In this document: positions 1 to 64,000 of the stretch, piece by piece
Layout: every line of letters starts with the position of its first letter
How positions within the stretch are numbered: the first letter of the stretch is position 1
Source: Tegillarca granosa
Taxonomy: Eukaryota
Direction of reading: 5' to 3'
Assembly: GCA_029721355.1 (NCBI GenBank)
Contig: CM056607.1
Location: 8,275,309-8,339,308, forward strand
Length of the DNA stretch: 64,000 bases
Position numbers and translations under genes: made by a program
Notes under the pieces: model-generated
Databases searched by the model: none
The model's input: the letters and a program-made list of their open reading frames with translations, nothing else
Told to the model about the DNA's origin: nothing

Positions 1-526
1 CATCATTTTTATCTTTTTCTTTTTCTACAATAGTTTCGCTTTTAGGATTGTCTTTTTTATCAAAGTTTTCTGCAAACATGTCCAATGCATCATCATCATC
101 AATGTCTTTGGGAATATTTGATGATATTTCAGTTTTTCCTTCTAACTGTTTTAATTCATATGTTATTTTTTCATAAGTTAATTCATACACTTCCATATCA
201 CCATCCTGAAGTAAACTGTCTGCTAAACCAGTCAGTTTTAACATGTTTTCTTTTTCTTGTATTTTTTGAGGGTCTGTTTCTTGTGTTTTTTGTTTTTTCC
301 ATCTCTGACTTGCTGACTGAGTCTTTCCTCCTTTTCCACCCAGTCTTCGTAATGCTTTTACAATAGATTCACCAGGTTTTAAAAGTGACAACATTTCTTT
401 GTAAATGGATTTTTTGTCTACTTCTTCTTGTTCCTCATCTGAACTTTCTTCCATTTTGTTAGTCTTTGGCTGTTCCTTAATTTTTACCCAATCAATATTG
501 TCCATCCAATTATCCCTAATCTCAGA
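1..526 (-). CDS. CD2BP2: CD2BP2 homolog, coding exon 3 (partial, continues beyond window start). It encodes ...SEIRDNWMDNIDWVKIKEQ...KEMLSLLKPGESIVKALRRLGGKGGK...LDMFAENFDKKDNPK...
   Basis: Minus-strand acceptor tttcag at 527-532. A long open frame runs to position 1. Strong similarity to the human CD2BP2 middle region (IRDSWLDNIDWVKI, LLPRETVAGALRRLG, LDMFAEE), recalled from memory. Confidence 0.8.
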
Positions 527-1009
527 CTGAAAGTAAAACAAAATCAATCAAAAGAATTACTTATTTCTCTACATTTTCACTGTTGCTTGTCTAAATTAAT
601 TGTTGTTTTTTTTTTAATCTATATTCCAGTTAATCATTCTGTAAAGAAATAATCTCAAACAAACACATATTAATATACAAATTCACATTTTTTTAAAATT
701 TAGGTGAATATTTTAATATAAAATTTCAAAACCTTAAAATGTGGAGTCTTGTATTCAAGTACTGGATAAGTTAACATATAGATGAAAGTTACAAATTTTC
801 AAGACATGGTGCTTTACATAAAGTTTAAAAAGGACTTTTGGTTTCTACCAAAAATATTTTAAGATTTACTATGTGACGTCACTGTGACCTAGAATGTGAG
901 TCAATTATTTAAAGTTTGTAAAGAATCATACTTTTATATGTGAAGTTTTAAGCTTCTACACATGTCGTTTCGTGCAAAAATATACATTTAAAGGTATTAC
1001 TCTTTCTAC

Positions 1010-1128
1010 CTTCTTATCAAATATGTACATTCCATCCTTGTCAAAATGTCCTTCTTCCATTTCTTCTTTCATATTGAATGGTGTTATGGATATTCCTTGG
1101 TCATGGTCTATCGTAGCATCTTCTTGTC
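1010..1128 (-). CDS. CD2BP2: CD2BP2 homolog coding exon 2, (G)QEDATIDHDQGISITPFNMKEEMEEGHFDKDGMYIFDKK
   Basis: Acceptor ttttag and donor GTAGAA on the minus strand. 119 nt, phase-consistent with exons 1 and 3. Matches the human ITPFNLQEEMEEGHFDADGNYF motif. Confidence 0.85.
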
Positions 1129-1390
1129 CTAAAACACACCAATATGTGTTATGTTAAAAAGTAATGATATTAGTTTTGATAAACAAGAATACTGAAATTC
1201 ATATGCCATTCTATCATATTTGGGGTAGCAGCCAAACCCCGCAAGAAGGATTTTAAATTTTAAACTTATTTTCTGTCCTAAATGGGATGTTTATTGATGT
1301 TAAACAGTAATGATAAAATACATATGTTGCAACAGTATACAAATTATAACATACTAGTGGTTATAAATCTATTGATTTTCATATAAAAAC

Positions 1391-2869
1391 AAGAGGCCCA
1401 TGGGTCTTAACGCTCACCTGAAGATATTGTCCAATGCAGTTTGCAAAGTGCAATAGGCAATATATTAAGTACAGAAACTTTAAAAGTTTTCTCAAGTTAA
1501 GAAATCTCACAAAACTTAATCAGAAATATATCCACTCACATTTCGTTTATAAGTAGCTTATATAATATGCATGAAGTAATTGTAGTGCAATGAATAATTT
1601 CCAAATCATAAATCAATTACAGTATACTAACGCAGCTATGCCCTTGACCTTTGAACATATATGACCTCTAAATATATATGATTGTCATGTCAATACCTAC
1701 AATATTCTAATATTCATGCCTATACAAAAAGTTAATAATTTTCAAGATATTTAGCAATTTAAGTCTTCTTTTGCGGCTGTGACCTTGACCTTTCAATATA
1801 TGACCTTGAACCATATATCAAAATGATCGTCATGTCAATACCTACAATATTCTAATAAACATGCCTATACAAAAGGTTAATAGTTTTCAAGATAATTAGC
1901 AAATTGTCTTCTTTTGCAGCTGTGACCTTGACCTTTCAACATATGACCTTGAACCATATATCAAAATGATCGTCATGTCAATACCTACAATATTCTAATA
2001 AACATGCCTATAAAAAGGTTAATAGTTTTCAAGATAATTAGCAATTTAAGTCTTCTTTTGCAGCTGTGACCTTGACCTTTCAACATATGACCTTGAACCA
2101 TATATCAAAATGATCGTCATGTCAATACCTACAATATTCTAATATTCATGCCTATACAAAAGGTTAATAGTTTTCAAGATAATTAGCAATTTAAGTCTTC
2201 TTTTGCAGCTGTGACCTTGACCTTCCAACATATGACCTTTAACCATATATCAAAATGATTGTCATGTCAATACCTACAATATTCTAATATACATGCCTAT
2301 ACAAAAGGTTAATAGTTTTCAAGATATTTAGCAATTTAAGTCTTCTTTTGCAGCTGTGACCTTGACCTTTCAACATATGACCTTGAACCATATATCAAAA
2401 TGATCGTCATGTCAATACCTACAATATTCTAATATTCATGCCTATACAAAATGTTAATAGTTTTCAAATATTTAGCAATTTAAGTCTTCTTTTGCAGCTG
2501 TGACCTTGACCTTTCAATATATGACCTTGAACCATATATCAAAATGATCGTCATGTCAATACCTACAATATTCTAATATACATGCCTATACAAAAAGTTA
2601 ATAGTTTTCAAGATATAGTGACAAATATATAATTTTTATCAAATTCCCCACTCAGTGCCTCACAATTTCCCCATTTTGAGTCCCATGGCTACCATTTGTG
2701 CAAATCTGAAAATAGATGACCTAAGGATGTTATAAATGAAATAACTAAGGTATATCTCTTGTAGATTCAGAGGAGAAGATTTTTAAAGTTTTTCACTATT
2801 TCCCCCCTTATGGGGCCCCAAGGGGACATAACTCCTTCATTTCAGCTTTCAGCTCAGGTGAGCTAAAAA
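1391..2869. mobile_element. MITE-like non-autonomous element (copy A) with GCTCACCTGA-type terminal inverted repeats and an internal satellite array. It lies in CD2BP2 intron 1.
   Basis: Left end aagaggcccatgggtcttaacgctcacctgaag (about 1391-1423). Right end cagctcaggtgagctaaaaacc (about 2851-2872). The termini are mutually inverted (core gctcacctga). Both ends are homologous, in inverted orientation, to the ends of the element at 37762-38895. No ORF. Confidence 0.6.
1620..2630. repeat. Satellite-like tandem array, about 143-144-bp unit x ~7, inside MITE copy A
   Basis: gtcatgtcaatacctacaatattctaata recurs at 1681, about 1831, about 1974, about 2118 and onward. Units are >90% identical. Confidence 0.85.
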
Positions 2870-2963
2870 CCTTGTTAAACTAGTGCTATTCAATACCTAA
2901 AGTTTACAGTAGTTAATGCAACTTAATATACATGTATTTTATGAAATATATAAATGCACAGTG

Positions 2964-3004
<41 letters not shown>
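2964..3004. repeat. (TG)n microsatellite
   Basis: Direct reading. Confidence 0.95.
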
Positions 3005-3006
<2 letters not shown>

Positions 3007-3179
3007 AAACAGTACAAAATTAATATTATCATATCATTGCAAGGAATCCAAAATAAACACTACAGAACAAAGAATAAGCATTACAAGGGCCAGTCCCTAT
3101 CAAAGTTATATGAGTAATGTGAAATAATAAATACAATTACGTTTGGCTAAAACCAATACTGCATAATGTTAGGTGTATT

Positions 3180-5043
3180 GTCAACTTGTCCCACCTTCAT
3201 TTTAATAACTTGTCCCAATATTTTTACAAACTCGTCCAACTTTTATTGGCTGCATATTTTTTACTCTAATTTTAATTACCAGCTCTTTCCACTTTCAAAA
3301 CCAACCTGTCATAGTTTTTCCCTACACATTCCACTTTGTAAGGGAAGTTTTAAAATCTTTTGTTTGTTTTTGGAGAATTCTGCTATAGTAATTCTACAAA
3401 TGTTAACAATTACCGGTAAGTATCCTGCTATATGTATCTGAGCATATGTTCTCTGGCATTCTAGGCTCAATAATGTAGGTGCTGCAAGTAAATTCTATAT
3501 TTATATCATCTCATAAACCAAGTTGGTGGTCCTCTGAAGAAATTCCTACAACTATCTTTTTTTTTAAATTAAACATTAAATTAATTGTCGATAATACATG
3601 TTTACCGCTTGGTTTCTTACACAGGAAAACCTGAAACAGCGCGTCTATAGTCAAAATTTCATATGTACTGCCTGAAGCAGATAAAAGGCAAAACAAAGTT
3701 TACTTGAAACAAATAACTATGGAATGTCATTATAAAAAGACGCAAATTCCAACCGAGTGTGTGTGTGCATGTGTGTGCGTGTATGTAAAATTGTGAACAA
3801 TGAATACTTTAAATCAGGAAATTAATGCGAGCAAGAAATTAATGCGAAAAATGTGAGGCCTGTTTTATCGCATTAATTTCTTGTGGCATTTTATTTTCCG
3901 CTTTCTGTATGTTTATGGTAAATTGAGTTATCTCCCTTAACAGGAAGTTGTTATCGTAGCTGATTATTTGGAGCATCTTCTCATTCAGCAGTTATTTTTT
4001 TGCTGTTTATTTCCTACTGGGAATTTTACTACGAGTAGAATCGTGACTGATACATCATTTTGAACCTTAAATGGGACATCAAATTGACAGTATAGTGGTT
4101 ATAAGTAATCTAACATTTTAAACTTGTGAATCGAAGGCAAAGATCAGTTATACACATGCCAACATGGACATCCTTATTTTAATTTTATTTTAATAAAATT
4201 CCCAAGCGTTATATTTGTTTTTGTTTTTTTAAAGACTACGTGTTTCTTTGTTCTGACAATCCTTTACCACCCGGGTTAATTTAACGTGTCATCGGCGCAT
4301 AAAAATGTACCCTCAACACCCTTTGCATATGTTAACTACCGCTTGTTTTAATAATGTCTACCAAAATTTTGTTTATAACGTGTTTATAGATTAAGGAAAA
4401 CATAAGATAAATATTTCTGAGTACATAATTTAATGTTTATAAATTATAATTGTAAGATAAAAGATTGGCAAAATTTTTAAAAATTGCAATTTAAAAAATC
4501 ACATTAATTTCAATACACATTTTACTTCAAAATCAGCAATTCGTATTAATTTCACGATTTACAGTATATCAATACACCAATTATTTAAAAATAAAACATT
4601 TACACACAAAAAATAAATACATTGTATATGTTAGAAAAATAACATGGTACCAATTGGTAGCATAGTGTTTAAACACTAGAAAAACCATACTTAACATTAG
4701 CAGTACAAAATGGTCAAACAAGATGGTACGAACTGGTTATGGTACGAACTGGTCATGGTACAAAATTGTTTTCAATATGGTACGAAATGGATGGTTCAAA
4801 ACGGTTATGGAACGAAATGACTACAAACTGTTATGAACTAACCAGAGGCGTTATAAATATCCAAACAAAATAATGGTGAACTTGCTGCCAGTTCCAAGTT
4901 TGTGTCAGTTATGTGTACGATCAGGTGTTTAGAAAAATTGGGATGAGATAGATAAAAATGTGGGACAAGTTAGTTTTACACAGGAGACAAGTTGGTTTCG
5001 GATATTGGACAAGTTGGTAAAAATAAAATTGGGACGAGTTGAC
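3180..5043. mobile_element. Non-autonomous DNA transposon-like element, about 1.86 kb, with 13-bp TIRs (GTCAACTTGTCCC / GGGACGAGTTGAC) and clustered sub-terminal repeats of the TIR core. It lies in CD2BP2 intron 1.
   Basis: Left sub-terminal aacttgtccca x3 at 3181-3240. Right sub-terminal gggacaagtt-type x4 at 4957-5043, in inverted orientation. Internal short tandem repeats at 4690-4860 (tggtacgaactgg units), a (GT)-rich patch at 3755-3790, a small hairpin at 3822-3880. No long ORF. Confidence 0.55.
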
Positions 5044-5147
5044 TTGTATCAACCTTATTTATTAAAAGGTCTATGTCACTTTACTGCAGTATAAGGTCTG
5101 ATTGCCTCTGTAAATTATCTAGCAAACATACACAGAAAATGTTTCAC

Positions 5148-5298
5148 CTTCTATATCATCATCTTCTAACACATCGTATTGTTCAACATCATCTTCTTCG
5201 TCGCTGTCAAGCGAATGTTTTTCTTTGAAACGGCGAGTCTGATCGCCGCCACCAGTATCACCACTTTCCTGTTGAAATTGCACTTTACGCTTCGACAT
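5148..5298 (-). CDS. CD2BP2: CD2BP2 homolog first coding exon, MSKRKVQFQQESGDTGGGDQTRRFKEKHSLDSDEEDDVEQYDVLEDDDIE(G)
   Basis: ATG is the reverse complement of 5296-5298. Donor GTGAAA below 5148. The N-terminus resembles human MPKRKVTFQ...RFKGKHSLDSDEE. The junction to exon 2 reproduces the conserved EG|QE. Confidence 0.85.
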
Positions 5299-5830
5299 TC
5301 TGTGATCTTAAACTTGATCAAAATAGCTTCTAGAATAGCATATATAAAATGTATGCTTAAAACTCTTGTTAGTTCCTAACTTCCTAAACACTTCAACACA
5401 CGTTTGCTTTGCGAACTCTGGTCGGAAGTTTTAAATTTCGTTTACATAAACGGGTTTCCAAAATGTGCTAACCTTTTATCGGCGCAGTACTAGATTGCCG
5501 AACGGGCACCTGTTTATTGTAAAAATTAGTCAATTTACAGATTAGCAAAAGGTAAACGAACAAAACGAATATGCTAATATTTAAAGTTTTATTCCATTTA
5601 TTCCCTTAAAACTAAAAGAAGAATATTCAGTTAATTAAAGTTTTATCTTTAAAAAAATCAAAATAAATTGTAACATTTAAGTTCAAAATTGTTTAAGTTT
5701 ATTGTATTTTCGTTGTTTCGAACGATCATCTGAAATTTCAATTACATTCAATGGCGACTGTATTTCTTGGTTACCAATGATTGACCTCAATGGATTTTGA
5801 ACTACTTCAGCAAGATGCTGGGTGCGTATG
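5299..5830. promoter_or_regulatory. Putative bidirectional promoter / 5' UTR region between CD2BP2 (minus) and the SANT-BTB gene (plus). The region is locally CpG-containing.
   Basis: It lies immediately upstream of the CD2BP2 start codon. CpG dinucleotides cluster at 5400-5530 and 5700-5760 within an otherwise CpG-poor AT-rich context. A donor-like ctgg|GTGCGT at about 5816-5823 could end a plus-strand non-coding first exon. Confidence 0.3.
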
Positions 5831-8039
5831 ATGAATGCAACCATAATTTAATTCTTTTATACATTTAGTTTCTATGTTGAAGTATTTGTGTTTCGGATAC
5901 CACTTTCATTGTTCAAAACAACAATGCTAGAGAGAAACTCTTGTAGCAATGTACAAAATTAAGATTTTTGCAGACTCTAGTATAGACATATATAGTATGA
6001 ATATATTTTTTTTTGAACGTTCATCATTGATTGCATGTTATGTATTTGTATGTTTATCACCCATGACATATCACTCATCTGAATTCAGACATATGCCATC
6101 AGTACATATGCATGGATCCACAAAGATGTTTGAAAAAAAGTAAAAAGATTTCATATCTGTTACAAAATTTGTGAAAATAGTATTGTATTTACTGCCTTTT
6201 ACAGACAAAGTTTCATTGTTTGCCAACAGAGATTGTCTGATTTACAAAGTCCAAATTCCCTCTCACCCTAACACTCAACAAAAAGTTATTTAAAGAAGAG
6301 CCTGACTTGTAAAATCACAAAACAGCTTTATTATCCACATAACAGATGATCGGAACAGCTTACCAGAAGTGACAGTAAATGCAACATACCTAAATGCTTT
6401 CAAAAACAGTTTGAATAAAGTCTGAAAGTGACACCCAGCGATTTTTTTAAATAAATTTCATTGTAAGGATACACCCATTCATCACCAATACGTCGTTTCG
6501 CAGATCTATGTATTAATTCCTTGCCAATTCGAATTTTAGTATCCACCTGAATCATGTGACCAGCCTCAAATTTAGGGCATAACAAAAATGTCAACAATGA
6601 TTGACCGCATGGTGATAGGAAAAGGTCATAATTTTAACTATTTTACATATATTTTCGAGGTTATACCTGTATCAAATAATTTAATTGCTTTAAATGAATA
6701 GATTAAATGACATCTTAAGATCTAAATTAGAGTTTATAAAGATTTTCTGGATATTTTAGTCGGGAGCAATAACGAGGAGCCACTTTACTAGGGGAAACGT
6801 AAAATAGAATATACATCTTTAACTATCTTTAGACTGCCTGATTTTAATTTTATTTGAATTATTTTATCTTATTACTTATATTAAACGAAATATACAAAAA
6901 TTCATCTTATAAATGATGAAATTCTTGAATTTCGGTCACGCAGATCCACTGTGCAGTCATCACAACTGCAATGTTTCCGACGATTTTTTATTGATTAAAA
7001 TAAATTTATAATGTTTTTTAATCATCTTATGATTGTAAACCTTAAAAGAATCTAAAATGACACTTTTGATGAAATTAATTTTTCAATTTATCACCAAATA
7101 CGAGACCTAGCAGTTCATTGTATATATGTTTATAAACAAGGCAGTAAAAAAGTGTCCTAAATTCAGTTAGTGGTGATGAAAGTCATGTGACACTTCGTCC
7201 GGAACATTGTATCTGAGAAACGCTGTATTGAGTTTACACAATAAATGATAAAACTAAATTTACCTTATTTCATATCACTGATTTTAACTTAATTGGTTTC
7301 TAAATCAATGTCATTAAGTGACAGATGGGCTATAATAAGCATATAGTTCTGTCTTTTTGAATGAAATCATAGGCATCAATGTTTTATCACTTAGCAAAAA
7401 AAGCACCATGATCTGTATCATGTACCAGTATATTTACTTTAAAACCCAATTCTTCAATTGTCTGTATGTTTTGTCTTTGAGTTTTAACATGCGTCTCATT
7501 GCACCAACAATTATAAGCAAGGTGTGTGAAATGCAATTATACCTGTCTTTTTAAATTTTATTTGATCAGCAACAATTTTGGCTGAACTATATAGGCTAAG
7601 TACTACCTAAAAATTTTGGATTTTCTCCAAATTTTTATGGGATACATGAACCATGATAAAATTATGTGTAATTATAACTGTTAAATAATTTACTGCTATA
7701 CCATTTTACACATGTGATTTATAAATGACTAAAGTTGTTAAATTTTATAGCTTCAGTTATTAGTAAATGAAAAAAGTGTGAACTGTCTAAAGGGCTATTT
7801 GACACTTTGTGGCTAACAAATTTCACTTACAAATATCATTATGAAAAACAAGGTTAAATCAAGTGAAGATGAAATTGTAGGTTCGTTTTAGAAAAAATAT
7901 ATAAGATTTGTAATGGGATTTTTTTGGACACTTCTTAAAAGAGGCAAGACTTCCTGGTAATCACTAACTTTTTTATTCCTAACATTGATATACAGTAATC
8001 AAATTGATTACCAGAAAACATAGAATGTCTAATATGTCA

Positions 8040-8140
8040 ATATAATGTAATGCCTTCTCCTCCCCCTTCTCCTCCTCCTCCTCCCCCTCCTCTTCCTCAT
8101 CATCATCATCAGCAGCAGCAGCAGCAACACTACTCAATTA
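8040..8140. repeat. Trinucleotide microsatellite block, (CTC/CCT)n-(CAT)n-(CAG)n
   Basis: Direct reading. Confidence 0.9.
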
Positions 8141-8200
8141 ATTAGCTTTGAAGACTTTATGTAGTGCCTTTTTCAGTTAAATCTATTTATTGGCTGAAAG

Positions 8201-8202
<2 letters not shown>

Positions 8203-8262
<60 letters not shown>
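8203..8262. repeat. (AT)n microsatellite
   Basis: Direct reading. Confidence 0.95.
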
Positions 8263-8268
<6 letters not shown>

Positions 8269-10379
8269 TTTAAGAACAATACAGCAACATTCCGTAAGGA
8301 ATTAAATTAAGCAGTTTATTTCCAATCACACTGAACATTGCTGCCTTGTATACTCTTTCCCTGAATCTAATTAAAACATGATGAAAGTGAAATATGAAAT
8401 GTAAAACTAAGGACATGTTGTAAAACTTTATTAAAACCTGCAACATAATAAATATTTATGACACAGATCTGTGATATTTAATTATTTCCATTTACCCATT
8501 TAAACTGCATGGAACCAGTACATCATTTGCTGTGAATGAAAAGCAGTGAAATTAGTATACATAAGACAAATGGCTAATTCCTTACAAGTTGGTGTCAGAA
8601 GTGAGATACTATAATTCGTACTACCAGGTAATACCAAATAAGTTTACATGAACAATAACAGAATCTAAAATAACAATGAGAGTCATATATTTTCATTTGC
8701 CTTGTGAAATTCCCATAGCTGCAAGCTTGAGAGCCGTTGTAATTATTACTGACAATGAATGTCAAAAAATTTTGTCACTCCGTGTATGAATACATATAAA
8801 ATGCAATACACAATCCGGAACTACATTATCATGGGTAAACAAACATGACTGTCACGTCACGTTTGTTTACATTCGAGACGAGACTGAAAAACACATTTAC
8901 GAGATATTACAAAGTAAAATCAAAGAAATTAATAAAATAATATTTTGATAACATATATAGGCACCTGGCTGATATTCACCGTAATATTGACATTGTGAGA
9001 GACAGAGTGGTGTTTTTGATGGCCTGTTGAAAGAACAGACAACAACAGATCAGTCAAAACCATCAAACCACAAAAATTTTTTGAACAATCGGATCTTTAA
9101 AAAATTCTTCCTACCTTGACAAAGCTGCTATATATATACCCTATTATTTTGAGACAATGTGTAATGGTACAACTTGTCAATCAATTTTGTGTCTCGCGGG
9201 ATGTAAATTTCAAGTGATGTAAATTTCAATTGGAATTAGATTCACGCATGTATGCCACATCCAGTGAAAATTGTCTGTTTCACATGCTGTGTTTGTTGAT
9301 CGGAAAAACTGAAAAATCATCTACATGCTTTTAATCAATTTACAAGGGATACAATAGGAACTCCTCAAAAATACAATATATGGTTTAAGTACTACACAAC
9401 TCCTTGCTAACCTTAAAACGATAATTTTCTAAACTTTGAGAGATATTTGCACCACACCAGGCGTAAAGAATAAGTATACTTCTCACTGCTTTGCTGTCTA
9501 CATTTGAATGATACCGAGTTTGAAACTCGGCACATTATGATAGAGTGAATCTCAACCTAACAATGTCGACATTCCAGAAGAAATCTCTCGGTAAATCCCT
9601 GTCTACTCACATATCACAGATTCGAAACCCACATGCTTGGCCATTGAAAATTATCCCTCAGCTACAGTTCCCCCCTTCCCATTTCAGATTCACAAATTTC
9701 ACTTCCAACATTTAGCCAGCAATCTTTTACTCCAAACTTCTTTGCAAATTGAAATGGGGCCACACAGGTGCACCTGATTTTCGACTGAAATACAAATGTA
9801 TAGTCCACAAATAACAACACATTTATCATTGATATTCAAATTTTATATATATTATTTATATCCAATATTCTAAAAAATTCATTATATTAATGAAAAATGG
9901 AGAAAATACCATCAAAATACCTGATAACACTATAATTGTTCAAACCAAAACTCCCCGTTGTTACCCCACATTAAAAACATTGCGGATTAATAATGTGTCG
10001 TTCTCGGTCTTAAATTCAGCTGTTGCGTCTACTGGACTCTCCCGATGTGCATGTGTTATAGATGAGAATTTTTTTTCTTACAATAAATGAATAATTTTTT
10101 TTAAAAATATTAAACGAAAATATAACAATTGAACTGTTTTAAAATGGTGTTCATTGTTGGTATGAAGGCAACAACTTTGCAAGCAAACGGAATAACGCGC
10201 ACCATTTTAAAACAGTTCAATTGTTAAATAAAAACACAAGTTCAAATTGTATTTAGTGTTAGATCTGTATTTTATGTGTTCTTTGCCACCTTGGGACCAT
10301 ATAAAGCATATACATAATACATTTAACTTCTTTTTTTTTCTGCAGTTACAGAACCTTTTGAGAGGTAAACTATTGTGAC

Positions 10380-10526
10380 ATGTGCAGTGTTGAACCAACA
10401 TCTCGAATGGGTGTGGCCCTTGATTTGATTTTAAAAACTCTGATTGCATCACAAGACTTCAATGAACTTCAAACCAAGAATTGGGATGCCATAGCCAGAC
10501 TTATTCCAGGCACAAGTCCTGGTCAG
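10380..10526 (+). CDS. SANBR: SANT-BTB gene coding exon 1, MCSVEPTSRMGVALDLILKTLIASQDFNELQTKNWDAIARLIPGTSPGQ (start of SANT/Myb-like domain)
   Basis: Acceptor tttctgcag at 10343 and an upstream in-frame TAA mark this as the first in-frame ATG. Donor cag|GTCAGT. It continues in frame into exon 2 to give NWDAIARLIPGTSPGQVARRYEEL, a SANT consensus. Confidence 0.65.
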
Positions 10527-10913
10527 GTCAGTTGAAAATACATGTACATGTAGATTGTTTTAATAATAATATTGCATCTACAGATATAAATTGTATAATT
10601 AATATTTTTCTAGTGAACAGCAGAAGTTAAGAAATTAAAATGAAAATATTGTTACACAAACACAACACAAGAATACTGGTACTTTGAAAATCCAATTTAA
10701 ACCATAGATAATAATTTTTGTTAGAGAGGTACCAGTCTTTTTTTTTTAAAAAAATGAACGAGATGATTGTTTAATATACAAAAGCCAAATCATTCAACAA
10801 AAAACACTGTAGATAATTATTATAAAAAACTATGTAATAGTTAAGGTCTGCAGTTTTATCCACTCTTTTACTATATTACTAAAATGACAACATTGTTTTT
10901 CTTTAATTTTCAG

Positions 10914-11030
10914 GTTGCCAGAAGATATGAAGAATTACTTTTAACTGGAGATGTTTTTGCATTAAATCAGTTTGACAAGAATTTTAATATTCCTGGAAGC
11001 TCGTCTCAAGTCAGTCTAACAGAATCTGAT
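10914..11030 (+). CDS. SANBR: SANT-BTB gene exon 2, VARRYEELLLTGDVFALNQFDKNFNIPGSSSQVSLTESD
   Basis: Anchored to ORF 10884..11099. Acceptor ttttcag. The donor gat|GTCAGT is chosen because it is the only one phase-compatible with exons 3 and 4. Confidence 0.6.
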
Positions 11031-11097
11031 GTCAGTAGTAAAGCTAGCAGTAGTAGACCTGGCTCAGGAAGACAAAAAGGCATGTATCTGATCACAT

Positions 11098-11098
<1 letters not shown>

Positions 11099-11175
<77 letters not shown>
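11099..11175. repeat. (CT)n microsatellite in SANT-BTB intron 2
   Basis: Direct reading. It produces the RERERE ORF artefacts on the minus strand. Confidence 0.95.
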
Positions 11176-11179
<4 letters not shown>

Positions 11180-11247
11180 TGGAATGTTTTTGTGATGCAG
11201 CTTTGATGTACATGTAATAAGTACGGAATTTCTGATTTGTATTTAAG

Positions 11248-11317
11248 GAAGTAAAGATGACAAAGATAATACAGAAGGAAAAGATAAAGCTGGAGGCAAA
11301 AACAACAGTGACCAAGG
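11248..11317 (+). CDS. SANBR: SANT-BTB gene exon 3, EVKMTKIIQKEKIKLEAKTTVTK(V)
   Basis: Acceptor tttaag and donor GTAATT. 70 nt. It gives the 1-nt overhang required by anchored exon 4. Confidence 0.5.
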
Positions 11318-11474
11318 GTAATTATTATCATTTTCTTAATATAATTTTATAGCTAGAAATATAATATTTATTTAAATTTAATTTTTTTCACTTATAATGT
11401 AGTAAGAAAATTTAGACAATATCAATTTAATTTTGCTAAGTTACTGTTCATCACTCCCATCTGTGTCTGACAGT

Positions 11475-11477
<3 letters not shown>

Positions 11478-11520
<43 letters not shown>

Positions 11521-11530
11521 TTATTATCTT
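11478..11530. repeat. (ATT)n microsatellite
   Basis: Direct reading. Confidence 0.9.
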
Positions 11531-12003
11531 TCAGACCTATTATGACCATACATGTGTGTGATGAAGCTAAAAGTTGTGAGTATTGAAGTACATATCTGAT
11601 GTGGGGGTGGGGTGTTAACTTTTTTTCAATTGATGAAGAATGCAAACATGTACTTAAATCAACAGATCATCTTAGAGCATATATAGACCAGTCTGTAAGT
11701 CAGGGCAGAATATGTGTTTAATATCATTTTCATATATTGCCTGCATTGCAGTCATTATGTTTGTTAATATGTGGATAAACTGTAGACAATAGACAGTGTA
11801 GTGTTAGTCTTGCAGACTACATTATTAAGCGTTTTTCTTTTATCTCAATCATCCAACTGATTGGTATTATTAGTGTCATAACAATCATTTGTCAGTTAAA
11901 ACACTTGTTTGTATTGGATTATTAAATTTAGTACAAAATAGATGATAGCTTATTAATTTCATTGTTATTATTATTATTGTTGTTGTTGGTTTTAATCAAT
12001 TAA

Positions 12004-12306
<303 letters not shown>

Positions 12307-12633
12307 TGACATGTCGAGAGATTTTGAATGAACCCTAGTTAATGACGAGTATTTTGTGCAAAACCTAATTATGGTCTCATTATGTGTTTGTTACTTTGTA
12401 TTTGAACATTTCTCCAATTTGTATTGGTGTGTTCTTGGTGAATGTGGTCATTATCAGTTATAATTTCTCAAAGTTTTAGCATGAAATATGTTATTTTATT
12501 TCAGTCATGTACTGCTACTATTGAACCTCGGTAATGTTAAGTATTTATTATTGATAATATATTGAAGACTGTAATACCAAGTTGACTTCAATGTTTTTAT
12601 TTACTATTTAGGAACTGAAATATCTTTTAAAAA

Positions 12634-12670
<37 letters not shown>

Positions 12671-12680
12671 CTATTCACAG

Positions 12681-12739
12681 AGGCAAATAATGTAATTTCA
12701 ATACTGATATCGTCTGACTTCCTAAAAATGGATACTCTA
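12681..12739 (+). CDS. SANBR: SANT-BTB gene exon 5, EANNVISILISSDFLKMDTL
   Basis: Acceptor cacag and donor GTAAGT. Phase-consistent. A BTB helix. Confidence 0.7.
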
Positions 12740-13067
12740 GTAAGTACTAAAACTTGATAATAAAATTCAAGGATGTCCCTGTTTGCTTGCACTTGAGATA
12801 TTTCTTAGCTTTTATAATTCTCTTAAAACTTTTTTACATTTACCAGTATATTTTAAAGATTAAATCAACAAGATTTAAGTTTTAATCATTTCTGATGGTA
12901 GCAATTTTAAGTTCAGTTTTGGAACAAGTTAATTTGTATTCTTGTTATGACATCATCAGTAAACAGGCTTCCAAAATGAAAAACATTAACTGTAATTTAG
13001 GTGCAAACAACACTACAGTATATACTGTTCTAATGGTCACACATGTATAAGGGACACCTGTCTATAA

Positions 13068-13322
<255 letters not shown>

Positions 13323-13941
13323 TAAGTACTTGTATATATACTTTAACTAAAACCTTTTGATGCCTAATGTCACAGCAAATGTGTCGAAGAAATTATCCTC
13401 ACTCTTCATTGATATATGTACAAATACTTGGGTATTATTTTCTGCAACTTCACATTGAGCATGTGACATTTAAATGAAATACAGTAAAACATTGACAATT
13501 GAGCTTCATTACAATTAACTTGAAATCATTATTTAGTCTAAACTAGCTGTTTTTTAACTGTCATTGTCTCAAATTCCCAAAACTAAAACTCTCAGTTAAT
13601 TGGAAGTCAAAATTGATGTCCTTTGTACTTTGATTTATCAAATTTTGAGTGTAATCTTGTATAAGACATAAAACCCACATGTGCTGAAAAAAAAGTAGGC
13701 TGGATGCTATAACTGTTAAAAAATAATAATAAAACAAGCCTGAAATGTTTGACTGATAAAAAATTAATTTCATCTTAATAAGCAAAAGCAGACCAAGTTT
13801 TGATGTTGAAAGGTACTTTTTGGATAGTTCCTTATTCCTTGATCAATTAACATCCTCTAAACAAGATACTTTAGCTGAATTTATTTGGTTCAGTTATCCT
13901 TTAGATCTGCTGCATATTACACAATTATTTCTCTGTTTCAG

Positions 13942-14007
13942 AATTGCAGATTTGTTTACACACAATGAAGCTGATGATATTAAAGATAGAAAAGACAAGT
14001 TTAAAAG
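13942..14007 (+). CDS. SANBR: SANT-BTB gene exon 7, (R)IADLFTHNEADDIKDRKDKFK(R)
   Basis: Anchored to ORF 13820..14011. Acceptor tttcag and donor GTAACT. Confidence 0.7.
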
Positions 14008-14616
14008 GTAACTTTGTTATCTAGTCACATTACATTAAAGTTGAGGCATATGTTTTATTCTGTAGATAAAGTCCTTGAAGTCTTTTTTTTTTTTTTTTTT
14101 TTTCATATTTACTATATCAAACCATCAAGGTGGGACACAAAGTAACAAGTAATTCTTGTTTACACATAACTTTGTATACATTTATTAACAGGTTACAGTG
14201 CCTCTCTTCCCAGGTTCAAATCCCACTCGGGCAAAATACTGTGAGAAAGTTTGTCAGTTAGTTTACTGTATGTGGGCAATTTTCTTCTGCCACTCAGGTC
14301 TCCTCTACCATATAAGTGAAATACTCTTCCACCCCACTGTTTTGAGAAAACCTTTGACTTTTAAACTATTTAATACAATTTGATATAACTAGCATTGTCA
14401 TTCATGTAAAACCTAAATGTAAAATTCAGAACCATTCCAGTCTAAGTTTTGTTTCTTGATTCAGTATGCTGATTAACAAATCTTTACATTAGAAATTTTT
14501 ATATTTTAATGTGAAAGCTTTGTGTAATGTATCCCCATAATAAGAATACAGTTTCAGTTGGTGGGGGTACAGCTGCACCAAACAATGTGAGTCTATACTT
14601 TTGTTTTTTATTACAG

Positions 14617-14703
14617 TAAATTGTTTGCTAAGAAGCTAGAGAAGTTGTTTGACACAGAGACAGTTAACCCAGATTCACCAGAGACAGCTTCGTCAATATT
14701 TAG
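14617..14703 (+). CDS. SANBR: SANT-BTB gene exon 8, (S)KLFAKKLEKLFDTETVNPDSPETASSIF(R). Its 3' 58 nt plus the donor are tandemly repeated about 29 times in the downstream intron.
   Basis: Acceptor ttattacag and donor GTAAGT. Phase-consistent with anchored exons 7 and 9. Confidence 0.7.
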
Positions 14704-16500
14704 GTAAGTTGTTTGACACAGAGACAGTTAACCCAGATTCACCAGAGACAGCTTCGTCAATATTTAGGTAAGTTGTTTGACACAGAGACAGTTAACCCAG
14801 ATTCACCAGAGACAGCTTCTTCAATATTTAGATAAGTTGTTTGACACAGAGACAGTTAACCCAGATTCTCCAGAGACAGCTTCGTCAATATTTAGGTAAG
14901 TTGTTTGACACAGAGACAGTTAACCCAGATTCACCAGAGACAGCTTCATCAATATTTAGGTAAGTTGTTTGACACAGAGACAGTTAACCCAGATTCACCA
15001 GAGACAGCTTCGTCAATATTTAGGTAAGTTGTTTGACACAGAGACAGTTAACCCAGATTCACCAGAGACAGCTTCGTCAATATTTAGGTAAGTTGTTTGA
15101 CACAGAGACAGTTAACCCAGATTCTCCAGAGACAGCTTCGTCAATATTTAGGTAAGTTGTTTGACACAGAGACAGTTAACCCAGATTCACCAGAGACAGC
15201 TTCATCAATATTTAGGTAAGTTGTTTGACACAGAGACAGTTAACCCAGATTCACCAGAGACAGCTTCGTCAATATTTAGGTAAGTTGTTTGACACAGAGA
15301 CAGTTAACCCAGATTCACCAGAGACAGCTTCGTCAATATTTAGGTAAGTTGTTTGACACAGAGACAGTTAACCCAGATTCACCAGAGACAGCTTCATCAA
15401 TATTTAGGTAAGTTGTTTGACACAGAGACAGTTAACCCAGATTCACTAGAGACAGCTTCGTCAATATTAAGGTAAGTTGTTTGACATAGAGACAGTTCAC
15501 CCAGATTCACTAGAGACAGCTTTGTCAATATTTAGGTAAGTTGTTTGACACAGAGACAGTTAACCCAGATTCACCAGAGACAGCTTCATCAATATTTAGG
15601 TAAGTTGTTTGACACAGAGACAGTTAACCCAGATTCACTAGAGACAGCTTCGTCAATATTTAGGTAAGTTGTTTGACACAGAGACAGTTAACCCAGATTC
15701 ACCAGAGACAGCTTTGTCAATATTTAGGTAAGTTGTTTGACACAGAGACAGTTAACCCAGATTCACTAGAGACAGCTTCGTCAATATTTAGGTAAGTTGT
15801 TTGACACAGAGACAGTTAACCCAGATTCATTAGAGACAGCTTCGTCAATATTTAGGTAAGTTGTTTGACACAGAGACAGTTCACCCAGATTCGCTAGAGA
15901 CAGCTTTGTCAATATTTAGGTAAGTTGTTTGACACAGAGACAGTTAACCCAGATTCACCAGAGACAGCTTTGTCAATATTTAGGTAAGTTGTTTGACACA
16001 GAGACAGTTAACCCAGATTCACCAGAGACAGCTTCGTCAATATTTAGGTAAGTTGTTTGACACAGAGACAGTTAACCCAGATTCACCAGAGACAGCTTCG
16101 TCAATATTTAGGTAAGTTGTTTGACACAGAGACAGTTAACCCAGATTCACCAGAGACAGCTTTGTCAATATTTAGGTAAGTTGTTTGACACAGAGACAGT
16201 TCACCCAGATTCACCAGAGACAGCTTTGTCAATATTAAGGTAAGTTGTTTGACACAGAGACAGTTAACCCAGATTCACCAGAGACAGCTTCTTCAATATT
16301 TAGATAAGTTGTTTGACACAGAGACAGTTAACCCAGATTCACCAGAGACAGCTTCTTCAATATTTAGGTAAGTTGTTTGACACAGAGACAGTTAACCCAG
16401 ATTCACCAGAGACAGCTTTGTCAATATTTAGGTAAGTTGTTTGACACAGAGACAGTTAACCCAGATTCACCAGAGACAGCTTTGTCAATATTGAGGTAAG
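14641..16500 (+). repeat. 64-bp minisatellite x ~29 that reiterates the 3' 58 nt of SANT-BTB exon 8 plus its GTAAGT donor. Every copy carries a potential 5' splice site.
   Basis: The unit gtaagttgtttgacacagagacagttaacccagattcaccagagacagcttcgtcaatatttag recurs with period 64 (tagg at 14701, 14765, 14829 and onward). Copies are >95% identical. A few carry ataagt or ttgag variants. Confidence 0.9.
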
Positions 16501-17078
16501 ACAGACAATCTCTTGTTAACTTCTTCAGTTTGATTTGTTCCGAGTTATAATATTTAATCCTGAAGAATTGGATTTGTCTTGTATTTATTTCAGAAAGGCA
16601 AGACAAAACTTAAAATTAAGACCAACTTTACAAATTTTTTTAGATTTCCTAGATTAATGTAGTATTTTTTGAGAAATCCTGATGACCAGCATTTCAGCAA
16701 CAATAATATAACCCACTAAAATATAAACTTAGTGGAGAAGTGTATGTGTCATCATCATCATTGGTTTCTTTTGATTAACATGCAGGTTCAGAAGCGGGTT
16801 AGTAGGTTCCCTTCTAGATGACTGGCTAGCTGCATGCATGGCAAATTTCACCCCGTGTCTCCATTTCTTATGATCATGAGGGTTGGTTGTCAGTGGGGAA
16901 ATTCATTTGCCTTTAAACATATGATACTGTCTATAATTGAATAGTTGAAGAATATATAAATTAAGTGTTTATATATGAATCATTAACTTGAAATAATTTA
17001 CACTTTCAGATGTTCAGTATGTAAAAAGTTGCTGACTAAAACATTAGAAAAAAGGGTTAGATGTATGCCAAGCAGGTA

Positions 17079-17082
<4 letters not shown>

Positions 17083-17109
<27 letters not shown>

Positions 17110-17140
17110 CTGTCTGTCTGTCTGTCTGTCTGTTTGTTCT
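17083..17140. repeat. (TATC)n-(TGTC)n tetranucleotide microsatellite
   Basis: Direct reading. Confidence 0.9.
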
Positions 17141-17354
17141 TCCATCTTTTCATCCAGTCATTCCTCTATCATTCCTTCCTTTTCCTTATCATAGTTTTTT
17201 TTTGTTTTTTATAGTTGACACCATTATGATTGCTTGTGTACCCCCATGATTTAATTGTTTTAAGGATAAAAATCAATATTTATATGTGAATTCAATTAAA
17301 AAATCAATTTTTAGGGAATCCTGTGACATAATAGTACTTTTTTTTACATTTCAG

Positions 17355-17670
17355 AATAACTGTTGATAAAAGAGGAAAGTTAATGTATTGTCATATAAAG
17401 GACAATAGTTTTGATATAAATGACTACCTCTTAGAACTTAAAACACAACTTAAAAACTGGAGGGAGGTTTACTGGAGAATCTGGGGGTTAATTAATTATC
17501 TAACATGTACAAGGTGTTTGGAGACATTCCCATGTACAGAGTTTGGTCACTGTAAATATCATCCTGAACCCCCGAGATACGACAATGAAGGTGGTTTGTC
17601 ACAATGTATCGGGACTTATCCTTGTTGTCATCAGAAAACCCTTCGTTTTGATCCAGTTCAACAGAGCAAG
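17355..17670 (+). CDS. SANBR: SANT-BTB gene exon 9, ITVDKRGKLMYCHIKDNSFDINDYLLELKTQLKNWREVYWRIWGLINYLTCTRCLETFPCTEFGHCKYHPEPPRYDNEGGLSQCIGTYPCCHQKTLRFDPVQQSK (Cys/His-rich)
   Basis: Anchored to ORF 17383..17775. Acceptor atttcag and donor GTAAAC. Confidence 0.8.
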
Positions 17671-18185
17671 GTAAACAATATGTGTGTATTTAATCATAAA
17701 TTGGCATGTCTGTATGTAGATTGCTTAGTGTTTGTGAACATTTTTTTTCAATTTTTGTTAATTGTTTTTTTATGATACATGCATTAGAACAAAAATTTAA
17801 ATAGTTCACTGGTTTAAAAAAGAAAGCCTTTATTATTTTATTCTTGGAAACAGTTTCAGTTTATCAAATGTTAAAAAAGAATAGTTTTAATAACAAAAAA
17901 AAAAAGAAAAAAAGAAAAGAAAGAAAGAGAAAAAAGAAAATGAAATAGAAATAATAAGTGTAGTTTTATTGCTTTTGAGACTAGTTTACAAGTATGGTAA
18001 TAACTAGGGTTATATTTTGAGGGTTAATTGTACATTTCGATAGGTTTGATAATGTTCAAGTAGATAAAGTTGTAATTTTTAAAAAATTCTTCAAGGAATC
18101 TTGAATCATAAAATGGATTGATGATATATTTCTTTGTTCTGAATTTTGATAAACTGTATATTATATCTAACATTGAACATCACAG

Positions 18186-18340
18186 GGTTGCAGAGTAAGG
18201 GATCATATTGTATCATTTCCTGAATGTGATTCATCGAGTGAGATAGATTTATCAAAACCAATGAGGAACAGAGTTTACGATGATTTATTAGCACACAGAG
18301 ATGTTGTCTGTGTACCATATCAAAGACTTACAGATGCCAG
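18186..18340 (+). CDS. SANBR: SANT-BTB gene exon 10, GCRVRDHIVSFPECDSSSEIDLSKPMRNRVYDDLLAHRDVVCVPYQRLTDA(R)
   Basis: Acceptor catcacag and donor GTATGG. 155 nt. Phase-consistent with anchored exons 9 and 11. Confidence 0.65.
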
Positions 18341-20486
18341 GTATGGTGTCGTGTAATCTAAAGTGTGTCCAAATTTTTCCACTAGGGTAGATGGTTTTGT
18401 GGCCTTGACTAACCTTTCTTTTACTTTTTTTATATATTTTATGTTAATAAGTCTTTTTTAAAGAGTCTTTCTCTTTTTTATTTTAATCATCTAGAAGTAT
18501 ATTTGGTCATTCATGTTAAAGGTATCTGCAAGTGTGTAAAAACCAGAGGCATTTTAGAGCAGGATTTCCAGATGGATTTCCAGATGGTCCATGCAAAATG
18601 TCATTTTGGTGCAACTTAGGTGATTTTTCAAAAATGATGCATTGGAAAAGGTTGAAATTGATTGAAATTGTGTTTCGTAATACAACTTTTACATTGCATT
18701 TGCAGATATCATTGACATTATTATAAAAAAATATTAAAATGGTTTTTCACAAACATAAAGATATTACAGTCTAATAATTCTTTGAATGAAAAAAGAGAGA
18801 GTGGAGTGGAGAGATGGTTTTCACATCTCCGTCAAGATTCTTTCACTTATATTATGGCTGTCAGTGTGTGAAACTGGAGTGCCCAAAGGAAAACCACATA
18901 CCTTTAGCAAGAAAACTTCCTCACATTATGGTCTTCCCAAGCAAGATTCAAAACAATGCAGTGTGATTTGAAGACAAGCCTTTAAGAAAACTCTGCCACA
19001 GGGTGACCTTAGGAAAACAAGCTACTTTCAGCAACTTCAGTATTTCACTTATATCAAAACAGTCAGTTCTGGGATAGCTAGGAAAACTGAAATACTTGGG
19101 AAAACAACATTAACCTTTATCATTTAATTGATGTTGATTGATTAGTTTCTCATGCTAGGATGTGTTTTGAGTCAGATTCAAAACTTGGCAGTAAGAAGTT
19201 CTGTGGTCAACAGCTGGTGTTGTTAACCACTTGCATGGTCATCAAAGCCCCCTTGTTGTAAAGAAGAACAGGACATGTTATAGGAAAGAGAGAGGGAGAG
19301 AGAGATGAAAATGGATTGCCATTGTAATATCTTAACATTCATTCATATAAAGTACAAAAAAAAATTAATATAGAGATTTCTTTTTAAAAACTATATATCT
19401 GATTTGTGAGTTTGTTTTGTCTGCCTTGATAAAATTAATTTTGCGTTTAATTGACATTCTGCTTTTTTTTTCTTAAGTTAAGAATAGAAATGTTTCCTGT
19501 TAGATCTAAACAAATTACTTGTTACAATTTTATCTTAATTTTTTCTTCTGAAATAGACTTTAAAATCTTATTTTAATTTATTTTTATCTTTAAATAATTT
19601 CTATAGAATTCTAGAAGTGATAATAAATAATAAATAACAATACTTTATTTACATAATATTAATTTTACTGTGATGTTAATCTCATCTTGATTTTTTGGAA
19701 TAATGCTGGCTTTTGCATGGTGTTATAGCTGGATTTGGTTTGGCATGAGATATTGCTGTAAATATCAGAAATATTGATCTATAACTAACATATTGATTTT
19801 TTAATTGAAATAAAAAGATTTAATTCTATTATCATTATTTTCACATCATATTTCACTTCATATCATAAACTGACTACCGGTATCACAATATATGAATAAT
19901 TGACATAGATTTAACTGGGGTGTAAAATACTATCATTCCATTTTGTTAATGGGTATCAGTTTGAAAATAAAATGTAATAATATTAAATGTAAAAACAAAC
20001 TTGAATAGATAAATTTTATATGAATAGTTTTTCATGTTTTTTAAGTGCATGTATATTCTAAACATTTAGAAGCACAATTTTCCATGTGTAATTTATTTTT
20101 CAGCCAGATCTAGCAATCATATTTACCTCTCAATTATTAAGTAGGCATGGTAACCACACATATGATATATTTACCATATATCTCTCGGTATTAAAGCTGC
20201 ATTAAGTTTTTCAATTTTCTGAATTTTTTTTTTTTTTTTTTTAAAAATAGATAACTTCTAACCAAGATCCATGGGATTCATTTTCTAAAATTTGGTTACT
20301 ATTAGCTGTAAATAAACGGAATCCTCTAACATGATGGTCACTTATTTAACGATTATTAATATAAGCTTGGAGAATGTGCTCTGATGTACAGAGACTCGAA
20401 TGGGAATTGCATTAATTGTCCATCATTAATATCCAAATGTAAACAAATGGTGTTATTTATCCCTTACAAAATCACAAATGACAAAT

Positions 20487-20750
20487 TTAATGAAATTCAG
20501 TGTTTGATTTATCGTATTTCACCAATTTGTAAGTTGTGTTTACATGACCTGTTTTTCTCTTGAGGTAACCATGTTCTAAAATTAGATTCCACATGTCTAC
20601 ATCTTGCTGGGAAATTACCGCTATTTCTATATTTATTTGAGCTTTTATCATTGAACCAAATGCAGCTTTAAAAATGATTGCAGACTGGTCATATGCAATG
20701 GGGTTCATCAGTGTTCCACAAGGTACTCCATAATGTTTGTGTATAACCAT
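20487..20750 (-). other. Orphan 87-aa ORF in SANT-BTB intron 10 with a GVPCGTLMNPIAY motif weakly reminiscent of reverse-transcriptase GVPQGSVLSP. Possible decayed retroelement fragment.
   Basis: ORF track entry. Only motif-level resemblance. An in-frame stop lies immediately upstream. Confidence 0.15.
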
Positions 20751-21480
20751 TATTTGGAGTTACTTTAAAGCCATAACAAGGCATTTTAAAGACAAAGCAT
20801 TTTCCTTTCCAGACTGATCTGGTGAATTTCATCACAGAAGAAAACACAACATTGTGACTCTGGAATGTTTTCTCAAGTTTTGTTTTTAAGTGATGGAAAT
20901 TTATGGCAAATTACAAGTTCAACAAGGCAGACAAAATTATAATCTCATTTATTTATATTATTTCCATTTTAAATTCATGGTCACAAAAACATTTATTTTA
21001 AAGGAAAAATATATAGCTGTTTCAAATTGAGTTTTGAATTTTAGATATTCATGAAAAATTACTGGTTATTAACAGGAAGTTGTAGTTTTTGGGTATAAGA
21101 ACCACACACTAGATTAAACAATGTATTAAGTTAATGATCTTTTTGTTTAACCAATCACAGCATTTTGTTTTCCAAAGCCAAATTTTTGGGAACATTATTT
21201 CATACATTGTACTGGTACAGCATGAACAATTTAAGATATGACTTACAGATCTTGATAAAAAAAACATGTTGACTGATACCTACACTTTTGGTATTTAAGA
21301 AATATTCTGGTACATACCAACTACCAAATCATGGATATCTAGATTTTTTGAAACAGCTATGTCCATATAATTTTATGGGTATATAGATAGAGTCTGTAGT
21401 AGATTACTTTAATTTTCAACTGCACTATGATTCTGTATTCCTCATTAGATCATTTTACACCATTTATTTAGATTTTAGAT

Positions 21481-21530
<50 letters not shown>
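21481..21530. repeat. (CT)n microsatellite
   Basis: Direct reading. Confidence 0.95.
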
Positions 21531-21535
<5 letters not shown>

Positions 21536-21884
21536 ATATTGTTTATTATTTTCTTACAATCCATCAATGGACACATCCTTAGACAAGAATGCATGTACAT
21601 ACACATGCACTTAACATACCGTAGTATACCTTACACACCTAGTACACATTATGGCTTTTATACCCCTGCAAAATTACTATAGATTTGCTTTTGAAGCCTA
21701 TGACGATTGTAACAGTATAATAAACTGGTTGTCAGCAATTTTTACATGATGCCATTGCCAGTGCATGTACTAACCTCTAAAGGCAGCTGTAAGCTGTAAG
21801 CACACCCTTGTACAAAGCAGACCAAAAAACAACTAACAAAACTTGACCACAAGGAGCTTATGTTTAGATTTCCAGTAATCAAGA

Positions 21885-22140
21885 TTAATAAAAAATTGTC
21901 TCACACAATTGATGAAAAAATTGCTGACACAGCATAAATGTCACACAATTGACGAAAAAATTGCTGACACAGCATAAATGTCTCGCACAATTGACAAAAA
22001 AATTGCTGACACAGCATAAATGTCTCACACATTGCTGACACAGCATAAATGTCTCACACATTGCTGACACAGCATAAATGTCTCACACAATTGACAAAAA
22101 AATTGCTGACACAGCATAAATGTCTAACACAATTGACAGA
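21885..22140. repeat. About 41-bp tandem repeat x ~6 (ttgctgacacagcataaatgtctcacacaattgacaaaaaaa) in SANT-BTB intron 10
   Basis: Direct reading. It produces the cysteine-rich ORF artefact 21885..22070. Confidence 0.85.
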
Positions 22141-23149
22141 AAAAATTGCTGAATCAGCATAAAACACTATGTAACAAAACAAACTTTATAAAATCACAAG
22201 CAAGTAAAACAATGAAATTAAGTTGGTTAATTATGATCCATACAACATGCTGAACACTTCACAACAGAGATACGGTGATCAGAAATCTGTCTAGCAAAAT
22301 ACTGATATAGGGATATATCACAACAAAGTATCTGTTTAGAAATTTTTTATTAGATAAATCTTTATCTATATGTCGTCTGTTTGGTGAAGTTTTAATCTCT
22401 CGTTGATATCATATGTGTTTATTTTCATGTAACATAAGTTTAATGAAATCATTAAATGTTTGGGCATTTGATGATTACTGTATATTAATTTTGATTTACC
22501 ATAAAGAATTTATTTATATGTGTTGTATTAAAATTTTGAAATTTTTAAATACCAGTGAAAATAAATCCTTTCATATTTTAAGTTTACATTTTGTGTACTA
22601 CATATGAAAGTGATTTAGTCTTGTTTAAGATTTGGTTCTTTTTATGTCCAAAAATTTCTTTTTACACCTCGTATCTCTAAAATGAAGAAAAAATTGACCT
22701 CAATAAAGGTGTTTCAGTTACACAAACAACAAACAAAACACAGACATTCAACAAATATTGGAAATCTAAAATGGTGTAAACATGATTTGATGCAGTGTTT
22801 TTATGTGTAGAGTTGTAGTGTAGTTGTCTCCCCTGACATCTGTATATCTATAATAATGTAGTATTTTGGTCTTTGTATGGACACAGATTAACTTAACCAC
22901 AAGATTTGTTTACTATATTAATAATATCATGGTGACAGGAAGTTAATATTACTAGTGCATGATGGGTAAGAGTAAAATAAATAATCTGCTTAATATTATA
23001 TACATGTACTGTTAATGGTTATTTGGTCCAAAAATGAAAGGAAGGATCGTGATATTTTGATTTTTGAAATAAAGGTTATTAGAGTTTATAATGTGCCATG
23101 TGATACCCCTTAATGTTTGTGCAGAGTTATTGTCTCTCTGGTGTAATAA

Positions 23150-23660
23150 GAAAGTAGAAAATCAGGGATTTTTCTGGCCACTCACAGGGTCCGGTAAAGG
23201 GACCTATTCCCAATGCCAAAAAGCATACATTTTTCCCAATTGTGTAGGTAAAAATTCCCAAATGATCCTGCTTTAAGAAACTTGAGAAAAAGTGAAAAAA
23301 AACTCTATATTTTTGGTGTAGCTTGTATATCTTTATAATAACCTGTATTTATGCACAATTTGATTTATACTCAATGGGGATCTGGTAGAATGGGAGCAAC
23401 TCATAAAACAACTTTCTCAGATGTTTGTATTGAAGCCAGTCTATGAAGATATTGTGTTAACATCTGAATGATTTGGTACAAATGAGTGACTACCAGCATG
23501 TATCAAAATAATAAATATTCCAGGCAAAATATTTGACGTGCTGACAATGTGAAAATTTTAAAGTTTAATGAAAATTTTTCCCAAAATGCTGTTATTGTCA
23601 ATGATTTTCCCAATTTAATCCCAAGGTCCCTTTCCCAAAATGGCCAGAAAAATCCCTGAA
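23150..23660. mobile_element. Short inverted-repeat (MITE-like) element
   Basis: cagggatttttctggccactcacagggtccggtaaagggacc at about 23160-23205. Its reverse complement tggccagaaaaatccctg, with ggtccctttccc, lies at about 23620-23658. Confidence 0.45.
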
Positions 23661-23663
23661 AAT

Positions 23664-23736
23664 ACAAAACAAAACTAGAACTCTAACTCGGGACCTTCCC
23701 ATTATTAATTGGATGCTCTACCAACTGAGCTAACTG
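23664..23736 (-). pseudogene. tRNA-like sequence resembling tRNA-Ile(AAT), either a tRNA pseudogene or a SINE head
   Basis: The reverse complement gccagttagctcagttggtagagcatccaattaataatgggaaggtcccgagtt has an intact acceptor/D-arm and a recognisable anticodon stem (loop ttAATaa). The T-arm is degenerate (gagttagagttctag). Confidence 0.4.
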
Positions 23737-24314
23737 GCTTCAACATTCCTAGCTTCCTTTTTTAATTTAGCAATCTTTAACTTAGAATCTTATTGCTTGA
23801 TGATATTTGTTACAAATAATAATCTTAGAAAAATGTGACATTTTTCATAATACATTACATTTATTTTGACAATTCAAACAAGACGTCTGCACAAATGTTA
23901 GTAAGGTGTCCTGTGGTACATAGGAGAAGAATAAGATTTTTCATTTTTCAAAAATATCAAAATTTACATGTTGTAATTAGTTTACAATCATACCATGTGA
24001 TATTCAGTATTGTTTGTAGAACTTTGATTTTATTTTATTTTCTGTGTCGTTTGACACAAACATTATAGGATATAATTACTTCGTACTTTGGCGAGACCCT
24101 CATTAAGTTTATTCACTTACAGTAGTTGTAGTTTTGATAGTAGTACACATTTTGTAAAAATTAAAATGAAAAACATATTACATTGTACTTTTTATTATGA
24201 ATTACATACCAATTTAATATTATTATAGAGTTTTTTTTTCCTCTCTAAAACTGGTCTATATGATGGTTTTATTTGTTTAGTTGTATCATTATAAATGAAC
24301 TGTTGTTTATTCAG

Positions 24315-24426
24315 TGAACTTGAGTTAAATGTTTTTGCTAATGAAGAGTACGCCTGTACTAACCATGGTAGCGGTAAAGCGATTCCATCACTCATGTCTG
24401 CAGCAGATGATGACAAAAAATCAGAG
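24315..24426 (+). CDS. SANBR: SANT-BTB gene exon 11, (S)ELELNVFANEEYACTNHGSGKAIPSLMSAADDDKKSE
   Basis: Anchored to ORF 24295..24480. Acceptor ttattcag and donor GTAATG. Confidence 0.7.
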
Positions 24427-24639
24427 GTAATGAATAGTTTTATTATCTACCATCAGCATCTACTATCTAGAAACTTATAAAAGCCATGTTGGATCTGTTA
24501 ACTAAGTAGGAATTTAGAAGTAGAGGTTACAAATGTGCAGAAATGAAAAGTAATTGTCTTTATTTTTCTGTCTTCTGCTATCACTCTTCTTACCAGAGTT
24601 ATTCCCTTTAATGATTGCACAGAACTTTTTGGTAAACAT

Positions 24640-25010
24640 TTTTGTCACAGATTTATAGATTAATTGATTTAATGGACCTGTATGTCCCAGTCAAGAGTAT
24701 TTCACTTATATTGAGACATCAATAAAGTGGCAGAAATTTTTACCTTTGCAGTGCTCTTAGGGCATTGTGCAGAGAGGGTTCTTTAACATGCCATGCCTGC
24801 CTTGACACAGGGCATGCGTTTCTGAAGGACTCCTTGACTTTCATTTCTAAATGCCGAGTGCTTGGCAAAACAGTCACTATCAATTTTCAAGTCTTGGTCA
24901 GACCTGGCCAGGGTTTAAACTCCAACCTTCCTGATACAAAACAATCTTTCTACCAACTGTACTATCATAGTGGTAGTATTACATGTAACAGAAAATTACC
25001 AACTTATGTG
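24640..25010 (-). mobile_element. tRNA-derived SINE copy, same family as 43860-44210
   Basis: cccagtcaag...atttcacttatattgagacatca...aatgc(c/t)gagtgcttgg...acagtcactat...ttcaagtcttggtcagacc is shared between the two copies. There are partial copies at 27840-28030, 29830-29990 and 31680-31750. Confidence 0.6.
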
Positions 25011-25641
25011 ATTTCATAACCTGTGGAAAGAATTGTTCTGCACAAAGACTTTGGAGTATCACATGATATGCTGGTGATTCCCATTGTGTTGCTGCATCAG
25101 GATTTTCACAAGTATTTGATCATCATTGCATGATAAGATGTACAGAGTATGACTTCGTCAGCTACATAAGCCCAAAATCTACAACAACAAAAAACAAATA
25201 GTTAAAATTAATTAATAAAAAATGTTTTCCAAATATGTAGTAAACACAAGGAATTTAAAGAAACATTTATATGGTATGCAGCAGAACTTTGATAATTCAT
25301 AATTCAGTATTATTTTCTCAAATACCATAGATATTTTTGTTCCAGAATTTTTCTCTGCCTTTCCTAAAACTAAAAAAAAACCAGCAAGATCTTTAAATAA
25401 AAACAGAAGTTGATTTTCAAAATTTCACTGTGTAAAGGGCATACAATGTTTTTGAAATTTCACTTTGTAATATTTTTCAATTCTAAATTTTGCATTATCT
25501 GGATGCAAAAAAAACAAAACAAAAAACACTAATTCAAACCTTCGTTAATTGCTTCTGTTCTTTGTTGTATCCGGGGACATGTCACTGGTAAATTTTTGTA
25601 ACCAATGGTTACCATGACTTTGTTTGTTATATATTTATCAG

Positions 25642-25768
25642 ACTACAAGACCACAACCTAGACTTCAAGCATTAACAGTTGAAAGAGAACTATCCTTTGA
25701 GTATGATGATATAGGAATGGGAGAAAGCGATGATGAACTAGGGGATGATGAACAACCCAAGACAACAG
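25642..25768 (+). CDS. SANBR: SANT-BTB gene exon 12, TTRPQPRLQALTVERELSFEYDDIGMGESDDELGDDEQPKTT(G). Its 3' end plus the donor are tandemly duplicated in the downstream intron.
   Basis: Acceptor tttatcag and donor GTAACT. Phase-consistent. Confidence 0.65.
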
Positions 25769-26360
25769 GTAACTTATTGATTAAATAAGACAGGAGAAAG
25801 TTATGATTAACAACAAAAGACAACAGCTAACTAATAACTAAAATTGAGAAAGTACTGATGAACTAGGAAATAATGGACAACCTAAGGCAAAAGGTAACTG
25901 ATGAATTAAATAAAACAAGAGAATGTGATGATGAAAAAGGGGTGATGAACAACCCAAGACAACAGGTAACTTATTGATTAAATAAGACAGGAGAAAGTTA
26001 TGATTAACAACAAAAGACAACAGGTAACTAAATGATTAAAATTGAGAGAGTACTGATGAACTAGGAAAAAGTGGACAACCTTAGGCAAAAGGTAACTGAT
26101 TAATAAAATAAAAGAAGAGAATGTGATGATGAAATAGGGGTGATGAACAACCAAAGACAACAGGTAACTGATTAATTAATTAATTAAAACAGGAGAAAGT
26201 GATGATCAACAACCCAAGACAACAGGTAACTGATTAGGGTAATTAAATAAAACAGGAGAAAGTGATGATTAACTAAAGGTTGACAAAACAACTGATTACT
26301 TATACATAAAAAGGGAGAAAGTGATAATGAACCTGAGAATCACAAACAACCAATAACAGC
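25769..26360 (+). repeat. Tandem duplications of the 3' end of SANT-BTB exon 12 plus its donor (gatgatgaacaacccaagacaacagGTAACT motif x ~9, sub-units about 65 bp, higher-order about 190 bp)
   Basis: Motif copies at about 25750, 25940, 26000, 26140, 26200 and 26330, interspersed with gtaactgat/attaaataa blocks. Confidence 0.8.
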
Positions 26361-27197
26361 AGGTAACTAAATGCATTATCAATCATGAATAACCCAAGAA
26401 AATTGGTTATTGAATAAAATATGAAATTTGGAAGAAAATGATTATAAAACCAACTAAATTTGTACAAGTTACATTTCTCCATTTTTACTTCACTCCTTTC
26501 AAAAATCATTAATAAACTGCAACATAAGATGTAAGATGAGTGTGTAAAATAATGATGATTCATGACATCATTGATTTATAATAATTGTTACTATGGTGAT
26601 ACATCTACCTGTAATGAATTTTGTTTATGGAGCTATTTTTATCTATCTTAATATTGATGTTTAAGATGTTTTATATTTAAGAATTGACGTTTTGGATACT
26701 GATTTATAAAATTTCAACACTTTTTGTAACCAGTATAATTCAGTCTTACTGGATTACAAATTTCAGTCTTACAAATAAAACATAGTTATAGCTTATTTTT
26801 TTCTTTGGTTTAGCATTATAAAAGTACCAGACATATATTAGATTTTCATCACAAATATTTTTACTGCAGTCTTTTTTTATGATCAAACTCATTTATTTTC
26901 ATATGTTTGTATAGGTAAACATCTTCAGTTACCAGTATGTGTCAATATGTTGGATACATTTCCTTCTCTGTTGTATCTTGTAAGCTGATGACTCTTTGGC
27001 TCAAATCCTTTGCACTTGGCCGAGATCTCTTTTATGATTAAGTTCTGGGCACAATAAAAGTATTAAATTACAATACAATATTAAGTTTAAAATATTTTAT
27101 AAGCATAACTAATGAATTATACAAATATGATTATTACAATTGCATAGTTGAAATCTTGAAAGTACATGTATTTTGATAGTTGACACTTCTCTTTTAG

Positions 27198-27276
27198 CAA
27201 GGAGAAATCGAGGGTTCCGGAAATCTAGAGTTACAATTGATCCACAAGCCATTTTGTTGGATGCTCCAGATTTTGA
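27198..27276 (+). CDS. SANBR: SANT-BTB gene exon 13, (A)RRNRGFRKSRVTIDPQAILLDAPDF(E)
   Basis: Acceptor ctcttttag and donor GTAAGT. Phase-consistent. Confidence 0.65.
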
Positions 27277-27292
27277 GTAAGTAAATTGGTAT

Positions 27293-28298
27293 CAGGTCAA
27301 TTCGCCCCACGGTAAATTCGCCCCCGTCAAATTTGCCCCCACTTCTTGCAAATTCGTCCCCATGTCAAAATCGCCCTCTTTAAATTTGCCCCACTTCTTG
27401 AAAATTCGCCCCCATCAAATTCGCCCCCAACTTTTATTGAGATTTTTCCTTTTTTAAACTTTTTTTTATAATTATTAATTTTATATTACCTCGAACATGC
27501 CAAATTAATACTGTTAACATATTATTTGTAAATATGCATTGTTTGTTGCAATTTATGTCGAGTATTCATAATGCATTTCACTGAATTCACATATAAGATA
27601 GCCCAGGTGTGTTGTGATTACTGTAATAACTTATATTGAAATGGTGGTTATCAAAAGTCTTTTGTATGATTATTGCTATTTACCTCTAACCACCAACTGT
27701 CCACAGTTTCATCTTGGACAAATATATGGAACTATTAGACGGTACTAGACAATAGCTGTTGTTTGTATGGATAATATATTTAATTAATCAATAAAAACTT
27801 TTCTTAAGTGAAATATTGCTACAGTCCACTACCGTAGCCTCCAGTATTTAGAGTTGAGTTATGGTGTTTAACTCCCAAGTCAAAAATATTTCACTTCAAT
27901 AAGTAGATGTCACACCAGCTATCATAATGCTGAGTGCTTTGCGGTCTTGGACCATACCTTGTCTGGGTTCTAACTCACGACCTCCAACTTATGGTGCGAT
28001 TACTCTGCCAACTGAGCTACCACATTTAGACCTGCTACCTTTGTCACTTATGGAGAGCACAGGTACCAGGGGGAATTTACTTTAGCACGTCGTCATAAAT
28101 CAACTCATAAGTTATTACTACAAAATGAAGTTTAGAAAAAATTGGGGCGATTTTGTTCGTCAGGGCGAATTTGTTAAAAGTGGGGGCGAATTTGCCCGAA
28201 GTGGGGGCGGTTTTGAACGAGGGCCAATTTGTTAAAAGTGGGGGCGAATTTGACGGGGGGGATTTTACCGTGGGGCGATTTGACTTGAATTCGTAAAT
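27293..28298. mobile_element. About 1-kb foldback/MITE-like element with ~130-bp TIRs built from aattcgccccc sub-repeats. It carries an internal tRNA-derived SINE fragment and lies 16 bp downstream of the exon 13 donor.
   Basis: Left ggtcaattcgccccacggtaaattcgcccccgtcaaatttgccccc... (27293-27430). The right arm at 28140-28298 is its reverse complement (gggggcgaatttgacggggggg attttaccgtggggcgatttgac). The internal segment 27840-28030 ends in the tRNA-like ggtagctcagttggcagagtaatcgc on the minus strand. Confidence 0.6.
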
Positions 28299-29011
28299 TT
28301 GTTTCGTTTAGAGAGAATACATAACACTAAGATAAGTTGGTCAATGATTAACAAACATTTAAAACATAACAATGTGCTTCATTTTGATAAAATTCTGTTC
28401 TCTTTCGACATTTTCAATATTAATTTTTTTTATCATATTTGACATCATGCAAATTTCAAATTTTTACCAATTAGATAATAATTTAAGCCTATTAAGTATA
28501 TATTTTAGTTATCAAATGTAAGCTCATTTGGATTAAGAAGGGTCACAGTCTGTCATTTGCTATCTTGAAAATTAAAATATGCTACTTTGAATATCAGTAT
28601 CTGATCTTAAAATTTTGATTAACTGTACAGGCAAGCTATATTGTAAATGTTGATGGATTAGTTGTGGCAAGGTATGTTGTAAATGTAACAGTTATCGTTT
28701 TGTCTGTACTTTTAGTGTTCAAATTCAAACTAGAAAAATTATCTTAGTTTAATTACACATATTTAATCTGGTCATATCAGAAAAATGTGAAGAAAAACTT
28801 CATGAATTTGCATTGATTTGGAAATTTCAAATTTGAGAGCAAAACAAATGATAGACATTTGAATCATGTTACTTGTAAAAATAATTCTTCATGTTATACT
28901 TAGAAAAACAGTCAGAAAAAAACACTACACTTACACATACGTAAAAATGCTATTGATAAATTGTATAGAATGCATTTAGAAACTATTGATCATATTTATT
29001 TTAACTTTTAG

Positions 29012-29082
29012 TCAAACAAAAAAATCAACATGGGATACAGGAAGATCAATGAGGTATAACCAAGATGCCCAGAGACAAGAAG
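29012..29082 (+). CDS. SANBR: SANT-BTB gene exon 14, (D)QTKKSTWDTGRSMRYNQDAQRQE
   Basis: Acceptor aacttttag and donor GTAGGA. 71 nt. Phase-consistent with anchored exon 15. Confidence 0.6.
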
Positions 29083-29623
29083 GTAGGATGACTTTATATT
29101 TTCAAGTAAAATTGAAAGTTGATTGTAATATGGTCAGATTCATTGGACAGACATGATAAACATATCAATTATTGATGATAGATATATCAATTATTAGAAT
29201 AATTAGATATGATTTATCATTGTCATTGGCATTATACTTGCTGATTGGGATAGTGATTCAAAAGCTAAAGCATATCAATGCAGGTAACCTTTATTTATAA
29301 ATCTCACTTAAAATTGGTGTTTATTTCATTGTCTCTCAAGTTCCATCATAAGCTGTTCGCTAGGCCATTATAAATATTTCATACAATAGGAAAAGCATCA
29401 ATTTGAAAGTCTTCATGGAGAGTAAGTAACAGGAGACAACTGTGAAATTAAACATGTAAAAACATTTCTGTGTCTTTTCATTTTCTGAGACATGGTATCA
29501 GTTTCCATTTGTAGAGTTTTAAGATCAATTTCTTTATGGTATATATCACAAGAAAGCTGTTCTTCTAAGTATTGTTGCTTATTTTCATCCTGTTAGTAAA
29601 TAATTTTTGTCTGCTGTTTTTAG

Positions 29624-29712
29624 ATCATCGCAGAATGAAAGAGATTAGATACTATCTTACAAAATTAAGATTAAATACAGACAAAGTAGACAAACCAAAT
29701 TTAAAGAGAGAG
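29624..29712 (+). CDS. SANBR: SANT-BTB gene exon 15, (D)HRRMKEIRYYLTKLRLNTDKVDKPNLKRE
   Basis: Anchored to ORF 29572..29802. Acceptor gtttttag and donor GTAAGT. Confidence 0.7.
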
Positions 29713-30190
29713 GTAAGTAAAGTATATCAAATGATTTCTTACTTTTATTTCGACGATATTTGGAATATAAAACTTTTTATGTTAACCTTTGTTCTGAATT
29801 AGATTCTCTCTCTAAGGTGATTTGATTTAACACTAAAGAATGAAGTGGAGTAATGGAGTTTTTTGCTTAGTCAAGATTGTTTCAGTTATATTGAGTTCTT
29901 TCCAGGACGGTTAAAAACTTTGTACCTCTGCACTGAATAATAAGTCCTCTGAGCTACACAGATCCCTGCATTCCTTCTTTCCAATTTTATGATTTAGTTA
30001 CCATGAATTAAAAACCTGTCGATAAACCACTTCTAATGGTTGGAAGGTCAAAATCTTACTTTTAGCAATTTAGATAGCAGCTATAGAGTTAAGTTAACTT
30101 GACATTTCCTCTTATACAGGGCTTCAACAGAACAATGATTGAAGTTAACACAAGTTGTATTTTAATTCTGTTTTTGTTAATTATTATAGT

Positions 30191-30280
30191 ATAGTGGAGG
30201 TATGTACTGTAAATTAGAAGGAATTTGGAAGTCACAGTATCTACAGACCAAACAACAGGGACCTCCTTCATTTAGGTGAG
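30191..30280 (+). CDS. SANBR: SANT-BTB gene terminal coding exon, YSGGMYCKLEGIWKSQYLQTKQQGPPSFR*, stop TGA at 30278-30280
   Basis: Acceptor tattatag, phase 0, in-frame TGA. The stop overlaps a consensus donor-like AGGTGAGT, so use of a further downstream exon cannot be excluded. Confidence 0.55.
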
Positions 30281-30850
30281 TTACAAAATGAAGTAATTGA
30301 ATGTTTATCTTTTTATGGTTCTACAGTCGTGGTACAATACGGTACTTTGCATAAAAATATCGGCACAAAAAATACAAGTAGTGCTCAACAAATCTTATAC
30401 TTGATATCCCTCAATTTTTTTATGAAACATTTATTTTTATTGGATGGACTATATTTATTTATTATACCTCATGTAATTTTCAAGTAATTTGATTGGATAA
30501 CTAACTGTTTGAAAATAAAATAATATCACCCTTAGATTTACTAAGAATAAAGAATGGCGCACATGCTTCAGGATAACATTAGTTGAGGAGTTATGGTAAC
30601 GGGTAATATTACAAAAAATATCACATGTGCAAAAGGAATCCTAAATCACACAACCGAGTGCATTTCAATCACAAGCAACTAAACGTTTGATGGATACAAT
30701 CATATTTATTCATATGCAAGCGTTTCCTTGATTAAGACTACCTGTCTGATATAGTAGCCAGGAGAAGTCAGCTGCAGTGTATGGATTGGTACAGTAATCA
30801 TTTTTTTAAGTAACAGAGAATCTCAGTTTAAGAGAATATCTGGAGAAAGA

Positions 30851-30989
30851 CATTTGGCATAATAAAATAAATATAACATTCATAAGAGGGTGATATTGCA
30901 TATTTTCACCCCTCAGAAACCATTGTCAACCGAGGCTTTGCCTCAGTTGACAATGGTTCCTCAGGGTGAAAATATGCAATATCACCCTC
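30851..30989. repeat. Long near-perfect palindrome/hairpin (about 69-bp arms, 2-nt centre) about 570 bp downstream of the SANT-BTB stop codon
   Basis: The left arm taaatataacattcataagagggtgatattgcatattttcaccc...caaccgaggc has its reverse complement at 30922-30989. Mismatches are limited to a small internally palindromic segment. Confidence 0.85.
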
Positions 30990-32039
30990 TTATGAATGTT
31001 ATATTTATATAATATTATTATACAATCATCTGGGAAATCAGTTCATTATCCTTTGCATTAATTCTTTCTACAAATTCAATAGATATTCATTATTTTATGG
31101 AATATATTGGAGTTATTTTTGTGACAAATATACATTCAAAATTTTTTAATTCAGTTTTTGAAAAAAAATATATATGCATGTATATATCATGACAAAAGTT
31201 TAATGTACAAAGTTTTGTGTTTCTTTATTGCTGCGGAGCAGGAGTAGGACATTGATGGGAGGTCCTAGACGAGAAAAAACACATTTATATTAAATGGAAA
31301 ACATTTTATCCAGGTTTGAAAACATTACATATTTAATGCATGGCTGCATGTCTAATTGCACTGGGAATCCGTTAACAAGATAACCTCATAACAAAATTTG
31401 TTGTAAATCCTCAATTCCTGTTTGTTCCAGTAATGATTGCTACTGTTTACCTAAGTAATTGTACATGTATATTGTATAGAAGTCTCTGTATAATGTGTTT
31501 TGTAAGCTTTTCCACATAAAATCTATAAGAAAAATTCAAGATCAATAAGGTTTTTATCAAATGTGTTAAAAATGTTTCTTGTCAAGTTCAAAGCCATTTA
31601 TATTACTCATTTGTTTTTAATGAACACAGTTTTCCTATAATAAGAATGTCATGTTTTCTTCAGTCAGTTTCCATGTTGACTGGAGTAGAGTAACGGCGTT
31701 TTATGCATCAGTCAAGATTCTTTCACTTTTAATAAGGTAGAAGTTTCCTTGTTGTCATAGTTACAGTACAGGTATGCTGTCTTTGTAACTACTTTTGCTT
31801 TGATTTTGATTTTTACCTTGATCTTTATTGATAATAAACAAAGTTTCATGTCATGTTTAGAATGTTTTTAATTTGAAAGAAACAATCGTAATTTTTAGCA
31901 AAATCACATTTCAATCACCATTTAAAATGCTGTGATATAAATGGTTGATTAACTTGTAACAATTATAAACCATTCTTATCCATTTGATCTAAATTTATAT
32001 ATTTATATATATACATGTATAAGCAAACCAAGTATCTCA

Positions 32040-32200
32040 CTATGTGTTTCTGTAGAGCACAATTTGCACACTTCATAGGTGGCAAGGGAGATAAATTTGC
32101 ACATTTCGCAGGTGGAAAGGGAGATAAATTTGCACACTTTGCAGGTTGAAAAGGAGATAAATTTGCACACTTTTGCTGGTGGAGAAGGAAAATAATTGCC
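32040..32200. repeat. About 33-bp tandem repeat x ~4 (tttgcacacttcataggtggcaagggagataaa)
   Basis: Direct reading. Confidence 0.8.
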
Positions 32201-35200
32201 TTGTATATCATATTCACATTTAAATTGCATCTTTGAGGTTTACTTTTAATTTATTAAAATACCATTATGACCAGTAAACAATGGGTTTTTTTGGTAAAAT
32301 GTTTTTTTAACCATTTTGTTTCTAAAGAAAATCACAACTTGCAGTTGATCAATGTTACAGTGCTTACATCACCATATATTGTCTATAAAATGGACTCCTC
32401 TGCATGAATAAAAGAGCTTGTATATATATTTATAATTCTGTCTTGCTTATTGTAATTATTTTGCCATCATTTTTTCATAACAGTACATGTTTTTTGTTGT
32501 TTAAAGTTGACATAGACAAAGACAAGAAATAATATTTTGCATGCTCAGTTTTAATACATAATGTTGTATTGTAATAATGTAGCTTTATTTACAGTAGTTT
32601 AGTACCTTGTGGGACTATTAAGACTGTTGTGATGTATGTAATACTGCATGTTATTTCACTTCTCAGATGTTTTTATAAAGTGTTTGTAAATATCATGAGG
32701 ATAAAATGATCATGTAAATGTTAATTTACAGTAAAGATGTTACATGTTTATGAAGCAAAAAAAAAAAAAAATAATAATAATAATAATAAAATAAATAAAA
32801 CATTGTTGTATAAATAAAATAGTATTGTAACCACAATTATAACAATCTGAATACTATTGAGTTGTAAAAAATTTCATGTTATTTGTCATGATCTCATCAT
32901 CGGTCATATTATCATATTAAAGTTTTATATAGATGTCATCATGGTTAAAAATAGCTTTGATGTCCAAGTAGTCAGGAGTATATTGTACTGGGTTACTTTT
33001 TATATTGCCATTCACCTTCTATGTTTAATCTCATTCTGACAAAATCTCAGTTTTCTTGCTAGTGGTTGGTGGTTTTCTTCAAGCAATTCATTTTCCTCCA
33101 TCACCCCAGAACTGCTACTTTGGTATAAATAAAATAGTTATCACTTAGCATAAAACTGTTCTAACCATCCAATCTGTGGTTAAAATGCTTAGAAGAGCCA
33201 TTTTTGGCTCAACTGGCGAAGCCAGGGTTAGTTTTTGGTATGATAAATCATCTGTTTGTCATTGCATACATCATAAACTTAAGTCTTCTCCTCTGAAAAA
33301 ATTGGCGAATTCAATGTAATTTTGTGTGGAAGGTCATTGTGCAATACAGATAAAAAATTTTATCCTGTATTTCTATCCAAAATCAAAGATGGCTATGAAT
33401 GGCAAAATTCTATAAATAGCAATTGCATGTTTGTTAATGTACCAATTTTGTTGATATATTATGTAAAGAAAGTAGAAATTAGGATATTAAAAATATGTAA
33501 TAGGTATTTCAAAAAAGTGTTTGTTTGCACAGTACTAACACAGTAGTTAAATAAGTGTGGAAATTACTTTGGTGGTAAAAACTTTATCTGACATTTCCAA
33601 ATCCAAGATGGTCATTACAGTTTTTTAATGTACAATGAAAGCTGTTTTTTATACAGGGGTGTTCCAGGTGAGTGATATGGGCGAAATTGGGTTTTTTGTT
33701 AATAAAACTACAAAATTGCCTAAATAAAAAACTACTGTTAGATTATCTTCATTATAACAGTTACATTATATAAGATCTTTCTGTTTGGTATTATATAGTA
33801 TACAATTAGTCATTTTTATCTACTGGTATTTTTATATTTTAGGGCAAAACCTGCTAGAGTAACCCAACCAAGGGCTTCAATATCCTAGGAACGGATTTCA
33901 TTCTAAAATTGACATCTATTTTGGAAACCATTATCCTTCACAAGTATTATGTATTTAAATTAAACCTCATGTGCCATGTTGTGATCTGTAAAGTTTTGTG
34001 ATATTGAAGTACAAAAGCAATATTCAGGACATAACCTGGTATCAAGTGACACTGCAGAGGCTTCCATCTGTGGTGTTGTATTTCAAGAATGGTATCATAT
34101 CCAAGTTCAAGACATCAGTTAGACTTCTTGTTTGACATTTCTTGCATCATGCTTGATAAAACATTGCCAGTCACTTGGTATTCGAGGAAATCAATTGACA
34201 TCCTTTTCATTGCGATATTGTTCAATGATTATTATTTTTTTGTAAAGTTAATGAAAGAAATAAATAATTTATTTTTTAATTTTAAAAAATCAATGACATG
34301 TATATTTTATTTTTATATAAATATATAGATTTTAATTTTACAATGATTTTGATACAAATATGCACATCTATTGAAATAACCGCATGTATTTATAACTTTC
34401 CGCCCACTAAAATGTTTTTGTTTCCTCTGCCTTTAGCAGAAAATATGTGATTTTATTCAATTTTTTTTCACCTATTTGTGAGAGAAGTATTTTATCAGTT
34501 ACAATTACCATCCACCAAAAAGAGTTTGTTTTCATAGCCAATAAATTCTAATAGCTATTGCAAAATTGTTAATTGTCCATGTAACTTTGTAACGTTTCAC
34601 GAATTAAAAGTCTGACAATATTGAATATAATTTAGTTTTTTCCATACAAGTTAGCACATATTTCTGCTTTTGGTAGGGGACAATTAAGTTCATAGTTTGT
34701 TTAGTATTGTTGGTATTTGTCTGCAATATTTATCCATGGGCTTTCATAACAAGACATTTTCATGTATGTTTCATCAGACTGTATGTAAACCCGGAGTTTT
34801 TTTTTCATCGTTTTCATTATCTTCGTATCCTATTACATGTATTTCTGCATCATTGGTTGCCAGCCAATACAGATGTAAACAGATCAAATTCATTTTGCCA
34901 CTGTTTTATTTTTGTGTAAATCTCAAAAATAAAGTGAACCTGAAAATTTCTGAATTAACTATTCTTGTTGAGATATATTTATATTATAAATACAGTGCTT
35001 TGATGATATTGTCATAAAATCCTTATAATATACATGTAAAGTAACAGAAAAGTAAACCAACTATGATAGCTCAATAATATGTCTGCTCAAATCCTGGTAC
35101 TTGAATCATGAGTCTGTATCTTCCTTTTGACTTAATCGAAACTCAGTAAAATCTTTTCAAATATAAACCTTTTACAACACTTTCTTCTTCACCTCATTTC

Positions 35201-37761
35201 AGTTTGGAAAAGATGTAATCAAAATTGTGCAGACATGTGTGAAAGTAACACATATTACCGGTACATGTACTATACTTTAGTACAACAAATTAAGCTATAT
35301 CCTACATCTAACTGTTAACTTATCCAGATCTTCTAAGTTTTGTCTCAGAAAGTCATCATTTTCAATTTAGTTACCATCTTTCCTCCCATGTTGAAATAGA
35401 TGAACTACAAAGACAGCTACAATGTACTATTGATAGAAGTCATATTTTATTGATCAAGTTATTAAAACAATTATGATTTTGTAATAATTTTTTTAAAATT
35501 TAAACCCTAGTAATCTCCATTTTTTACACATAAAAATTTTTACACATTGTGACCTTGCTGTAGTCAAATGTATCAGGTTTGTATATGCTTATATATTATG
35601 AAGAAAACAACTGCCTTACAAATTTGAAAGGTGAGCAACAAGGAAAACAGTTATTTTTAGCTTGTTTTTAAAAAATGAGGGGCTTTCTAATAGTATTTAA
35701 CCCACATCAATGGACACCATTTTGTCATTTCATCCAGTACTTTACTTTACATTTACTTTGGCATTTATATTCCTTGAACCTGATATATGTTTATGATTGT
35801 CTCATATTATTTGCTTGTTCCATTCATGTATTGTTTCCTTTTCTTGGTTATATTGTCTTTCACCAAGCACATGTTTTTAACAACTATGTTAATCAAAAAT
35901 TAAGGACATTGACTGACTTTTAAGTTTATTATTTCAAACACTGCCTTTATATTTCAATGTTAAATTAGTTAATAACAAAATATTTCCCATTTTTCTTTAT
36001 TTTATTCATTTGTTTTATGTGATGACAAGGAAAAATTTTGCTCACCATTATTATTTGTTATTTGCTCACTAAGTTGTGTTACACATTCAGTGATAACGAT
36101 TTGTGTACTTGATAATTAAATGTGTGTATGTAATACAAAAATGTATTGAATAAAATTCTGCTTTAAATGGTAACATGTATGCTGTTGTTTCTTGCTTTAT
36201 ATTGAAAATAATTTCATATTTTTCTGATAAATTTAGAGTTAAACAAGTGGGTTCCAAGTTCACTTTTATTCTGAAAGTCATATACAAAACAAAAACTTCC
36301 CTAGTGTCTTAAGTATATCACGAAATTCTGTCCAAAATGTATGTTCAATCTTAAATAATTAATGAAACAGTGGTTTGGTTTTCACTTTTGATATATGCAA
36401 TCTTTGATGAAAGGCAGAGATCAAGGTCATGACCTCATTTTTATCCTTTTTCTTGTTCTTTGCAACATTTCAGAAAGTCCATAGTAACCAATAGATATTT
36501 GTCATATAATGATTCAGTATTTTTAAGATTGTCATTTTGAGTCATAATTTGATCAAGGTTAAAGTTCTAATCAAACAAGTAAATAATGTCCACAGTAACC
36601 AAATACATAATTTTATTCAGCGATTTCATAGTTGTCATTTTAGTTAAAATTAGGTCAAGGTCAGTTTCTTAGCAACCAAGATAATATGCAAAATTTTCTT
36701 AACAACTATTTATACTTTTATCAATGTAATGTGAGCCATAGTTGGGTCACTGTCAACATTTATTTTTTTAGCAAGCAAGTAAATAATGTAAAATATCCTT
36801 TGTGACCATATGTATTTAGACCTCTTAATTTTGATGAAGGCAGCAGGTGTTCCATATGAATCCAAATTTCATACGAAATAAATTACTTGGAAATATGTAA
36901 AAACACATCATAAAACTTTTCATGTGTAATTTCAAAAAAAAAAAAAAATTACTGTCTCCGATTTAATGATCACTGGAGTCAACTATAATATGTACACAAA
37001 TTCTGACAGTTATCCTTTATTCTATTGCAAATAGCATATATAACTAAATAAATACATAATAAATAATTAATAATTTCAGTAATTTGTCTCATTTTGTATC
37101 CAGTAAGTGTGAAACATGTTAAACAGCTTGTAATAATGATGTTTGGATGACATACTTTTAAACCAGTATATCACTTTATTAAGTTTTGATGTGGTTTCTT
37201 TACCACATTAGTTTGCAAATAAAATTGACTGCAAATAAAATCTGGCAATGCAAGTTTTCATTATTAATACACTTAAGTGTTGCTTAATAGACATTTTACA
37301 TGGTTGCTAAGCAACTACACTTGACCACAATCTTTTTATTGTTATATGTAATGATTGTTTGAATGGCACTGATCACAAATATACATGTGTGTTATAGACA
37401 CAAGTACACAATTTATGTGATTACACAATTTATGTGATTACCAAGGAACTATGACCCTTGATCTTTACATTTTCTTAGAGTTTATAATTATTTGTAATGA
37501 TCCTGATCTCCTTTCATTTTCAATTCTAAACATAAAATTGAAAACATAATATTGTTATGTCAAATAGAGCAGGAAAAATTATGTTTCTATAATAGTCATG
37601 ACCTTGACCTTTGAACTCAAACCATCACTTCATTTCTTTTTTATATATAAAGCTAAATTGAAATGAAAAAACACATAAAGCTTAAATGGAACAGAAAAAT
37701 GCTAATATACAGTGTAATTTGTTTGAATTCAGGCAAAAATACTGGTATAATTTTAGATACC

Positions 37762-38895
37762 CATTTTTAGCTCACCTGAGCACTCAAGTGAGCTATAGCG
37801 ATGGGTTATTGTGCATCGTGCAATCTTAATCAAACATTTTCAGAATGATCTTCTTGACAAAAGCAAGCTCAAATTCATATATGGGCCATGTTGGGTCAAT
37901 AAGTAGGTCACTGTCAAATTGTAGAAAAACCTTGTTAACACTACTGAGGCCCCAATTTTAGTCCAATCTTCATCAAACTTTCTCAGAATGATCTTCTTGA
38001 CATAAGCTAGCTCATGTTCGTATATGGGCCATGTTATTCAATAAGTAGGTCGCTAGGTGAAATTGTAGAAAAACTTTGTTAACACTCCTGAGGCCCAAAC
38101 TTTCGCCCAATTTTCATCAAACTTGCTCAGAATGATCCTCTTGACAAAAGCTAGCTCCATTTGGTATATGGGCCATGTTGGGTCAATAAGTAGGTCACTA
38201 AGTCAAATTTTAGAAAAACCTTGTTAACACTTCTGAGGCCCCAATTTTAGTTCAGTCTTTTTCAAACTTCGTCAGAATGATCTTCTTGACAAAAGCTAGG
38301 TCAACTTCGTATATGGGCCATGTTGGGTCAATAAGTAGGTCACTAGGTCAAAATGTAAGAAAACCTTGTTAACACTCCTGAGGTTCAAATTTTAATCCAA
38401 TTATCATCAAAGTTAGCCAGAATGATCCTCCTGACAAAAGCTAGCTTAAGTTCGTATATGGGCCATTTTGGGTTTATAAGTAGGTCACTAGGTCAAATTG
38501 TTAAAAAAAAAACCTTGTTAACACTCCTGAGGCCCCAAATTTAGTCCAATCTTCATCAAACTTGGTAAGAATGATCCTCTTGACAAAAGCTAGCTCGGGT
38601 TCGTATATGGGCTATGTTGGGTCAATAAGTAGGTCACTAGGTCAAATTATATAAAAACCTTGTTAACACATATGAGGGATCAATTTTAGACCAATCTTAT
38701 CAAATTGGCTTAGAATGATCCTCCTGACAAAAGCTAGCTTAAGTTCGTATATGGGTCATGTTTGGTCAATAAGTAGGTCACTAGCTCGAAATATAGGAAA
38801 AATCTCCTTTAAGAATAGAAGCTCCAGTTTGCTAAAATCAAGCTGAGTGTACATCATTTCAGGTGAGCGTCCAGGGCCTTCATGGCCCTCTTGTT
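37762..38895. mobile_element. MITE-like element (copy B) of the same family as 1391-2869 but in opposite orientation, carrying an internal 143-144-bp satellite
   Basis: Left end tttttagctcacctgagc is the reverse complement of the copy A right end. Right end ttcaggtgagcgtccagggccttcatggccctctt is the reverse complement of the copy A left end. Confidence 0.65.
37800..38800. repeat. Satellite-like tandem array, 143-144-bp unit x ~7, inside MITE copy B. Its sequence is unrelated, or only distantly related, to the array in copy A.
   Basis: tatatgggccatgttgggtcaataagtaggtcac recurs at 37878, 38021, 38165 and onward. Confidence 0.85.
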
Positions 38896-39885
38896 CTATA
38901 TAAAAATTGGCATGATTTTCTGAGAGGTTAAAGACCATTTATACCACATTATTTCCTATCAAAGCACTTGCTAATGTCAGGTTTTATCAACATTTAACTC
39001 CATCATATCACTTTTATCAAAAATTAGCATGTATTCAATTTAATTTGTATTTAATATAAATTTGGATTTTAACAGACAATATCAGACTGCTAAAAGACAT
39101 TCTTTGTCTTAGATGTTTTTAAGTGTTTTTGCGTGGTTTTGTTCATAAATATACATGGTTGCTATGGTAATTAAAACAGGGTACATGGCTGCTATGGGAC
39201 AATAATCTTTTGACATCGTAATATATATTATAATATACATTTGTATTATATAATATAAATATCACTTATTTTATAGAACTAGTGACATCTATCGAGTCTT
39301 AGACATTTTACATGGTTTTAAGGGACTACTCTGGACCTTGATCTTTCCGGTTTAAATCCTCAAAAGTGAATTTTTTCAGTTCTCTAGATTAAAGTAACAA
39401 GAAGAATCATCGATCATTTTCCATTCGAAAAATTTCGATGGATTGTCAATAACTAGAAAAATCAATTACAAGTGTATATAAAAGAAAATAATAACTCGGG
39501 ATATGTATATTTTAAAGGTTCATTGTTTTCATCTACCATGCAGTATTAATGATTGTCCGTAAAATTTATATGCTCTTGATCAATACACCGACAATGATAG
39601 AACTTAATAGAACGGACTATAAATCGTTAATGATGTATGCGACCTGACTATTGCAATCTCATTTGCATATATTGACCTACTGATATTAATATCGGTCACG
39701 ATTCAGTACAATTACCGTACATACAATTTATTCCAATGCCACAGTAACAGGCGAACTTCGTTCACACTCCCTTAAATTTAAAGTTAAAAATGTACAGAAA
39801 ATCATTAAATCAACGACATTTAGAATTTAAATGTTTTCGCCGATTAAATTATTTTAATGTAGGCCTATGTTATTAAAAAACAAAT

Positions 39886-39920
<35 letters not shown>

Positions 39921-39922
39921 GT
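39886..39922. repeat. (ATT)n microsatellite
   Basis: Direct reading. Confidence 0.9.
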
Positions 39923-42900
39923 AGAATTTTAAAAATTGCTTGTTTAAATTTTAAACTTAGTATTCAGAAAAAAAATTGTTAGAGCCGGCAACATGTTGAA
40001 AATATATTATATTGGCACATATAGGCTATCACTAAATTTTTTATATCACTAAATATTCAGTAATATGACAAATAAATTAGAGATATCACCATTTTGATTG
40101 TATGATTTAAATGAACTCCATTGAATCAATTTTGATTTCGTGATATCATTAAAATCAATGTGATATCATTAGAATCTATTTGAGTGATGTAAACGAATGC
40201 TAGTGAAAATTACTGATATTTAATCAAATTCCGTTCCTAGTGATATCAATGCTAAGATATCATTTCAAGGAATTTTTATATATCATGCACGAAAAAAAAA
40301 GTTGATTTACTGCTTTAACTAAATAAAATTAAAAATAATAATCGATTTAGATATATTATTATTTTTTAATTGTGGTACAAAAAATATTGTATATGAAAAG
40401 TGACATAGCATTTCATTGTCCAAAAAAGTCGGATTTGAACGAAACTTGAATCCAGGATCATCTCAAAGTTATATATTTCAGCATCTTGTGACATCTGATC
40501 CAGGATCATCTCAAAGTTATATATTTCAGCATCTGGTGACAAAACTCATAATTTTAAGACTTGTAAACATTTTATCAAAATAAATAAATACAATGTAAAT
40601 AAATAAATAAATAAAAATAAGTTCAAAAACTATGGTAGTATACGATGTAAAAAAGTACGTTTTAACATTGACATAACTATTGACCATGTGTAGCTGTTGG
40701 ACAAAGAGTTTAAATCTGAAACTATTCGGTGTTGTCTGACCAATACCTTGTATGTACATTCAGTCGCACAAAACAGGTATAAAACAGATGTTACACGACA
40801 CAATGTGAGGCATGTTTCATATACTATAATCGCATTGCAAAGTATGGAACTAACATTGACCTGGATGTGAACTCTATATATATTCAATAAATTGTCGTAA
40901 TAAATCTAACGATTTCAATATAAAAGTTCATGTACAAGTAATAGTGAAGTATGTAGTAGGATTACCAGTGTTTTACTCTATCTAACTAAGCCATAGGGTT
41001 ATAAATTTGTCAAGAAATCGTGATATATTTCGGATTTTATAAAGTTTTCTAAAACATCTTACACTGGTTACCATCCATAAAACATTAACTAATGGCACGC
41101 AGTCTATAAAATGTGAAAGTGAAAATCTATCAATGAGATAATTTAATTTTAAATGTTTTTTTTTTTCCAATGTGCATGATAAATACACTTTTAGGAAAAA
41201 AAACAACATTGAGTTGATAGCTTTGAAACTACTTAAAAGAATGTATTTTTATTTACTGGAAACCATTAAATTAAGCTAAAACAATAAATAGTCGGGTTTT
41301 ATATATTCATTGGTATTGATCTGTATCATGTTATGTTTCTCCCTTATTTAATTTATATAGTAACGTCATATTTGCTGCTATGGTTGTTGCCAAGCATACA
41401 AGCATACATTTTTGAGCCACCAATTTGTGTTCATGTTCAATGTAATTAGTTTATGGCGACATGGCTAGTATTTGTCCAATAGACCGGTGCCAGTTTAAAA
41501 GTCGGAAGCTTTCACCAGTGGTTGTAAAAACAAAAAAAAAAGTACATATTGTTCTGTGTTGCTTTCTGAACATATTTTATTCGTTTTTACCGCCATGCCA
41601 TTAAAATACGTCATTTAGCTATATTGCGAAGGAAATGGAGAGGCTGTTCCAGAAGTTCTATAACTGGCTTTACCATTTCGTACTTGGTGTGCTTGAAGGA
41701 GCTTTTGTACTAGTTTGAAGGGTGTATAAAGGAATCACTACGTCTGTCTGTCCGTCTGTTTGAGTATTATTGTATCCGCTCCAAAACGTTCACATCATGA
41801 TGATGGATTTTGATCAAACTTGGCACATATGTATAATAACAATGTTGTCAACATGAGACAACGTGTCCCTTACAACGTTTAGACGTGTAGGTCAAATGGA
41901 GATGTTGGGGTAGGTGTATTTGGCACTCAAAAACCGTTTTAATCGTTTATGGACGGCAAATCATGGGTTAGCAGATGCCGTGCATGTTTATATTATTGCA
42001 TACTATTCCTAGTCAATTTCAAGCAGAAAAATGACCTTTTTTCTCTCCAGTACATATTTACAGCATAACATCAGGAATATTTTTCTGATACTCACCAGTT
42101 AAAAACAAAAATATCATGTTTTCGTAATCTTTATGGATAACACATGATATGGCTTATATTTAATGTTCAGAGACAGACTCAAATGTCTACCAAAATATTT
42201 CTGTGCTTGTCCTATGCGTTATAAGCTGATAAAAACTATTAGGTGTTTCTTTAGAATCTCTCACTAAGAGACTGTGCCACTGCCTCCTGTAACACTACAA
42301 CTAAGGCGTGGTAATTTAAATGGTTACTTTTATTTGGATGATAAAACAAACTAGTATACAAATTGTTCACAAATGATATTCTGTAATGCGCACTCTCTCT
42401 GGCTAATGGGTGATCCCTATTAGTTACTTCCAGTGGGTAATCCCGTTCTGCACAGTCCAGAGGGTAATCCCTATCTGACTCTCTCATTCAAAACTCTCTC
42501 ATTTATAACTAACGAACATGTGCTGTACTAAGTTTCTTTCATCCTTAAATTTGATATGCAGGCCAAATTAGGTCTTAGCTGACCAGTCCAAATGCATGTT
42601 AATTTTGGGAGTATCATTTCTAATTACCAGCACATGATGTGTTGCATAACTTGCATATATGCAATCTCGGGATTAATTATCTACACAGCATGTACAGATA
42701 AGTAGAATCTGATATTGTTCTTATCTAGATTAGTATAATCTCCAAAAATTTCTGAATCATGTTTTCCCAAATATTGTTACACTCCAGTTGGCATAAAAAC
42801 AGAGGTCAGAGTTGATAAACCTTGCTACATTTTAAAATTAATTGTTCTCTGTCACGATGTCTGTTATTGTAGTTTTTGTATTATTGCTTTGCAAATAAAC

Positions 42901-43561
42901 ATACATTCATATTTAATTTTATGGCTCACTCATTATAAAAACATTTGGAATGGTTTGTGAAATAGTATTATTAACAAAAACACCACTAGAAAATTACTCC
43001 AGTGTCCATCTCAAGTCGGGAATTTTATAATCAGTTGTCCATATATATACGTTTGCCATTTCTTGTCTTGTTTGGCTGTTTCTATAATTGTGTTTTTGGT
43101 TGTGTTGTTTGATGCTGAGTTCATTTTTTTCGTTGCACATTTTGTTCTTTTATTTTAAATAACACATATTTTAACACAAAATATCAATAACCTCGAAGCT
43201 TACTCATAGCCTTTTGTCGGATGAGCTACGGAGTAATACCTTCATCAATACAAGTCATTTATTTTGGATAGCTTCCAAAACTAGACATTTATTATTCATT
43301 AACAAGTCTTTGGTTTTATTGTCCGTTATTGTACAATATCCGTTATAAATAATGTCTGTGGTTTAAATTACTGCACACATGCTGAGGTTATTTTGGGTGA
43401 ATTTCAATTTAATATCACTTTACCGTATTTTCTCAAACAAGAGAAAAGTGAGCAAGCTCAGGTGCCCCTCCCTAATTTGCACAGATGCCCTCATTGTGGT
43501 TACCGATGTAGCACTTTTTAAAATTTTTATGACTAATACGTTCAAAAATTTCCTTTTAAGG

Positions 43562-43672
43562 CACAGGCACTTGTTTCTATCAATAATGGGAGAACGTAAT
43601 ATATGCCAGAAAAGATTCTTATTTCTGGCATATATTACGTTCTCCCATTATTGATAGAAGCAAGTGCCTGTG
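43562..43672. repeat. Near-perfect hairpin (51-bp arms, 1 mismatch, about 9-nt loop) immediately 5' of a tRNA-like SINE head
   Basis: cacaggcacttgtttctatcaataatgggagaacgtaatatatgccagaaa / agattctta / tttctggcatatattacgttctcccattattgatagaagcaagtgcctgtg. Then gtctgggtagctcaaatgatagatcactg...agtttcgatcctcagtccgacc (tRNA-like) at 43671-43745. Confidence 0.85.
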
Positions 43673-43859
43673 GTCTGGGTAGCTCAAATGATAGATCACT
43701 GTCTATAATTCGGCAGATCTCAGTTTCGATCCTCAGTCCGACCCTGCATTTTTCTCCTTGTTACAAATGTATTAGTTGTATAAATTCAAGAGGTGTTATA
43801 GGATAAAAACACTATTAAAAAGTATTGTATATTTCAGTAATATCCATTTCAATTGTGCA

Positions 43860-44210
43860 TCTTTGTTCATAGAGTTGAGTTGAGTAATGGTGTTTAACGT
43901 CCCAGTCAAGAATATTTCACTTATATTGAGACATCACCAGCTATAGGCGAAAGTGCAGAAATTTTGCCTGTGCATTGCACTGATGGCATTATACAACAGG
44001 GTTCTTAATCCTGCCACTACTACCATGACATGGGACCTTGTTCATTTTAAGTTCCCATCCGAAAGAAAGAACCGTGAATTTCATTTCGTAATGCTGAGTG
44101 CTTGGTGAAAAAACAGTCACTACATGTTTTCAAGTCTTGGGTCAGACCCTATTGGGGTTGGAACCCACGACCTTCCACTTAACTTTGTTCATAGAAATGT
44201 AGGAGAGAGT
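43860..44210 (-). mobile_element. tRNA-derived SINE copy, same family as 24640-25010
   Basis: Shared blocks with the 24640-25010 copy (see above). Confidence 0.6.
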
Positions 44211-47200
44211 GCACTAATGATACAAAATAAACTGTATAAGGTTTGACCTGTTGACCTTGTCGTTCAAACTTCTAAACAAACATATATATATATGTATTTA
44301 TATCAATAAAATCAATGTAGAAATATAGGGAGATAGGAAGTGGACACAGTAGTATTATGAGACTGATGAACAAGGCAAAAACATGATACACTCCATCACT
44401 TCATTGTAGAAAGGGTTTAAGTTTGCTTTGCTTGCTAGAACACAAAAATAAAGACTGGAAAGTATTGTTTTACCAGCATTAACTACACTATAACAAACCA
44501 AACCAATGGGTTACCACTTAAACTTGAAAGAAACTTAAAATTAAAGTGCATTACCGTTAGTGTGATCCAACAAAGTATAAAGAAAAAGAAATAATTTTTG
44601 GTACTTCTTCAATGCATTTATTCAAAATTACAAAAATACACTGTACAGCACTGTAATAATAATAATAATAATATTAATAATAATAATAACAACAAATCCT
44701 TAATAAAGATGTAAATCAACAAACATTATATTCCAAACATTTTTAAAGAAAAACTTTAATTTCCTTTTTTTTTTTTTTTTTTTTTTTTGGATTTCTGCTT
44801 CTAATTACTGCAGGTCTTTCATTCTAAATTTGGCAAAAGTTAACCCTATTAGCTGAAAGAAAATACCTTGCTGATTCCTAGAGCTTTAAAAACAACCAAG
44901 TACATGCTGTAAGTACATAAACTCTATATCAAAAGGCACAGGCACATAGTTATAGCAAAGCTATAAAAACGTTTACAAGTTTTCTCTTCAAAGATACATA
45001 ATACATATATATTTGCTTTCTGACATGAAAATAAGAGCATTTTTCATAAAAAAGATGCAAAATTTTGAATTTTTTTTTCATGTTTCTTTATCAACACAAA
45101 ATAAAAATTTCCCATGTGTATCTACGGTAATTAAACAATTCATAAGTCTCAATTTTGTAATTTTTAACCTAAATTAACCCAGAGTTTTTTTTTTTTTTGT
45201 TTTTTTTTTTTATAAATCTTTATAACACTTTTATTGAAAGGTACACTTGAAGCTCACAAGTGTTTTCCAACTGAGAAAGTAAATGAAAACTTATGGCGAG
45301 GGTACAGTAACTCTCTGGGATTTAATTTAACTTTTATACTATAATCTTTAATCGTGACAGTTTATAATAATACATAAAAATATATAAATTTAAATATGGA
45401 TATTTACATAACACTGTACATGCATCTAAATTCAGATCAATTTAACAAACAGAACTAGGACAAAAGGCCTGTGTGGCTCATCTGGCAAAGATCAATGATT
45501 AAGTAATTTCAGACATTTATATTAAAATTTAAAACCGTTTTGAATATCAACCAAATACAATTTTTTTTTACAATACAATAATTTTTTATAAGCTGATGTT
45601 TTGAATTGTATACCTTGAATTCCTAATAACTCAGTAGAATTTGAGTCCAATGCATTGCAGGTCAAGAAAGTTTGGCATTGGTACATAACAAATGCTGGTT
45701 TTTTCAAATGAAAAAAGTTCCAATAGCAAATTTAAATATCTATTACATAATTGTATTTCAACCAATGTTGTGAACAAGGATTTTTTAAAAATTTATTTCA
45801 GTGGGTTTTTTTTTTAAAGAAACTGTATTTTAATACCTGTATATTCTCATACATTTTTTCTCGTCTTTGGGACAGGGTAATGTCAAATTTAAAAGGTGCA
45901 ATACTGTTATTTTTTCAAATTGACAATACTTTAAATTTTTGGATAATTAATTAATTAAAGCGTGAATATATGCTTTATCAAATCACAAGTGTTTACAAGT
46001 TAAAATACAATAAACATGAACAAAAATACATAAATCTCATTGTAATTTTATGTTAAGTTACCTCTCTTTTCAAGAGTTCTTTCCCCTAACATGGCATGTA
46101 AAATACATGAAATCTCACTCTATCAAAAGATTACTAAAAAATGTATGTGTAATTTTATATATCTAGTAAGATTAATTATTGTATCCCAAAACACCATGAA
46201 GTACATTTGTATTTATTATAAAATAATACTAACAGTCAGAAGTAATTTGGATCTGTTTTACTTTAACACAAATTTAAATAAAAAATACCTATAAAAGACA
46301 GTGTATCATAAAACTTAATGTTTTTAAATAAGATAAAATATTAACATCAATACTAACAATGTTATGACTCGATTCAAGTATTTTGAGATGAATGTTTTCA
46401 TCAGAACTTACACAATTCATAGGTATTTTTGAGAGGTATTTAAACACTACATAACAGATTTGAATAAAAGAGTAAATTTCATGTTCTATTCACTTTATAG
46501 ATACAGAATTTTCATCAAGAAATAGAATTTTCTTCAAGAAAAAAAATTCTTGAACTTAAAAAACATTCTGAACAGTGTGTAAAATTGGACTAAAATTTTA
46601 ACCTAAATTTTAGTGGACCGCTTTTAATAAACGACTATATGAACTGGTTAAAATGAACCCTTTCCCAGAGTTTTACCACATCAGTTACCAGTAAAAAATA
46701 TTTTATTTTGACCGATTTTCAAAGCCATAAATAAAACAATTGCTGTAAAATTCTTAACATTTTTGACACCAGGCCAAAATTAAATACTGTACTGTATTTC
46801 AATAATTTTTTTCACAATAAAAAAAATTCAAAACAAACAAAACCAAGTCTATCATTGGCTCAGTTTTCAAAAACAAAAACATTGACCAAAAAGCAGACTA
46901 AAATTGAAATCTTGCAAGCAAAACAGTAAAATTAAAAACCTAAACTTATAATGCTTTTACTGAGTAAGTTTACTATGTATAATACTGTACTTAAATCTGC
47001 AAAAAGCAATGATAAAAATAAAATAATACTGGTACAAGTATTAACCAAAATTTAAATATAAAATTTAACACATTTTGTTTTTATTAAGTCACACTTGACT
47101 ACTTCATTTTTAAACTTAAATTTTAAAATTAAACATACTTGTTTTCTTCTTTTATATACCGGTATTTCAATTTTTAAATTCTTAAATTACAGACTTTTGA

Positions 47201-49157
47201 CAGCTGAAATCATAATCTGTTTGCATGGTTAAATTTTCACTCTCTTTAGTTCTTAAAATTTCAAGTTCAATCCTTTTAAAGTCTTGCTATGCTAATTTCA
47301 CAATTACATAAACATAAATAATCACATAATACAGAACTTTAGTTTTATTTTTGAATGAAAATAAAAGAGCAATCTTTAAAACTGTCAGTTGATATCTGAT
47401 AACCTTGGCGGATTTCAAAAGATACTAGTTAACAAGAACCACAATACATACGTCTGTTGGGATTCTCCGTACTTTACACTTAACTGTCAAAAGTGTAGTT
47501 TTTATCAATATGACATTATAACATTTTTAGAAGATATAAAACGGACAAAAAGATGCCAAATATAGACTTAATATTCTGTAAAAGTTAAAATTATCTCAAA
47601 ATCATCACACTGACAACTTGCTTTATATTCATGAGATAGAAAAACAAGGCTTTTGTTTGCTGGTTTACATTAAACTAAACAAATAAATAATATGGTGTTA
47701 AAACAATACATGTACAGGTATTCTATATAGTTATCTCTCATCAGAGTTCAAAATCATTTATAAAGCTCTAGTTTTTAGATCACCATATACTTTTTTATAA
47801 GATCACAATCTGATCATGACAACATCATCCACACTGCTATCAACATAGTCCATGATCACTTAAACATGTCTATTTCCTCAAAACAGAGACCCTGTTTCAT
47901 GATTCTTTATTAATATAACACTTCATTCTCATTCCAACGTAAGTTCTTATTCCATCATTACTGACACTCATTCTCACATAAATACAGCATTCATTCCATG
48001 ATAACAAAATACATCATTCAAAAACAAAATACAGCACTTGTGACCAGTTCAAAACTTATTCTCTTGTATGTTCGATTTCCATCATTACAACAGTAGAATT
48101 CTGAATTATCAGTAAATATTATAGCCATAACACAACCACTATAATATTAAATGATAATAATAGCACTAGTTTTCTGAAAATTTATCTACATGTATATCAA
48201 ACAACATCAAATGACACAGTTACTGGGAAAACCCATAAACCCATCCCAGTAACTAACACTGATATTCTGTACATTTTGTGCGTTTTGAAGGGTAAGGAAT
48301 TCAATGACTCTGCATAGATTCTTATTATAAAAGCTAAGGTTGATAAGCCCTTTCTTGTTGTCTTTCTAGTATGAAGTCTTTTCCTTACAGAAAACTAAGT
48401 GTATCCATGCAAATGATCACCAGCAATGTCTTAACACATTTAAATCACCGCTAAGAGATTTAGATTTTAACAGAACTTCTAGAGAAATGTTTTTTTTATA
48501 AATTTTAATTATAAATGACTATTTGCAGAACAAATTCTTATTACCAAGCAAAATTTTTATGCTTTATGTAATTTCTGGTAAATACTGTTGAATAGGTAAT
48601 TTGCATTGGCAACCATATTAACCCTGATAAACAATCCCAAAAGCAGTAAAGAAAATGCAAAACTTTTTGCCAAATCTTTGATACAACACACTGGATTTTG
48701 TATAAATACAAAATGTCAAAATCAAATTATCAATATGATTAATGAATGATAGCAAGTGTTACCATAGCAACAAGCAGCTGATTGAGTGAAAATCTTGAAT
48801 CAATATCAAAACAAAGTTCTAGAAATTCAAAAATTTGATTAAGATATCACACAATATGAAATAACTACTAGGAATTTAATTTTTTTTAGGTTTCTAATCC
48901 AAAAATAAAATTACAAGAGGGCAGCAAATAGCTGGCTTGTATGGATGCATTATTTTATAGAAGTTGTCATAAACTTAACATTGGATTCATATGCCAGTGA
49001 TATGGCAATAACACCTTGTAGTTGATGAAGACAAGTTAAAATCAACATTATCAAATCAAACCAGAAATTTGGTGCATTTATAAATGTTAATACGTTGTAA
49101 TGGGATCATTGTCAATTTTACCTATTTACGGAGATTCTTTGGCAAAGTTAATCACAT

Positions 49158-49326
49158 TTAAATTGAAAATGGATGGTATTTGAGATATTCCTTCAAGCGG
49201 ATTGGAAGGTGGAGATGATCGATACATGTTGAATCCAGACACTTCCGAATTGCCATTCTGCTAAAATGCTGTAGAGAAGGAACCTTTTGTCTTGGGTTGT
49301 AAAACTTAACATCACCATTACGATCC
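49158..49326 (-). CDS. WSB1: WSB1 homolog last coding exon (SOCS box), (G)DRNGDVKFYNPRQKVPSLQHFSRMAIRKCLDSTCIDHLHLPIRLKEYLKYHPFSI*
   Basis: Anchored to ORF 49158..49355. Acceptor ctcacag. Matches the human WSB1 C-terminus (RQVPSLQHLCRMSIRR...LPIPSKLLEFLSY). Confidence 0.85.
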
Positions 49327-49889
49327 CTGTGAGAGAAAAAATAACAAACAGTCACTTTATTAATCCTAAAAAAAATTGTAATAAATTACATATAAAGTTG
49401 TCTGCTGAGTAAACTAATTTTGTACAGTTTCAGTCATGATTAGAAGACATAATTTGTGTTTATATATTGATAGACCACAGACAATAGTTTTATATCACAT
49501 TTGCTACACATTTTTTTATATTATATTTGCTAGCACATTTGCTACACATCTTTGTTTTTACCACATTTGCTTGTACATTTCCTACAACTTTTTGTCTGAC
49601 TCATATAAAATTCTGTTTTAAAAACGGATTAGATACTTGTTTTTATCATAATTTTACAATACAAAATCAATCTTCCTGATATTTTTTTTACCAAATTTGT
49701 TTTACTATGTCAAATAAAATTTGAACATAACATCCAATTTATTTTTTTCATTTGGAAGACATTTTAAATCTTTATGCAATAAGTATGTCAATAAGTGAAA
49801 TAATAAGTAACAAATGGGTAATATAAGAATATTTTAAACTACTTTTTGCTTTGTCTCATTCATAAATATGTCTATTGTGATAAACTGAC

Positions 49890-50290
49890 ACTCCATTTCG
49901 TTGATCAGAATATGACACAGGACAGATTGACTGACACTCCACTATACCAGTATATGATCACAGGACAGATTGACTGACATTCCAGTTTGTATACCAGTAA
50001 ATGATCACAGGACAAACTGACTGACACTCCACTATACCAGTATATGATCATGAGACAGACTTACTGACACTCCACTATACCAGTATATGTTCACAGGGCA
50101 GACAGACAGATTCAGTTTGTATACCAGTATATGATCACAGGACAAACTGACTGACACTACTATACCAGTATATGATCACAGAACAGACTGACAGACACTC
50201 CACTATACCAGTATATGATCATGAGATGGACTTACTGACACTCCATTTTGTTGATCAGTACATGTATATGATCACAGGACAGACTGACTG
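49890..50290. repeat. Degenerate, longer-unit (~55-60 bp) tandem repeats ancestral to the adjacent 45-bp array, in a WSB1 intron
   Basis: Units such as gatcacaggacagattgactgacactccactataccagtatat grade into the 45-bp unit. Confidence 0.75.
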
Positions 50291-52110
50291 ACACTCCAGT
50301 TTGTTGATCAGTATATGATCACAAACATTCTATTGACAATCGAGTCACAGAATAGACCGACTGACACTCCACTATACCAGTATACAATCACAGGACAGAG
50401 ACTGACACTCCAGTTTGTTGATCAGTATATGATCACAAACATACTACTGACACTCCAGTTTGTTGATCAGTATATGATCACAAACACTCAACTGAGACTC
50501 CAGTTGATCAGTATAAGATCACAAACATTCTACTTAGACTCCAGTTTGTTGATCAGTATATGATCACAAACATTCTACTGACACTCCAGTTTGTTGATCA
50601 GTATATGATCACAAACATTTTACTGACACTCCAGTTTGTTGATCAGTATATGATCACAAACATTCTACTGAGACTCCAGTTTGTTGATCAGTATATGATC
50701 ACAAACACTCTACTGACACTTCAGTTTGTTGATCAGTTTATGATCACAAACACTCTACTGAGACTCCAGTTGATCAGTATAAGATCACAAACATTCTACT
50801 TAGACTCCAGTTTGTTGATCAGTATATGATCACAAACATTCTACTGACACTCCAGTTTGTTGATCAGTATATGATCACAAACATTTTACTGACACTCCAG
50901 TTTGTTGATCAGTATATGATCACAAACATTCTACTGACACTCCAGTTTGTTGATCAGTATATGATCACAAACACTCTACTGACACTTCAGTTTGTTGATC
51001 AGTATATGATCACAAACACTCTACTTAGACTCCAGTTTGTTGATCAGTATATGATCACAAACATTCTACTCATACACCAGTTTGTTGATCAGTATATGAT
51101 CACAAATACTCTACTGACACTCCAGTTTGTTGATCAGTATATGATCACAAACATTCTACTTAGACTCCAGTTTGTTGATCAGTATATGATCACAAACACT
51201 CTACTGACACTCCAGTTTGTTGATCAGTATATGATCACAATCACTCTACTGACACTCCAGTTTGTTGATCAGTATATGATCACAAACACTCTACTGACAC
51301 TTCAGTTTGTTGATCAGTATATGATCACAAACACTCTACTTAGACTCCAATTTGTTGATCAGTATATGATCACAAACACTCTACTGACACTCCAGTTTGT
51401 TGATTAGTATATGATCACAAACACTCTACTAAGACTCCAGTTTGTTGATCAGTATATGATCACAAACACTCAACTTAGACTCTAGTTTGTTGATCAGTAT
51501 ATGATCACAATCACTCTACTGACACTCCAGTTTGTTGATCAGTATATGATCACAAACATTCTACTGAGACTCCAGTTTGTTGATCAGTATATGATCACAA
51601 ACACTCTACTTAGACTCCAGTTTGTTGATCAGTATATGATCACAAACATTCTACTTAGACTCCAGTTTGTTGATCAGTATATGATCACAAACATTCTACT
51701 GACACTCCAGTTTGTTGATTAGTATATGATCACAAACACTCTACTTAGACTCCAGTTTGTTGATCAGTATATGATCACAAACACTCTACTGACACTCCAG
51801 TTTGTTGATCAGTATATGATCACAAACATTCTACTGACACTCCAGTTTGTTGATTAGTATATGATCACAAACACTCTACTTAGACTCCAGTTTGTTGATC
51901 AGTATATGATCACAAACACTCTACTTAGACTCCAGTTTGTTGATCAGTATATGATCACAATCACTCTACTGACACTCCAGTTTGTTGATCAGTATATGAT
52001 CACAAACATTCTACTTAGACTCCAGTTTGTTGATCAGTATATGATCACAAACACTCTACTTAGACTCCAGTTTGTTGATCAGTATATGATCACAAACATT
52101 CTATCAAAAA
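50290..52110. repeat. Homogenised 45-bp minisatellite x ~40 (gatcagtatatgatcacaaacattctactgacactccagtttgtt) in a WSB1 intron
   Basis: gatcagtata recurs at 50551, 50596 and onward with period 45. Because 45 = 15 codons, it creates the repetitive MITNILLTLQFVDQY ORFs in the track. Confidence 0.95.
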
Positions 52111-52669
52111 ATAGACTGACTGACTCTCAGGATAGGCATTGTTTAGATAATTTATTGCATAAACTGTGTACTAGACTAGATAAATAGATATGTTAACTTT
52201 AGCAGAAGGAAGGGTAATATTTCACTTATTTGTTTAAACAAGGTCACTGACATAATTTTACTTTATAAATTCAGGTACAGGTATGTCAAAATGCCATATT
52301 GTTTTAGGTATACATTTGTAAACACCAACATAAAATGTTAAAACTGTCAGATGACCAATGAATAAATTCTTGTCTGAAAGGCCATTGACTTACCGACTAT
52401 ATGTACCGTATACTATATCTTAGTTAAAGTAAATGTACTATATTTCTATCTTAGTTAATGTATTGATAAATAACAAAACAAACAAGCACATACCTGGTTG
52501 TTTGTTTAGGATAAATGGGTCAAATATTAGTGTTCTCTTACTTCAAAGTGTTTTTATGAATGACTTTAATCAACAAGGTGTATTTAGACATTGATCATAG
52601 TCTGCATAAACAAGTGTATCCTGTAAACATGTGGGTTAGGACTACAGAAATGCATGTACTAATAGTAGT

Positions 52670-53290
52670 ATATAGCAGTTGTTAATAAAAATCTTGTTAT
52701 GATTTTATTATTATTGGGGGAGGGGGGAAGTTTTCATCTGTTTTTATTATTAATTAATACGAGGGCAAAGAGAACTAAAGAAATAATTAATAGTGATTAA
52801 TTAAACTTTTGTTACAAATCTTGTTATGATTTCGTTATTATTGGGGGAGAGAGTTATCATCTGTTTCCATTATTAATTAAAGAGAACTAGAGCAATAATT
52901 AATACAGTTTAATTAAACTTTTGTCACAAACCTTGTTATGATTTCATTATTATCAAAAGGGGGATGGAGTGGAGAGAGGAAGTTATCATCTGTTTTTAAT
53001 AATTAATATGAGGGTAAAGAGAAGAAGAGAAATAATTAAGAGTTTAATTAAACATTGTTACAAATCATGTTATTATTTCATTATTATTGGGGGTGAGGGT
53101 TGGAGGGAGGGGAGTTGTCATCATTCTGTTTTAATTACAAATTAACATGAGGGTAAAGAGGACTAGAGCAATAAATTATAGTATTCAATTAAACTTTTGT
53201 TAAAAAAAACTTGCTACCAGTCTATTATCTTCATTATTTTGGGAAGGAGAAGGGAGGGGAGTTTATCATCTATTATTGTAATTAATCAAA
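52670..53290. repeat. About 125-bp tandem repeat x 5 with G-rich (gggggagggg) and AT-rich (attaattaa) blocks
   Basis: atcatctgtttt recurs at about 52736, 52858, 52988 and 53120. Confidence 0.8.
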
Positions 53291-56200
53291 ATCATTTCAC
53301 AAAGATATTAATGCAGAACAACAAATAAGAAAATAAAATTTCATAGCAAACAACATTTTGTAAATAGTGATAATATATGCTTTTTTATATCAACTGGATG
53401 TTATGTTCAAATCATGACCTTTTAAAATTTTTACAGTTTCACAGAGTATTAACCTATGTTAACTGCACATTAACATGATCAACCTTCCTTGGACTCAATA
53501 TCCGTTATATCATACTGTAACTATATTTGTTTATTACATAACACTGATTAATGATGATGGTGATAAAAATACTCAGCATGACTGTTCATTGATAATATTT
53601 ACACCAGTATGTAATAAAGAGACATTTTGCATCATTGCTGTACTGTTCAGAACTTCCCATTATACAAAATGACCCAAAGCAACTTACAAAATTGCATCAT
53701 TAAATATGTTTTAATTTTAGGCATTTAAAGTTTTTAAAAAAGTTCTTTTAAACTGGCCTGCTATTAATAATGTTTAATTTAAACAAATGTATCAGTATTT
53801 TTTTACTAACTTACTGCAGATGATATTTCATGAAACACTAAATTTTCAAATTAATCCAAAATGGATACATAAAAGTATATAGTAGAAAGATTAAATCAAC
53901 ATCTAATTAATACTCTTTCAAATTTATGTTTCAGAGAATCTAATATGCATAAAGTTAAAAGCTTTAAAAATTTTAATGTTCAAGTTCATTCTTTAAGTAA
54001 TTTTGAAAAAGATAAATGGTGGATTATTTCAATGATTTAAAACAAAACTTATAATAACAAACTTTTTAAAGAATAAAATTAACCAAGAGAATAGAATATT
54101 GGGTATGGAAAGTGAACTGTATTATGGGTAATTATAAGAATAGACTCTGGGAAATCATAATGTATATATGGGTAATTCTGAACAAAGCATTATGAGAAAG
54201 ACAAAAAGAGAAAAAAACAAAAAGAAAAACATGAATGTTTAACTGAACTAGGGTACAAACCTGTAACTATATACATACAAATTCTGGGCGGAAATGAGGT
54301 ATTCGAACGTGAGCTGGTCTCTAGAAAGATTAAAATACTGTTAACTTTCTATCTCCCAGCTTCACCCCTCGTAACTATGACCCTCGGTCCTTGTTGTCAA
54401 TCGCTGCAGCTAGACACTTTGTCATTTCATAATGTTCTGCAGAACAAACAATCAAGCAATCCAGTAACCTTGACCTTTAGGTCAAACAAGGCAATTTAAG
54501 GGACAACAAATATGCATGCCAGAAAAGGGATTTAATGAATAATCTAATAATAATAATAATAAAAACAATGAGTTTTTTCTGGTTTTTTAACCAGTAGGCT
54601 GACGAATTCTATAAGCAGCTTTCCTTTAACACTTAAAAAAAATTGTGTTATGATAAAGAAATTTCATTATATAATTCTGATATCCGAGCTCAAGTTCTAT
54701 TTTGTTTTATTAAAACCATATACCTGGTCAGGTACAAATAAAGGTAATTTGTCTTGATAGTGAGTTCAGTTATCTCCCATTATTATTTGATTTCAGTGAA
54801 GAATGGTGTTCATCTAACAAATGCAAGCACTTGTCATGTTTTTATTTGTTATTAACCATATAATTATAAGTTGGAAAACTGCTGTTAAAATAGTCAGCTA
54901 CTGTGCATGACAATCTGATGTTTTTAAAAAAAATCTTATAAAAATAACACAATTCTCAATATATTTTACAATATTCTTATTTATTATTCAAAAAAAATTC
55001 ATAATGACACTGTGCAATTCTTAAAAATACGCATTTTTTGAAAGTTATTTTTATTTTTACTGTATCATTCTGAACTTGGCTTACTACACTAGATATCACC
55101 CTCTCTTCTCTCATTCTAATATTCGATGTATATTTATATGAAAAAAGATACTATTTTTCTGAAAATTAACTCCAGCACTACTTTTGGATGCAATGTCACT
55201 GTTTATAATGTGATTTATGTGATTTTAAGTAAAACTTGTTAAAATGAGAGAACCTTAACCAAGTCCAGTGTCTTCAGATATACTGAATTAAAATGATCAA
55301 GTGGGACCTTACACAGTGACCTCTCATGACCAAATATGTCATAATTTCTTTCATAATATTAACCAAATCCAAAAAAATGAAACCAATATGAAACAGCATT
55401 AATAATACAGAAATCTACTGATAGTCAATATAAAACCTCAAATTATTAGTGACAGATAATCAGGTTAAAAAGCTAGAATATATGGTTGTTGACCTTAAGT
55501 GTGACAATTACCTGGGGGTGGGGGGCAATACATTAGTAATGTATAACATACTTAGTGATTTTTTTACTGAAATGATTTTAATACCGGTAGTTAAAAACGA
55601 TAATCTTTATTCAGAAATGTCTATAAAAAATATCAAAATTACCGGTACACCTTATTGCATACCTGCTTTAAAAATTACATGAATTCAAGTAGATTAATTT
55701 AATATTAATTAAATACTGGTGACCCTATAACCTAGTTCTTAATACTCCTTAGGTAACTGATTGAAATGGTATCAATTAAGAAATGGCATAGTGTAAAACA
55801 TGGAACATGATTTTGTTTTTTATATATTCCACTACAATAAAACTAGTGTAAACCAAAAAACCATATCACAACCGAAACCTAAGTTTACCGAAACCAGTCT
55901 ACACTGAACTATCCTACAGATTCAAACTAAATTATTCAGTCTAAATGGAAACACCATTATTATTATTTGTTTTATCAACCTAAGTAACCTAAATGCCTGT
56001 CATGTCTAACAATGACATGGTTTTTTTTAGGATTAATTTTGTGTTTACCAAAGTAAAATAATATTAGAAGATTGAGTCATCTGTGTTTATGTAACTGGTT
56101 AATCTATGCTATGTCCATGTGTTGTGTCTGTAAATTGTGCCAGATAAAATCCAGACTAAGAACTATGGAAAAGTGTACTATTGATAAGTAGATAAGGTCA

Positions 56201-56696
56201 CACAGACTTTCCTGAACACTTAATTAAATAAATAGTGGCTAAAATAACATTTTAAATTTGTAAACAGCAAGGATACTTCTGTGGCAACTTAAATTATTTA
56301 CTTCAAAACCAATGACAAGTCTGGTTACAGCAGCCATTTTATTTTAAAATCAATTCTGAGAGGAGAACCTGAGTGACCTTGGTTTTCAAAAAAGAAAAAA
56401 AAAACAACGTTTCCTACTGATTTAGATTTTTAGAGGGCAACTAACAGAAAAAAGGTTGGCTTGTGAAATATTCTTGTATATATAAATCATAACATTTTAA
56501 GTGACATTGACCTACTTTATCAAGCTGTTTTAAATGAAATTTGAAACCAGATTGAATCATTCATAGTTTGGCAATATTCCAAATATGAAAATACATTTTA
56601 ATGTATGGACAACAACAAGATGTGACACTAGGAGAAAAAATAATTATAATAATACAAAAGACTGGATGATTTATAAACACATGTCAACTCAAAATG

Positions 56697-56698
<2 letters not shown>

Positions 56699-56736
<38 letters not shown>
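56699..56736. repeat. (TG)n microsatellite
   Basis: Direct reading. Confidence 0.95.
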
Positions 56737-56738
<2 letters not shown>

Positions 56739-56756
56739 ATTTTCTTCAATCCCTCT

Positions 56757-57595
56757 ATCAACTGTGGAGTAGAGGTAAGTTGTTTCACACCCCAGTCAAG
56801 ATCTTATTACTTATACAGAGGCAGTAAGTGGTGGAGGAAACAACATTACCCTGAAAAAACCAACAACTTTTGGCAAGCAACCCTACCTTAGACAGATTTA
56901 AACCTAGGTGGTAAATGTCCCGCTTGACCATCAAGATCTCTATCAACTTTTGGCAAGCAACCCTACCTTAGACAGATTTAAACCTAGGTGGTAAATGTCC
57001 CGCTTGACCATCAAGATCTCTATCAACTTTTGGCAAGCAACCCTACCTTAGACAGATTTAAACCTAGGTGGTAAATGTCCTGCTTGACCATCAAGATCTC
57101 TATCAACTTTAGGCAAGCAACCCTACCTTAGACAGATTTAAACCTAGGTGGTAAATGTCCAACTTGACCATCAAGATCTCTATCAACTTTTGGCAAGCAA
57201 CCCTACCTTTGACAGATTCAAGCCTAGGTGGTAAATGTCCCGCTTGACCATCAAGATCTCTAACAACTTTTGGCAAGCAACCCTACCTTAGACAGATTTA
57301 AACCTAGGTGGTAAATGTCCCGCTTGACCATCAAGATCTCTATCAACTTTTGGCAAGCAACCCTACCTTAGACAGATTCGAACCTAGGTGGTAAATGTCC
57401 CACTTGACCATCAAGATCTCTTTCAACTTTTGGCAAGCAACCCTACCTTAGACAGATTTAAACCTAGGTGGTAAATGTCCAACTTGACCATCAAGATCTC
57501 TATCAACTTTTGGCAAGCAACCCTACCTTAGACAGATTCAAACCTAGGTGGTTAATGTCCCGCTTGACCATCAAGATCTCTATCAACTGTAAAAG
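56757..57595 (-). mobile_element. SINE-related sequence whose tRNA-like segment has been amplified into an 80-bp tandem array x ~9 (56857-57590)
   Basis: ccctacctta recurs at 56881, 56961 and onward with period 80. The unit contains ggttcgaatctgtc-like (T-arm-like) sequence on the minus strand. It is preceded by the SINE body cccagtcaagatcttattacttata. Confidence 0.6.
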
Positions 57596-58670
57596 TTACT
57601 TGGGTTTTCTCGAAAATCCTAGAATTGACAGTCGCAATATAACTTAAAAAGTTTTGATTGGAATTAAAATGATTATTATACTCTTCTCAGACTGACTCAT
57701 TTCAAACCAAGATTCATAAGATACCAGTTTTCTTTAAAATCAATGTAAACTGGCAAATGGGTAATTAAGGTATTTTATTTCCCAATGTGTTAAGTTAAAG
57801 AGTTACTTTTACCAGCATTAATAAAATGAAGTGAATTTTAGTTCATAATTTGTGGACTATTTGTTCACAATAAAACACACACTTTCATCCCTAAACTGGT
57901 GAGGCAAAACTTAATAAGTCCATCACTTTAATTTTGTGCAAATCAACTATTTTCAAATTTTTATTTTTTTGTTTCCAGAATATATTATTGATAAAACTTT
58001 AAAATATATATATGGACTTATTTGTAATGTTTTAAAATTGAACATTCAAACTAAATTCTAAAACTAAAACACACAAACAACTTTGATGTCTAAATCGAAC
58101 ACTCATCCATCTCAATTTATCAAAGTGTCGCTTAATGTTGGTCTATGATATTATAAAAGAAAAAAAATAAAGTGATGGATCATGAATAACTTTTGACCCC
58201 TCCAGCTGCGATCATACATATATCCTCTCTCTCTTACTTGAGTTCAGGGGTTGGAAGATTGAAGCTATCATAAAACACGAATACTTATGATTTTTATATG
58301 GGCATAAATATCCATATTAATATATAGAGAGCTTCAAGTTACCATTGCCAAGATTAGACCTTAATCAGAGAAACACAAGTCATTGATATTACCTAAGGGA
58401 GTTAATTTGTTCCTTGCAAAAAGAGGATAGTTCAAATCATCTCCCCTTGTTAAAAAAATCCCATTAATTCAGATGACATAAGATTAATGATTTAAAACAA
58501 TGATGATGTGATTTGAAGGAAGAAAATAATATACAAACCCAGTATAACTTACAAATATACTGATAAATATGATATTATACAAAAAATTGTTAAAAAATTA
58601 TCTCAAAAAATAATCAGACGGTCAGCATTATTAATATTTAAAAATAAAAAAAATCCAAATGAAGACTTAC

Positions 58671-58781
58671 CCAACAGCTATGGAGTGGCCATTATGTGAC
58701 ACAGAGCAACAAAGTGCATTTGAATATTCTGCAATTTGTTCTGGATTACTTGTGTTCTCGAGATTCCAATAACGCACATAC
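58671..58781 (-). CDS. WSB1: WSB1 homolog WD-repeat exon, (G)YVRYWNLENTSNPEQIAEYSNALCCSVSHNGHSIAV(G)
   Basis: Anchored to ORF 58667..58894. Acceptor ataag and donor GTAAGT. Matches human MVRFWRIDEDYPVQVAPLSNGLCCAFSTDGSVLAAG. Confidence 0.85.
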
Positions 58782-59545
58782 CTTATAAATACAAGAAAAT
58801 TTTGATTGCATCTATGTATAATTTTAAATGCAGGCTGAAGAGGGTTTTTGTCAGAGTACCTGAGATTTTGTAAACATTGAAAGAAGGGTGGCATCAGTCA
58901 TCATCAGAGGGGTGGCATCAGTGAGACTGTAAAATATGTCCAATTTTCAAATCATCTTCAGATCAACCTAATATTAAACATATTGTGACATCACATTATG
59001 GCAAAACGTGTATCATGTCTTTAACTCTAGGTATGGCATAGAAATCTTATATGGCTAAATAGTAGTAGAAAAGCTCTTTTCACAAAAAGGCAAGAGTTTT
59101 CCATGCCAATCCTGTTAACTTTTTATATATATGAGATTTCTTTATCTCACCTTAGCATAGGATCTCTTTTTCACAACATTACATTACACAAATAAAATTG
59201 ATAATGTCATTGTTTTTCATGTGAGAAGGTCAAAACAAATTTATTTCATCATTTTAGGAAGATACAGATGCTGGCAGTAAAACTAAGCATCTGATGCTAA
59301 TATATGTTTACAAATTGTCTCTTGATGTTGTAAATGAGAGAGGAAAGGTATCATCTGACAGTAACAGTGCAAGACAGAGAAACTCAATGAATATTTCCAA
59401 TGTCCAGAAAGAGCTTTAGAACAGAAAATTAATCATTCCTGTCTCAAGATATATCAATCTTACACTGTCACTTGTATAGGATTCTTATATTCTGGGCTTT
59501 GTACAGGTGAGCTAAAAACAACCATGCATGATGATGTAGACTTAC

Positions 59546-59659
59546 CCATCATCAGAGATTGAAACTAAATGCATTCCATCAGATGAAAATGAGATTCCTC
59601 GAACATAATGATCATTAGCGCCTCCAGCAAATATTGGTCTTGGAGGGGGAAACAAATGT
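59546..59659 (-). CDS. WSB1: WSB1 homolog exon, (G)HLFPPPRPIFAGGANDHYVRGISFSSDGMHLVSISDD(G)
   Basis: Acceptor ttacag and donor GTAAGT. 114 nt, phase-consistent. Near-identical to human HLFPPPTPIFAGGANDRWVRSVSFSHDGLHVASLADD. Confidence 0.85.
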
Positions 59660-61402
59660 CTGTAAATAAAGAAGATTTAATTGAGATAAAGATTTGTAGA
59701 ATTTTATAAATGAAAATCTGCTACCGGTATATACAAATACCAAGGCAATTCATGTAATATATATTATGAAATATATATATAATACCCTAGCTTGTTAAGT
59801 TTGATACACAGAAAACTAGAAACAAATAAGATAAGAACTGTTAATTAACTTTTTATTCATGTAATTTAAGCTTTTCACAGATTTTGTGGCTTCAGGGCCA
59901 GTCTTTCAAACTGAAATTCAAGAGTTGTAGGTTCATACTTAAACTATTACTTGAGAAACATGCAGGCATGTCTCTGTGCATGCTATAACAATTCACAAGT
60001 AGAAATGACTGAACAGAGTGATCAAGCCATTTATCAATGTATCTCCATGATTTACACAGAGCCTTATATTATAGCCAAGGGCATCCAATCATTTAGCCAG
60101 TAAGGACAAGATGTATTTTTAGTCACTCATCATCATGTAAACTGTATAACAGAAACTATCTTAAAATCCTGTGTGAGGCAAGAAGAGTTCAATTTTTAAA
60201 TACTGAGACTGGGTTATTTTTTTCCACTGGTCACCCGTTCTTACTGCCTTAATTAAACCTGTAACAGCTACCTACAGGTGACTTAATAAAAATACTCACT
60301 ATACTGATCATACATGTAGTAAGACCACCATTTTTACAAATAAACTGAGGTATTGATCTTAACTATAAAGAGAATAAACCACATTTACATCATATATCCT
60401 CATATTTTTGTGAAGTCAGTCAATTACAATCTGCCCTGACATGCATAAAGTATAGCTAATCTAATAACCATAACTGAACAAAAGTGATTAATAAAATTAC
60501 ATGTACCGGTATGTGTACATTGATTATTTTTTCAAAGATTTATTCTTTTTTTATTATTCCATCTGAAGAATTTCTGGAAGAACAAAGGTGCCATTAAGAA
60601 TCTAAAAGACTAAAATTAGGTTAAGTCGAATCTCACTTTGAAATGGTTTTGTTACATAACTTGACTGGCAACATTTTTATGTTATTGGTATTCTCGTATT
60701 AGAAATTTCAACAACATATAGTGAAATGTTTTCTATTTCAATCAAAACTTTACGAAATGAAGACAGAACAGCAACACTAAAAGATTAAATAATCAATTAA
60801 ATCTCAGGTGAATCTCAACCCAAAAAAGCCCATAAAGCAACATTCTAGATCCATGATTATGTATACCAGGATATTTTTTATATACATGTAATAGTAATTA
60901 AAAGTGAGAGAATCAGAAGGACCCAATCCCTATCATTGATTTTGTCTTAGTATAGAAAAGAAATGTGAGGTGAAAAGGGCACTGAGCTTTACCTGTAATA
61001 AGAGTTGGATCTGATTCAACAATGATTTATAGTGGACCATGAGTCTAGGAAAAAAACTGTTGGTTTTCTGTATTTGTAAACTGCAATTTCATCAGTTTAA
61101 CCTACCAGTACTCAAACTAACTAGAGCCCGAGATCGACAGCAAGACATTGTCTTAAAAGTAGCTTGTCATAGATTTTGGACTCTAATTACTTAGAGTATA
61201 GTTTAACCATCTCATAAAAGTGTCTGCTGCAACTTGACATTTTAGTAGTATACATGTACATACTTACTGGTAGTTTTTTTTTAAATCAAAATAAATTATT
61301 TTTTCTATTAGTTTTCAAATTTTACCTCAGATTCTTAATTTCAAGCATTTTAAAGTCTAACATTAAATTTTATTAAATTCTGAAATATGCAAATCAACTT
61401 AC

Positions 61403-61575
61403 CCAAGCTCCAAAAGGCTATCACAGGTATATGGATCCCAGATGATAACTTTAGTATCATAAGAAGCTGTTGCAACTAAAGCACCATCTGGTGAGAATTC
61501 ACAACAAACAATGTCATGATAATGACCAGTTAGTTCTTTAATGTGATAATTTTTCTTCACGTTGCATATAGCAAT
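61403..61575 (-). CDS. WSB1: WSB1 homolog exon, IAICNVKKNYHIKELTGHYHDIVCCEFSPDGALVATASYDTKVIIWDPYTCDSLLEL(G)
   Basis: Anchored to ORF 61399..61599. Acceptor ttttccag and donor GTAAGT. Matches human GHHHDVVACDFSPDGALLATASYDTRVYIWDP. Confidence 0.85.
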
Positions 61576-62159
61576 CTGGAAAAAAAAGTTATTTTGCATA
61601 AGAAAATTGTTTAGTGCAAAACAATGTCAGCCATTACCCTCAATGCTGTTGATTTGCATGAGTCTAATTCTTGCTTTTATGACATGTACTTTCAATCATT
61701 CCTCTTACAAACTTACCAGGCCTTTGCAAAATTTGTCTCAGTCTGGTGGACTGGCTGTGATTTCCAAAATATTTAAAGAATTTTGTTTTTTTTTTTGGTC
61801 AAATCTAATAGTATTGTAAATTTTTTTAAATTAGTATTTTTTTTTTTAATTTTATTTTATTTTATTTATTTATTTATTTATTTTTTTTTTTTTTTGGGGG
61901 GGGGGGTTATTTTAGATTTTGATCTCCAGCTGGAAGCAAATGTGTTTACATTGGTTGACAATTTAAGGTTTTTTTTTTAGAAACTCAATACGACTGCTGA
62001 AAGTTGAGGTAAAATGTAAAACCTGTACTGATCATCAACATAAATGTATTTAGTCATAACCCTCACACCCCCTCCCCCACCCCCACCACCACCACCACCA
62101 CCCTATCTCTAAACTTAGGCCATTTTATCTTTCAGATACTAGACTTTATATGAACCTGT

Positions 62160-62400
62160 CAACTGGACTTAATTCACCTGCAGAGTGCGTTAATGGTGTT
62201 TTGTCGTGACTGACAAGATATTTCTCCTTTAACATGGCAGCCAGTTGGGATATATGAAGGAACCCTGGTAATCCTAGAAAACCTCTAAACTTCAATAAGC
62301 ATACTAACGAACTAGCTCACACAGGTACTACCTAGGTAGAATTTGAACCTAGACAGCAAGAGGCTAATTTTAATAGACTACCAACCTATTGGAAACCCAG
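62160..62400. mobile_element. SINE-like copy in a WSB1 intron
   Basis: gtagaatttgaacctagacagcaagaggctaa, and similarity to other SINE tails in the window. Confidence 0.4.
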
Positions 62401-62543
62401 AAAAATCTGATGGTCTTAAGGATTTGTTAAAACCTGATTGCAAGTATATAAAAATTGGGTACTATACGAATAAACACCATATTTCATATGATGTCAGATG
62501 CTTTGGAAGAATAAATATCATAAAGGTTCATAAATATACTAAC

Positions 62544-62774
62544 AGATTTGCTGTTTCCTGATAAAGCTAACAGTTCTGAATTTGGAGACCAGTTACAACT
62601 ATAATTCCATTTTCCTTTTGTACGTAAAGTTTTAAACATGTTTCCATCATCATTTAATCCCACAATTTAAATGTACCATCCCTTGAAGCTGAACATAAAA
62701 TTAAACTTCCATCTCTGGTAAAACTTAAAGAACGCACAATATCTTTGTGATCTAATAATTCCAGTATTATTTTC
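62544..62774 (-). CDS. WSB1: WSB1 homolog WD-repeat exon, GKIILELLDHKDIVRSLSFTRDGSLILCSASRDGTFKLWD[frameshift/TAA]NDDGNMFKTLRTKGKWNYSCNWSPNSELLALSGNSKS. As given, it contains an internal frame disruption.
   Basis: Acceptor ttttttcag and donor GTTAGT. Both halves match human GKLLLNLVDHTEVVRDLTFAPDGSLILVSASRDKTLRVWDLKDDGNMMKVLRGHQNWVYSCAFSPDSS. The two halves are in different frames, with TAA at 62654-62656. The missing ORF-track entry corroborates this. Boundary phase with the upstream exon is uncertain by 1-2 nt. Confidence 0.65.
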
Positions 62775-62809
62775 CTGAAAAAAAGAAGACAAAACATGTA
62801 TCAGTATGT

Positions 62810-63210
62810 GAAATATCAATGACAATGTCTGTGACAATGTCTTTCACAGACAGTGTTTTTGGTGACATTGTCTGTAAAAGACAGTGCCTTTTCATGACAA
62901 TGTTTGACATCAGTGACAGCGCCTTTTTGTGACAGTGTCAATCAGTTAGTGCCTTTTGGAGACAGTGTATTTGGTGACAATGTCTGTCAGTGATAGCGTT
63001 TCTTGGTGAATGTCTCTGGGTGACAGTGTCTTGGTGACAGTGTCCATTAGTTACAGTGCCTTTTGGAAACAGTGTATTTTGGTGACAATATCTGTCAGTG
63101 ACATTGTTTCTTGGTAAGAGTCTCTGTGTGTCAGTGTCGCTCGGTGACTGTCTATGGGTGACAGTGTCTAACTTTTACAGTGTCTTTTGGTGACAGTTCT
63201 ATCACTTTAC
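62810..63210. repeat. Degenerate short tandem repeats (ggtgacagtgtc / gacaatgtctgtcagtga units) in a WSB1 intron
   Basis: Direct reading. Confidence 0.7.
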
Positions 63211-63792
63211 AGGATGGTGTTTAATTATTCCCACAAATAAAACTGAAAAGTTTTGTCATCTGATCAGAATGAATTTGTGATCATCTTTGAAACTGTGTGA
63301 AATGGTGTCACAGAACCATTCATTTTATGACAGACCTGGCAGTTCTCTGACATCAAATTGGAAAGGAGAATTTTAATATTTGAATATAAAATGACGGATT
63401 TTAGATGAGATTAACATGTCCTACTGATAACAATAGTCTAACTACATGTGTCAAACTTAGATGCAAAAGTTATCTAAAAGAAATTTATGTTTGGCTTTTT
63501 TTTTACCTGAACTTGTGATTAGGAAGGCAGATTCAATAGTTTTTATCATCCAGCAAATACTGGTCTTGATATGAAAAACAACTTTATTGAATATTGCTAT
63601 CAGTTATATTTTGGATAGAGACCAAACTAAAAATTCTTCATTTTGAGGTTTTTTTTATGTTGGTGATATATCACCATCACCATGAATGAATTACTACGAT
63701 GAGCCTTTCACTAAGAATTATCTACTTCTACTGCTGTAATAGCTACAGAACAGAAACTTCTACAGTAACCATAGCAACAAACAAAAACACAC

Positions 63793-64000
63793 CTGTAAGA
63801 CAATTCCATAACTTTATCTTTCCACTCTGTAATCCAGTCGCAACAATTAGATCTTTGTCAAATCGTAATCTTCGTCGCTGACGCATTGTTGAGAGATTTT
63901 CCTCATAAGATGTTCCAGATCCAAAAGTGATTGACCACACATAGTCACCACAATCGATTACATGTAGTGGAAGATCTTCATACTTTTTATATAAAGTTTC
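63793..64000 (-). CDS. WSB1: WSB1 homolog exon (partial, continues beyond window end), ...ETLYKKYEDLPLHVIDCGDYVWSITFGSGTSYEENLSTMRQRRRLRFDKDLIVATGLQSGKIKLWNCLT(G)
   Basis: Anchored to ORF 63743..63940. Donor GTGTGT. Matches human IIDCGDIVWSLAFGS...RFRFGQDQLLLATGLNNGRIKIWDVYTG. Confidence 0.8.

Follow-up and report, generated by a model that had tools for sequence, protein, structure and literature searches.

An exon/5′-splice-site junction reiterated as a 64-bp minisatellite in an intron of the SANBR gene of Tegillarca granosa

The DNA analyzed here, referred to below as the window, is a stretch of 64,000 nucleotides from the bivalve Tegillarca granosa, with the composition of AT-rich eukaryotic DNA (~31% GC). 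Conceptual exons on its plus strand, spread over positions 10380-33885, assemble into a SANBR/KIAA1841 protein. A search with this protein yielded 761 homologs, the best of which were bivalve proteins named 'SANT and BTB domain regulator of class switch recombination'. Assignment of the gene to the SANBR/KIAA1841 family is based on the Pfam BTB_SANBR domain (PF11822; E = 2.3e-37, 127.6 bits versus a cut-off of 26) and on full-length colinearity with orthologs. The T. granosa protein KUTeg_009753 is 100% identical over the aligned block, and all coding blocks of the T. granosa SANBR protein map to the window at essentially 100% by tblastn.

SANBR is flanked by two genes on the minus strand. An acidic protein gene (window positions 1-5307) lies head-to-head with it, with a first exon (MSKRKVQF...) at ~5300; at the oyster SANBR locus, the same position is taken by a GYF-domain gene. 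A WD40-repeat gene (59500-64000; Pfam WD40, E = 5e-24) occupies the right end of the window. Starting 19 nt past the donor of the exon ending at 11081 is a perfect (CT)38 microsatellite (11100-11175).

The coding exon on which this report centers is, by our count, the ninth coding block of the gene, rather than exon 8 as it had been numbered in the first-pass annotation. Its peptide is conserved across molluscs, Lingula, and primates, and the product of joining it to the next exon at 17010, ...SSIFRCSVCKKLLTKTLEKRVRCMPSR... (...SSIFRCSVCKK...), is likewise conserved from molluscs to primates. Measured from the donor at 14704, the intervening intron is 2306 nt long. The exon that follows this intron has intact, usable splice sites, and two T. 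granosa gene models, KUTeg_009753 and KUTeg_010165, both skip it, joining ...SSIFR straight to ITVDK. Its absence from both models is probably an annotation miss, genuine exon skipping being possible; this is of practical importance for annotation, as both published T. granosa SANBR models lack the conserved 66-nt exon just past the intron. The two models are located on the same 41.1-Mb chromosome and, splice-choice gaps aside, are one residue apart (NVFANEEY versus NVFTNEEY), with the window fitting KUTeg_009753. The features of the locus, together with the related arrays described below, are listed in Table 1.

Table 1. Positions of exons, splice sites, and arrays in the T. granosa window, and of donor-spanning arrays at other bivalve SANBR loci
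Feature	Position	Strand	Description	Evidence
Array-host coding exon of the SANBR/KIAA1841 ortholog	14617..14703	+	87 nt, (S)KLFAKKLEKLFDTETVNPDSPETASSIF(R), phase 2 after AG; acceptor ttttattacag/TAAATT	tblastn
Authentic, upstream-most 5′ splice site	14704..14709	+	TAG/GTAAGT; exon ends before GTAAGT	Orthologous donor, reading frame
64-bp minisatellite	14642..16500	+	29.0 units	TRF, per-unit differences, donor list, six-frame stops
Unique rest of the intron	16501..17009	+	509 nt, starts AAGACAGACAAT; acceptor acactttcag	
Next exon	17010..17075	+	66 nt, (R)CSVCKKLLTKTLEKRVRCMPS(R); conserved in all other species	
Following exon	17355..17670	+	ITVDKRGKLMY...QQS	tblastn with T. granosa protein
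Second junction array, T. granosa SANBR	25721..26332	+	~10 diverged units of ~55-72 bp	TRF, sequence, junction query
Donor-spanning array, Sinanodonta woodiana	22712-23618 of its SANBR locus		42 bp x 21.6; at the junction of the 64-bp T. granosa array	
Donor-spanning array, Mactra antiquata	21612-22052 of its SANBR locus		~45-bp units	
Donor-spanning array, Mytilus californianus	20816-21400 of its SANBR locus		Degenerate; at the junction of the second T. granosa array	
Donor-spanning array, Pinctada imbricata	5379-5560 of its SANBR locus		~22-bp units, at the end of the BTB exon	

TRF describes the minisatellite as a single array with a period of 64 and 29.0 copies (97% matches, 0% indels, score 3480). 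Unit-by-unit comparison found 34 variant cells among 1856 (1.83%) and a mean pairwise identity of 96.8%. The position, period, copy number (~29), and homogeneity recorded in the first-pass annotation are thereby borne out, and its structural reading, an exon/5′-splice-site junction amplified into its own intron, is right according to both TRF and the list of donors. The consensus unit, AAGTTGTTTGACACAGAGACAGTTAACCCAGATTCACCAGAGACAGCTTCGTCAATATTTAGGT, is the same as unit 1 at every position. Unit 1 consists of exon nucleotides 14642-14703 (the last 62 nt of the exon) plus GT or, in an equivalent reading, of the last 60 nt plus GTAA; the composition proposed earlier, 58 nt plus GTAA, sums to 62 rather than 64. 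Units 2-29 are intronic, and AG/GTAAGT is re-formed at the unit-unit junctions. A 3-nt AAG microhomology blurs both borders of the array (GAG/AAGTTG on the left, GGT/AAGACAG on the right), and the sequence past the last unit (GTAAGACAGAC... / AAGACAGACAAT) is probably the original start of the intron.

The 29 units fall into 13 types, and the string of types along the array (aabcdaacdaad...) contains repeated multi-unit blocks; units 3 and 26 have a double variant in common. This pattern of block duplication indicates recent unequal exchange, in keeping with the view that the high homogeneity of the array reflects recent expansion, and the aabcd/aacd/aad blocks suggest that such exchange is still ongoing.

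A 34-nt core of the unit has 28 matches in the window, all of them inside the array, compared with an expectation of 0 from shuffled sequence; there is no copy elsewhere in the 64 kb, and a metagenome scan with the unit junction gave 0 matches. A protein search with a short query yielded no more than 3 distant fragments. A dispersed repeat or transposable element was rejected as the source of the unit, since the window holds no copy beyond the array and the unit consists of conserved coding sequence. We also considered whether the copy number, or the entire array, had been made or distorted by long-read assembly. The array is known from one assembly, and the exact array ORF and the annotated proteins were not located in other assemblies. 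However, the variants are structured (13 unit types, aacd blocks, the double variant of units 3 and 26) in a way that assemblers do not invent, and comparable arrays are found in independent assemblies of other bivalves. An assembly artefact is thus very improbable.

The dinucleotide GT is kept at 27 of the 29 donor sites in the array: 24 read TAG/GTAAGT, two read AAG/GTAAGT, and the last reads GAG/GTAAGA, whereas AT replaces GT in units 3 and 26. The tally of intact donors is therefore one authentic site plus 26 pseudo-donors. Every intact site is strong, agreeing with CAG/GTAAGT at 8/9 positions. The earlier description of about 29 near-identical cryptic donors holds insofar as 27 sites keep GT, each in exonic context, but two units have lost the dinucleotide, and the first site is not cryptic: it is the authentic donor, located at the same codon position as the corresponding donor in oyster, mussel, scallop, and Sinanodonta. 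Among the donors of the array, it alone keeps the reading frame.

Read-through past the first donor meets AGG and then, at once, TAA. Because of this, all later donors yield one and the same truncated product, ...SSIFR-stop, whatever the number of units (n) retained. The first-pass annotation had reasoned that, with 64 = 3x21+1, use of a downstream donor would shift the frame unless n was a multiple of 3; the arithmetic is correct, but the point is moot, since the TAA stops every downstream-donor product. Length-variable coding isoforms, which had also been suggested, are refuted on the same grounds: the stop codon lies one codon past the exon, the array is closed in all six frames (38-44 stops per frame, longest stop-free run 60 codons), and translating the exon with 3, 6, or more added units gives no open frame. 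With later donors, the internal exon would have to lengthen to 151 nt, to 279 nt, and ultimately to as much as 1879 nt. No AG within the units has a pyrimidine tract above 0.6, so there is no convincing 3′ splice site for unit-to-unit splicing.

To place the intron and the array in an evolutionary context, we compared the SANBR loci of six other bivalves: Crassostrea virginica, Mytilus californianus, Ylistrum balloti, Mactra antiquata, Sinanodonta woodiana, and Pinctada imbricata. An intron occupies the identical codon position in C. virginica (~355 nt), M. californianus (~815 nt), and Y. balloti (~2300 nt), and the position is also occupied in M. antiquata and S. woodiana, so that the orthologous intron is represented in Ostreida, Mytilida, Pectinida, Unionida, and Venerida. 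This comparison of orthologous introns, which had been proposed along with the original description of the array, found the exon-derived 64-bp array at none of the six loci; in Sinanodonta, the same intron holds an unrelated, mostly intronic 42-bp array. Given that five other bivalves have the intron without the array, the intron is, by this comparison, ancestral and older than the array. In Pinctada, the counterparts of the array-host exon and the next exon are fused (8557-8712 of its SANBR locus), which on the same comparison is a lineage-specific intron loss. A separate lineage-specific intron loss was observed in M. antiquata SANBR, where the exon ending ...DDEQPK is fused with the RVTIDPQAI exon (21406-21618 of its locus).

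The Pinctada fusion prompted us to consider that the intron itself was born by tandem duplication of an AGGT-containing exon segment, as in the Rogers/Hellsten model of intron gain (Hellsten et al. 2011, Nat Commun, PMC3265369). As in that model, the segment duplicated in T. granosa contains AGGT, and Pinctada has no intron at this position. An intron gained in this way is absent from outgroups and draws both of its splice sites from the duplicated AGGT. Here, in contrast, the identical codon position is occupied in five other bivalves, which makes Pinctada the species that lost the intron, and the acceptor lies in unique sequence, 509 nt past the array. Duplication makes a new intron in the Hellsten case; in T. 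granosa, an ancestral intron merely gains copies of its donor. Intron gain was thus rejected. The related notion that the array is an exonic coding repeat runs against its six closed frames and their 60-codon limit, and we consider either origin extremely improbable.

Junction queries and TRF were applied to seven bivalve SANBR loci, T. granosa included. Donor-spanning arrays numbered six across the seven loci: five besides the 64-bp array, one of these five being in the same window (Table 1). The units of this second T. granosa array copy the 3′ end of exon 25639-25767 (...GESDDELGDDEQPKTT; GAGAAAG.GATGATGAA...CAACAG) plus its donor, CAG/GTAACT. The junction query found 10 extra copies downstream of this exon, and GGTAAC is still visible, by reading, at 8 of 10 sites. 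The array can alternatively be read as a 198-bp higher-order repeat, as TRF reports periods of both 62 and 198, with 79-90% match. It is an older array of the same type as the 64-bp one.

TRF identified 60 arrays in the seven loci, of which four span a donor, compared with 1.73 expected from random seeding; this enrichment is not significant (Poisson p = 0.098). Counting in two further degenerate donor-spanning cases seen by eye gives p = 0.009, a figure that does not compare like with like. No acceptor-spanning arrays were found in the seven loci. Duplications on the donor side would be tolerated since the first donor stays intact, whereas those on the acceptor side would not be likewise. The simplest account, which fits these observations, is that arrays are seeded at random in introns rich in minisatellites and that donor-side duplications are tolerated. 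The count in bivalve SANBR genes suggests that arrays across exon/intron borders occur fairly commonly in such introns, and that duplications are tolerated on the donor side but not on the acceptor side.

That the arrays lie on donors only, and that two SANBR junctions were each hit independently in different orders of bivalves, is suggestive, albeit from small numbers; such recurrence might point to more than chance. A broader proposition would be that donor-side-only minisatellites recur in bivalve genes, either through some form of mutation linked to 5′ splice sites or through selection for clusters of U1-binding sites, with the T. granosa array serving as a length-polymorphic rheostat that sets SANBR output by nonsense-mediated decay (NMD). 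We regard this proposition as quite improbable.

Arrays of this type are already known from human genes, of which the clam case is an extreme invertebrate example. In the 37-bp VNTR of human F7 intron 7, the first monomer lies across the exon/intron border and splicing uses the first donor alone, this choice of the most upstream site being what makes the array tolerated (Borensztajn et al. 2006, PLoS Genet, PMC1557585). The same study found that consensus-perfect pseudo-sites could draw some splicing to themselves, and that exon skipping increased as the first usable site was moved farther away (PMC1557585). The T. granosa locus has the corresponding architecture: an intronic array abuts the upstream exon (array 14642-16500, exon end 14703), the exon's 3′ end and the authentic donor fall within the first monomer, which is reiterated, and the exon is a genuine, conserved coding exon followed by an intron that exists independently of the array. 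Judged by its sequence, the array would be classed as an exon/intron-border minisatellite. In both cases an authentic donor is followed by identical pseudo-donors, with the first monomer across the border. The two differ in the makeup of the unit (4 nt of exon and 33 nt of intron in 5-9 copies in F7, versus 62 nt of exon and 2 nt of intron in 29 copies in T. granosa) and in the strength of the donor, which is weak in F7 (UGG/gugggu) and near-consensus in T. granosa (TAG/GTAAGT). Moreover, donor use and polymorphism have been demonstrated for F7, whereas for T. granosa both are predictions.

Other human examples are summarized in the F7 study (PMC1557585). The intron-2 minisatellite of IFI6 (6-16) has 25 pseudo-sites, and the authentic donor and the two nearest pseudo-sites are used (Turri et al. 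1995); the 31-bp VNTR at the exon 13/intron 13 border of CBS has 15-20 repeats, with use of the authentic donor and two pseudo-sites (Yang 2000; Lievers 2001). Only the authentic donor is described as used in the junction repeats of LMNB2 (100 bp x 10-15) and in PDGFA intron 4 (81 bp x 16-18) (de Stanchina 1997; Bonthron 1999, cited there for LMNB2/PDGFA). The T. granosa array resembles those of IFI6 and CBS in that many reiterated donors abut an exon; unlike in those genes, where two nearby pseudo-sites are used, use of a pseudo-site in T. granosa would run into TAA at once. It resembles LMNB2 and PDGFA in that long units repeat the exon/intron junction and take up much of the intron, although these repeats are in other genes and other lineages. 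To our knowledge, junction repeats of the LMNB2/PDGFA type have no known counterpart in molluscs. With 26 near-consensus pseudo-donors in full exonic context, spaced at 64 nt and each leading to a premature stop, the T. granosa array would make a clean natural substrate for asking whether, with strong sites, molluscan splicing also obeys the F7 rule of the most upstream donor winning.

The variants within the 64-bp array look neutral: of the 34 variant cells, 15 (C>T, G>A, G>T) sit at the unit's single CpG, and the 9-nt donor motif is no slower to vary than the remainder (1.92% of its cells versus 1.83% for the whole unit). Two GT dinucleotides have been lost, compared with 1.06 expected if variants were evenly spread. 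These data bear on the suggestion, made in the first-pass annotation, that the array acts as a splicing decoy or an NMD switch. In such a scheme, 26 strong U1-binding sites would be maintained by selection and would set SANBR dose, either by titrating U1 or by diverting a regulated fraction of transcripts to downstream donors, with a premature stop and NMD as the outcome. The strength, identity, exonic context, and even spacing of the sites are all compatible with this role, as are the immediate stop reached from every downstream donor, the second junction array in T. granosa SANBR, and the recurrence of donor-spanning arrays in other bivalve SANBR genes. Conversely, conservation of the donor motif is not above background, two donors have already been lost, and variation is dominated by CpG decay. 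In addition, none of the six other bivalve loci that were compared has the exon-derived array, the number of donor-spanning arrays does not significantly exceed random seeding (p ~0.1), and the pseudo-sites of the human precedents are silent or nearly so. Analysis of the sequence thus lends no support to a splicing decoy or NMD switch, and we judge a selected regulatory role of this kind decidedly unlikely.

Together, the results indicate that the 64-bp array is most likely a lineage-specific, recently expanded intronic minisatellite whose first monomer lies across the exon/intron border. Such a VNTR is probably neutral or mildly deleterious, with splicing proceeding from the first donor and leaky premature-stop transcripts being cleared. 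We propose that the last 62 nt of the exon plus GT were duplicated in tandem between two AAG microhomologies, and that unequal exchange then grew the duplicated 64-bp segment to 29 units. The upstream-most donor and the 87-nt exon would have been untouched by the duplication, leaving normal splicing from 14704 to the acceptor at 17010 still possible. We expect little or no use of the 26 intact pseudo-donors, with the nearest recruited first, since splice sites are chosen in 5′-to-3′ order and exon definition favors the donor that first follows an acceptor. Any leaky ...SSIFR-TAA transcripts would carry a premature stop and would probably be removed by NMD. The array would have no selected function and is probably length-polymorphic. 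First-donor use in T. granosa SANBR is what we would predict on this basis; the two annotated T. granosa proteins simply require an in-frame donor and are hence weak evidence on which donor is used.

An alternative would be a damaging expansion in a redundant copy of the gene: splicing would prefer the donors closest to the 3′ splice site, a premature stop would end up in most transcripts, and the locus would be a duplicate undergoing decay. Such redundancy could be supplied by the near-identical models KUTeg_009753 and KUTeg_010165, and strong duplicated donors shift splicing downstream in some experimental systems; classic experiments with duplicated sites, by Reed & Maniatis (1986), Eperon (1993), and Hicks (2010), are reported to favor, at times, the site nearest the 3′ splice site. 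However, all coding blocks in the window are intact and agree with the annotated protein, mismatches at the ends of alignments falling past the splice junctions, where the comparison runs into intron. The two models, only one residue apart (splice-choice gaps aside), may be haplotigs rather than paralogs, and exon definition disfavors the 151- to 1879-nt internal exons that late donors need. A damaging expansion is therefore unlikely, and we favor the border-spanning VNTR spliced from its first donor.

Lastly, the window contains further tandem repeats. Arrays at 1678-2616 and 37821-38801 both have a 145-bp period and higher-order periods of ~435 bp; that they belong to one family was rejected, as the two show no similarity in BLASTN. 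Between SANBR and the WD40 gene, a repeat zone (49884-52103) includes a 45-bp minisatellite of 38 units on the plus strand (50401-52103, 92% match). Because 45 is a multiple of 3, this array keeps long open frames, such as one of 224 codons at 50733-51404 (LQFVDQYMITNILLT...).

Follow-up and report, generated by a model that had tools for sequence, protein, structure and literature searches.

Why should an intron open with repeated copies of the exon end and donor that precede it, and why should two introns of the same gene do so? This question is raised by a stretch of eukaryotic DNA of 64,000 nucleotides (31% G+C; hereafter the window), for which a preliminary description reported two exon-donor junctions of one gene, each followed by tandem copies of itself, and considered chance a less likely explanation than a locus- or lineage-specific mechanism.

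The gene is a mollusc-like homologue of SANBR/KIAA1841 (SANT and BTB domain regulator, Pfam PF11822), located on the + strand at about 10.4-30.3 kb of the window. A concatenate of its candidate exons matched the SANBR proteins of Lymnaea, Lottia, Pomacea, Batillaria, Capitella, and vertebrates with E values from 1e-95 to 1e-60, and the individual exons were mapped by tblastn of orthologue proteins on the window (Table 1). The exon whose end is reiterated downstream had been numbered 12 and is indeed the twelfth mapped in the window. It follows the acceptor ttatcag/ at 25641 (a slash marks the splice boundary), carries the codons for TTRPQPRLQALTVERELSFEYDDIGMGESDDELGDDEQPKTT and the first base of an alanine codon, and is matched by residues 297-338 of a Batillaria protein (P0004; tblastn, E=2e-8). 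Its adjoining donor is the only one that joins the next exon in frame, giving ...PKTT-A-RRNRGFRKSRVTIDPQAILL in agreement with the orthologues. The glycine that had been read after ...PKTT (DDEQPKTTG) occurs only in read-through; the spliced product has alanine at this position, its codon being divided as G/CA across the splice. A second protein search identified spliced transcripts of closer relatives with the same junction, namely P0064 (...DDEQPKGT/ARRGRGLKKSRV), P0066 (...DDEQPRGT/ARKGRG), and the cDNA L008 (...DDEQPKGTGKARRIRKP-VTIDPQ), and these agree with the conserved protein that the donor at 25769 and the acceptor at 27197/27198 would reproduce. The Batillaria exon end reads RPVPRLQALTVEREVS...SDDEIGDDESQQMAG/KRMKGSRKSRVTIDPQAILL, and that of the window RPQPRLQALTVERELS...SDDELGDDEQPKTT/ARRNRGFRKSRVTIDPQAILL. 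In passing, positions 76-78 of L008 hold an in-frame TAA (gaacgaTaactt) where all others have GAG or GAA; it probably reflects a polymorphism, or an error in a read or in the assembly.

Downstream of this donor, TRF, the repeat search, and the alignment of units agree that the exon 3' end and its GTAACT donor are reiterated in tandem, as had been proposed. Unit 0 of the array consists of the exon end and the intron start, and about 10 intronic units follow it, of which the repeat search places 8-10 in register (about 9 had been counted). According to the MAFFT alignment, an intronic unit comprises about 49 nt of exon-derived sequence, matching GGAGAAAG-GATGATGAACTAGGGGATGATGAACAACCCAAGACAACAG, the donor hexamer, and about 22 nt derived from the intron start (GTAACT-ATTGATTAAATAAGACA); the unit alignment and the mapping of the exon place the parts in the order exon 3' end, 5' splice site, intron start, repeated head to tail. 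The higher-order period, first estimated at about 190 bp, is 198 bp by TRF (90% matches), and 62-bp sub-periods continue up to 26332. Three monomer types compose it, C (72 bp), A (58 bp), and B (67/68 bp), with identities of 91-98% within a type and 60-84% between types; type A lacks 15 nt through an internal deletion between two GATGA repeats. Repeat family D1 reaches 98% over 93 nt, and the distal units u8-u10 are the most degenerate. When the consensus unit was aligned by Smith-Waterman and compared with shuffles, significance was confined to segments covering 25700-26389 (z of 5.7-36.5), the segment 26360-26449 giving a z of 2.9. The heptamer GGTAACT occurs 10 times in the 64 kb, and eight of these occurrences lie within 25768-26362. 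In total, the array makes up about 45% of its 1429-nt intron, with the exon on one side and unique intron sequence on the other. Sliding identity between the first and second higher-order copies reveals an 81-nt tract without a single difference, made up of the last 23 exon nucleotides, the true donor, and 58 intron nucleotides; outside it, the higher-order repeat is about 90% identical.

It is important to consider that tandem arrays are error-prone in assemblies, so that a mis-expanded repeat could produce a false array, a concern that is greater for the 97%-identical array at the other junction (array 1 in Table 1). Two properties of the array at 25719-26411 make this exceedingly unlikely. 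First, its units differ from one another by 2-40% and carry distinct indels. Second, an ordered three-monomer pattern and a gradient of distal decay are not products of mis-assembly.

Table 1. Coordinates of the SANBR exons, the junction arrays, and other tandem arrays in the window.
Feature	Position (nt)	Strand	Basis or remark
SANBR exon	10389-10541	+	tblastn
SANBR exon	near 10920-11080	+	read from ORF
SANBR exon	12055-12264	+	tblastn
SANBR exon	12680-12742	+	tblastn
SANBR exon	13227-13322	+	tblastn
SANBR exon	13931-14005	+	tblastn
SANBR exon, 3' end seeds array 1	14609-14704	+	tblastn, sequence
Array 1, 64 bp x 29, 97% identity, starts inside exon	14642-16500	+	TRF, sequence
SANBR exon	17005-17076	+	tblastn
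SANBR exon	17353-17670	+	tblastn
SANBR exon	18180-18335	+	tblastn
SANBR exon, weaker match	24316-24417	+	tblastn
SANBR exon, 127 nt, 12th mapped	25642-25768 (tblastn span 25636-25779)	+	tblastn, relatives' transcripts
Authentic 5' splice site CAG/GTAACT (CAACAG/GTAACT), GT at 25769	25769-25774	+	frame, orthologues
Whole tandem array, about 640-650 bp intronic	25719-26411	+	TRF, repeat families D1-D6, MAFFT, Smith-Waterman
198-bp higher-order repeat, 2.6 copies, monomers C-A-B	25721-26231	+	TRF, unit alignment
81-nt tract, 100% identical to 25943-26023	25746-25826	+	sliding identity of higher-order copies 1 and 2
Intact downstream donors (C or A)AG/GTAACT, n=7	25894, 25966, 26024, 26092, 26164, 26226, 26363	+	
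Copies without GT, n=3	25827 (CTAACT), ~26289 (deleted), 26406 (GTTATT, marginal)	+	
SANBR next exon (ARRNRGFRKSRVTIDPQAILLDAPDF), acceptor ctcttttag/ at 27197	27198-27276 (tblastn span 27191-27277)	+	
SANBR exon	29004-29081	+	tblastn
SANBR exon	29623-29727	+	tblastn
SANBR exon	30190-30276	+	tblastn
Minisatellite, 145 bp x 6.5	1678-2616		blastn: own location only
Minisatellite, 42 bp x 6	21897-22163		blastn: own location only
Minisatellite, 145 bp x 6.7	37821-38801 (also given as 37821-38792)		outside the four-array cross-search
Minisatellite, 45 bp x 38	49884-52103		purely intronic; blastn: own location only
Minisatellite, 80 bp x 9	56864-57588		blastn: own location only
16/108-bp GACACTGTCACC-type array	62820-63212	minus-strand gene	purely intronic, not junction-spanning

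The nucleotide alignment of the window's exon end with the units and with four relatives indicates where the copies came from. GAGA(A/G)AGT is present in all four aligned relatives and in the intronic units, whereas the window's exon has AGC; the units thus preserve an older state of the exon. The exon and the units share a CTA (Leu) codon where the relatives have GTT or GTA (GTN, Val), a window-specific change that places the duplication within the window's own lineage. The B-type units carry GCA at a site where the relatives have GGN and the exon and the other units ACA, which is consistent with GCA being an intermediate state and type B the oldest layer. These substitutions point to the adjacent exon as the source of the units and to a direction from exon to intron, in line with the earlier proposal that the exon's own 3' end and donor were duplicated locally: no copies are present elsewhere in the window.

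The opposite possibility is a dispersed repeat or a transposon-borne satellite whose likeness to the exon end is accidental, or from which the exon end even derives. The genome is rich in repeats, and a MITE-like element with inverted AATTCGCCCCC sub-repeats occupies the next intron. However, when the 198-bp block and the array-1 unit were searched against the 64-kb window with blastn-short, only chance matches of 10-19 nt were found outside 25600-26450 and, for both queries, elsewhere, so unlinked copies of the kind that a dispersed family would leave are absent from the window. The exon end is moreover orthologous and length-conserved in distant relatives that have no array, the units carry substitutions specific to the exon of the window's lineage, and no terminal inverted repeats, target-site duplication, or transposon coding remnant surround the array. 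A 28-nt core of the unit had no matches in metagenome contigs either, a weak test in that the host genome lies outside that set. The dispersed-repeat reading is largely refuted, and we consider it very improbable.

The 81-nt tract crosses the true junction at 100% identity, which implies a recent re-duplication or an exchange with an intronic copy (gene conversion). A related observation concerns the protein: the window has PKTT (codons at 25757-25768) where most relatives have PKGT or PRGT and L001 has VKVGT. These codons sit inside the tract that is identical to an intronic copy, so gene conversion is possible, from the array into the exon or the other way round.

The second junction array of the gene, array 1, is real, as had been claimed. 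Its unit consists of 62 nt of exon end plus GT, so that 27 AG/GTAAG donors follow one another, and the last copy leads directly into GTAAGA, the original donor, which the orthologous intron of the relative L002 also has. At the breakpoints, GAG^AAGTTG in the exon and GGT^AAGACA in the original intron, there is an AAG microhomology. Array 1 and the array at 25719-26411 have no sequence in common, and their independence, which had also been asserted, stands. The unit boundaries of array 1, CTTCGTCAATATTTAG/GTAAGT, present a fairly pyrimidine-rich AG followed by a perfect donor; this is the motif of a recursive or dual-specific splice site, repeated 27 times, and a stepwise (recursive) removal of the intron is conceivable.

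The genomic loci of relatives were obtained by searching contigs with the encoded protein, and their exons were placed by tblastn with the window's peptides; the exon order at these SANBR loci is that of the window. In L002-L005 (Logan runs), TRF detected no tandem repeat in 11.5 kb, and the intron orthologous to the one at 25769 measures about 103 nt, with the donor CAG/GTCAGA. The same intron is about 450 nt in L001 (ENA) and contains no copies of the exon end. In L006 and L007 it is absent, the two exons being fused (..GT/ARKGRG; L006 6013-6216) while the neighbouring introns are present. For the array-1 intron, L002 has an orthologue of 198 nt with the donor GTAAGA mentioned above, and L001 has none (305-466; exons fused, ...TLYRCSVCKK). 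The comparison indicates that both window arrays are lineage-specific additions to formerly short introns. L001, a different species, has a junction array of its own: at 13414-13870 of the contig (ENA ERZ26168041), a 98 bp x 4.6 array covers the acceptor of the last coding SANBR exon. Its unit comprises the intron 3' end, the acceptor, and the first ~60 exon nt (tgttgtttcag/TATGCTGGAGGGGCGTTCAGTAAGCTGGAGGCCCAGTGGAGAGCCAACAAC, YAGGAFSKLEAQWRANN), with the authentic exon itself as the final copy. The topology mirrors that in the window, and the phenomenon is confined neither to one lineage nor to donors. A minor array is found in L006 (6388-6452; 30 bp x 2.2), with ATTGATCAG-containing units that end 7 nt before the acceptor of the QTKKS exon (attgatttcag/); these 30-bp units could act as cryptic acceptors.

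Special attention has been given to the claim that two such arrays in one gene exceed chance. We scanned all 30 junctions of the gene and identified reiteration at two of them (z = 39.5 and 22), the other 28 being clean with z < 2. The window contains 13 private minisatellites with a period of at least 20, about one array per 5 kb, and 11 of the 13 lie away from junctions. Four large non-junction arrays and the two junction arrays were searched by blastn within the window, and each matched its own location only. Two further readings of these arrays were tried and discarded: the two 145-bp arrays and a 147-bp array of L001 do not form one dispersed family, as no blastn similarity joins them, and the large arrays at 49884-52103 and 62820-63212 do not adjoin exons of the minus-strand WD-repeat/SOCS-box gene but are purely intronic (~45 nt separate the latter from the downstream acceptor of a WD-repeat exon at 62657-62776, minus strand). 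A null model in which random 64-98-bp duplications were placed on the gene, exonic events being left out, predicts that 10-14% of the non-exonic events span exactly one junction with the present introns, and 26-34% with a compact, L002-like geometry. The probability that at least two of 4-6 arrays do so is 0.05-0.68, depending on the intron lengths assumed. Two arrays in one gene are not beyond chance, and the preference for a special mechanism over chance, expressed in the preliminary description, is not supported by these figures.

The mechanism that would be needed otherwise is one in which the 5' splice sites of this lineage or locus seed tandem duplications at exon-intron junctions, possibly by fork stalling at co-transcriptional U1 or R-loop sites, or by template switching. 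Such targeting would account for two donor-spanning arrays in one gene, for a third, acceptor-side array in the L001 orthologue, and for the similar average of ~64-66 bp per unit in both window arrays. Nevertheless, the null probability above, the many arrays off junctions, and the clean state of nearly all junctions of the gene argue against it. The breakpoints differ as well, 62 exon plus 2 intron nt in array 1 against about 49 plus about 22 nt here, so the junction is no fixed endpoint, and the L001 case spans an acceptor rather than a donor. With 3-5 arrays in the gene, the L001 array is compatible with chance expectation, yet it hints that the SANBR gene may be unusually tolerant or prone, and it is mainly for this reason that we still give an effect specific to the gene or to junctions a small chance; junction targeting as such we consider improbable. 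Frequent local duplication, short ancestral introns, and a harmless topology suffice, and no junction-seeded mechanism is required.

A junction-spanning tandem duplication that grew into an intronic minisatellite, as an ordinary by-product of frequent local tandem duplication, is in our judgement the highly probable origin of the array. The founding event would have been a tandem duplication of ~71 bp in the window's lineage, running from a point in the SANBR exon (~25719) to a point ~22 nt inside the intron. It is likely to have arisen by replication slippage or by microhomology-mediated repair; both had been named as candidates and are the natural mechanism for such an event, with the AAG microhomology at the array 1 breakpoints as the example in this gene. 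For the array at 25719-26411, the right breakpoint and its microhomology are not reconstructable because the distal units are degenerate. Since the left copy remained contiguous with the exon, the first donor would still give the normal mRNA and any further copies would become intron. Unequal exchange or slippage would then have expanded the copies into a minisatellite, the monomers would have diverged into three types, and the three-monomer block of 198 bp would have been duplicated again, while the copy nearest the exon would still be exchanging sequence with it, as the 81-nt tract suggests. The array that resulted is presumably neutral.

Homology points to the first donor as the donor in use. 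It has been reported that, where flanking introns are long, splicing favours those 5' and 3' sites that face each other most closely across the exon (PMC9225289); the introns that flank this exon are ~1.2 and 1.4 kb, and we infer from this that the first donor is chosen by exon definition. In 9-mer quality, the seven intact downstream donors equal the authentic one. Splicing at any of them gives GNLLIK-stop, with an in-frame TAA six codons beyond the end of the exon and the stop at codon 49, and since all of them lead to this stop, their products would be truncated or targets of NMD. The downstream copies are probably silent decoys or NMD substrates: unused decoys most likely, or occasional sources of stop-containing, NMD-prone transcripts. 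If they were used, the non-productive transcripts may entail some mis-splicing cost or serve regulation. Two other outcomes were rejected. Protein isoforms through the downstream donors fail because the extension is not open, TAA being reached at six codons each time. The units as cassette mini-exons (ACAG/GAGAA...CAG/GT) fail on manual reading of the sequence: the A-type reaches TAA, the C-type, at 47 nt, causes a frameshift, and a pyrimidine tract is missing from the acceptor.

An alternative would give the repeated donors a function, as a cluster of 5' splice sites in a purine-rich, enhancer-like context that recruits U1 snRNP and SR proteins and thereby supports exon definition, shields a long intron from premature polyadenylation, or diverts transcripts to NMD in a regulated manner. 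Several U1 snRNPs can bind where alternative 5' splice sites are present (PMC3413131), the seven intact copies have an identical exonic context, and a premature stop on any use would suit regulation by unproductive splicing. Against this, the donor 9-mer ranks only 11th of 73 windows in conservation among the intronic units, no excess conservation of the donor motif that would reflect selection to keep decoys was detected among the units, and the GT has been lost by substitution or deletion in three of the 10 copies. All relatives lack the array and yet conserve the protein and the splicing pattern, and the companion array has a different donor sequence. We regard a functional decoy cluster as decidedly improbable. 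Equally slim, in our estimate, is the prospect that the SANBR arrays as a set (the two window donors and the L001 acceptor) are no accidents but mark a junction-targeted hotspot that also serves as a gene-conversion reservoir for the exon, or a regulated decoy-donor/NMD switch. Rfam at gathering thresholds returned no hits in the whole window, and hence no match to a structured non-coding RNA.

The array at 25719-26411 is an internal tandem gene duplication that includes splice signals and has matured into a minisatellite, a category that is already known. A model of internal duplication including a splice site was reportedly put forward by Rogers in 1989, and ATP2A1 is said to be such a case, described by Hellsten and colleagues in 2011. 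Tandem duplication with splice sites included is an accepted class of event (PMC2891723; PMC4974935), with cases of splice-signal duplication in Drosophila (Lehmann et al. 2010, PMC2891723) and in potato (Ma et al. 2016, PMC4974935) and a survey of internal gene duplication by Gao and Lynch (2009), as cited in PMC4974935. The likeness is close: an exon and its splice signal are copied in tandem, the outer site, here by prediction, keeps the mRNA intact, and the rest becomes intron. However, these duplications mostly comprise a single copy or a few and are discussed as origins of introns or of altered intron positions, whereas here about 10 units with a higher-order structure have lengthened a pre-existing intron by ~640 nt, have created no new intron or exon boundary, and have retained exchange with the exon.

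The array is also a minisatellite in its make-up, with head-to-tail units within the range of 10-100 bp and a multi-monomer period (TRF 198 and 62; types A, B, and C), and it resembles intronic VNTRs in its 58-72 bp units, its 198-bp period, its decay towards one edge, and the recent exchange between copies. It differs from them in that the first unit is a coding exon under purifying selection; consequently, the array is anchored to a splice junction and keeps "fossil" exon states. Studies of competing 5' splice sites (Hodson et al. 2012, PMC3413131; Carranza et al. 2022, PMC9225289) likewise deal with several equally strong donors per exon, with a choice expected from proximity and from exon versus intron definition. 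Those studies used engineered pairs, whereas the window presents a natural array of eight identical candidate donors. Repeated intronic AG/GT motifs are shared with recursive or dual-specific sites (AG/GTAAGT; polyubiquitin architecture, PMC10809524). Array 1 (TTTAG/GTAAGT x 27) resembles this motif and the array at 25719-26411 does not: recursive splice sites were rejected there, since the sequence upstream of the AG is the purine-rich ACCCAAGACAACAG (A/C/G-rich AACAACCCAAGACAACAG), which provides no polypyrimidine tract and so no plausible 3' splice site.

The array is thus a clean natural example of a junction-crossing tandem duplication that lengthens an intron. It preserves a dated fossil record of what the exon was before and sets eight donors of equal strength one after another. 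No new mechanism is revealed, and two cases in one gene are what short introns and the frequent birth of minisatellites lead one to expect. With RNA data, the locus could serve as a natural experiment in the spliceosome's choice between identical 5' splice sites, as could the 27-donor array 1.

A few features of the surroundings are recorded here. In the intron after the next exon, two inverted clusters of AATTCGCCCCC-type sub-repeats (27295-27428 and 28163-28252) lie ~850 bp apart and look like the ends of the MITE-like element. By eye, from ORF translations on the minus strand, positions 1-547 look like a CD2BP2-type protein (...LLKPGESIVKALRRLGG...) and positions 49161-64000 like a WD-repeat/SOCS-box (WSB-like) protein.
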